A stretch of 57,893 bases of DNA from Catajapyx aquilonaris (Eukaryota): positions 62,001 to 119,893 of the forward strand of contig JYFJ02001981.1 in assembly GCA_000934665.2 (NCBI GenBank). The letters are read 5' to 3'. Shown here one piece after another: positions 1 to 57,893 of this stretch (its first letter is position 1; every line of letters starts with the position of its first letter). The notes beneath the pieces are model-generated. The model did no database searches. It saw nothing but the letters and a program-made list of their open reading frames with translations, and was not told the DNA's origin. The translations under genes and the position numbers were made by a program.

Positions 1-993
1 TGACAATAATATTGTACCTATATATATGAACTTTTCGAATTCAAATGGGATACGGCTCAAGGCCGGATTTCTATTTTTCTGTCAACATTAACGTTTCTAA
101 AATATGAAATGTGTTTTAAAAATCGATTACCCTTTATATGAAGCTACGCACTGACGAAATCTCTCCGGACCACAATCAAAGAAGATGAGCTTATACCAAG
201 AGATATACGTACACTATATTTCCATAAACACTTTAAATTCGTGGAAAGCTTAAGCCCTATTACAAACAAGTACTTTTATATGATCGGTATTAACAAATTG
301 AACTTGTGCAATTTTATGCAAGAGCAATGCTTAACATGGAATTCCGATCGATTACATTCGCACCGATACAACTGGGAATGAGCAGGAATAGTTGCTTACG
401 CCATCATGCTCATGTCAGCCACATCAACATGCACGAATTACTAGTGTTAAAAAACCTATAACATGGCATAATATCGTCAAACCAACATTGCCAGCTGGGA
501 TAGACACAATAAATAATTGGAGGAAAACGACGGTTGTTGTACTCTCTGTAACGTTTCTTCCCACATGACTGTATAATATTGTAAGGCCTTCACGCATCTT
601 CGAGGCGGTCTGATCTGAGATTATAGACGTAATTATGTCTAGTCATGATTGTGACACGTCAGAATCGTCTTGTACATGTAGAGAGCTATAGGGTTAAACG
701 TAACATTTATGTTCACACATCACAGGCGGTAATAAAAACGCTAGGGCGGAGGCGCGAGAGGAGGCTACACTTGTAAGGTGGTATACGTACGGTCAACTCA
801 TGCTGTATGATTCATGTATGCGAAGACATGCACATTTTATTTTGTAGAAAAAAAATGCAGGTAGACTTGTTGTTTCTAAGTAAACTTTAACATTATTTTG
901 TGTTATCAGCAGATCGACAGGTTACTAATTGATGCAGAGAGGTCATAATGTCACGTACTATAGAAGACAAATGCGGAAGGCAAGCTTGTTAAG

Positions 994-1145
994 CAAGGGG
1001 GTAATCACTCGACTGAAAAGTGTACACCGGAGTACCAAATTCAAGGAGTACCAAGGAGTACCGAGGAGTACCAAGGAGTACCAAAGGAGTACCGAAGAGT
1101 ACCACTGCAGGTGTACACCGGAGTACCGAAGTGATTACCCCCTTG
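994..1145. mobile_element. 152-bp MITE with perfect 16-bp TIRs and 8-bp TSD (P-element/hAT-type non-autonomous element)
   Basis: CAAGGGGGTAATCACT (994-1009) is the exact reverse complement of AGTGATTACCCCCTTG (1130-1145). Identical 8-mer TTGTTAAG flanks both sides (986-993, 1146-1153). Interior is ~10-bp GGAGTACC(A/G)A tandem units. Confidence 0.88.
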
Positions 1146-4100
1146 TTGTTAAGAGAAGCCATATAAGCAATCGTTGGCATGAAATAATTTCAATAGCTAT
1201 CTAATTAATAATTACACTTGACTGGAATGTTCATTTCTCTGCACTTTCCTGTATTCAAATATGGATCGTCGGGTGATTTTGCCGGGATATTCTCTATCAC
1301 GTTCTGTATATTGTTAGATGAGATGAGCTTAAAACAGACTATTTTAAAGCGTGCTGTAGTTGTGGTACCGGTATGTAAAGTATGGGCTTAAAATTACGAT
1401 TTCGACGCAATATCCTATTAGCTAAGCTTAAATACCGGTATACTATGCCATTTGACCACATCTCGCCTCTGTCTAATCTAAATCATGTAAAAAATACATT
1501 TCAGATTAATATTTCACAGTGTATGTTCCCTCTATCAAAAGAAGATCTAGTCGATCATTCGCAAAATCATTATTTTTTCGATATCAGCTTTGACACAAAT
1601 ATACAATATCATGCATTTATATGTCACCCACATGAAATCATGCAGTTTGCTAAAAATCAGTTAATGTCACTCTTATCATCTTACACTCATCTGTTTTAGC
1701 GAGCCTATCAAGCTATACGAAGATTCACCCTTTTTCTGTCTCTCCTGACCTGCCTTCGCGTGCTGGACAATAATAAGGCCATTCCGCCCTTGCAGCTCCC
1801 AAAAGTCTCTTTTAAGCACATAACGTACAATACTACATCTACCCTAGCTAATGTGTGAGGGCGTCAGGTTAGTACGTACAGGGGAGGACACTCAACCTTT
1901 CTATCCTCCTCACCCTGTGACCCTTCCTCCAACAGAAAAAAATAGATTAAATGTCTGTTCCATTGCTAACTGCAATTTACAGACCACCACAAATCCTCTC
2001 CCGCCTCTGCATGCACCTGACCCATTCAGAAGAAAGCAAAAGGTAGAGACGAGAGAAAAAAAAAGAAGAGTAACGTCAGTTGATTTAGGTGCCAATCGAT
2101 TGGCGTGAAAATTTAATGCTGGAGCCAGAATCATTACATTTTCAACGAGTTGGCTCCCATGACTGCTGCCCGGAAAAAAAGGGTTAAAGTTTCCCTATAG
2201 AGATCCCCCCTCCTACACCCACCATCCTCACCTTTCGCCTCTTCTCTCACACACGAAAATTTTCTCCAGTTTGGCGGAAGTTTGAAAGAAGAAACAAAAA
2301 AAAGTAGGACTTGGTTTAAATAAGTTAGGACAACAAATACCGTATTGGACGTGTGCGAGTGAGAAAGGCGTATAATCATCCCACTTCCTTTGATCAAGTC
2401 AACATGTTTTTGAGGCCAAAATAAATGCAGGTTGGGATGACGTTCTTTCACTAATATTGCATAGCTAAAATGGAGTCAAACACGAGTCAATAGCACAGTT
2501 CCTGAAATCCCGAGGTAATTATTGTGAACTGTAATTGCAACGCGGTTAATGATACCAGGCGCTAAATCAATGCCTGCAGATCCTCCCATGGTATAGAGTG
2601 GAGAGAGGGATCAGCATAATCCATTATATGTTTTCAGAGCTAATAATATGCAGGTTGGTCAATAACTCCGGGTGTTGGTTTAGGTATGGCAGTTCCTGGT
2701 CTTATTATAAGACCATCATTTTTGGCTGCTAGGATTAATTATATGGAGTGCGACGGAAATTACTTTTTGATTAAGTTACTTATGCTTGTATAGGGAATAT
2801 CACATGTACTGTACCACACACTAGTCTAGCACCCCTGATTGATGGTTGAATGCCTTGTATTTCCAATGGTAAGTATAACAATAATGAAAGAACTTGTAAT
2901 AAGCCAGTAAGGAATCGCCATAACAGGTCAAACTAAATCAACTCCAGGAGTTCTCACGAGTGCATTTTTTCTGGGTTTGTAGCAAATGGGTGGTCTTCAC
3001 TAATATAATTATGTGCAACTTGCGGTTTTACTTATCCACGTATAAAAACCACTCGTGCTTTTGAAACACATAAAACCGGTTTACCACGCCAGGTAGCAAG
3101 AAACTACTATTTTAGCCATCCTACCCGTGAGATTGCACCAATTATTGACCACCTCTCTCACCATCAGCTTCCGTCTAAATTTTTTGGAAAATCATTTTAA
3201 ACAAAACTCTCTTCCCAACCAAACGGTGTGTATATGCTATACGTATACTGTGCAGTGTGCATTCCACGCAAAACATCAACAACTATCCAGTGACCACGAC
3301 AGCTCCTACACTCACAAAATTCAATCCTGAAAATACCTCAAACTGATGAATGAGTCTCAAAATGACCGTGGGGTGATTGTACAACCCAGCACCTATATCC
3401 GCATCAATAACACACCCTGTAACCCAGTGTCCCTCGTATTTGTATGTGACTGATTCTATACAGTACACATGTGTGGTGTTATCACTAAAAACAAGAAGAA
3501 ATCATTCCTGCCGCCAAAACGCTCGCACAAACTTTGCAGTGGAGAAGGAATATTGTGTTATACCCCCCACAACCCCCCCCCNCCCCCCCCCCCCCGAGAG
3601 CGACATGAATGTAGTTTTGTACTCGACGTGGTTTTAGTTGACAAGTGTGTCCCAGTACGATGGAAAAGTGAATAAAATAAAAAATAAACTGCATGTTTGC
3701 CACCAGTATCCGTACTCTTGTTACTCGTTTCTTTATATTCCCAGCAGATCATCTTCCCCGTAGAGTAGAATGCCGTCACGTTCTGAGCATTTTCCTTGGA
3801 TGGTGTCCGGATTTGAGACGTGCAGGAATTTCAAGCGTCCCCATCCGGCAATCCTGGGAACTGCGTGAGATGCTTTTGCTCTTTGCAGCTTCCGCCAAAA
3901 TGGGTTCATTTCCGCAGGCACTAATCTTGCATTTTGCGCGCCCCTGGGGAGCCCTGCATGTCTCCGCTGACCATGACTCCCCTGATTTATTTTATCGCTC
4001 ACACAGATTTTCTCACGTTTCAACACTTTTCCGAACCCCCTTGCCACATTGCTGCAAATGGAGAACAACGATGTGTGATTACGGTTTTAGTGACTTTATA

Positions 4101-7100
4101 CAGGAGGTGCTTAACCCGTTTCGCGAAACACCGTGAGAAGCCCAAATGATTTTTTGTACCGTACTATTTGCACAGTCCAGTAATAGGGCATTACAATGGG
4201 CAATTTCCTCTTAAATTTCATAGACAATATGCAATTTTTAAAAGTGGAATAATTCACCTATATCATTTTTTATTTAAGACAGTTAGACCTGAAATGTTGA
4301 CATGTTGTCCCTACTAAAATCCTACCTGATGCTCTATATCTCACCCAGGAAAATATAGAGGAAGGTAAAAAAAATGAATCTTTGTAAAATGGGCTTCACG
4401 TGGTGAAAATGGGGTGATGGAGCTGGCGCTAATTGACGCACTTGATTGATTGATACGGGCCGGTGGGGGTAGGCAGGATTGGTAGTGAGCGAGATGTTAT
4501 CCTACCATACCTACCCCCCTAGTAGCCAATTAGGCCTTTTTAGTGAGCGCCATTTGGCAGGCAGCGGGAGTCAAATAGGCCGCCCGGGGGCCTCCCAAAT
4601 GGACCAGCTGGGAGAGGAAAAGAATAATGTACTCTACACGTGTAAGCAGCCTTCTATAGTAACCTCCCCCAAACTGTCTTCAAACTCACATTACAGAAAG
4701 TGCCCATCTCAAAAACATGTAAAAAAATGTCGCTTCAATTGGGCAGGAATTGAATTTCTGGAGAAGTCGATATATATCCAGACGGAAGCGAGCAAAGAAA
4801 TATTTTCCTCTGGCGGCCATTCATCCGGATGCTGGATCCTCTCCCTACTTTTAAGGCCCGTGTTCACTGACCTTCCCTTTTTCGCCTGAACCGTCGAGCC
4901 AAAGCTTCTGGAATTTTATTGGAGGCGACAAGCTCCGGAATCTCTCACACAATAAGATTCTAAAAAGGAAGGGCCCGAAATTCCTCTCCAGAAGAAGCCA
5001 ATACTCTCTCACAGCTCTTTCATTACTTCCCATTAGCCCGGATGTGTTTACTTCGTGTCTTATATTGGATAAGGAGAAAATATTCGTGATGTTTTCTATT
5101 AAAGACCCTTCCCATCGCAGTGCATCGGTCGGATTTGCAGCCTGTTGCATTTCCAGCGAGCCTGCCTGGACTTGGTCGCCATGGAGACGGCAAGGGCACC
5201 TGCCCCCGGACACCCTCAACCTACCCCCACCACCCAACCTCACAACTACCCCCAAAAACACCACGTCTAACTCCTCCATCCCGCTTCCTTTTGGCCCTAC
5301 CCCACCACCACCCCTCTTGCGAATAGTTCCTCTTTAGCAAAACCTGGGACGAAAATCCATTCAAATAGGTCATATCTTCGACGTTTGCTTACAGTGGGTG
5401 GGATTTTGGGGGGGGGGGGGGGAGANGGGGGGAGAGATGGACTTCCGGGAGCATGAGGGGAATGCCCGGTCCTTAACCCAGCTTGGTCAAAAAGTTGTCC
5501 GGCGGGTCACCACGCCTACTTTTCCACAGCCCCACTTCCCCAAAACCTGGCCATTAATCATCTTTCTCTCCACGAATCTATAATGCGCTCTGCCTCTGCA
5601 GTTTACGTCCCTCAAGGGTCTCGACAATTTATGTAAGATATCGGCAGAGGTCAAGAGGTCTGCTCGAGTATGCACAGGCGGTCATGCACCTCCATAAACT
5701 AGGTTAAGAGGTAAATAGACGCTATGAGAGGCTGCAAGAGATGTTTTGAAGTGTCATATACAATATGGATGTTTATGCTGCTCAGGTGAGGACCTGTAAT
5801 TTTTATGTAAATTTTATTGCATATTTTATACATAAATTTGATCGACTGAATTTTCCAAAGTTATACAGTATGGATCAGGATAACGCACTGGTGCACTTTA
5901 TGCAACCTGACGTACCACGGTCAATTTGTATAATTCTCATTAGTCCATAAATTTCGATTTATGGTGAGCTGTACCAGTTCAGAAAACTACTCCCGGGATG
6001 ATATTAAACGATCAAAAGGCGTGACCAAAAATCATGCATTTTCAACACCGCCGATTTTTTATTTTAAAAAATCCATGCCTGCAATGAGTAGTCGATTAAA
6101 CTCAAAGCCAGAGTCCTCGCCGCATATTAATGCCCATTATGCATATTAATCAAAACGAAAAATAGAAGTGGAAGTAGGGCAAAAGAAGTTTGCAGCCTTC
6201 CAGGATTTTTAATCGACTTGTTCGCGTTGCTTAATGAAAAATGACTTATTGACCCATTAATTGCTAAAATGAAGATCCCTGAAACCCAAACCCAGACGCT
6301 GCAAGATGCCGATAAAATTAGAATTATGTTGATGTCTCCCAAAGTAGCTGGATCCAACCAACAAACCATGTCCGATGAAAAATTGCTATAGTCGTGCCAT
6401 ACCAGTTATACCTTTCCAACAATAGCACTAGTGAGAGGTGGACCTCCTGGTGAGCACGAAAAAGGAGGTAAGTCAGTCTCCTGGGCAGAGGCGCCGGCGC
6501 CTGCACTCCATCCTCATTAGTGGTTCCCACAAGCCAAGGCGTCGTTTTTGGGACTTTGAGGTAAGGGGGTTGGGGGATGGAGGTGAGGGAATAAGAAGGG
6601 TGAGTTTCCTTCCTGGGCGCTAAATGAAAATGAACAGGCGGTGAATATGAGACGAGGGAGGGCTGTCGGCCGGAATGAGCACTTCCTGAGATAATAAATT
6701 CCTGCTTTCCTTATGCAAATCTAAGGCATAAGTTGGAGGTGTGAGGTAGGAGGAAGGAGGGGCAGAATTGATTGTCATCAAGCCCGTGGGACTGTTGGAG
6801 TGTGGTTGGCTTCGTGACAGAAGAAGGATGTCTTCTTATGTCGTGGCTACTTGTTTGGCACTCGTGGTCCCTCGTGGATCATTTGGGATGATGTAATGGC
6901 TCCCGTTCTTTTAAGTGAGTTTTTTTTACTACTTTCTAAATCGCTCTTTTGCTCGTGTTACGCCCGGTGCTCTAAGTGGCCATTCCTGGTGGGCTAAACT
7001 CGGTGAAAATATCGTGTGTCCCAAAAAGTTGCCATTTTTCTACCTAACACTTTGCAGAGAGATATTTTTAGCTTGCAGCCTGCAGGACATTATTATACGT

Positions 7101-7782
7101 CGCTGTGTGATGGTATACATTACGCGACAGCCTGAATGTCCTGCGACGCTTTTATTTTGAGGCGGTGCTGATATCGGCCTCAAATGATATGCTGCTGTAG
7201 CAACCCATATTGCTTGTATACAATGTCATTACCTGACTCGACATATAGGCAAGATAACTTAATACCATACAATATGTCGACTCCACGCATATAACCTGAA
7301 AAAGAGTCATGTTGTCACATATTGGCTTCATACGTTGGCTTTTGACATGTATTAGGCCTTACTTGCTAATGTAATATCAGTTTCGGAGTAACAATAATGC
7401 TCGATCCGGCTCGATCGTAGCACCTTGTTCCTCAATGAACTGTTTTTGATGCCATTCAGAATGAAGTTCATGTCTCATAATTTCACCAAGAATTCAGTGT
7501 CAGACATTTTGCATCTGAAGAGTTGTGACTAATCATTTCGACAAGCAAATTTCAGGTCAATGCCTCGGTAATTTCTAGTCCGCTGCGTCAATATATTGCA
7601 CCGCCGATTCACTAAGCAGAGCAAATTAGAGCTCCGGAGATAGCAAGCGAGAGTACATTTGTTTCTGGGGAACAAAAACCGATAATTTCGTCCTACGTGG
7701 ATGGGAGCGTCCCATTTTATTTGGAACACTGCATTATTACAGGGACAGACACTTCATAATAATGCACCCTCTTACTTCCGCA

Positions 7783-8917
7783 TCAATCTACGACAGGCTG
7801 ACGCGCGGATATGACCGCATCGAAATTGTCCAACGGAGGATCCTTGGCGCTCTGATTACCCCCAGGAACCCAGTCATCATCGAAAAATCGCGTCTGAACC
7901 ACAGTCGCATGTTCTGGCACCATCGTCGTCACATCCTCAGGAGCAACAGTACTAGCAGGCACCTCCTCCACCTTCCAGTGAATCCCCAGCAAATGCAGGA
8001 TCTCCATAATAATCTTGGCCGGCAATGGAAGACCCAGTCCCCATCGAAGCATCACAACTTCATCTGGATCATCCGGAACAGGGCTTGCACTGGCCAATAC
8101 CTTTTCATAACAAAAAAAAGTAAGCAATTTTTCCCATCCACGGAAGTGTTGCAAAGCTTGTGTGAACGGTTGGTAAATTGGGCGGGGGAATAAGGGCTAT
8201 AGGTTGGATAGAAGTTTCCCTTTTTTTTTTCTTCCTACCCTCCCNCCCCCCTCCGCCTGATTGATTTCCTCCACCCCCCTTCACTCCTTCCGCACAGGTG
8301 ACTGCCTGCTGCCTTTGCCTGCCTTGATATATGGATAGATATACCTTCTGGCTAACCTGCCTCACGTCTTTGGCCTCTCGACAAAGCCATTCTCCGCACA
8401 CCCTCAAACTACTCAGCTAACAAACACCGTCTGGTTTAAATGAGAAACTTCGTAAGCTCCACGAAACGCGCCAATGGCAACCCAAAACAATACATCCTGT
8501 GCTGCATACAATCTGGCGAACAAATGTGTTTCGCATTTTGCATGTTCACCAGGATGAAATGTTATATCACTCCTACTGTTTCGTATCACCCTAATTTCTT
8601 TTGAAGCACGTTCCTAGAAGTTGTTCAAGATGTCACATATTGGCAAAATTTTTGGAAAGAATTGCCCCTTTTCAGACCTCGTAACAGTACAACAAGAAAC
8701 CCCAATCTAGTGAAACGGATACGTAATTGGAGCAAGAAACCACTCGGAAACAGACTCAAATGTCCAATCAGGCGAGAAAGCAGCTCTAATATCGCAGAGG
8801 AAATGGAGGGGGGAAGTATAACTATACAGTATAGGGAGTACAAAAAAAAATTACTCAACTATATAGACTCACCAGCAAGAAAGATAGGAAGAGCACCACT
8901 TGTGGGCGAACCTTCAT
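7783..8917 (-). CDS. Orphan secreted protein, 120 aa, 2 coding exons (8917-8873, 8100-7783)
   Basis: Exon 1 MKVRPQVVLFLSFLL ends at a GTGAGT donor. T-rich acceptor ...AAAG|GTA at 8101/8100 continues in phase 0 as VLASA-SPVPDDPDEVVMLRWGLGLPLPAKIIMEILHLLGIHWK...QPVVD*. The junction builds a typical signal peptide. TATA box at 8976-8983; AATAAA at 7716-7721 (minus). Confidence 0.75.
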
Positions 8918-8975
8918 CGTAGTACCGGTGGTGATGATGGCCAAAGTTTGGGTTCCTCCTAACTGGCTTCTGAGC

Positions 8976-8983
8976 CTTATATA
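8976..8983 (-). promoter_or_regulatory. TATA box (TATATAAG) of the 120-aa secreted orphan gene
   Basis: Plus-strand CTTATATA lies ~60 bp upstream of the ATG at 8917 on the minus strand. Confidence 0.6.
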
Positions 8984-11935
8984 TTGCTTGGGTTCCCATC
9001 TCCTGTCCAATTCGACCTTAAACTTTTTGGCCTAACAACACGGGCACACCTTTTTCCATAGTGGTCCTTCCATTTCCTTCAAATTCCTATCCCCTGTCAA
9101 CAAGCGATAGCCGATCTGGGTTAATGGAATCGGCCTATGCAGTGCACGGTAGATGCATCTCGAAGGGAGGTGCAACTTAACGGTCTAACCGACGAAGTTC
9201 ATGGCCTTTCAGATAATTGTGTTTTGATCTTAAATATCTTAAAGCCATGTGCCTAGTCAGTCAGACTTAAACTGAATTTGCCTAACTTTAAATTCTAAAG
9301 GCACGTTTGACATGGCAGAAAAATGTAACTGTTTATAGCAACGTGCTCCCTTTTTCTATGATATTCCACATACAAATGAGAGTTTTAAAAAGTAGGTCTT
9401 GGTTATGGTTGGCAAATTCAACGGTTTATTTCATTTTGCAACCAATTCGCTTTCACGGTAACAATTGGAAGAATAACCGTGCAATAGAAAAAAGCGTTAT
9501 TTTTTCAATATATTGTACGTACAAGAACTTATTACTGTTTATAATGACCTTTCACTGCTTTCTTGTCGACACTTGCAATGCTACAATGCCTACAATGCCA
9601 CTGAAATCTACTTACAAAGTGAAGTCAGAGTAATACAAATCTAATCAGGTAGCCCACTTCTACATGCGTAACCCGCTAAAGAAGCGCACGCACCACCAAA
9701 GTACCGTAATCGCTGCCCATAATTTTCAGGACATAACAGCGTGTGCCGGAAGCCTAGAAAGTGAATCCATTCAAATTTATGCCCCCATTATTCGAAACTG
9801 AAGACATGCCCCTTCCAGCATGCTAGTGTACACGCCCATGAGGTCATACAATAACACATTGTGATAGGAACGAGCACGTGGGCGAGCACGTGGTAGCGTA
9901 CGACAGACAGTACAGTGTGTATAAATGGAAGGTATATAGGTATAGTGCTTCAAGAGCAGAGAGAGTGGTGGTGGTTGTGCAGGGCAGGGCTGATGTCCTA
10001 TTTTCCGTGGCAGACGCGCCCACGCAGCAACTCGGAAGAGTCCGCCCCCGCAAAGTCCGCCCCCGCAGTGCTCACCGTCAAAATCAGCTCAAGGCCAGAT
10101 CGGGTCAAGGTCTTTTACTTGTTTACTACCACAAAGCGAATCAGGAAAGAGAGCAACGCCCTCTGCTGATCAGGAAGATGATAAGACATGCTTGGCATTT
10201 TTCACCTTCATCTGATATACCGGTACGTCTGTTGTATCAAGTAAATTATTGCTTGTGTGCAGCAGTATCAGTTTTTTTGAACACTTGACAGTAATTAAAA
10301 ATAGCATGTGCAGCATTTAATTTGTCTCCAACATCACTTTACAGCCTACCAAAAACACTTGCTGGGTGGCATGGATGTAGATTGTGTCACAGCTTCTTTC
10401 ATCTGGATAACATCGCAGCACGCATTACGTGCTATCCCAACTTGCATCGCCATGCAGCTATATGCCCCGCAGGATTTGAGTTCACTCTCCCCGTGACAAC
10501 ATGCTTGCATAATCGTTCACACCAGGGAGTGCCTTGTTTACCAATGCGTGTAATTGAAAAAGTGGGAGGGAAAATTGTTGGTTGAGCGTGCCAATCAAGA
10601 TTCCACCTCGGACATGGTCTTTAATTTTGAGATAATACAGCATAATATTTCGGGCACTTTATTCCTACAAAACTGCATAAGGTCTTTCAGTAACGTCAGT
10701 TTAAAGTCATGTATCATAACATTTGGTTCAATGACAGGCTGGTCGTATAATAACAATATTGCAGAAAAACTAATGAATGCTTTAGGAAACTCTTGAAGCT
10801 TGAAGCTTGCAGCACGTAACTTGAAACATTACTGTGAATACCTTTTCAAGTACTCACACATGATAGGTCGGTGTGAATGAGACTAATTTAGGATATAATT
10901 AAAAATCACTGTTGTAAATCTTAGAACCTGCAATATTTCAGGATTTGAGATCCAAGGTACACATTGTTGTTTCGTTGCAGGCTATAACTCAAACTCAATT
11001 TATTTATCTTCCTTGTTTTGACAAAACGCTGCTTTGCACTTTACTCTCCCACCCATCTGTCAACGTGTCGTGCTATGTCCTTTAAGGCATGCCTATAATT
11101 AAAATACATTAACATCATACAGAACAAAATAACAATCATTTACATTGGTGAAAAACCGTTTGGCAACACATTTTCACAGCCAACATTTCACGAGAACCGT
11201 TGAAAAATTTATTCCCCTTTAAAACCTGTCCTAAGCATCGAGTAGATTTGCGCGTAATGGTTTGTCGCGTTAGCACTACATTACAGTTTAATTACACCCT
11301 AGCCGTGCGATGCCGGTTCGCTGCTTGTAAATCCTGCCCTGCATAATAAAACATAAAAACGGCATATCTAGAGAGTGAATCTAAAATCCATGTGAATTCA
11401 CATATCACGCCGGCATAATGGAAAGAGAAGCATGTTGGCACTCTTGTTCTGCATGCGCACAATTACGCGCTGTTATACAACTGGATGGATTCGTCATGTA
11501 TAGCCAGAGTGCGACGACTCTTTTTGATACGTCCATCTCACCAGACCGCTGCTCTTGCGGCAACTTAGTTTCATCCCAAATAAAAACAAAAGTGTAGTGC
11601 AGCCACCTTTAATTAACTGCCCTTATATGGCCACAAGCATCGTGCTCATCAAAAAGCGAATTTTACATGGCAGCACCATCATGTAACCAGCCATTAACGT
11701 TTTTTTCTGCCAAATTCCTTCTGGCAAGTTCGAAGAAAAGGCCAGTTTCTGCTCCCATGTTGCGTTCAAATATTATTTTTTTTACTTCTTCTCCTATTAA
11801 TTGTGCGTGTTCATAAATTTCGATTGTCCTGCAATTAAAGTTACAAATATTTCTCGCAAAATTACATCCAAGGAAATTTATTTACGCATCTGGCAACTTT
11901 TTTAAAATATCAGGTTAATGTTAACATTTTAGGTC

Positions 11936-12075
11936 GTCCGGAGATAATCCATGTGCGATATTTTTGTCGCAAATCAAATGCCAAAAATTAATGCAACGTT
12001 TGATTAATTTTTGCCCAATGATTTGCGACAAAAAAAATATCTTGAGAAAATATCGCGCACGGATTCCCTCCGGAC
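11936..12075. mobile_element. ~140-bp imperfect palindrome, probable degenerate MITE
   Basis: GTCCGGAGATAATCCATGTGCGATATTTTTGTCGCAAATCA...CAAAAATTAAT pairs with ATTAATTTTTG...TGATTTGCGACAAAA...AAATATCGCGCACGGATTCCCTCCGGAC. No clear TSD. Confidence 0.55.
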
Positions 12076-15000
12076 CAGGTTTGTTACACACCTTGGAAGA
12101 TTACCAAGACCACTTTTTATGCTTTTTTATTAATTACAATTTTACATCCTACCTATTGTGCGCCATTTCCCATGATCAAAATTTCTGTGTACAGCCATCC
12201 CTTGCATACTCCACGCCCTTCCACAATTTGGGCGTGCAATTTTTTTTTGTTGCAAATCTCTCTTCTTATCAAGTCATGCGCAAAATATCGTGATTAATCT
12301 CCAGAACCAATGAAAGTGTCATTCGTGGAATTCAACCCGGCAGTGGTTGGCAGATGGTATATGAAAACAACTCATATTTATTACTTCTTTTTTTTTGCAC
12401 ATCCGCACAGGTAGGGCACGACCGAGACTTTTATCCCTTAACAGATTCCCCGCATCCCTAGAGGCATAATAAGGGACCTTTATTGTCCGCCTGCATGCCA
12501 CATTTACGTAAAGCTCAGTGCGAGTGAAGCGTGTCGACATGTTGAATGGACCGCATTTTTCACCTCACGCCAAAGCCTCTTCACCGGGAGGAAACAAAAT
12601 AAGCGGAAGAAAAAGGGGCGGCAGGGGGGGGGGGGGGNGGGGGGGGCTCCCAAAAAGCCTGGCTCCAGACCGGTTCAGAAATTACCACCAGCACCTTTTT
12701 CCATGTGGCCATCATCATCATCATAAAGTTCGATGACCTGTTGCCCACCCCTCCGGTCACTGTTCTCTTGGGCACAGCATGCAAAGAGGCACTGAGGAAT
12801 TCGCACGCCACGTCTTTTTTACACTCATCCACTTTCGATGGACGAAAAAATGAGCCTATTGCACGTCGTATGTCCACGACGGACAGTTGGGGGAAAATGA
12901 GATATCATGCCAGAAGTTGTGCAAAAACTGATGATATACGGTGACTGTAGCGGGATAATGCATGAATTGAAATCGAATGCGTGCAAGTAATGTTTTCAAT
13001 TAGGTAACGGGGATTCTCGAGGGTTTGTTTCCGCCTCCGTTTTTATGCGTCTATAAACCTGAGAATGTCCTATGACCTACAGTACAAATGTTGCGTGAGA
13101 CGAAGTGGATTTATTCAATTACGGTGCACGCTCTGGAGGAAACTGAACTGAAAGGGACAGCGATGTCTACACGGTTGAGACAACTTGCCTTTTCTCTGGA
13201 GATGACATTTTTGCTGCTACTTTGGGGTTAATTCCCATGCATATGGACTGGATGACTTGAGACGGACTAGTCTGACGAGACCAACTCGTCCTGGGAATGA
13301 AGAAAAACAAGTAAATAAAGAAAGCTGTTTGCTTTCCTTGGGGGTCACGCCGTTGGTCTTGGGCCAACAAGAATTTTTACTACTTCCGATTTTTTTTCCG
13401 TAAGTGATGGGTTATTACACGTTCATGTGTATTGTACATAGCTGAAAGTGCCAGCGTTTCTAATAAGATTTAAACAAATTGGAAAAATTAATAAATAATA
13501 TTTTCTGTATATACAGATCTGTAGAGGCATATGTATATCCACTTGATCAAATTCTAGACGAAATAAGCATATCTAAGACATAATTATATTACAAGTGATG
13601 TAATGAGGGAGAATCTCAATGTTTTGATTATTCATTGTTCAAGCCGCATTAGGCTACTTTTTGCAATCTCGTCTGATTACAGGAACGTCATTATTACATG
13701 CGTCGTAACAATCAGGAATCGCAGTGCACCACGTTTTTTCACAGCAGAACCTGAGTCTCCAATGAATGAATTTATACACATTCCACCTTCCCACACTAAC
13801 CCAACGAGATATTCATGCCCTTTCAACCCGGCCACGTTTCACATAATAAAACGTACAATAATGCTAGGTTCCAGTTCCTTGTGTTCATGTCATGGCAACT
13901 CTACCTGTGCGACCAAGCTTTAACATCTCAAGACGTCTCGTTTCCGTCGGAATGAATGGAGGGTCGGATTAAAATATGACCACACAATTTGTCCTGAACA
14001 ATACATGCTGTACATGCATTTTTCCGTACTCCAGAGCAACGTCAGCAAATCCAAACAAGACGTTGAGCCTCTCATGGTCTTGTTAGTAAAGCTCCTCGAA
14101 AGCAAACTGTGTAATTTTTTTTTTAAGGGCAGGGTTGGACGGACCATAAACTCCTGAAGAAGGTGGTACGGATGAATCAAGTGCTGGCGATAAAAGAGGA
14201 TTTGATGCGTTTTATCGGCTGGAGAAACTACATTCATTGAGCAGTCCTCGTCCCAACCCCATCTTCGACATCCGGAGCCCATTTGCACCCGGGGCAACGC
14301 CCCATCTCGGTAGCTCCCGCCAAAATTGCCCCCATTCACCAGCCCACATCATCCTATTTTTTTTGTGAGTGCAAAAAAAAGAGACCCAAAATTGTCTCTA
14401 CTTGCAACCGCATGATTCTTACCAGTCCCCAAATCCGACCTGTATTCCGCACACCCGACACGTGTCTGGCTGTAAATCCGCCCGGACTCAATTCCAGCTA
14501 ATTGGGCAGTGAAGGAAAAAGTGCTAGGCTTAGCCTATATGCCAGCTGGTGCTCCAGGGCGGGCATAGCCACCATCATCAGCAGACACTCGCAAATCAGG
14601 ACCAGCAGGTCTTCCCGCTCTTCAAGGGGCATGTGTGACCTTCCCGAGTCAATGACCTGTGCATTTTCTCCTACCTACCCGCCAGCTATTATGTCCAAGC
14701 CATAAACACGCAGACAAGACGCACTTTGTAACACACTAGTTTATGTTTCCGACCATTCAAGTTTGTATGTGAGCGCACAGAGATTTTATTATTTTATGAC
14801 GGAAGAAACAGTACTTGTCGCATCTTGTTAGTGGAAGTAGCGGATATGTTTTTACGCTTATATACTCCCTATTAGCCTCGTTTTATTTTAAAATTGCGAT
14901 GCGGTCGTGACGATGCGACGACCTGACATATGGTAACTTTTGTACTCGTACGTTAGTTGTGTACCGTTTCCATATATTATTTAAGGAGTTGGAAAAACAA

Positions 15001-16408
15001 AAGCGTGCAATTTATCGAGGAGGCGCCTCGTCTCGTGATCTTTGCTCTGAAACGGTTTCTTCTGTGAGGTCGAGGATATCCCGCAAAGTCTGGACTGTTC
15101 ATTTGCAACAAACTGTTGGCATCAGTCGTTTTTAGGAGAATTAACAGTGTAGCACTACCGGGTGGTGCACACAAAATGCAGATATCGAGTTCGAGGTTAA
15201 CCGATGTTTTACCTAAACAAATTCAGTATACTAGTATAGTGTAATTTAAATATGCAAATAAAACTGTGTGCACATTACTTTATGCCTCGAAATGCACTAT
15301 GTGCAACGAATCATAGCGCAAGCACTGCACATAAACTGCAAATACAGCATATGTCATAAACACAACAATAGTATGCAAATGTGACAGCGGTTTAAAAGCT
15401 AGCTATCGTGTATTTTTTAAAATAGTATATCCATCAGAAGATGGAAAGTACACCTTTAAGACAGGATATACAGTATATTATCACCCCCCCCCCCCTCCTC
15501 AATAATATCGCTACAATCCAGGGTAGTGTCGAGTTAATGAATAGGTTCACATTTGTTTGTAGTTAACGTTAAGCAGAATATCTGCCCTCAACTTGGGAAA
15601 ATGAACTCCAACTTCTCCTCTCACCCACTGATTGAGTTACATTATGCACATCGTACTTTTTATTCAGTACGGGTCACTGGAGCATGCCACGCAGAAGAGC
15701 CGGATAAGCTTAGAAGGCACATAAGCGTAATTATCCACCCTGCAGCATGAAACCGCCGCTAAACACCCCTTGGCAGCTCCCTTCAAATCGCTAAATCCCT
15801 GCAGCACCATCGATCCCCTTTTTTAATTCATTAAATCCACACACTCAATATTTAACATGCATACAATCCATCTTATCTCCAACACCATTCCCGAATCGGT
15901 CATATCCCCGCTGGAACACAAAACGGTTTGTAAACCCTGCACTCCCAGAGAGCGAATAATTGCATCCCCCGCCATAAGCCGCGTGAGGTCACAATTACAA
16001 GACCCTGGGACCACAAAGGAGTGGAACATAACCCATCCGAGCACGGGTAGCTGTACCCTAAACGGACCCGTTATCCCAGATGAGACGACACAGCCAGTGT
16101 CGCTATTCCAACCCACGCAGAATCCACCTTAACGGATTGCACCATGAGAATACAAGAAGAATCATCTCCTGGTACTTTGCCCTCTTCATTCTTTGCCCAC
16201 CCTTTTTTTTTTGCCATCTTCTTCCTAGTCTGTGGCGATGCTTCTTTTTTCACCCCCTTCTCCACACCCAGCTCCCATCTCCAGCTTGGAGGGGGGCTGG
16301 AACGGGATAGGTGGAAGAAGAAGGCATAAATATGGCGTAGGCAGCAAGGTAAGGGCCACTTTGGAACTTGCTTCACGGACCTCAAGGGGCTTACTCCGTA
16401 ACGTCAGC

Positions 16409-18177
16409 ATGAAGTTGGCGGTAAGTACCTGCAATCATTCATTCATAAACTGTAAGGCACACGCTCAATGAAAAGATTGGCTGACATATGACTTCAAATG
16501 ACATCAATGTCACTCAATAATAAGCGATTCATTTAATTTGTCAATGGCTTGAAAATTGCACCCATGCCAAGTTCCTGGCATGTATACCACACTAATTACA
16601 CGTGCACAGGCAGTAATTAACACGTTGTAACGCTTAAACGCATGTGCATCCAATAAAGCAATATCGCGCTAAAAATTTGCCAGCAGCCAATCCAGTCGGA
16701 TTCGCTTCACCGGAACGTGACATTTTCCGATTGATTAATGTCTGGCCCCTCAAATACATCTTCCAAACCAGCAACGATGTCTAGATATTTCAATCACACG
16801 AGTGCTTTGCTGTATCCCACCTAACTCCCCTCTCAAAAAATGTGGTGCCCATAAAGTTCTGAGGGGCGACCACGCCCAACACATTTCTACCTGATTGCAC
16901 ATTTGATAAAGCTAACAATGTCTTTTTCAGCTGTTCGTGGTGGCTTGGACCCTTTGGGTGGGGACTGAATCCCAAAGGTACCCAAATTATTACTACTACG
17001 ATGGCGCAGTGTCACCGGCAGTCTACAGAGCCAGAAATTATTACGAAGGAGAGCCCCGCCAAGTACAATACTACTACATGCCCAGGTACACCAGAAGAAG
17101 GGGAGCTTTTAGGAACACGAACGACGGACCAGTCGAAGCTCAGGGATCCAGATATGTAAACGGCCCTGGAGGTGGTCCAGGAGATGGACCAGCCTACAGA
17201 TACGCAGGTGGACCGGTTGGAGGACAGGGTGACGGACCCGGATACAGATACGTGGGTGGTCCTGGACAAGGGTACGTTCCGTCAGAGCCTGGCCCAGGAT
17301 ACGGTCCTGGATATGGACCTGGATACGGACCAGGGAGACCACGACCGGTGGCTGCTGCGGCCTTCAGAAACAGAGGACGAAGCGAACCACCAGCTTCAGA
17401 CGAAAGTAAGCCATCTACCATATTGTTGTGTAGCGGTCCAGCTTCTTTGGACGGCTACAACCGGCTGCGGTAATCTAATGGAGCTGGATGAACAAACTTC
17501 GGTCTTTATGGCATATTAAAGTTACAGTTTTTTATGCTGTCTGCACCCTTCATGATATGTTGTTTCATGTAAAATCGCTTGCCTCAAATGTCAGTTCCAA
17601 AATATCCAGCAGTTCACATCAACAGTTATTAACATATTGCCGAGTATCCTTCGAATAGCACCATTATATTATATACGTACCATCAGTTTCACTCAAGGTG
17701 GTAATAACTGCTGGTTTCCCAGTGGTGAATAGTGTTTCTTGTGGCAAGCAGCTTTATTGAATTTGGACAATGTCGGGACAGTTGGCCTGTCCCCATTATT
17801 TTGTCAGATCCATACAACACACTACTTTATAAAAAACCCTGTGCAATTCTTTGACTGCAGGCGACGACGACGACGATGAGGGTCCGTACCAGTACGTGCC
17901 AGTGAGGCGAAGGGGAGGAGGTGGCGTTGGTGGCGGGAGAGGAAGAGGGGTCCCGACGCGAGCAAGAGTGGACGACGACGACGAAGACGACGATGACGAC
18001 GACGACAACGAATGGGAAGAAAATTCTCCCCAGTACTACGTGTACTCCGGCAGAGGAAGAAGCGGCGGTCCTCCACCTCCGTACAGACGAAGAAGGCAAC
18101 GGCCCAGCAGGCGATATTACGGCCCAGCAGCCTACAGGTGGTGCCAGGGGAGAATCTGCGTCCCCGTCTACAATTGA
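16409..18177 (+). CDS. Orphan secreted Tyr/Gly/Pro/Arg-rich low-complexity protein, 267 aa, 3 exons (16409-16420, 16931-17405, 17861-18177)
   Basis: ATG AAG TTG GCG|GTAAGT, then TTTTTCAG|CTG gives signal peptide MKLALFVVAWTLWVGTES-Q. Exon 2 ends GAA A|GTAAG (phase 1) and joins TGCAG|GC GAC in frame. Contains GPGY repeats, poly-Asp blocks, Arg clusters and C-terminal WCQGRICVPVYN*. CATAAATA TATA-like box near 16325; AATAAA at 18658. A 4-codon first exon is common in arthropod cuticle and structural protein genes. Confidence 0.85.
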
Positions 18178-20761
18178 TCACTTGTACCTAAGCCAGCACC
18201 TGTACAATAATTGACCCTCACCTCAACCCAGTCCGTGATAGCAAGTATTACAATACTACCACTCACTACCCATGTAAATGCCCCGTCTCCAGCTCCAGCC
18301 ACTTGGCGCCTATCGACCACAGCCAGGTAGAGCTGCTCACCTGGTCGCCTTGGAAACTAACAAGCTGCCAATGAACGACCAGCTTCCCGCGTAGCCCCAT
18401 CATAACCCACCCCTCCTTGTATGGTGCACCCTACCCCCATTCCCCCCAAAAAAACACAATTTTTTTAAAGGTGGAAGAGAAAGAAGAAAATAATAATATC
18501 GTTTTGGAAGCCTTCTTTTGAATCCAACTCTCTCGGAGAATGCTGCGGGCGAGGAACCCGGTCGTTCAACTTTGCATTTAATTTATTGAAGCTTTTTTGT
18601 TGTTCGTGAACAGGAAAGTGAAAAGCTGGAACCATTACGTGCTAACATGACGTTGCTAATAAAATTATAACACTGCCAATTTTTTTTTAAACCCCCAACG
18701 CCCTTCATCTTCCCCTTCCCACATTATTAACACTCGACCCGTGCACTCGACGATGCTTCTGTGCAGCGTGGTTACTAAATGTACAGTAAGTGTTGCCGGT
18801 AAAGATTATCTCATCAATACCTTCTAAGTTTACAGGTGTGTGCTCCAGAGCCACTTAACAGAGGTACTGCTGGTTACACGGTGTTATAATATTGCACATA
18901 AGCCTCGAGGATACGAATGCAGTTCTATCTCTGGATAGAGACTTATATAATGATCAAACAGTGCATGACTTCCTGGTGAGCATTTCCGCTAGATGGGATT
19001 ATCCGAATAGCAAATCGCATGAAGCGGAATTAACCTTCGTGGCTGTGCGACATTTTCAGGATGTCAATTTGCATCACTAGCTTCCGAGGGATTGCAAAAA
19101 ATAAAAACAAAAAACTGAACCAGCGGTGCTTGTGCACCGGTATGCAACAAAGTTTGGGAAACTTTTAGTACTGTACCACACAGTATCATTATATTTGTCT
19201 CGTAATTTTGTTTGCCAACGTCCTTGTGCAAATACAATAATAATACAGCTTCGTCTTTATTCAGGACATTCGGTCGGCAGAATGTTACCTTACAAATGTC
19301 GTAATCATTATGGAAATTTGCATACAATTTACTGCACTGTACTGTACAGTACACACGAAATACTTTAGGAATAAAGCAGCACTGCCAGCTGTGCAGGTGC
19401 TTCAATATGAAATAATAGAAAATAGAAATAGAAAAACACAGTTCAGTTTTACTTTTCATCTGACATCATTACGAAAAACTTCCACTTCAAATTTTGGGGG
19501 CCGTGGGGAAAAGAACGATCCTGGCATGGATCCTTTGTTATTTCTCAGCACTTCCGCATTGCAAAAAAAACAAAAAATTGGATTTATTTTGTCCTTCACT
19601 CTGGGGCCCTGAATATATTCACCAGGTTACGTGAGTCCCAACAAACGGCAGGGCAGACAGGAGGTTACGTAAGTCACTCCCGTTGATTTTTATGATGGCA
19701 CTACAATAGCGGTATCACATATGAACAGTCACGAGAAAAAAAGATGAGGATGGACCTGGGTCAGGAGATCCCACGAATTCAATGTCACACGTACACCGGT
19801 AGAGGCGTAGAGCCCATCATTTTGCTTCGACTGTATGGTTGAAATTCCAGGAAGGCAAATTCAGCTTCGATAAGAACAAAACAGAATTTCTCACTGAGAT
19901 GGTCACAAAGTCGCCGCTCATTTGTATGCCTTGGAGACTCTGGTCTACCACTAGAATCCGCCCTGTCACAAGTTCGAGAGTCTCTGTGACTCTGAATAAT
20001 GTAGCTGGGTCGAGGGGTTATTTGCCAACAAGAATTTAACCAAGCGAGGTAAAGTCAAATAATTCTACTGAGCGTAGGTATGGAGAGGGGGCTGTCAAAT
20101 CATGATGAAATGGTAGTCTGTTGTGGGCTTAGGACCGGTCAGGGTAGAAATGCAATTTTCCTTGGATCTCCCATGTGAGACCGGGTCCTCCCCTTTTTTG
20201 GCCAATCTTAGAGACAGAACTGGATCAACATTGCAAGCGAGAAAGATCATGGCCAAGATGGCAGGAGTAATCCTGGGAAACCCTACCTATCCGTCTTTTC
20301 CTTTGCAGCCTGAGCTGCCTTCATTCTTTATTTCATATGTTACCTGTCAAGCACCATGGAGACGTGAGATTGCACTTTCATCCGCCTGAAATCAACATAT
20401 TGAATTGCTCCATTTGCTCCTCCTGCATGTTTCATTTCTGGCTCTCACTCATGTCGATTGTCTAGTCTGCCAACCTAAATCAAGTTTAAACTGCTTCCAC
20501 CGAGAAGTAAAATCAACATTTTCAAAAACACTGCATTGCTGTTTTCGGATTTCCATGTCTTATCAACAGTGGAAACATACAGTTTGTTAAGTCACAGGTA
20601 AATACATGGTGTCAGTAACAAAATTCGTGTAGATGTTTTGATAATCAACAAGAACCCGCAAATACTGAAACAAGTTACGACCATCATATACTCATGTTTA
20701 CCTACATAATACACACAGCTTATATTACATTTTATTGCATGAATGTCAAATTTTATAATAT

Positions 20762-21010
20762 GAAGGGGTTAGTGCCATAACGTGCTAAGCCACACTTTTG
20801 TGTTTTTTGAGCTTGCACGTGTCTGAAAGTCCCACCATCGTGCTTCACAAGTGGGCATCACGTAGTTAGAAAAATTCCCCATAGATCACGAGAAAATCAC
20901 GAATAATGTTCCTTGTTTTGTATGATTTGCCATATTAAGCCAAACTTTTGAAAGCCCATATCTCAGAATGAAGGTTTTGTGGCTTAGCACGTTATGGCAC
21001 TAACCCATTC
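20762..21010. mobile_element. ~250-bp MITE with 33-bp TIRs, flanked by ATAT (or TA) duplication
   Basis: GAAGGGGTTAGTGCCATAACGTGCTAAGCCACA (20762-20794) versus TGTGGCTTAGCACGTTATGGCACTAACCCATTC (20978-21010), 1 mismatch. ATAT at 20758-20761 and 21011-21014. Confidence 0.85.
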
Positions 21011-21446
21011 ATATACTCGTACAGTGTAATTATATTAGCTGCTACAATTGAAATGTCAATTTAAATTATGCCACATGAAAATCTCATGATCAATAATCCC
21101 AAGCATCAAGAGGGTATAAGCAGATAATACAGTTCTGAAAATTTTGATCCCTGGATTCTTGCCCTGCCAGATCACAACTTGAAGCTCGTCACATGAAAAG
21201 TCAAGCAGATTCCACAGTTAGGCTACCACACACAACACAAAAGGTGAGGAATACTAAAATAATTAGTCAGCTATGAAACTCAACAAATTTATTTGCCCCC
21301 GTGTCCACTGCAAGGTGTGCATTGATTAAACCGCTGCAAGTGAAAATTCTTGTGTGCCAAGTAATCACAAACATCTTAAAATAAATTATGGCACTAAAAA
21401 ATCACGAATTATCAATTGTAACTGGACAACTTAGAAGCAATGCATG

Positions 21447-22581
21447 TCACCAAACTTGCCAAGGTGGTTGATTCAAGCGATATAGGGACAAGTGGCTAAC
21501 ATTTACTGGTATGTTAACAAGAGCATATGGTAGATGTAGTCTCTCGAGGGTTTTCCTAATCATGTACCTGAAAAATCAACATCCTTTATGAAGGTAGATG
21601 CAATTCCAACAAAGGTACAACAAGGACCTCACCCATTTTTTCCAACCATGAAGGCAACTGGAACATGAACTTTTCGCTGAGTGCTGTCATCAATCATCTC
21701 AACAAAGCTAACGTCGTCAGCATGGTCACGATCTGACACAAGCAGAGCCATAGCACCAGCCTGCTGAGCTCGGATAGCCTTGCTCACAAAGGAACATTCA
21801 CCCCTCTCTGCCAAAGCGATTGCCCCTTGGAGGTCTTCTGAATTTTTAGGAGCCCCACAGCCACAAGGAGGGTCCACAGGCACAAGGCGCATCATCTTAA
21901 GCGACTCATTCTAAGAGAATAGTAAGCAGTTCAATGAAAACATGTTGGTACCTTGTTTGATACAGGTAAAAAAATATGCATAGTCTATCTTCCAATATGA
22001 AACCATTATTTTGCCTGAAAGTGACTGACAAGCCTTATTCAGTTGTTCCGAGTGAAAAGCTTGCAATACAAAAGAGCACGCAGAGGCCACACCACAAAGC
22101 TGAAGGCAAATGCAATTGAAAGCTGATTGATGTACGTCCCTGCTGTATTTTTTAAATGTGCCAGGCGATCACGTCTTTACCAGTATCATGTGATGTCAGA
22201 GCCATTCAACAATTCGGCAACTGCTTCAAACAGTACCATTGAGTAAACCCTGCCCAACTTACAAACAAGATGCCGAAGTCATTGGTGGGCTTGACTTTGT
22301 ACATGTAGGCAATCTCAGGTGGTTCGACCACCTCGAAGAAGAGGTCCTGCCCTACGAAGTCCCCTGCTCCGGTGCCGTCGTAAAAGTGAAGGTCGTTGCC
22401 TACAAAAATGACCGAATGGCCGAGTGAGATGCGCTCTTTTGCATATTTTGAAATGAATAAAAAAAAAGTGGGGGCAGAGAGAAACAGAGAGAGAGAGTGG
22501 CTCACCCCTGTTGAGTCCCAGCTTGACCAGGGCCAGGAGGATGAGGCAGACGGATGGGAGGTGTCCCCAGGCCGGACTCAT
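21447..22581 (-). CDS. PRADC1: Protease-associated (PA) domain-containing protein 1, ~203 aa, 4 exons (22581-22506, 22399-22263, 21910-21633, 21567-21447)
   Basis: Signal peptide, then FFEVVEPPEIAYMYKVKPTNDFG...IALAERGECSFVSKAIRAQQAGA...EMIDDSTQRKVHVPVAFMVGKNGYMIRKTLE...NQPPWQVW*, matching the PRADC1 family. All GT-AG junctions are in phase. An alternative upstream in-frame ATG lies at 22656. Confidence 0.93.
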
Positions 22582-24502
22582 CTCCCTCAGTCGGTCAAGA
22601 AGCGGGCCTCCACGCCCTGCGAGCAAGGCCGACTCACAAACGCCATGACACCTCATCCAAATGGGAGATGCCGGTAGTAGGGAGGGTGAGGTCGATACTA
22701 TCACGACGATACTATCCTCACAGCGCCACTTTCGAAAGGTTTTCGAGTATGAAAAATTCCCTGGCAGATCAACGAGAGATAGTAGTATGTAGAAGTATCA
22801 AAACTGTACCTGCAGGGGTGAAAGTGACTGACAAATTATTATTAACAGCTGAATTGATACGTCCCGCTAGTCCTTACTGGACAAGTGTCCGTTATGCACG
22901 ACAAAAATAAATGAAAATTTTCTACATGCCGAACAAAAATTATGTAAGTTACTGGAAATTACTATCGATTGGTCGTCATCGGTCGTCATGCATGGTGCGT
23001 GTAAACGGTTGCTACTTCCAGGTTATCGGAGTTGTCTGAAAAGTACTGTAGGTTGCAGGGGATATGGATGCCAGGGTGACGGACGGTGACGTTCGGGGAA
23101 GGCGGTGTGTTCCTCCACGTGTCGTTCTCGTTAAATTGAATGTGTAAGTACTGTTAGGGAGGGATATGGACTTTTAGTTCAGCATGTACATTTTCAAACC
23201 CATTTTTGCAGGGAAAAACATCCAAATCTGATTATGTTTTGAGTGGGATTCCACAGCCGCGTATAGTAGCCTACCTTTTGAAAAAGACCGTACCAACTAT
23301 GAATGATGCCATAGGCATAGATAAGGGGAAGTTTTCAAACGTTCAAAAAATCAGAGTTACGTATACTGCTCTATGGATGATCCAATATATGCAAGATGTC
23401 ATTGATTTAAAAGAAATATACCAGTATTCATTCCCTATGGTCTCACGACCAGCTATGACCGAAAAGTCCAGCATGTGCGGCAGTGCTTCACAATATAAAA
23501 CAGTGATCTTCCTCTAATTTGGTCATTATCATGTGCGATGTGCCTACTGCACGTACTTGGTAAAAAAAGTATTTATATCATATTAAAAAGTGACAAAATC
23601 CCAAATATCAAAATACTGCATGCAAACATTGGCGGTGCCAGTATTTCTTCTTTGTAATGATGTATTTTTCCAACAGAAAGATCATCCAACATGTTGTATA
23701 TCTGCAGGTGATTTAAATAATTATGTTGCATCGTCGTATCAGCTGCATTTAAAAGGCTGCATCTTGACGTTGATTGTGTTCATAAATCATCTTATCAAAT
23801 ATGACAGCTCTGCAAAATGTATAGTACCACTCCGTGTACAAATGAGCGAAAATCCAGGAATGCCGGCCTAATTAACTGATTGCAAAGAGCCCGTAGCGGT
23901 AGCCGATATTTTAAAATCGTTACAACCTTCGTCGAGGTCGTGCATAGCGATTCCTATCACTCCTGTATAACATGAATACCGGTATATAAGTTGCGTTTTA
24001 AAATCACAACCAGCATAAATACAACTGTATTTTCATTTATCTGCACATTGTCTTGCATGTTCAATGCAGTTCAAGAGACACACGGTCGCAAGTTTTCCCT
24101 TGGCCCTGTTACACGGTGTAGCTTCAGAAAATAATAATGATGGAAGAATCGGCAAGGTCGAAATGTGCAGAAGCATCATCATCATCAGTGCCGGTGGAAT
24201 AGAAGGACGTGCAGGAATCCCCCGTGCAGCTGCAGGGCGTTGCCCTCCATTTTTGGCCGCCCTCTAAGCCACCGAGCGACTCTTTGGTGCATAGTCCTAC
24301 CTGCCGGGCCCAAGCAATGTCCTCGGCACCGAGGTCACTCACACCCCCGACATGGAATCAGAGGAAGAGCCCGAGCGGCCTCAGTCTTCTCTAAACCTCT
24401 CCTAAGCAGCCATCTCTTCTCCCATACTCTTCACAAGGTAAAGTGTTGTCTCGCTTTATATCACGGTCTGCATCTGATGTCGACATTTCCAGATTTGACA
24501 CC

Positions 24503-25870
24503 ATGAAGACAGTGACTGTGGCTCTACTAGCCATGAGCCTGAGGCTGTGCCGAGGGCAACTGGTGGTAGGGCCCGGTGGAGACACCCCCGGCGTGGTTGG
24601 CCCCGAGGCGGCAATCAACTTCCCGAGTCGGTCAGGCTTGATGGACACCCTGAGGGACCTCCGCGCGTCTACAATGGTGGAGCTCCTGGAACGGACGGGG
24701 CTGTCCGAGGTCCTTCGCGCCTCTGGTCCATACACCGTCCTGGCCCCTAGCGACGACGCCTGGGAGCGTCTGCCCCGGGCAGCCAGGCGACGCCTGCAGG
24801 CCCAGCCCACCCTCCTGACCGACCTCCTGATGACCCACATTGCCCCTGGGAAGCTGCCATCCAGAACCATACTGGACCACCAGAAGCTCCGCACTCTGGC
24901 CAACCGCACCCTCACGTTCAGGCTCTTCGCAGACAGGGTTCGTTACCCACAAATGTTCACTGCTTGTAACGATGGGCGTTGACTGATTTTCGACCTTTTG
25001 TAGAAACCGAGTGTGAACCACGTGACTCTGACCCTGATGGACGCCACCGCCTCCAACGGTGTGGTACACGTGGTCGGAGACGTCATCTTCCCTCTTCCGG
25101 CTGAGAGCGTCATGCACGTGCTCGACGAATGTGACCAGTTTCAAATACTGCGCCAGTACATACGCGAATCCGGCTTGGAGGAAAAACTGATCAGTTCTGG
25201 TAAGTCACTTCACCATCTTCGGATACTCCAAAATAATATGTGCGCAGAATGTTTCATAATGATTCAAACCAACAGCAACATGGTGAACTCCTGATAGATA
25301 TCGCGTTCATTTCTTTGCAGTTGTGGCAGTGATGGTACAAAGATTCTCCTCAGAAAATGTGACAGTTTGTTCTCTTTTCAGACGTGTCCATGACTCTGTT
25401 GGCACCGACGGATGAGGCGTTCCGACTGGTCACTTCAGAATCGGCCAAAGAACTGTTCCGGAATGACGACATCACGGATCTCAACAATGTCACTAGTTTA
25501 ACCAGTGAGTATATAGGCTATTATACCCTGTCTCCCGTACTTCATCCGCTTTGGCACTGACACCGTGTCGTTGCGCAGGGACATTGCTGCACCACTTGGT
25601 TATGGGATCGCAGTTTAGCCCAGCTCTTCGGGATGCCCAGCAACTACTGTCAGCGGCAGACACGGACATTGACGTCGGCGTCAGAAATAGTGAGTTGGCC
25701 TCTGTCTCGTGACATTAGAACTTAAATCGATTTGCCTTTCACTTTGTCTGCTCTGTCTAGATCGTCTACGAGAAGTGGGTGTGGCAAGGGTGGTCAAGTC
25801 AGATCTCCCGGCGGCCAACGGAGTAGTTCACGTCATAGATCGAGTGCTACGTCCTGATGATATTTGCTGA
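24503..25870 (+). CDS. Secreted fasciclin (two FAS1 domains) protein, TGFBI/periostin-like, 324 aa, 5 coding exons (24503-24937, 25004-25199, 25382-25504, 25579-25689, 25761-25870)
   Basis: Signal peptide MKTVTVALLAMSLRLCRG. FAS1 H1/H2 motifs occur twice: GPYTVLAPSDDAW...ASNGVVHVVGDVI and MTLLAPTDEAF...AANGVVHVIDRVL. Splice phases are consistent; likely 5'UTR intron 24438-24492; AATAAA at 26018. Confidence 0.9.
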
Positions 25871-26975
25871 CCACGTTAATTAAGCGACATGCAACGAATC
25901 AATGATCGTTACGAAAGTGTTCCACATCCAATCCACCCCGAAAATATATCCCACATACCGTACTATGTTCTAAAAGGCTATCAGAGCAAGTTATATGTGC
26001 AGTGCTCGTAAGCAATTAATAAAGGTCTAATAAAGAAAATTTAGAGCCTCAATATAGGGGCATTCCTGATGATCATATTCGTGCATGTGAATCTAACACG
26101 GGCCTACTGCATTGTACGCAAATAACTAATGTTTTGAAACTGTTCTGTAGTTGGTTAAAGAACGCAAAATATTATTGTCTAATTAAAGCATGTGTGCTGT
26201 GAAGGAAAATGGCACAGCATCATTATGTTGGACTTGTGTGTGACACAATACTATATCAGTAATAAGTGCTTTATGATGAGAGAGGAAATACTGTATATCA
26301 GGTGGGCAGCCCAGAAGAATAAATGCTGGCGGAAATAAAGCAACAATCCTACTTCAGTGTGCCTTTAATAGGCAACATATGCAGAAGCTAATACTGTAAT
26401 TATTTCCTAGCTCATCCATTAATAAAACAGATACTCGATGCCACTATATACAGCCCAAACACTAAATGAGGCATTGTGAAAAACAATCAACTGCAGCCTT
26501 TCTAAAAATAAGAGCAAAAACATTCCCTTCAGTACAAAAATGGTAGTAAGAACTCAACCTACTGTTATATACCAAGTATATAGCTACGTATCTTCTGAAA
26601 TTGATAGTTAAGATTCCAGGATAGCAGCAGTGTGGTATTATCACCTTCTGCCTCGTCGTCTTGGAATCACTACACTGCTGAGCTGATGCATCCGTGTATG
26701 GGCCACAGTTATTATCTGCTGGTGTGAATCCACATTCGAATGGGACCGGTAGCTGACTCTCTGTACACACTGTCGCACACTTTCATTTCCCTTCTCCCAT
26801 TTCTCTTACAGACCTACATACTGTGTACATTACTGTACATGACACATCAACAATAGTCTTATGGTGCCGGATGAGCTTATCTCGAGTGCATTGCACCTTG
26901 CAGATACGAATTTCATTTCTATTCAGGGAACTGCACTGGGAAAATCGTTTAAACAGGAACACGAGCAGGAATATG

Positions 26976-27344
26976 CAGGGTGGCCCGTACTTTGTCCGAC
27001 TAATATGTCTATTTTGACACTTAGCTGCTTATTTTGTAGCAGTCAATTTTGCTTACTGAAATGGCTTACTTGAAATGGCAATCAAAAATATTAGCTGCTA
27101 ATATTAGGCCACGAACTGAATCATCCATTCATTTTCTGAAATGCCACGTACAGTACGAGATAGGGAATGGCCCATTGGAACATGGCATTTGTCATCTAAC
27201 GCCATTGACAGAACCCACTTTGTGTCAGACCCCGTTTGCAGGCGTTAAAAAGGATGGGTTCACACAACCAACATTAGCATTAGCAACTTATAATTTTGAC
27301 AAAAACAGCCATACAAGTTGTACAAGTATTTTGGGATCACCCTG
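26976..27344. mobile_element. Degenerate Tc1/mariner-type MITE (CAGGGTG...CACCCTG)
   Basis: CAGGGTG at 26976 and CACCCTG|TA ending at 27344, with loosely complementary ~40-bp subterminal sequence. Confidence 0.45.
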
Positions 27345-28138
27345 TATATGTATTGTTAAATAGGGACACCCTTTGCAGTTACACGATGTTTTTGGACACA
27401 CAGTAAGGCCGATATAATGGCGTCGCGTCCCATCCGGTCCCACATCTACCATGAGATGAGCGGTATATTACGAAGAAAAGCCCACCTGCTCTCTATACAC
27501 CCCGATGTCATCTTCCATGGTTCTTGGTCCTTCACACGATTAGTAGATACGAGAGAGTTGATCCCAACTCGTCACACTCCCGCCCGACAGCACGAGCCCG
27601 ACCTGCAGAAACACGAGAGAATGCAAACAAGCAACCCGCCATTACTAGCAGTCTTCCTTTATCACTACCGCGGCGCCACCTCCTCGCTTACTTAAACTAT
27701 TATTTTTAGAAATATTAAATTATATTAAACTTATCCGCAAATAATTAAAATTCGTAAGAGTGCCGAAGGTAAACTTTGGCGCATTAATTTCCTAACCGTT
27801 CCCAACAGCAAGAACACGTTGATTGACTTCTCTCCATTCACGAATAGTGCGCACATGGGGCCAATATCTTGCTACTGCGTAGTCACATGGTGGGTATTGT
27901 GCAGCATGCTCTGAGATGGAAGCTGCGCACATAGCTGTGATGTGGAACAAGTCCCGTGACATGTGCGCACAACCGCATCGATCTGGAACATGCGCATGCA
28001 AAATCCAACATGTCTTCTGCTGGTGGCAGCAGCTGCAGCCTCCTGGTCACTCCCTGGATGATTTCGGCAGTGACTCAGCCCAGGAGCTAACGTTGCTGTG
28101 ACTTGGTTCAGGTGACAGGCTCGAGACCCCTTCAGGCC

Positions 28139-29579
28139 ATGGAGGGGAAGGGAGAGGCGGCGGGCGATGAGGCTGCAGGGCGGGAAGGGCGCGTGGATGC
28201 TTCCAGGCCCAACAACGAGGAAGTCATCGGGGAGCTCGTCAAGGACCTGGAGGCATCGGCCATACCACAGGAGGAAGGCGGCGGCGGGGACAGGGAAGAG
28301 GAGGAGACCCAAGGAGCTTCCTCAGATCAGGAGGACCCAGATGGGGCAGCCTGCCAGGAGGAGGAGCCGGACACAAACGATGACAAACCATCCCTGGCGG
28401 ATGACACTGTCGACGAAGACGCCATGAAGGATGTGGAAGGAAGCATGACTGATGAAGACAAAGAGGTAGCCAGACGGTGTTTGCCTAGTTCAAGACAATC
28501 ACGTTGCATATTTCTCAACTGTGGTTCGGACATTCCTCCCAGTTATTTACCTTGATATGCTATAAGTTCAGGGTATGAGAGCTGCATCTTCGCCACTTGA
28601 GGTTTTCTGAGAATCTGGCAAGGATTTAATGACATACCTCATCTCCTTGGCATCACATTTTTCAAAATAATGAAAGGCCATTTCAATCACCTTTTCATTG
28701 AACTGTGGCGTCAACTCCAAGCCAGTAATGACATGTTGACAATTTAAGAGGAAGAATAGCTTTTCCTGTTTTAATTGAAACTGACGAGCACTTGCTCCAG
28801 TTCTTAATTGTATGCCCCCATTACAGAAAAACAAAGATATGGCCCAGCAGTTGAAGCATGATGGAAATGAGGCATTCCGCAAGGGCGACTTCTTTGAGTC
28901 CATCCGCCTGTACACCTTGGCCCTACGAACCTGCCCACTGTCATACGACAAAGAGCGAGCCATCCTGTATGCCAACCGTGCTGCTGCCAAGCTGTCCCTG
29001 GGCTTCAAGGAACCAGCCATTGAAGATTGCACACTGGCTGTAAAGAGGAACCCTGGATACTTGAAAGCCTTGCTCAGGAGGGCCAAATTATACGAGGAGA
29101 CTGAGAAGCTGGATGAAGCACTGGAGGACTACAAGGCTGTTTTGCTTATTGATCCACTTCATCGGGAAGCAGTCTATGCTGCCAGGGTTAGTATGATTTG
29201 TAACGTTACAATAGGTCAACACAAATGTCTTTTCTGAGTCCAGCATTCAGTGTTTGTTCAAGGACATGAAGGCATGTGTATTTGCATGGACATTGTCCAA
29301 TACAATGATGGCACTTTCCTATGAGAGGTGCTTGAACCTAATGGCATCAGTATGAGTCAGAAATGAATGCAGGTAATACTATCCAGCTTTATATTTCAGA
29401 GGCTTCCAGAGCAGATCAATGAGCGCAATGAGAAGATGAAGGCAGAAATGATGGACAAGTTGAAAGACCTGGGAAACATGGTCTTGCGTCCATTTGGACT
29501 GTCCACATCAAACTTCAAGCTGCAGCAAGATCCAAACACGGGTGGATATTCTGTCTCCTTCCAACAAAATAACAGCTGA
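28139..29579 (+). CDS. TTC1: Tetratricopeptide repeat protein 1, 288 aa, 3 coding exons (28139-28465, 28827-29186, 29400-29579)
   Basis: Acidic N-terminus, three TPRs ([14 protein letters not shown]...[10 protein letters not shown]...[26 protein letters not shown]) and the TTC1 C-terminus [41 protein letters not shown]. Phase-0 GT-AG junctions. Confidence 0.95.
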
Positions 29580-29829
29580 AATTGTGCATCATTAAAATAA
29601 ACACTTCTTTTTCGGACCCCCATGATTTTAATTCCCAAGAAACACATTCCAATGGATATATCGCCATGATGGTTTCTGTGATGCATGGGGCTGTAGACAA
29701 AAACAAAAGCTGTGGCTAGAAACATTATTAACCCAAGTAATAGCTATGGCTCCCAAACCTAATCCGATAACACCTTCCCGATACGTGTATTAATAAACTG
29801 ATTGAAAAATGACAGAACTGGGCACGTGA

Positions 29830-32800
29830 TTAACGCTTGGCAACCATGGTCCATCCGTCGCTCACTCCATCCTCTGCCCCTCCTGCACTGCTTTCCTCTG
29901 CACTGTTGTCAGCCTTGGGCGCTTCTTTTCGAACTGCTGCAAAAACAGCCCACAATTAGTGTCGTGTACACACCACTATGACAATGAATGCAGGCACTTG
30001 CAACCATGCAGTATTCATGCACAAATACATCCTTTGACATGTGGCCATTTGCCCTCATTTTCAAACAAATCTGGGCTAGTGTTCAATCCCACCCAGAGCT
30101 TTCTGCCATTTTCCTACTTCCAGTTGATTGACCTAAGAATGGTCATTGAAATTAAATGTCCCAAGGATAAGACATGGCAAAAATCACACATTACCAGATC
30201 AGGCTAAAGGTCAGACATATCATCAAATTAATCTTGGAAGTTAAAATGTTCTCTTGCAACTCTGACCATCATTCAGCCGTAACATACCTGGTTTCTTCTT
30301 GCGTTCCTCAGCAGGCTGCGGTGGTGGTGCTCCTGGGCTTTCTGGAGCTGTTCGTGGCTCTGTCCGTGGCTCTGTCCGTGGTTCTGCTCTTGGTTCTGCT
30401 CGTGGTTCTGTACGTTCAGGTTTCTCATTCTTATCAGGCCCATTTGCCTTCTGGGGTGGACGTTCAATTACGCGCTCTCTACGTTCTTCTCCCTTTGAAT
30501 CATCTTGCGTCCGTTTAGCAGCCTCCCTCTCTCGCCACCCACCACGCTCTACCTCACGACGCTCAGGTTCACGGTCAACACGTCGTTCCAGGTCACGCCG
30601 ATCAAGCTCACGTGGTGCTTCAGATCGGTCAAAGTCACGACGACGATCGAGGTCACGTGGTATTTCACGTCGGTCATCGTCTCTCCTGGGTCCCCCACCA
30701 CCACCAGAGCGCCAATTCATTGGCTCTGCAGCAGAGGGTCCAGTACGAGGCTCTTCTCGTTCTCTGTCACGATCCCTGCCATACAACAATTCATAATTAG
30801 CCATCTTACTAATCAGTATCACTGGGCTTTATGGCTGTGCCCGACAAGAATAAAACCTGTTTTACGAATTGCCTCTGAGCGTTATAAAGCGACTTCGCAC
30901 CCCGAACTGCAAGTCGTCGCTGCATATGGGCGGGCAGGGAAACACTGCTTCCTGCCATATTTCAAACTATGAAAAGGTTGCTGCTCGTGGCAAAGTATGA
31001 GAAAGTATGAGAAGGAGAGGTACACGAGCCAGGCCAACCTGGGGTCGGGCGGGCTCGGGGCGGTGAGCCGGGTGAGGGCAGTGTCCTACTAGACCACGGA
31101 CAGGACGAAGGCGGATGGGACGGTGGCAGAAGGACGGGACAGTGGACGGGACATTAGCGGCCATGCGGCCAAGGGGAATAACGCAATATGGCGGAGACGG
31201 GGAGCCGGAGGAGGTGAGGGTGGTGTGGATGTCATGTGACTCGAGATAACTTCCTCTGATTGGCTCAATGCGGCAGCAGCATGCAGTCAGACTTCTGGAG
31301 ATTTTGAAGCCGGTCCGGCAGCAAAATGCAGCTATGTGCTGCTTGTTGTCTTTTAATAAATTTGTCTGCCGCGCATGTTGCTTGCAGTGCGGTGTTATGA
31401 AGTGGCTTTATAACGCTCAGAGGGAATTTGTAAAACAGGTTTAACAGATGTTTACATAATATAATCATTGAAAACAACAAAGAGCAAAACCTAAATCAGC
31501 CACTCACCAAGCTGAACCTGGTCCTCTTCGATCTCCACGTCTGAAAATAATAAACAACTCTGTTGACTAATGTTCAGATAAATGACTTGATTCAATTTGC
31601 TATACCTCAGTGAACCGAGATCCCTGTCATCCTGGTCCCGGTCAACTTCACGATCCCTATTCCGCAACGATCCCCAATCCCTATCCCTCGGTGGACCATC
31701 ACGATCACGGTCCCTTGATAGAAAATCACGCTCACGGTCCCTGGGTGGGAAGTCGTGGTCCCTGTCTCTGGGTGGATAGTCACGATTGCGATCTCTGGAA
31801 GGAAAGTCCCGGTCTCTGTCTCTTGGAGGGAAGTCACGATCTCGATCCCTTGGTGGGAAGCCACGCTCCCTTGGCGGGAAGTCACGATCACGGTCCCTTG
31901 GAGGCAGGTCCCGTTCCCTTGGAGGCAGGTCCCGTTCCCTTGGAGGCAGGTCTCGTTCCCTTGGTGGCAGGTCACGTTCCCTTGGAGGCAGGTCACGTTC
32001 CCTTGGTGGAAGGTCACGCTCTCTTGGTGGAAGGTCACGTTCCCTTGGAGGCAAATCACGCTCTCTTGGTGGAAGGTCACGTTCCCTTGGAGGCAAATCA
32101 CGCTCCCTTGGTGGAAGGTCACGTTCCCTTGGAGCATCCCTCTGCTCTCTCCAACTACGAGAATCATCCTGCAAAGAAAAGTACGGTTACTGTAGTGGTT
32201 GCTAAATTTTTATACAGGGTAAAAGGAAACTCGCGGACAATCATCAGGTAGACTTATAATACTCATAAAACTACTATAGTGATGTGCAATTAGTTTTTGG
32301 CTCCGTTGCGGAGTTAATGCGTATGGCGCCTTTAAAGTGTAGAGGGCCGGATGGTAAAATATGAGGTAACAAGCACAGACTTTAAAAACCTTTTTAAGGA
32401 CACTCTTCGAATCTGAGAGCCTGTCACTCCGCCGTCTGGCGTGCGGAGGTTGCTAACTCATCCACTCACGTGACTACCACCCGATGATGGTGTGGAAGTG
32501 GCGATCTCACAAACTCACGTGACTACTACCACTATCTGGCATTGAGGTTGCGTACTCACCCCTAAATGTGAATACCTACCACTAGATGGTGGGGGAATGG
32601 CGAACTCGCTGCACGCGGGCGGACAGACTGTAGTGAAGCTAATATAAAGCGTGTAAAAATTACCCATGAATTCTTACTCTGACGGGATTTGATTCCCTAT
32701 TGCACATGGACGACGAGTCAGGTGACCAAGGCTGGATTGTTTGGAGGCCCTCAAGCTGACTTTTGCTTCTTCGAAGCTGGCAGAACGGATGTGACGTAAC

Positions 32801-35800
32801 GATTAACTATGCAACGGTGCCCAAAACTAATTACACATCCCTACATTAGTTTTACGAGTACTATCAGTCTACCTGGCGATTGTCCGTGAGGTTCCCTTCA
32901 CCCTGTACATTGTCTAAATCTTAGTAACTAAACTTGTGCGTCATGCTCACAAATCCTCATTTTGTGATGGAATGACGTGTCTAAGGCACCAAGTGTATTG
33001 GCAATAAAGTTCCTTTCTAGTCACTCTCTTGTGCCTCAAAATATTTGCACTTATTTAATTTACACCCTGCATGTCACACACACAGTGAGTCAGGCAAATC
33101 ATGATTATGAATTGTTTCCAATTTCATATGGCCACAGAAAGTGTTAGGACCTTTGCAAAAATTTTATACAAATTTTTTCTGGGAAGGCAACCCTCAAGAT
33201 GGGGTAATGGCAGGCCTATGGCAGGCCTATGACACTCCTCAAATACGGTAGGTTAACACCTGTGTCCTGGCCAGACGGCGCTGGTGGCGGAATCCCTCCA
33301 GTGGTCCCTCCATTGTCTGCCGCCATCTTGAAGACCCATTCCGGTTGGCTGGCAAGTCAATCTGCCTACGGGTGGGTGCCAAAAAAAATACGCAGAAAAA
33401 TAAGTAGGTACTGCTCGGTACTGCTAGCTATCTTTAGTCATGTCTAAATAAAATAAATAGTACACTTACAATGCTCTTTTACAATCACCTCCTGCTCGCT
33501 TGACATTTTTGTTGTGTCCAGAATGCCTTCTGCACATTTACCGAGCATTGTAAGTGTACTATTTATTTCATTTAGACATGACTAAAGATAGCTAGCAGTA
33601 CCGAGCAGTACCGTACTTATTTTTCAGCATATTTTTTTTTGGCATCCAGCAGATTGACTTGCCAGCCACCGGAATGGGTCTTCAAGATGGCGGCAGACAA
33701 TGGAGGGACCACTGGAGGGACATCCGCCGTCAGCGCCGTCTGGCCAGGACAGTTATTAACCTACCGTCACCATACATGTAGGTGGGCTGTGTCAGGGGGC
33801 TGGGTAATGGAAAGGAAAACCAATGTTTCTCTAACACACAAACTTTCATATCAATTTTAGTGGTAAATTTGCAACCCCTTTTTAAAAATGTTCATTGTTA
33901 TTGTTTTTGTAAAAATTTAACAAGATTTTAAAATGCTCCTAATGCTGTTTTAAGTTCGGAAAAGCTAATTTTGAAACCAATATCTCAGTTGGGTACCTAA
34001 GTGGAATAAAACCGTATTTCACTTTTTCATGCATTATTGGAAGCATCCCCAATAAAACTCCACCTCTTATTAGAAAACACCTACTTAAGACTGTAAACTG
34101 TGTTCCCTTCTTGCTGGGCTATCTGTACTTTTAGATTATACATGACGATTTACTTACAAATCCACGTCTCACTGGACGATCATCGCGGTCTCGATCCCCG
34201 TCCAAGTCACGGTCTCGAGGCCCCAGCCTGTCTCTGCTCAGAGGAGGGAGAGCAGGGCCACGCTCTGACCGTTCCCTATCCTGGTCATCATCAGCATCCC
34301 GGCGTGGAGCATAGCGATCTGTACCAGCTGCATCAACCGCCTGCCACTTATCTGAAAATACAGGAACAAATGGTGATGCAGAAAATACGAGTGCGGATCA
34401 AACAAAAATTAGAACAGTGACATTATTTATTAACTGGCCATTTCATATGATGTTTGAGAGAGGTAGGTGTGGACAGTCAAGTTTAGAAAGTTTGCTAAGA
34501 GGTAGAGTGTTAGTCGTGCAGTAGCTGTGCAAGACGGTGGATCCCCTTCTAGTATGCACCAAGGAGGAGGAGAGAGCTGTCATTTGATTTTGGACAAAAT
34601 GCACATCAGCAAATGCACATATCTGCCATGTACGTATCTCTCAGTCACTTTGTCTACGAGTAGTGTAAAATATTTCAGAACGGTGCAAGTAATCTGACAG
34701 ATGCTCTGATTCCAGGCCAGTGGAATGGACCTGTGCCAGCTGGAATTTTTTACAGCACTAGTGAACATGTGATTGCAAGATACATTCCAGATCAACATTG
34801 ATCATGCATTTTCTGAAATACTTCGTTGGGTTTTGTTCCTTCTGCGACAAAACTCATTACCACCATTCTCTTCCTTGGTCATGTCTCACAAGCCCTCTGT
34901 TCCATTCATGTGCCAATAATGACAGTCCACTCTCCCACTGTGTTTGAAATACGAGATGATGAAAAACTCGTTGATGGATATTGTGTAATATCTGAAAACT
35001 GCTTGTATGTACCAGGTAAAAATCACAGATTTTTTTCTTGTAGAAGACCTGCCAATAAATTGCAAAATTTTGTTACCACTGCAGCATCAAACCCATTCCA
35101 CTTCAGGTTAACTTGGGACACATTTGCTTTACCCCACAAGAGAATGAAACCTGAGCTCTTATGACCTCCTTGACGTTCTGGTTTGGGTGCCAAAAACTCC
35201 CTTCATAAATTCACATGACATTGATCAGCTTTGTAGTGTATCCTGCATGGCATATTCTTTTCCTTCACTGAAAGACTTACTGTGTCATGCTGTAGAAACA
35301 ATATTACTCATGCCTATAGAGAAATTTCTCAACTTTCTTTTTCTGTTTTGTTCTCGAAAGTACTATGTGTTGTATAAACAGCATCGCTTTATCACTAATA
35401 CTAAATACAGCATTGCTTTTAGCATTGTGATGTGCTAAAAAAGAAAACTTACTGGAAGGTCTCCCAATGTCTCGCCGGCTTGATGCTGCATCATCTTTCT
35501 TCCTCCAGTCTTTCTCCCCCTCTCTTCCTCCCCCATCTCTTCCTGGCCCATCTCTTCCTGGCCCATCCCTTCCTGGCCCATCCCTTACTGGCCCATCTCT
35601 TCCTCCTCCATCCCGGCCACCAGCCCACCTGTCTGCATCCCTCTCCCTGGCCAGCTTCTCCTCAATCTCCCTTTCCCTCTTTCGCTGCTTCTCAGCAGTG
35701 ATTTCCAGATCCCTCATTCTCTTGGTGATGCGCTCCTCCTCTTCCTCCTTTTTCTGCCTATCAATACGCTCATCCTCTTCCCTTTGTCGCTTCAGCTCCT

Positions 35801-38800
35801 CATCCCTCTTCAACTGCTCTTCCTCCTCCTTCTGCCGATACCAGCGACTTCTGCGTTCAGATTTGCGCTTCTCACGACGGTCCTGCACACGTCGTCTCTT
35901 CATCTCTTCCAGCTGGCGCTCAAATTCAGCCAATTTCTCCTGGTAAACTGAGCTGCGAGCCTTTTTCAATTTGTCCAAAAACCTCTCCTTGTCATCTCGC
36001 ATGCGTGCCAAACGATCCCGATGTGCCACAGCCAGTTTACGTTCTTCTACCATTTGAGAGATCCGCTCTTCTTCATACTGCTCCCACAGCTCCTTATCCT
36101 TGGCCTGTAAGAGAAATTCAATTAACCAAACTAATATGGTAACAAATTACTCTTGATATGGTTTGCAATGGGGTCCTAATTTTTTACTGAATGTTGTTTT
36201 TTTTGTTTGAAGAAATACGTATCAGTTTTTGAGCTATGATCGATCAAAGATCATATTAATTATATGGTATCGTACTGCCCTCTGACATCACACAGGGAAA
36301 AAACTAGTGGTGCAGACGCAGAAATGCACCAATTCTGCTACGTTCCTTGGTTTTTTTTTGCTTTTTTGGTGAGGCCTAACAACCACTCCTAACCGCCGAA
36401 TTGCAGGACTAACAGTAAACACGAGTGTTACATTCGCCCAAACAATTGGTTTCATCCCTGATCAAATCATTCATATAGAAGCACGGCCTTGACTTCACAT
36501 GAAAAATGGCAAGGGTCCACATGCACCCGAGGTCACGCCCCCCTTTTCCCCGCCAATTTGAGAGTGACTTTTAAAACCCGTGATAATTTATCGAGGAATG
36601 ACATTTTGGTGCTGAAAAGTGGTGGAATGCTTGTTTACATGTATGGTTGAGCTAGTCGTGCACAATTTCCCAAATCCCAGGCCAAGGCTAGGACCCCACT
36701 GCAAACCCTCATCAGAAATAATTATTCAAGTCAGGCGGCATTTAGAAAGGTCAGAAGTTGCTTGGATCACATTACTACATATCATGTGATTCATCTAAAA
36801 ATACTATATTTCAAAACCTATGGGACCTCATCAATGAATCTGCTTTCAGAACAATTCGACATACACAGCATCGGCAAAAGCTGCAGCATCTGAAGATATT
36901 TGTAAGAAAATTACTTTTGTGCCTGACACTGATAGTAACATCACAAGTAACCAAATGTTGCAAGGCCAACCCACCTGCTTCTCATCAATGTATTTTTGGA
37001 GGAAGGGAATCTCTTCAATACGTTTGGCCCTCTCAAAGTAGTCCACCTTCTTCTCTTGTGCTTTGTGCTTCTTTTGCAACTCCTTCTGCTCCTTGGCCAG
37101 TTCCTCAACCTGCTTGGCCATAATCTGCTCTGGGTCCATTGTCAGCAGATCTTCCTCGGCCATATCCTTGATCACTTTCTGTCCAACCTTAGGGTAATTT
37201 CAAATTGAAAAATTAATATTTGATATGTCTTCTAATTGTGGTATTTTAGTTGTCAGTTAAATGTATAAAAATTCAAACAAAAAACTTGGAATCCAAGACA
37301 TTAGTTATTTCGGTTCCTGTGCTACTGCAACCAATAATAATCAAGGACAGGTCTGCACAGGATCACACAAATGCAACTGCTGTGCTTTTCACTAATCACT
37401 TTCCCCCTGTAGCCCTACCTTGTGCTGGGAAAGCTCTTCTATCTTCTTACGCAAATGCTTGGCCTGAATCTGTTTGATCTCATCCTCCTGTCGTCTTCGC
37501 TCCCTCTCTTCCCGTTCCTGCTCTAGGCGCTTCTGCTCTGCAAGCATTTGCTGCCTGAGCAGCTCTTCCTGCCTTCTCGCTTCCTCTTCTTCCCTAACAG
37601 TGTTCTGTCTCTCAAGCGTCTCTTTCCTGTCTTCTATGATCTTATGTCGTGCCAAGATACGTTGGTGTTCACGGGCTTTGGTCTGGTGGTAGGCGGCAGC
37701 AATCTGGGTCCGTAATTCATCCCGCTCTGTCTTTTTACGCCGTGGGTCTATGGTGTTAACAGCACGGTGCAGAGCAGAATTCATGCACACCAGTTGGTTC
37801 CGGATCTGCTCGCTTGGCATGCTCTGCATTGTGGGGCCCTCAGGAAGGTCCTCACGCTGAGACTCAGAAAGGTCTGCGCCAAAGTGGATGCAATGTCGGG
37901 AATGATCTATGCGGATCTGGAGAGGGATGAAACATGGTTAAATTTGAGATTCCAGCAACAAGGACAGAAATCAAATTAATATTTTTTATGGATGATATCC
38001 TTGAAGTGATCCCAACACATTCAGAAGCAGTCATAATCTGAACAGGAAACAAGCCAGGCCTGAGTCTCTCACCTGCATATCATTATGCCGCACTGCATCA
38101 ACGAGCACTCGTTCCATGTGAAATGGGGTTGTGAAATGTGCCAGGCGAAGAAGATGCTCAAACTCGATGGTATGGTACACCTGTGCCACTTGCTTAACAA
38201 GACGTACTAATGTTATGTCTTTTAATGCTGAGATGTACTGCACCAGATGTACCATATCCTCTGACCCATCCACATGCTCCACTACTCCATTGACCAGCTT
38301 GCAGAGTTTCAATGGCTCAAATCGTTCTTCCAACCATGAGTACAATTCCTGCAATTCTGGAGTGGCAGTGGAAACAACATTAGCTCGAGTCAGGTCCTTG
38401 ACCAAGGAGACTCGGGTTGGAGGTTGAGGCAATCCCAGGAGGACTGCCAACCTCTGAGCCTTCTCTGCAGGACTCTTGTCTGTTTCAATAAATCGGTCAA
38501 ACTCTGGGTGCGCAGTGGGAAGCGGGACAGACAGAGTGGCAACCAGCACACGAGAGGCCATCTTCTGCAATTCCTCTGGTGTAATGTTCTTCTTCATCTC
38601 TTTAGACAGCTGGAACAGCTTGAAGAGAGCAGCAGCATGAAAGAGGAAGTTGTTGGCCTTCCAGAACACAAGAGCCAGCTTCTGGTAATAGTTGGCCATC
38701 ATCTTCGGCTGAGGTGGTTTCTTTGACAATGTCATTAGACCATGGATATCCTCAATTGCCTTGTATGCTTCCTAATAAAAGGAGAGAGGGGAGGTGTTAA

Positions 38801-41800
38801 CATTCCAAACTTGAAAATAATGTATCTTTCTATATCAGTAACACATTACTGCTAATGTCAGCAGAATCCCTGAAATTTTTTCATTTGCTTCAACTTAAAC
38901 ACAAAATCTCACAGCACTGACCTGCCAAAGCTCCATCTGAATAGCTGAGTCAAGCTGGGTCAAGCGAGTCTCCAAGTTGAGTTGTTGTGTCTCTGCATTG
39001 TTCAGATTGATGTTCATGGGGCCAGGGGGCAGCTTCAGAATATCATCCAAATGCTTTCGAAGCTTATCACATAGCTTGCGAAACTCTGTCTTGCGTGTGT
39101 ACTTCAAGCAGAATTTGAATGTCTGAAATGTGGATTAGCAGCAATTTAGATAATAATTTGTAATGCCAGTATAATTTTTAAGCTAATTTTCACAGGGCTC
39201 TTTGCCTTTGATCTCCAAAGAAGTTAAGAATTACTGCTCTTATGTACCTGACAATATTAAAACACATGTTTACAAGGCACTTTCATGATTGTAGCGGAAG
39301 AAATAAATCCTTTAAAGAAATTTTCTAACTTGTAGTGTAAATATTTTACCACAATCAGCATGCTTGGAAGAACCAAAGAGTGAAAATCTAGATGTATTAG
39401 TTTCCCAAAAACCAACTAATAAAAGCGTACCATCTGGGCAATGTAATGATAAAGACGCTCCACTCTGGCATTTGTTCTCAGAAGTTCCAGGCACTGGCAA
39501 TAAGATTCCCACAAAAACTTGACCCAAGGGGTCAGGATGGCTCGATCCGTCCTGTCCTGTGCATCCTCGCCACTGACAGCACTGAAAAAAAGTATCTCAT
39601 TATATAACAATGGTAATTACACATTAAGTCCACACATAATACGAAATTATGCAGGGTGCCCAACTCACGACTTTACCCGACATTTCTTGAATAACTTTAA
39701 CACGAATGAAGATATCGCAACTTTGAACTGAACTTACCTTATTATGTGAGAAAGGAAATGGCATCCCAACATGTGCTGGAAATGGCCACCATTTGTGTCC
39801 AGGCAGGCCTGAACACAACACTCCATATTTTGCAAGGTCCAGGCCAGCATGTCCTGATGCACTGCCTGAATTTCTTCAATGACATTTTCTCAAGACGTCG
39901 ATGGATTGTGGTTTGTTTCGGTAAGTATGACACACATCACATGTCAGCATGGCCAAAATTCAGTCCTTTTTTGAAGACCGAGTCATTTCGAAGGGATTTT
40001 GGTCACCATGGTTGCCTGATCTTACTCCGCTTGATTACTCTTATGGACCTTTCTGAAAAGGCGAGTGTACCAAAACGAACCACAATCCATCAGCGTCTGG
40101 AAAGAAAACATCATCCAAGAAATTCAGGCAGTCCCTCAGGACATGCTGGCCAGGACCTTCCAATGCGCCAAAATGTGGAACATTGTTCAGGCTTGCCTGG
40201 ACGAAAATGGTGACCATTTCCATCACATGTTTGTGACACCGTTTCCTTTCCTACATAATGGCGTTAATTCATTTCAAATTTCGTTGGGATATCTTCATTC
40301 ATATTCAAGTTATTAAATAAATTCCAGGTAGAGTAGCCAGTGGGACACCCTGTAATATGAACTGTAAGACGACATTAAAGCACTGTAAATGACATTTAAT
40401 AGCAACATATCTTGGACAAATTCTGAATGATAAATTGGTGCACATACCTCAGAAGAATGCTCTCAGGTGTGGCAACATTATCTAAGTCATCAATATCAAC
40501 CACTGCTTGCTGGGACTGCTCACGAGCCTGGTCCGTCCTCTCTTCTGCCATTGTAAGATAACCACGCACCACATTTTCAAGTGATGCTACATTCACCTAA
40601 AAAAAATCACACCTTAAACTTCTGACAAACAACAAGACACTATACCAACCATCTGGCAGAGGTTCCTATACTGGAACAGCCCTTCCTTGGCAAAGTGTGA
40701 CTTCTTCAGCTCCACACAGAGGTCCAAGTACTTAAACATGATGGGCTCCAAGATCTTCTCGCTGCAGTTGTGGGCCCGCTTGCGGCTACGGATAACCTCA
40801 TACAAGGTATCCAGAGCCCGAGCAGGCTTCCCCACCTCAATAAACTCTGGAATAGTTAAAATATCACAATAGAGTTTTCATATCTGTTTGAAGTTTTAAA
40901 ATGACACTTTATATCAGGCAAAGAGTATGAGCGAATATCATTGTAACTGCAAAAATAATTGTAAGAGCAACGAGAACCAGAGCCATTGCACACTGCATAA
41001 TTTTTTAAATCCTATTTTCTACTTCATATCAGATGTAAACTAAGTAAAATGGCATGCCCAGTTTATCAGGGGTCACTAGATGCTACCAATAATACTGGGG
41101 CTTAGTGAAGTCCCTCCCTGTAGGCCTGTACCATACTAAATGTTACTGTACTTTGTTAATAGTAGCTCAAGAACCAAGTAAAGGTTACCTTAAAGCTTTG
41201 TCACAGGACGTTTCTCTCTTAACACTTCTTATACATTAACAGCTTTGTCCTAGGGTGGCCAGAGGGGGAGACTTACAGAGTCGAATACCTCTAATTCATT
41301 AATTGGGGAACCATCCTGGCATTTCCTGACAAACAAGTATAGCTAACCAAAAATACTTCGACCATCATAATGAGCCTAACAAATTGAACTCACATTTGGT
41401 TTATTAGGAAGGACCCAAAGCAACTATGGCTATCTGGCTGTCAGAAGATACAAGGTGGGTCAGATGGACACAGAAACGAAGAGAGAGAGAAAAGATAGGA
41501 AAGACTGGTCTCTCTCTTTGTCTGGCGGAACTCAGCAACAAATTGGACAAGTTTTGTGCTACAACGTTACATTGTAAAAAGTAATTACCTCATAGTAGGC
41601 TAATAACGGTAAACTTTCAAAAATATTTCCCCATATTAAAAATTCCAGAATAAAAAGACATAAGTGTTTTAACTTATTAGCATTGCAAGTTCCTAATGAA
41701 CCAATTGCTTGTATACAGTATACAGTAGTTTCTTCCCATCTATAGGCCTTAAAACTAATTTTAAGATCTCATGTGACAGAAACCGACACTTTCCTATATG

Positions 41801-44295
41801 TAAATTCCATTACTATAGGTATTAATGGATATATACAAAAACTTGGCCAATAGGTTGGCAGCGTGAATGGACCTACGCCAATGCCACTGGCTCCTGGCCA
41901 AAAAAAAATCTCAAGGCAACCAACATCAACAAACTTACAGCGCAACCTTTCCCTTGAACAACTACGAGGGTTAGTCAAAACAAATTGGGACTGATTTTTT
42001 ATGTGATTAGGAGAATTAGTTCATGACTTTTCATGAGTGGCATATTGTCCAGAATGGCTTGAAGTATTAGATCACCAATTTTTGTTTGAATATTCCAAAA
42101 TCCCAAGCGACAGTGACACCGAAAGTAAGCCTATGTTTGCATTCGCCTCCGCTCTGCCATGAGGTTCGCAGTGAGGAGCAACATTCAGTGTTGAGGTTTT
42201 GTTTCTGTTTGAAGACAACAGCAATGGAGGCATGCTAAGAGAGGTGTATGGTGAAGAAGTGTTCCACAGCATTCTGATGGTACAAGGCATTCAGCGAGTC
42301 AGTAGAAAGCTTTCAAAGACACAGGTCTGCAGACTCGCATCAGAGTTCTGACATAGGACCTCATTAACACCACCTGTGCAGTGATTGCTCAGGAAGAACG
42401 CTGCATATCCATCGATGGCCTTGCCAGAATATGTGGTATATCCCATGGTAGTGCCATTGCAATTTTGCAATGACCATTTGTACACATGACACATTTGCAC
42501 CTGATGCGATGGGTCCTCAGGTTGTTTACTCCATAGGGGAGGCAGATGCAGGTGGAGGTTTGTGAAGAGTTTCAATGTCTTGTGGCCTCACCTGGTGACC
42601 AGTATCTGATGTTCACAATCTTATTATGTCGTACACCTCTGTGGCTGTTTTCTTCAAATGGAAGCAAAACCTCAACACTGAATATTGGCCCTCACCGCCT
42701 CAACCTCCTGGAAGAGCGGAGGCGAATGTAAACCAAGGCCTACTTCCGGTGTCACTGTCGCTTGGGATTTTAGAATATTGGAACATAAATTGGTGATCTG
42801 ATACTTCAAGCCATTCTGGACACGATGTCACTCACGAAAAGTCATGAACTAACTCTCTTTATCGCATAAAAAATCAGTCCCAATTTGCTTTGACTCACCC
42901 ACGCAGCTTTTCTGCTAAACCCACTAAGTTGTGCATATCAGTTAAAAATTAACATGCAAGATTGGCATGACTAATGCTCAATCACTGACGGCCGACGATA
43001 GGTGATCCACCCGGGGTTGGACAGATGTAATATCTATTGTTTTATTGTTGCCAACAACTCATGACAACTTGCAAGTTCGAACAAAAATGCCCTTTCACAT
43101 GACATGCTGGGAAACTAGTAGGCAATTTCTTGCCCTCCAAAATGGGCCAGCTCCTTCCATCCCATGTGAATTAATGCAGTAACATGGGATCAAGGGGGAA
43201 GAAAAGGATGTTATAATGGCTTGGGATTCAGTTTATTCTAATGTGCTTATTCACCAAGATCATGGAGACACCTGTTCCACTGGTGAATGTCCAGTACCAG
43301 GGGTCGAATTATCCAGATGCAAAGGTGCAATTTGCACTCCCAAAATTGTTATCCACACTCCAAACTGAGCTTTGGAGTGCAAAATGTGCACTCCCGTTGG
43401 TCCTGCTTTTTAACATAGCTAAACCCAGTAAATAAAAATGAAGCACTCCCAAGTAATTTGCACTCCAGATTTGCACCTGGGCTAAAAATTTAAGATTCGA
43501 CCCCTGCACAACATTGCTATTGTTACATATAGAGGATTCCGCTGACAGCCTTGTCAGAGGAAGACTGTTAACCAGATGTTTGGTCCTGCCAGCAGTAAGG
43601 CAGGTGTCTCTCACAGGTCTCAGCCATAAGTACACCAGATTAAATTATGGACTCCCCAAGTCATTATTGTACGTTTTATTGTTCGCCTGCCCCCCTCTCT
43701 ATACCACATCACCCACTGTAATGGCTGTTGGATCAGGTAATGTCGGCGCAGGAGTCCCTTTGTGAACATCTGCCTCGCTCAGTGACTGGCTATTTCACAC
43801 ATTTTTATCTGAACTAGGTTGCAATCAGCCGTTTGGGTGCAGATGACGACTCACTTTCACCTGAGTCGACCTCGTACTTTCCATGCCCTGAGTATGGCTT
43901 TAGTGTAATGTGAATGCGCATAATTAAGGGTGGATGCACTCTACCAGAGAATCTCTTTCAAAGGGGAACATGATTCTGCCTGAACCCCATGGATGGATCA
44001 GCACTGTACAATGTGGTGCGCCTCATCTTCTGGGTATCCCAATGTCCTTTATTCTGTCCCCATCCCCGAATCCTTCCATCCTCATATTATATGCCATATG
44101 GACTTCCCTGGGCCTCCATTCCTCCCCCACTGGTTAATGGCGGCCATGCCGCGTTGTAGGGGAGGGGGGAACTAGGCCCAGGCCATGCGGGCCATCTGCC
44201 CACTCCCCCTTCCCGGCCGGCGGGTGGGCCCTCCTGCAGCACTCACCCGTGGCCCTCTTGAGGGCATTCTCCGGCCGCTGGTAGTATCTCGACAT
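29830..44295 (-). CDS. EIF3A: Eukaryotic translation initiation factor 3 subunit A, ~1397 aa, 14 coding exons
   Basis: [31 protein letters not shown]... N-terminus, PCI region, coiled-coil, R/D/P repeat tail and [10 protein letters not shown]-terminus. Exons: 44295-44247, 40846-40650, 40596-40448, 39581-39431, 39122-38922, 38771-38073, 37916-37419, 37187-36975, 36104-35453, 34351-34158, 32168-31606, 31540-31508, 30775-30288, 29936-29830. Total 4194 nt, in frame. Confidence 0.96.
30854..31441. mobile_element. 588-bp PIF/Harbinger-like MITE (TAA TSD) in eIF3a intron 12
   Basis: AACCTGTTTTACGAATTGCCTCTGAGCGTTATAAAGCGACTTC pairs with GAAGTGGCTTTATAACGCTCAGAGGGAATTTGTAAAACAGGTT. TAA on both sides (30851-30853, 31442-31444). 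GC-rich interior. Confidence 0.78.
31899..32129 (-). repeat. Coding tandem repeat: 11 x 21 bp encoding RERDLPP in eIF3a exon 11, followed by degenerate RDRDRDFPP units
   Basis: 231 bp = 11 units that differ only at synonymous positions; visible in ORF 31491..32174. Confidence 0.95.
32215..32905. mobile_element. ~690-bp Tc1/mariner-type MITE with ~110-bp imperfect TIRs and TA TSD, eIF3a intron 10
   Basis: TA|CAGGGTAAAAGGAAACTCGCGGACAATCATCAGGTAGAC... pairs with ...GTCTACCTGGCGATTGTCCGTGAGGTTCCCTTCACCCTG|TA. Internal ~50-bp degenerate tandem repeats at ~32444-32610. Confidence 0.85.
33245..33767. mobile_element. Foldback MITE with ~230-bp near-perfect inverted arms (33245-33476, 33543-33767), eIF3a intron 10
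   Basis: Arms are reverse complements, e.g. GCCGCCATCTTGAAGACCCATTCCGG / CCGGAATGGGTCTTCAAGATGGCGGC and TAGTACACTTACAATGCTC / GAGCATTGTAAGTGTACTA. 66-bp spacer. Confidence 0.9.
34640..35060 (-). mobile_element. Decayed mariner transposase 5' fragment in eIF3a intron 9
   Basis: Minus strand reads, across frameshifts and stops, MTKEE...[19 protein letters not shown]...*CCKKFQ. This resembles the mariner N-terminal HTH pattern (AEGxKPxEIHxRM...WCKKF). Boundaries approximate. Confidence 0.5.
39652..40352. mobile_element. Foldback element made of two inverted 3' ends of a Tc1/mariner transposon, eIF3a intron 3
   Basis: CAGGGTG...CACCCTG|TA termini with degenerate ~280-bp inverted arms. The right arm translates, with frameshifts, as [61 protein letters not shown], the Tc1-like transposase C-terminus (WPPRSPDLxPxD). 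The left arm carries the same segment on the opposite strand. Confidence 0.85.
41965..42903. mobile_element. Foldback element made of two inverted 5' ends of a mariner transposon, eIF3a intron 1
   Basis: TA|CGAGGGTTAGTCAAAACAAATTGGGACTGATTTTTTAT... pairs with ...ATAAAAAATCAGTCCCAATTTGCTTTGACTCACCCACG over ~260-bp arms. The left arm continues into a decayed transposase N-terminus ([35 protein letters not shown]). Confidence 0.85.
43298..43506. mobile_element. ~210-bp MITE with CAGGGGTCGAA TIRs (hAT-like termini), copy 1
   Basis: Perfect 11-bp TIR CAGGGGTCGAA / TTCGACCCCTG with internal TGCACTCC repeats. Homologous to 46228-46466. No intact TSD seen. Confidence 0.75.
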
Positions 44296-44590
44296 GATTG
44301 CTGGAATCCCTGTCCTCCCTGTCTCACTCCATACACACGCACGCACCCACTCTCCAAACCAGGCCGACTCAGACTGGGAGGGAGGAGGAATCGAGTGGGG
44401 GCGAATCAAGTGCTGCCATCTTTGCTTCTCTCCACACGAATATGCTACATTTTTTTATTTGTCTGGACGTGGAATTGGATGTGGAGCATTTATTCGAGAC
44501 TTATTCTCTTCCTAATGACGTTTTGTAATGATATTTAAAGTGTGTGGTTCAAGTGGGAGTTGGAACGTGGAGTGACGTCACGAGAGGAAC
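44296..44590. promoter_or_regulatory. Compact bidirectional promoter/5'UTR interval shared by EIF3A and DENND10
   Basis: Only 295 bp between divergent ATGs. Contains a palindromic CRE GTGACGTCAC (44572-44581) and YY1/Pho-type GCCAT motifs (GCCATCTT near 44415; AACATGGCGGC over the DENND10 ATG). Confidence 0.7.
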
Positions 44591-47500
44591 ATGGCGGCGC
44601 GCATTGAGCTCCTCAGCTGCAACATCTTGGGTAATATTCGGTGATTTCACGCTTCCAGATGACGCCTTTTTGCCAGACAATCAGTGGTTTAGAAAGGCCT
44701 TGATTAGGCTTAAAACGGGCACATGACCTAACTATGTAGGATGTTTCATTTTCTGGAAAAATTAATAAAACCTATGCAGTTGGTGCCAATTCGAATGTGC
44801 AGGTTTAACCCTTAACTAGTGACCTGGAAAATCCTAACACTCACGGTCACCTGGGGTGTTTAAAGACCCCAGGGGATTTTTTAAATATATATTGCATTTA
44901 ATGATAAATATCTGCTATTTAATTTTTTTACACAACACCTGCAACTGTTTTCTTTTCAACTCTCTAGCTGCCGTAGAACGGAATTAAAAAATCATATACC
45001 TAACTACAATTAAACATTTTATAACAAAAAAAATTGCACCTGGGGTGTTGAAAGACCCCAGGTCACCAGTTAAGTGTTAAGTACATTGCAGTGACAGGAA
45101 ATTACCGAATTTAAAAATCATCGTGACTACCGTGGTCATATACTGTATAACACTGGTAATTAACTTATTTTTGATGCAAATGCTAGCTGTTAACACACCA
45201 TTGACATAATAGTATCAATGGTGGTGTTCATATTAGGCAATCACATGCAACATTTTGTAAGGTTAGCTGCACTGTCATGAGCATCATTCAGAATCAAGTG
45301 ACATGCAAACGAATTTATTGTTCCTCACAAGCCATTTATGTATGCAACAATGTTACAAGTGTACTGTCTCCTTTTTCAGAAAAAGACACAAACAATGACA
45401 TCCTGTGTACGTGGACATTCCCTTCGATCACAGAGGACCAGCGCCGCCTAATCATCCGGAAATGTGGCCTAGAAGATGACTCTTCACAAATCCGTCCCTT
45501 CTTGTTTGGACGTTTCAGAAAGTCTTTCTATTACATTCAGAATACAGAAGTGTTTGATTCTGATAACCTTCCAAGGGTCAAGAGGTTTGCTCTTGTCCTT
45601 TGGGCAGCTGACTTCAATCCTGAAAAATATGAAACACTCTGCCGGATATTAAGCAAAACATACTGCAAAACAGGTGACTGCATTTTTTTAAATGCTAGTA
45701 GCAAGGATATTCCATGGCAGTCTGTGGAGTTATTGTTCAAATATGTCACTGTAAGAAGTAGAGGTGTTGATGGCAAAGTGACATATTTCGACATATCTGG
45801 AATCCAATGTTTTTCCCACTTGTCAGTGTCAAAGAATATGATGTGGGTGCTCAAAGTAGCAAACAACTACATGCAAACTAACAAGTAGGCCTATCATGTT
45901 ACTGAACACTGCACTTTTCAACAATATGGGTTGTAAAAATCTGACACACAATCTTGATTCTGAGGGTGCAGTCCCTTTTTCTCAGAACTGAACTAGGTGA
46001 CTCCAAAGAAAGATATTTTTTCGCAATTTTTTAGAGATCTACTTGTCAAAAAAATGCAGTGTCCAGTGAAACCTACCTTTAATTGATCCTTGTTGCAGGG
46101 GAAATTCACCCATTGCAGAACTTGATTCAGTTATGGTGTAGGATTTCCAGACTCCTTTCTGACTGTCATGCTGAAGTACATCTCAACTGCACAGTACACA
46201 TGTTCAAAGCCTTCAATGTTACAGTCTCAAGGGTCGTCGAATCTTAAATGTTTTGTTCAGGTGCAAAGGTTGCACTCCAGAATTTCACCTGGAGTGCAAA
46301 TTACTTGGAGTGCTTAATTTTTAATTGCTGGGCTTAGCCATGTTAAAAATCAGGACGAAGTGCAGTGTAAACTATCCACTTCAACTCTTCAAGGCTCAGT
46401 TTGGAGTGCAGACAACTATTTTTGGAGGGCATGTTGTACCTTTGCATTCAAATATTTTGACCCCTGCAGTCTGTGTGTTTCAGACATAATCAGAAGTAAA
46501 AATAACTTCTGAATGTTTTTCACGAATTCTATAAAGACTTTCTCCAGATGCAATCCCATGTACATGACTGGGCTGGAAATCCTCCTAATATTCCATAATA
46601 CTGGTCACCATTGTTACATTCCCCAGCATCCAGCATGTCACTATTTGTGAGATCATAGTAACTTCTAAGTAAGACCTAATGGATCCTGGCAATTATCTTA
46701 ACAGGTAATGCTGCTGTAATGCTGCAGCTCTACCTGTCTGTGGTGACAAAAGGGTGTTGCATCACTGAAGAAAATGGGACTTTCGTCACCAAAGCTTTCA
46801 AGCAAGAGAGTGTGTTGTCCAATTCCAACATCCGAAGTGTCATTGAAACATTTGGATTGGAAACAATCCTCATCTACACTGCCATTTTGCTGAAAAGGAA
46901 AGTAATGGTCTATCACCACAGTTTGGACACACTGTTGAAGGTATGCATCATTCACAAGTAGGTGTGAGAACATCCCTGAAAAGGCTTTTAAGGGAGGATT
47001 AAAAGGACTGTCCCAACCTGTGAGGTCCTTCAGCCCTAAAAGCCCCATTATTTACTGGCAAAGAAATACAGCTAGAAAGGTAGAATTCAAGTATTCAAGT
47101 ATTAAGCTCAGCCAGAACCCTGTCCACCTGTTGTAAGCAGAACAAATTGAAACCAGGGAGAGCACAGGTCACCAAGGCCCCATAGGAACGTGGCCACCCG
47201 AGTTCCTTAGAGACCACATCCATATGGAGATCTTGGCTGAAAAGGCTGAATGAATCAATCCAATATCCTCGTGGATTTCTATACAACCCCCATCAAGAGT
47301 ATAATTTTATTATAATTAAGTTCACATGTTTCTTCCTCATGTATTATCAGTTCATGCGGGCACTTCCCACCTTGGTATGGCACCGGCAATGCTGGGACAC
47401 CCTGTACCCTTGGATAGACCTAAACTCGGAGGAGATATATGACCTGAAAGCAAGTGATCACTATCTGGCTGGATGTTTAGAGGCAGGGGTTGAGTCACGT

Positions 47501-47920
47501 GCTGACCTGTATGATGTGTTTGTCAACCTAGCTGCCACTGAGATTTCTATTTCACCACGTGCCAAAGGTTAGCCACCCTTTTTTTTGTGATATGTGAAGT
47601 CAGTGTAAATTACACTGATTGTTGCATAACTGAACTCCTCCATTCCAGAGTCCATGACAATGACAAAAACTCATAAGGACATAGCCCTCTTTATTGTCCG
47701 CCTCTCTGAGGACAGCTCACTGAGTGACCAACACATAATCCAAGAGATTTATGGAAAAACCAAGGACCTGTTGGCACACCTTCACTCCTTTGCAACTGTG
47801 ATTGCATCTGATGGCAAGCAGATGGTGAGCATCGAAGCCCTGCAGGAACGGAATTTGTCACCTGCTCTGGAAAACTTTCTGGTTAACTTAGCCCAAGCTG
47901 AGGGACTCCTCATGCTCTGA
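44591..47920 (+). CDS. DENND10: DENN domain-containing protein 10 (FAM45A), 352 aa, 5 exons (44591-44630, 45380-45673, 46705-46940, 47351-47567, 47649-47920)
   Basis: EKDTNNDILCTWTFPS...DFNPEKYETLCRILSKTY...EENGTF...FGLETILIYTAILLKRKVMVYH...RALPTLVWHRQCW...DLYDVFVNLA...ENFLVNLAQAEGL matches FAM45A motif by motif. Junction phases are consistent. Confidence 0.94.
44809..45076. mobile_element. 268-bp piggyBac-type MITE (TTAA TSD) in DENND10 intron 1
   Basis: TTAA|CCCTTAACTAGTGACC ... GGTCACCAGTTAAGTG|TTAA. Subterminal palindrome CCTGGGGTGTT(T/G)AAAGACCCCAGG near both ends. Confidence 0.85.
46228..46466. mobile_element. Second, inverted copy of the CAGGGGTCGAA MITE family, DENND10 intron 2
   Basis: Reverse-complement similarity to 43298-43506 (GAATCTTAAAT, GGAGTGCAAATTACTTGG, CTCAGTTTGGAGTG, GACCCCTG). 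CAGTCT appears on both flanks. Confidence 0.7.
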
Positions 47921-49364
47921 ATTGATATATCCTGGTCATCAATAATTATTAAGGAGTCATATCAGTATCTCTTGTAGAGATAGGTATTCCTTTATTTATT
48001 TGTTGGTTGGTGTCAACATAGTGACACAGAGTCACAGAGAAGAAAACCCTGCACAGTTAGCTATCAGCTTGATAATCAGAGTTCACCCATTCTGAAGTGA
48101 GGTGAGAACCAGGTTTGGCAAGAGCATGGAGGACAGTCCATTAGAGCTGCCACTCATATTTCAGGGTAGTCAGCAACAAAAAACTGTGTCATATTCGTAC
48201 CATTCAGCTTCAATAATTTATTTGTCATGTAAATTTTGCCACCAGTGTAACATGGCCCATTGCTTGGTGTACCTGCTATGCCTACTACAAAGACCAATAT
48301 TTTTATGTAGCTAAACCTTGCACTCTGCCACATTTAACAATATCTCTAGCATTACCATCATCTATTAGAAATTATTAATGAGTGCCAAACTCTCCCTCAA
48401 TTACTTCTCTTTTCTCTCAATAGAGAAAGAAATTATAGTACAGTGGCACTAGATTAATTATCCCTAAGCAATAAAAAAAATGGCACAAAAACAGTAGAGA
48501 GCAATACACTGTGATGATAGTGCCTCATGTGGTGAAACTCTAAAATACACAGCTATTTTTTTACCCTCATACCCTTGGCCTGTCCATTTCAATTGAATTC
48601 CTCTGTATCATATACCGTACATTCCATTTGGGCCATCCATAAAGTAAATGGCCCTCCACTTTGGTATCAATCTGAATACTGGATCAGACGTCAAGGTGTT
48701 TAAACATGGCATCTCCAAGAGTGGTTTCGGAAATCATATGTTAAACTTGTATCAGATTATTTCTAGGAGGCATGCTTTGCACATTCATTCATTATCATGC
48801 ATTCAATGATAACTGTAAGGCTCTATTTGTGCTACTAAAGCATCTGTTATTTTGCAACCATTTCAGGAAATTTTATGATTGATTGTGAGAAAAAGAGCTA
48901 GTGTAAGGAGTATGACCTGTATTTTTATGTCGATGCTATCAGGAAAACTTACTCTATATCATTACACGGTGTAAAGGGTTATCCTCGATTGAGATGTCTA
49001 CTGGACACGTTGATGACCAGGATGTTGAATATTGCATTAAACTGCCATATACCTGTGAAAAGTCACTACACTCATATGTAAAAAGCAGCAAAAAAACATG
49101 CTTTATTACAGACTACTTGTTCGTTACAAAAAGGGTACTATTTTTTTCAACTATACAGTTATGGCGCTTGTGAGTAGGAGGAATAAATAACTGGTTCCTG
49201 CTGAACTGTTGGAGTCATATTTGGATTGGGTAAAAAGTGTTGGATCAAACAGTGATCAGACTTCCATTTTCAGTCAGGTTTCTTTTGAATTGGCAACAGC
49301 CCAAGTGAGCTCATTTCACTCCTGAATTAGCTAAAAAAAATAACATTTGTCAAGACTGACAATT

Positions 49365-52300
49365 TTAGTATAACATTATGGCTCCATTGGACTTTTCTTC
49401 CAATTTGGGCTTTGCCAGTCGTTGCTCTTTTCTCTCATGTGTGGCCACAAAAATCAATGTGATGTTCAAAAGGTGAACCAAAACAGCTCCAACAACAAAC
49501 CTGAAAATAAATGAATAACATATCATAATGATTCATTATTTGTCCACAACATTTCCTGCCAGTATAGACATCCAGTTATACAGGCTTTGGTTTATGTCCC
49601 ATTGACTGCAGCACTAATCGTTAGAAGGTAGAGTTCTGCAATTAAATTCTGAATTCCCCATGACCTTAATTAAGCCCAAGGGAAGAAGCATGATTTTAAG
49701 ACATGCTTGAATGGTGCTTTTCTTGCACGTTTTGTCTGAGCAGGAAGCATAACCTCCCCCCGCCTCTGCCCTCCCCTTGTATTGTTTGCCTGATTGATGC
49801 CTTTGTTTCACTCTTGGGAATTGGGTGAGCCTTTCCGCCTCTTTTTTTTCGTATACCTGTACATAGTACAAGACGAACTTATTTTATAATGCTACTTTTA
49901 TGGTGTAGTGAGGTCATTGTCATAATGTTTAATTACCAGAAAGAATAGCCCAACACGGCAAGATCCTCTGACGTCCACTGATTCAGTCGATCCTCTTCAC
50001 TTAGAATGTTATATTTTAACCTCAGGTGGAATTGGGCAGCCCACGTAGCAACTCCAATGAAGTCCAGCAATGCTGAAAATAAATTTGAAGGACATGTAGG
50101 CTATTACTTGCACTGGCATTAGTGGCATATAATGGCCATCAGAACGGGTGGTGAGATATTTACAAATTCATGTCATATTTAAAAGATCAAGATATATTAC
50201 TGTAAAAAAAACACCTTTTTGAAGCATTTTATGACTTCATAATTTCAAGAGAATGTTAACATTTTAATTCAACTTGACTTTCTGCTTTTCACCCGACATG
50301 CCAGGGCAGAATTGCACTCCCTATCTGCCCGGGGCCAGCAGAAAAGGCCTGATGTTTTTCACAAGTCAGAAATGACTCACAAATTACAGCGCCCTCCCTA
50401 GGGAACCTCCCCCTTCCCCCCTAAGAGAGCCACTGGCTCCATGACTGGCTCTATCACGGGTTTTTAAAAAAAAAACACACACAAAAAAAATCAACTTGAC
50501 CATTCAAATTATTCAATGCAGAATGCATTGCTGACCCTGATATTATGTTTAATGATGTTTAAGAAATTTTTATTTCATTCTTTAAACCAATTAGCCTAAA
50601 TATATTTAAAACCCTTACAGGCAGATAAGTATGCTGAATTCTGAATAGCAAACTCTCTCTCTGTAGTAGTAAGTTATGGCATACCATAGTTATCGCAAAG
50701 TTATAGCAATTTTCGCCCATAGCTGTTTTCATTTTGCACCCTGAGGTACCCAATTATATTCAGCTGCTCAATTCGACCACACCAGGGTAAAGTTTGGCCC
50801 CTCCATAGGGGTGCAAAGAGGTACAGAAAAATACCAACTTCCAGTGAAACAATAACTAAAAGGACCCAATCCTTGGTGTAAAAATATTGTACGGTACCGG
50901 TACCACTCGTACCAGTGAAAAGAAAGTATTGTATTTATGCAATACCATCCCTGGCATTCTCCCGAAATCACTATTTCAAAAGAATGTTCTTGAATTGCAC
51001 TACTCTCTCCTCCATCACCTCTGTGCGAATGCCAATTATACTTGCATTGCAAATTTAAATATCTAGCTTATTTAAATTTTTATCACTTCAACAATGCTGC
51101 TCCTCACCAGATAAAAGGAAAAATATTGAAGCCACTCTCGTTTTAGATATGTAAGAGTATGTAAGAGTCGCACAATCCTGATTATGATCAGCAGCAACCT
51201 ACACTCTTTGTGGAACAACTGAATTTTTAAAAAGTAGTTCGATTTCAGAGATTGCTCTCTCTAGGTTACATGTATTTAAAAAATCGGGTCTTGTTTTGAA
51301 GATTTACTTCAAGTCAGCAATAAAGCAAATCAAAACAATGGAACCCATTTTACAACTTTATTAAGCTATTGTAGGTTCTCGACCTGTTTTATGCAAATGA
51401 TGTCAAATATTCATTGTACGGAAGAAAAACACAGGCAGGAAACCTAAGCTCTGCACTGCAACACTTCAAGGAAGGTCCACTGCCTCATTGCAGGCATAAC
51501 GAGGTGATACACGAATGAGCGCCAGAGTGGGGGAGGTTTTCCTTTTTTTGAGGTTGTTACCCACCTGCAAGAACATTCCAAGCGTAGAGTCCTGGAATGC
51601 CGGTGACAGCCTCCACTGGATTGGTGGCTGCGTTAAGCACTGCAAAGATAGCTGCTACCACAGCCAGAAGCAATCCTCCTCCCACACAGGCAATGGTAGC
51701 TGACCACAACCCAATGTCCAGAAGGCCACTCTCTTCTTGTACTAGAGCCACCACTAAACAGAGACCAAAAAATTGTTAAAAATAAATGACTATCCTGTAA
51801 TAACAGTATTCGGCACATGAGTTTATTGTCCATTGGACAAAAAAAAGAGGTTTTCTTTTAACAGGGGTTTTGACTGTACTGTTACTCGGACTCAAACATT
51901 TAATGGGTTAGCAGGGTGCTGAAAAGTAAAGCACAGCAGGCAACAGTTACATTCGCAGTTATGTTCATAATATTATTCTGAGACCAACCGCGTCTGTGAC
52001 AGTGAGATATTTTGGGTCAGAGTCCAACTGCTGAATGGAATCTCCCGCATTATTATGCATGAGCAATCTGTACGATCTGATATTGGCAAGCATGTCAAGG
52101 CCGCATCAAAACACACCCTGTAATAATTATATCAGGTACTGCACAGTTTCCAATATGAGGGAAAAAAAAGCCCTTATCTCAAACCAAGGTCATCAAGATT
52201 CGGGCTGCTGCGCCTTTCTCCTCAAGATCAAGCTGCAGCTGACTGCATCTACATTTGCATTTTGAATAATCTCAGCTCTCTTCAGCCTTTCAAATGACTC

Positions 52301-53938
52301 TTATTTTTGTTGTCTGCCCACACATATGTGATACACTTTCACCAAATTTGCATTCGCAAAAATATGACTGACATACTGGCATATATAGGGCACCTTTTGA
52401 TATTTTGACCCCCATAATGGAAGAGGGCGTACAATAACGAGGGATTAGTTTCACGAACTATTTTGCATGCCAGAACAGACCCTAAAAAGAGGAATGACAT
52501 CCGCGTAGCAAATCTGAGTGAATTCCAAGCCTGACAGGAAGAGGCAGGTGCCCTCCCCACCTCAACCTGAAGCCACTCAGGTGTGGACGCGGCCGTTGGA
52601 AATAAAAACGCGTCTTTTTTACATACTCCATTTACAACACACTTGAAAGTACAAACATCTTTTCTTAGTCATGCTACGCAGCATCTTCCTGATTCCCATC
52701 TTGGAATTAAACTTCCTGAAATGCGTCGGGCGTCAACAATAGGAATGTGGTACTTCCAAGCGTAGCAACCTTCCTCTCGACTATACTAAGAAGAAGTTCT
52801 ACTTTCGCCTAGAAGCCCCCCAGGAAGTCATTTAAATTTGTAATAATTATTCCGTCTGAGGCAGCAGGTGCTGCACCACTGCTCCCATTCCCGTTCGAAT
52901 GTCTACGCAATCGCGATCTGAAATGCGCCTCATCGGAATCTACCTGGAATGGTTCCCAAGAGAGCTGTCGTTGGACCAGTCCTTGAGAATTCCTCTCGAG
53001 AGTCAGGAAATTCAACTCTCAGTTTGGTTAAGGCACAGTTAAGTTTTCCTGGCTCGCTTTCTTCTCTTCGAAAATAATGCGTTATAAACCCGCCAGCAAG
53101 TACTGTATATTATTGGATGCCACAGTATGAATGGCGATGCTGAACAAAAATGACAGTTAGTTGGTTAAAATATGACATATTTTTGCCGGTACGACGCATG
53201 CACGTTCGTGATGTGCATTGTAAATATTTGCAGAGACTTTTCTCATCATTATTCTAGCAGAAACTTATGACTCATCTTTGTGTGTACTTATATAACGTAC
53301 ACTCGTCCTTATAAATGCTTTTCATATTTTTACATATGGCAATAAGTGATGGCAAAATGAGTATTCAGTGCGTGTGAAAGAAAGCCATTGTTGCCTCTTA
53401 TTTGCTCTACCGATCAAACTCTCTGACCCGGGAAAGTACTTTCCACCGTGCACGCTTGTTGTCTGAGCTTGTTTTTTTTTTCTTCTCTTCCTTCGGCAAC
53501 TCCACTTTTCCCAGGAGTTACGTGCAAGCTTCCACAGGTGAGTTAATGGAAATCTGGCTCATTTTCTCCCCCGACTCAGAATGCGTGTCACCCTCATCAC
53601 CTCAATCACTGACGTCACGCCCGTCTGAGTTGGCCGCTCGAGTCTACAAACGGTTCTTCTGGTCATCATTATGCGGTGGATTCCTCAACAACAATGCTAC
53701 TTATAGGTCGTAAATTACCGTCGATGTCTCTTGCCCTCCAGCCGTAGGCGACGTTGAGCTCCTTCCGGCCTCTGAAGAGTCCTAGGTGTAGACGGCCATC
53801 TGAATCGTGAGGGTTTGGTACCCTGAGGGCCCTGGCAGCCACCCAATGTTGGGTGGACAGGGCAGCGGCGGTCAAAGCGGCGGCTAGACAGGAGGCCACG
53901 AAGGTCAAGAAGAGAAGACCTCTTCTTCCAACCTCCAT
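49365..53938 (-). CDS. Clarin family four-TM protein (canonical clarin-2/3-like), 226 aa, 4 exons (53938-53719, 51753-51565, 50072-49937, 49500-49365)
   Basis: TM1 followed by LSTQHWV...HLGLFRGRKELNVAYGWR; NAATNPVEAVTGIPGLYAWN; LGYSFWFVVGAVLVHLLN; C-terminal GAIMLY*. These are clarin signatures. Vertebrate paralog identity cannot be assigned. Confidence 0.9.
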
Positions 53939-54685
53939 GGTTGTCTTGCGGTGGTGTCCCTCCAATAAATTCACCAAATTTCACTTAAACACGAGCACAA
54001 ACACAGGAGGAGCCATCACAGACGACGACCCCGCCCGATGGTACTAACTCCGCTGGTGGTCGCTGCGGGTCTGCGGTTAGCTGATCCTCCGCGGGCAATG
54101 CAGCTGCTGGGATGGACTTGTAGGACGGACTTACCTCTGGCGCCATCTCTTGCTTCAAGGAGAGTCGAGCTCATTGCTGCTGGATGAAGACCACGGTTGT
54201 TGACCTGTACTGACATCCCGTATGTTTCCTGTGGGGGCCTACAACTGCTCGTGGTTGTTCTACGGTGGTTTTACATATACCTTGCTGTATAAAAAATTTA
54301 ATGACATATCAGAACTGGGCAAGGAGTGCAGGATATATGATTGGAAGACCATCTGCTATCATGTCAATAATGGAGACCATCTGGCACGGTCCCGCAAAAA
54401 TAGTCCTTCTCAACATCCCCCTTTTCTCTTGGTTAGTAGATTAGGTTACCCCTTTTTGAGACTATATGGACCAAAAGAAGTTGAACTAAGAAACTCAAAG
54501 AAATGGTTGTTGTCATTCAGTGAATGGCCAATTATTATTATAGGTTTTGGTGTGAACGCGATGTGACGACAAAACATTTTCATTCTTGGCCAGCCCGATC
54601 GAGAAAATTGCAACAAGGGCGTTTTGTAAACATTGTCAATGTTATAGATACACAGGCACATACCGCCAGATCATATGGGCATAGT

Positions 54686-55892
54686 TTAAAACAGCATAAT
54701 GGTACCAGTAGTGGGTACTTCTTCCATAATTTTTTGAGCTCTTCGAATACGCCTCTCAAGAAGATAGTCTCTGAGCACCAAACACACAACTGATGCTATG
54801 TGAATGAGCATGCCCCCAAATACCAACCTGAAATGTAAAATAGCACTTATAAAATATTACTACGCCTCACTATGTAAGATTACTGAGTAAATCGAGGTAC
54901 AAAATAATGTCGCGTGTTGGCAAAGGAAATGGCAGGATATTACTCTGAAGGATATTGTGCTCAATGTTACGGAATCACTACAAACACTTACCAATATGAA
55001 AATCCCAGAGAGACTCCATGGTTTAAATTGTACACTTCAGTCAGAACGTCTCTGAGTGGCGGCATTTCAGACATGCGAGATCCGAAGATTCCTCCCCATA
55101 TACAGATGGCCAAAAGAAGAGCCACTGCCGCTAATCCATGATATATCTTCACTCCTGTTAATCCTGCCCAGGTGGAGATGGGTGTTGTTGCTATGTTTGT
55201 GACTCCTACAACAACTGCCATCCCTGCAAAAGCAAGGCCCACTGCCAAAAAGACCCCAGTCATCAACCAAGCCCCAAAATTCATCAAGTGTTCTTTAGCT
55301 TTTTTCTCGTCAACCGTGCTGCTGTTTCGCTGATTAAATTCCATGTGGTATTCTGAAAATATCGATTTCTGTGAGTTTTCATAAAGACTTTTTAGTCAGT
55401 TGCAGTACCTGCATCTTCACGCCCTTGTATGGGCAGGCTCCTTCGTTTTCTTTCAGTTGATTTGCTGTTGGAGCAAATGAAGTCCTGATCAACACTACCG
55501 CTGTTAAGATCTACAAAACTTTGCAGATCTTTCTGGCGTCTGTCAGGATTTGTACCGCAGCTGAACATGCAGACATTTTCGCCCACGTCGCATACCACTG
55601 CAAAACACAACACTTTAAAACGTACAGTTCTCATGTCACTAAGATATGTACGGTACGTACAGTAAATGCTCTGATTATATGCTCCAGAAGGGCCGACATG
55701 TAGGATTTTTGCGCCTCCAAACAACCCGAAATATGTTGTTAGGATGTTAGATACGGATTGGTTGGCATAGGTTGGACCACTTCCAAGGACCCATTGTTCT
55801 GTCCCTATAGATATACACACTAGCACTATAGAAATGCATCCACAGGCAATGGACGCCACCACTAGCTCTTTCATTTGTGCCTTAGCTACCAT
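54686..55892 (-). CDS. Divergent clarin-like four-TM protein with Cys-rich extracellular insertion, 307 aa, 4 coding exons (55892-55661, 55597-55409, 55352-54992, 54827-54686)
   Basis: IGTEQWV...YFGLFGG; NIATTPISTWAGLTGVKIYH; LGFSYWLVFGGMLIHI; C-terminal GTIMLF*. The phase-1 first intron and the phase-2 intron inside the W codon match the neighbouring clarin. Confidence 0.85.
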
Positions 55893-56532
55893 TTTCGAGG
55901 AATGAACCTTTCCTGATCCGTCACTATAAGGAAAACGCTTGTGCCGCACAGCAAGGTACAGTCTGAACAAAAAAAAAGAGTTGTTAGATTGTAAAGTAAC
56001 CTGCACATACAATCTTATCTTTTCATGCTGTAAATGCGTGAAATAATTGTAACGCGGCGGTATTGCGTCTCAATTTATGTTTAGAAATATTTTCAGAAAT
56101 TTTACATGAAATAGGGTGATTGGTGTTGTGCATTGACGTACGCTGCCTCAACTGTACTTTTCTCTAATCTTTTGATTGATATGATATCACTTGCGCACTC
56201 TATAGGCCGGAGGCACTTGTGGGCCACCACACTGATTAGAGTCCAGTATGTGTGCAGTTGCAGAATTTTACTCGTCGCAGTATCCGGCATACGTCATTAA
56301 TTTTCCGCATTTGTGTCATTATGATTACGCGCACATACAGTATGTCATGAACGTCAAAAATGCATGTTTTGGCATAATTAGCCATGAGCCTACTCATTTA
56401 AAGTGTTTAGGTGGCCGTTAAGTGAATCTTCAAAAAGCAGGAGTCAAAATACGCGGGGTTGTTGGCATCACTGTGTAGCTGCCATTGTCTGTTCTCTGTT
56501 GGCACCACTGCCGTGCGGCGTACAAATCAAAG

Positions 56533-57331
56533 ATGGCGGCCACTCAACAGAGTGAGTATTTTCGATTTCCCAAGATATTTGCATTGGTTTGCCGTACCTG
56601 AGGATTAATTTTGCACCCAAACTGTCAGAAAACCAATAGTAGACATGCGTGGGATGCATTGAACAACAAACACGCGACCTATAAGTTGCACAGCCTTTGG
56701 AAATTGCAATGCATCGTAGCGCTTCATAAACTACCTTGAAGGTTTTATCCGGGAATATATTGACCTGATTCGATGGGAATTAAACTTTGCTGCACATATT
56801 AAGGCTGCTGGGGCGTCGTGGTTGTTTGGCTGCAATTGAAGTTTCATAATTCATGTTGTAGTAATGTATTTATGCATTTCATAATAATCCTTGCCCTTTT
56901 AAATTGACCAAATAGTCAGAAACATGATAGCATTATCACATACTCCAGTCGACATTATTTTGAGGGACCAACTGTATATAAACACACATGTTAATTGACA
57001 TGCGTAAAATTTTGCCTCACATTTTTTCCAGCCCTGATGCTGAAGCAGGCCCAGATTGACACATGGTCAGTGAAGGAGCAACTTTGTTTGGGCTCATCAG
57101 TTCTGAGAAGTGGCGACCAGAACTGGGTGTCTGTCAGTCGCCCAATGAGAGGTTTTGGAGAGCCTGATCGTCCACTGGATTGGTTCTCGCAGAAGAATTG
57201 CGCCCTGCAGTACAATGCTCTTCTGGATAAGGTGGAAATGCCAAAGAGGAAGAGGGGTGGGGACAAGGCAGGGGGCGAGTTGCAGCACCTGGACACTCCT
57301 GGAGAGCATATCGTTAGGAAGCTTACATATG
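56533..57331 (+). CDS. BRD8: Bromodomain-containing protein 8, first two coding exons (56533-56551, 57032-57331); gene runs off the window
   Basis: MAATQQ|TLMLKQAQIDTWSVKEQLCLGSSVLRSGDQNWVSVSRPMRGFGEPDRPLDWFSQKNCALQYNALL...PKRKRG...IVRKLT matches the conserved BRD8 N-terminus. GTGAGT and TTCCAG splice sites; YY1-type AAGATGGCGGC over the ATG. Confidence 0.92.
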
Positions 57332-57893
57332 GTAGTATCCTCTTTCTTTCAAATTCATATTGTAGTGTCCCATGACTAGACGTAAGAGACACCACGACTC
57401 CACAAGTAATAAGTCTCTGGACAGCTTTCAGATTCAGACTGAATTCTCCAATGAGGTACATACAAAGAGTTCTGCTATATTATATATATATATACACCTA
57501 GAGGAGGTACTCGGCCTGAAATGTGAGGCAGGCAACAATGCAGGCAACAATATGACCTTCAACAAGATGGCGGCTGCCTGACATTATTGAACTAATTGTC
57601 GCCCAGTTGTCATTATTGGTTGTTGTCCCAGTTGCTAGACAACTGTTAGAACCAAAGTATATAGAATTCACCAGGTAGGGCGCTCCGAGCGCTAGCCAAT
57701 CAGCGAAGAGGGGGGTGATGACGCGTCGAGAAAGCAAAATGTGGCGGGCCATTTGAATTTCAGGCTCTCCGCATGGGAAAGCTTCGCTCGCGCCTCCCCT
57801 TCTCGTCCAGAATAGAGTAGACGCTCCCCTCCCGTTTACGAGCAAGCGCAGAAGTGAAACCACCCGCTCTGAGGGGGGATCACGTGACTTAGG

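Follow-up and report, generated by a model that had tools for sequence, protein, structure and literature searches.

Does the DNA between positions 16,409 and 18,177 contain a genuine arthropod gene, and if so, what could be the use of a protein built largely from glycine, arginine, proline, tyrosine and aspartate? The window, i.e. the whole stretch of DNA analysed here, is 57,893 nt (58 kb) long. A gene of three exons had been proposed in it, and its start, donors, acceptors, frame and stop can all be read from the DNA at the proposed positions. Judged by these signals, the locus is probably a three-exon, plus-strand gene of an arthropod genome (16409-16420, 16931-17405 and 17861-18177), whose spliced coding sequence of 804 nt translates into 267 amino acids. 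The model consists of the following elements:

16326..16332, plus strand: TATA-like box (ATAAATA), 77-83 nt 5' of the ATG; weak evidence alone, because such heptamers are common
16409..16420, plus strand: coding exon 1 (12 coding nt), ATG and three codons, start of the putative signal peptide; A at -3; donor GTAAGT
16421..16930, plus strand: intron 1, 510 nt, phase 0, GT..AG, G+C 0.416
16931..17405, plus strand: exon 2, coding for the end of the signal peptide, a Tyr-rich basic N-terminal region, Gly/Pro/Tyr repeats and the first residues of acidic block 1
17406..17860, plus strand: intron 2, 455 nt, phase 1, GT..AG, G+C 0.404
17861..18177, plus strand: exon 3, which completes acidic block 1 and further codes for a Gly/Arg segment, acidic block 2 and a basic Tyr/Pro/Arg C-terminal region; TGA at 18175-18177
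18658..18663, plus strand: AATAAA polyadenylation signal, about 480 nt 3' of the stop

These signals form a coherent set: both introns are of the GT-AG type and lie in phases 0 and 1, the first of them splits the signal peptide, the TATA-like box and AATAAA are present, and exons have higher G+C content than introns. The acceptor of exon 2 reads TTTTTCAG, with 16930 as its last base, and its donor is GTAAGC in phase 1; the acceptor of exon 3 reads GACTGCAG, with 17860 as its last base. By codon position, G+C of the coding sequence is 0.64, 0.58 and 0.52 versus 0.416 and 0.404 in the introns, a trend like that of the adjacent eIF3a gene (exons 0.46-0.52, introns 0.31-0.42). Codon usage is biased as well: TAC outnumbers TAT 26 to 5 and GAC outnumbers GAT 17 to 4, GGA accounts for 23 of the 48 glycine codons and AGA for 18 of the 35 arginine codons. 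ORF length alone is no evidence for a gene, because 71 ORFs of 110 aa or more, counted from stop to stop, are present in the window. No Rfam family was found in the window, and ARAGORN detected no tRNA-like element here. A direct repeat (15743 versus 16405, 72% over 25 nt) was judged to be a product of chance.

The product had been described as an orphan without the chitin-binding R&R motif, and the searches agree with this description: no described cuticle or chorion family was matched in Pfam at E<=10, among 1.84 billion protein representatives or in the PDB, and no R&R domain was reported in Pfam at E<=10. Pfam-A hmmscan of both exon products gave no family at E<=0.1; when relaxed to E<=10, exon 2 remained without a match and exon 3 obtained only a chance NOA36 row (E 2.4). 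Using phmmer, the exon-2 product had no match at E<=0.001 among the 1.84 billion representatives. Word-index searches returned 14 candidates, none at E<=1, for the C-terminal 57 residues of exon 3 among longer proteins, and two irrelevant rows (E 4 and 10) among 8000 scored for exon 2. The best ESM Atlas score for exon 2 was 0.80 and exon 3 had no usable match there, PDB sequences contained no match at E<=10 to either the last 25 residues or exon 2, and of the 599 and 602 pattern matches in JGI metagenome contigs none was confirmed by tblastn. Within the 58-kb window, tblastn of the spliced product found itself and low-complexity chance rows, the best of them a Gly/Arg/Asp repeat of eIF3a, and no paralogs. 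No report of the motif GYGPGYGPGY was found in the literature. The protein thus appears to be without detectable relatives, but this orphan status is weak evidence: the control, an exon of the adjacent eIF3a, reaches only 73% identity (to insects; all named relatives among the 120 matches listed are insects), and the lineage is therefore poorly sampled. That the genome is an arthropod one, as the original prediction tacitly took it to be, is supported.

This lack of relatives in any search would also suit a non-functional locus, in which low-complexity, repeat-prone DNA leaves frames open as a by-product, or a gene without a role for its product, either very young or in decay. The coding sequence consists partly of short tandem repeats, other open frames cover the same DNA (e.g. 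17160-17519 on the plus and 17822-18187 on the minus strand), and long ORFs are as frequent in the window as noted above. We nevertheless regard such an origin as unlikely. A hydrophobic signal core devoid of methionine sits exactly at a good acceptor, and the ATG is found 510 nt upstream, in a mini-exon that ends with a consensus donor. Of the three possible phases, donor 2 has the one that keeps exon 3 in frame, and the acidic block runs on across this junction. The step-up of G+C in exons (as in eIF3a) and the preference for TAC over TAT argue in the same direction, and most of exon 2 is non-repetitive at the DNA level.

If the gene is real, its product has an unusual composition: 48 Gly (18%), 35 Arg (13%), 32 Pro (12%), 31 Tyr (12%) and 21 Asp (8%). 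The precursor contains no His and a single Lys, located in the signal peptide, so that the mature chain of 249 residues has neither Lys nor His; its net charge is +3, i.e. nearly neutral. A signal peptide had been claimed, and the claim is supported by the hydrophobic core (mean Kyte-Doolittle value of 2.12 over residues 3-15), by small residues at -3 and -1 and by the helix predicted with AF2. Apart from the regions already given, these parts of the protein can be distinguished:

16931..16972, plus strand: remainder of the signal peptide, hydrophobic core with small residues at -3 and -1; after cleavage at the predicted site the chain would start with Gln, encoded at 16973
17288..17335, plus strand: GPGY repeat run, 12-nt unit GGATACGGACCT, 2.9 copies
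17971..18021, plus strand: acidic block 2, Asp/Glu at 15 of 17 residues; imperfect GAC-type triplet repeat (period 3, 13.7 copies, 84% matches)
18085..18096, plus strand: RRRR run, the sole furin-type site (Rx[KR]R) of the protein
18133..18168, plus strand: predicted C-terminal beta-hairpin, two 5-residue strands about a Gly-Arg turn, Cys257 opposite Cys262 (AF2 single-sequence model)

Four Arg clusters occupy residues 59-61, 178-180, 238-241 and 246-247, and an S-x-E type site can be read from the sequence where acidic block 1 begins. A block with a charge of -15 is directly followed by the C-terminal 48 residues, whose net charge is +11. Cys257 and Cys262 are the only cysteines, forming one C-X4-C motif (CQGRIC), and the chain ends with V-Y-N.

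Disorder is predicted everywhere save for the signal helix and a beta-hairpin formed by the last 12-14 residues, whose geometry would be compatible with a disulfide. In the AF2 model of the exon-2 product (mean pLDDT 52.0), the signal helix is the only ordered part (residues 2-16, pLDDT 88), and in that of the exon-3 product (mean pLDDT 60.4) the only ordered part is the hairpin, with strands at residues 91-95 and 98-102, cysteines at 94 and 99 and a pLDDT of 88 over the block. One face of the modelled hairpin is aromatic and aliphatic, not cationic.

How far this arrangement departs from chance was estimated by shuffling the mature protein 2000 times. None of these shuffles reached the observed charge segregation (0.130 versus 0.049 ± 0.008). 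Eight YY pairs stand against 3.8 in shuffles (reached by 37 of 2000), and the eight RR pairs against 4.8 are not significant (153 of 2000). The strings on which the original prediction was built, namely QYYYMPRYTRRR, QYVPVRRR, QYYVYSGRGR, YRRRR, the GPGY run and both Asp blocks, are all present. The repeat of a Tyr cluster followed by basic residues that had been derived from them holds less well: ten tyrosines are followed by R.?R within five residues compared to 5.3 expected, a number which 93 of 2000 shuffles reach, and the pattern is thus only marginally non-random. Both Asp blocks are coded by imperfect GAC-type triplet repeats, and their blockiness therefore has a trivial mutational origin.

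The protein is most likely one more lineage-specific matrix protein of the cuticle type. In its fuller form, this explanation takes the locus for a real, lineage-restricted arthropod gene with cuticle-gene architecture, coding for a self-associating Tyr/Arg secreted matrix protein, and to this form we give slightly less than even confidence. The secretion, condensation, cross-linking and tissue that we infer would be connected as follows. After removal of the signal peptide, the chain would start with Gln, and about 235 disordered residues would behave as a sticker-and-spacer polymer, in which the 31 Tyr and 35 Arg serve as stickers (through cation-pi and pi-pi contacts) and Gly and Pro as spacers. 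The two Asp-rich blocks might pair with the Arg-rich blocks, or might hold it in solution until a change of pH, salt or Ca2+. Condensation would take place in the extracellular matrix, with cuticle or another epidermal secretion the most probable site from the gene architecture. For docking, the chain would have a single fixed element, the C-terminal disulfide hairpin, one face of which is aromatic and aliphatic. Tanning by quinones through His or Lys is not available, because the mature chain lacks both, and fixation could be achieved by Tyr-Tyr cross-links. That the product is a Tyr-crosslinked or coacervating structural protein was one of two readings offered before, and all computed features fit it: the predicted signal peptide and disorder, basic residues represented by Arg only, Tyr with Gly/Pro spacers, segregated acidic blocks and the first coding exon of 12 nt.

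It is the architecture of the gene that points towards cuticle. The 12-nt exon 1, intron 1 inside the signal peptide and ATAAATA at 16326-16332 have close counterparts in the CPR cuticle genes of Anopheles: in 86% of those bearing introns, an intron lies inside the part that encodes the signal peptide, the median and mode of the first coding exon is 12 nt, and 93% have a TATA box and INR, as reported in PMC2259329; the same authors state, however, that a first coding exon this short also occurs outside cuticle genes. The low-complexity cuticular proteins (CPG, CPH, CPLC; GYR/YLP) are described as secreted, rich in Gly/Pro/Tyr and composed of short repeats (PMC2259329; PMC12426002; PMC2932725), and they share with our protein a first coding exon of 12 nt, the intron behind it that interrupts the signal peptide, and the TATA box (PMC2259329). 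Our protein differs from them in having no Pfam match at E<=10, 13% Arg, no Lys or His and no cluster of paralogs in the window; its pair of poly-Asp blocks and its disulfide hairpin at the C-terminus are, as compared by description, absent from accounts of these families. The GYR and YLP models (PF02756, PF02757; Cornman 2010) were not reported at E<=10, a setting in which HMMER filters drop most weak short matches, and GxGYRY-like strings are visible in exon 2. The CPG group (repeats GXGX, GGXG, GGY) is defined by composition only; the protein has 18% Gly, the GPGY run and a Gly run. A Rebers-Riddiford domain (PF00379), which defines CPR proteins, was not found by hmmscan in either exon product.

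Several points weigh against the matrix-protein explanation. Without homologs, purifying selection is not demonstrable; there is no R&R, ChtBD2 or other Pfam family; cuticle genes are often clustered, and the 58-kb window holds no paralogs. The short first exon is not exclusive (PMC2259329), the Tyr-then-basic pattern is marginal, and neutral expansion of triplet repeats could account for the Asp blocks.

The silkworm NPLP4 proteins are Tyr-rich and secreted, as is predicted for our protein, but much shorter and without Asp and Arg blocks. They are highly expressed in epidermis at moulting and end with YYX, where X is L, V, I or G (PMC3032748), in contrast to the 267 aa and terminal V-Y-N found here, which place our protein outside this group. 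The CPCFC cuticular family, spread through Pancrustacea, is described as having closely spaced Cys pairs, with C-X5-C repeated three times (PMC12426002); a closely spaced Cys pair is present in our protein too, but as a single C-X4-C (residues 257 and 262), so that it does not belong there either.

A functional precedent comes from GRP77 (UniProt Q4PME3), a tick cement protein described as secreted, disordered and Gly-rich, whose Arg/aromatic half drives phase separation: replacement of Arg nearly abolished it, and the acidic half acts as a regulator (PMC11794139). Both are arthropod proteins with a known or predicted signal peptide, disordered save for the signal helix, having an acidic segment, Arg and aromatic stickers and Gly-rich spacers (PMC11794139). 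GRP77 is of chelicerate origin, has 77 mature residues compared to 249, aromatic residues that are mostly Phe (9% aromatic versus 12% Tyr), and a single acidic half where our protein has two short poly-Asp blocks; it lacks a Cys hairpin. No similarity was found between their sequences, and the likeness, one of composition and architecture only, is an analogy, not membership. We think by this analogy that the protein may work like GRP77.

The other reading offered before, a polyprotein cut at Arg sites, we consider unlikely. Convertases would process the chain at its Arg clusters, cationic parts would be neutralised during storage by the acidic blocks, and a Pro/Arg/Tyr-rich C-terminal peptide with the hairpin would be freed for host defence or signalling. 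Four Arg clusters and one Rx[KR]R site provide possible convertase sites, the +11 of the C-terminal 48 residues follows right after the -15 block, and the two cysteines face each other in the predicted hairpin. Gly/Tyr-rich secreted peptides of nematodes have been reported as epidermal antimicrobials (PMC2453101). The C-X4-C ring has the size of the inner loop of tachyplesins, the beta-hairpin host-defence peptides of horseshoe crabs, which have 17 residues, two disulfides, a charge of +7 and an amidated C-terminus (PMC6747087). Here the analogy fails on disulfides (one at most), charge (the last 20 residues contain just two Arg) and amidation (the chain ends with Asn and stop, without Gly), i.e. 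on three of the four defining features, and the hairpin face is aromatic and aliphatic rather than cationic. Features of neuropeptide or prohormone precursors are missing as well: there is no Lys-Arg site, no Gly-dibasic amidation site (G[KR][KR]), no peptide repeated between the four Arg clusters, and no relative among known peptide families in the Pfam and PDB searches.

A similar self-associating protein might instead be made for an eggshell or chorion, a glue or cement, a spermatophore, a silk-like thread or another secretion outside the cuticle. What the sequence offers in support is identical to that for the matrix protein, cross-linking of tyrosines of the peroxidase type suits a chain free of His and Lys, and the tick cement GRP is an adhesive precedent, but the gene architecture leans to cuticle genes, though not exclusively, and we hold such a destination to be decidedly unlikely.

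Quite improbable, in our opinion, is a biomineral matrix protein, in which the Asp runs would serve as binding sites for Ca2+ or amorphous CaCO3, either in the calcified cuticle of a crustacean or in a calcium store, and the Tyr/Gly/Arg parts would anchor it in the organic matrix. The two acidic blocks (the second with Asp/Glu at 15 of 17 residues) and the S-x-E type site speak for such a role. The crustacean proteins concerned are acidic overall, however, and the mature protein here is nearly neutral and lacks the R&R domain, which CAP-1 carries. It has no similarity to described crustacean matrix proteins in Pfam, phmmer or word-index searches, and the eIF3a relatives that are named among the 120 matches listed are insects. 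CAP-1, CAP-2, orchestin and GAMP are described as secreted proteins of cuticle or calcium stores with acidic segments tied to CaCO3 handling, and such acidic proteins and phosphoproteins have been proposed as stabilisers of crustacean amorphous CaCO3 (PMC3335408).

A bolder extension of the matrix-protein explanation, which we rate as very unlikely, would make the chain a self-regulated former of extracellular condensates: within the secretory pathway the Arg/Tyr stickers would be masked by the poly-Asp blocks, until Ca2+, pH or cleavage at the Arg clusters triggered coacervation outside the cell, followed by Tyr-Tyr locking, and the hairpin would pin the condensate to chitin or another matrix partner. 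If true, a single chain would do here what polyanion and polycation do as two components in the cements of other animals. An intracellular RGG/Tyr-rich RNA-binding protein was considered and rejected on account of the N-terminal hydrophobic signal sequence.

If expressed, the preferred matrix protein would represent, in compact natural form, a secreted sticker-spacer polymer of Arg and Tyr whose acidic blocks are segregated and of which only one end is folded. It would be of use for the study of arthropod matrix and cement assembly and could serve as a template in designing protein materials. At present, the locus is a low-complexity gene, unannotated and lineage-specific, of a kind abundant in arthropod genomes. 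Such genes are concealed from annotation by their 12-nt first coding exons; the pattern ATG-N9-GTRAGT has two matches in the window, exon 1 included, versus 1.04 expected by chance.

The original prediction had placed a gene for a secreted, Tyr/Gly/Arg/Asp-rich protein on the forward strand at 16409-18177, and its three-exon model was recovered exactly when the sequence from 15900 to 18700 was read together with stop-to-stop frames. The spliced coding sequence of 804 nt specifies 267 amino acids. The translation contains every peptide string quoted earlier, together with the GPGY run, both Asp blocks and a C-terminal C-X4-C motif.

Signals of the candidate gene
77-83 nt 5' of the ATG, +: TATA-like ATAAATA (sequence reading)
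16409, +: start ATG with A at -3; three codons follow, then the consensus donor GCG/GTAAGT
16930, +: 3' end of intron 1, acceptor TTTTTCAG
16931-17405, +: exon 2, beginning with a hydrophobic stretch without its own Met and ending at the phase-1 donor AAA/GTAAGC
17860, +: 3' end of intron 2, acceptor GACTGCAG
17861-18177, +: exon 3, with TGA stop at 18175-18177
18658-18663, +: AATAAA (sequence reading)

Downstream of the TATA-like box and ahead of the ATG, a donor-like AAGGTAAGG occurs at 16349-16357, so the 5' UTR might include either an alternative first exon or one more small intron.

The case for a real gene is the coherence of these signals. A signal-peptide core lacking Met starts exactly at a good acceptor, and a four-codon ATG exon lies 510 nt 5' of it; the pattern ATG-N9-GTRAGT matches twice in the window, against 1.04 matches expected by chance, and exon 1 is one of the two. 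The phase of the second donor is the only one of three that leaves exon 3 open, and an acidic block of the product runs on across the junction of exons 2 and 3. The introns have G+C of 0.416 and 0.404 and the three codon positions 0.64, 0.58 and 0.52, the same step as in the neighbouring eIF3a gene (exons 0.46-0.52, introns 0.31-0.42). Synonymous codons are skewed (TAC:TAT 26:5, GAC:GAT 17:4; GGA in 23 of 48 Gly codons, AGA in 18 of 35 Arg codons). Length of the reading frame is no argument, because the window holds 71 frames of at least 110 amino acids and alternative frames over the low-complexity DNA of the candidate gene are open too. Within the eIF3a gene, a long run of approximately 10-residue Arg/Asp/Pro-rich repeats (PRERDLP-type; 31491-32186, reverse strand) is open in all three frames of both strands, which illustrates how little weight open frames carry where this DNA is repetitive. 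Judged from the DNA, the gene is probably real; its predicted model is credible, and the observation itself is sound at this level. That the locus is non-functional appears unlikely.

Residues 1-18 of the product resemble a signal peptide: positions -3 and -1 are small, and hydropathy averages 2.12 over residues 3-15. Cleavage would expose an N-terminal Gln. The whole product contains 48 Gly, 35 Arg, 32 Pro, 31 Tyr and 21 Asp, two Cys, no His and a single Lys, located within the signal peptide. With a net charge of +3, the mature chain is close to neutral, a polyampholyte built of blocks.

Blocks of the mature chain
Tyr/Gly/Pro-rich basic region: about 140 aa, net charge +8
Acidic block 1: 14 aa, -8
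Gly/Arg segment: 27 aa, +7
Acidic block 2: 20 aa, -15
Tyr/Pro/Arg tail: 48 aa, +11

Patterns compared with 2000 shuffles of the mature chain
Charge segregation: 0.130; shuffle mean 0.049 +/- 0.008; reached in 0 of 2000
Sequence charge decoration: -2.38; mean -0.97; reached in 71 of 2000
YY pairs: 8; mean 3.8; reached in 37 of 2000
Tyr preceding a basic run: 10; mean 5.3; reached in 93 of 2000
RR pairs: 8; mean 4.8; reached in 153 of 2000

From these comparisons the block design is real, but the repeated unit of a Tyr cluster followed by Arg in the original prediction is only weakly supported. An imperfect GAC-type triplet repeat encodes the second Asp block and a 12-nt repeat the GPGY run, so the origin of the blocks is explicable by slippage. 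A Ser-x-Glu site immediately precedes acidic block 1 and two Tyr immediately follow it at the start of exon 3 (region 17863-17900); Tyr beside an acidic stretch is the usual context of tyrosine O-sulfation in secreted proteins.

The products of exons 2 and 3 were modelled apart with AlphaFold2 from single sequences. Order in the former (mean pLDDT 52.0) is limited to the signal helix. The latter (mean pLDDT 60.4) has a single confident element, a C-terminal hairpin with strands at residues 91-95 and 98-102, a Gly-Arg turn between them and block pLDDT of 88, in which both Cys face each other. The terminal Cys hairpin proposed earlier is thus supported as a prediction; by reading of the strand register, one of its faces would carry Trp, Tyr, Ile and two Val.

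The gene layout is the same as that of arthropod cuticle genes. According to the excerpted text of PMC2259329, 86% of intron-containing Anopheles CPR genes are interrupted within the signal-peptide region, their first coding exon has a median and mode of 12 nt, and 93% carry both a TATA box and an INR. The best experimental analogue found for the protein is tick cement GRP77, described in excerpts of PMC11794139 as secreted and disordered save for its signal helix; its phase separation is driven by an Arg/aromatic half with the acidic half as regulator, and replacement of Arg nearly abolishes condensation. Chemically, the candidate protein corresponds to a sticker-and-spacer polymer, with Arg as sole basic residue, abundant Tyr and Gly/Pro spacers; its Asp blocks may bind Ca2+ or adjust solubility, with the hairpin as a possible docking end. 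Usual quinone tanning proceeds through His and Lys. It is closed to the mature chain, which has neither, and Tyr-Tyr cross-linking would be a route open to it. Because of the cuticle-gene layout, the sticker-spacer chemistry, the likeness to GRP77 and the lack of His and Lys, we favour, tentatively and with every functional step inferred, a matrix protein that is secreted and self-associates, probably in the cuticle. The structural or coacervating protein first proposed is the best interpretation available, fitting both layout and composition.

The same prediction had offered a polyprotein cut at Arg sites, releasing a tachyplesin-like peptide. Such a peptide precursor or host-defence peptide would agree with the Arg clusters, the -15 block directly beside the +11 tail and the predicted hairpin, but the protein lacks KR and Gly-dibasic sites and contains no peptide in several copies. 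Tachyplesins, as given in the excerpts of PMC6747087, have 17 residues, two disulfides, a charge of +7 and an amidated end, and ring size is the sole match; this reading is weak overall and improbable. A non-cuticular secretion is about as improbable. A calcium or biomineral role, conceivable if the animal calcifies (excerpts of PMC3335408), is similarly unlikely; the protein is not acidic overall.

Membership of described families was rejected in three cases. Pfam searches gave no R&R domain, in agreement with the absence of this chitin-binding motif noted originally, which speaks against CPR; CPCFC proteins have repeated C-X5-C motifs in the excerpts of PMC12426002, against one C-X4-C here; NPLP4, as excerpted from PMC3032748, differs in size and C-terminus. 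The GYR and YLP motif models (excerpts of PMC2932725) were not reported at E<=10 from a library assumed to contain both.

No relatives were found in any database searched. Pfam gave no family at E<=10 for either exon product save one chance match, PDB sequences no match at E<=10, phmmer with the exon-2 product 0 matches among 1.84 billion representatives, word-index protein searches no relevant match, the ESM Atlas none above 0.80 and two metagenome scans no relative; the window contains no paralog. A conserved eIF3a exon of the window, used as control, matched 411 proteins at E<=1e-20, and every named one among the 120 matches listed is from an insect; identity to human eIF3a is about 60%. 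Its best match reaches just 73% identity, therefore the searched databases contain no close relative of this pancrustacean arthropod, and an orphan look would be expected for a fast-evolving low-complexity protein in this lineage. The gene is new and unannotated, of a kind very common among arthropod genes, with an unusually clean block design.

It is solitary, with a stretch without recognisable genes on one side and ordinary genes on the other.

Neighbouring features
21629-21910 and 22206-22577, -: PA-domain-like (protease-associated) frames, from translation reading; would be the nearest downstream neighbour
24395-24982, +: fasciclin (FAS1) domain exon, Pfam E 4.7e-19
TPR exon, in the same set of ordinary genes: Pfam match
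30200-40850, -: eIF3a, Pfam match and protein comparison
45205-45888, +: DENND10/FAM45-like frame, assigned by reading; no Pfam match

The FAS1 exon is preceded by what reads as a signal-peptide-like stretch, and would represent a second secreted matrix-type gene ~6 kb downstream. The eIF3a and DENND10 genes adjoin on human chromosome 10, and the proximity of eIF3a to the DENND10-like frame here may be an old conserved linkage. The window's four single N bases (3582, 5426, 8245 and 12638) each lie within a long homopolymer run of G (or C). Their flanks do not align mutually (mean column identity 39%); the N bases look like uncertain homopolymer base calls rather than a repeat family.
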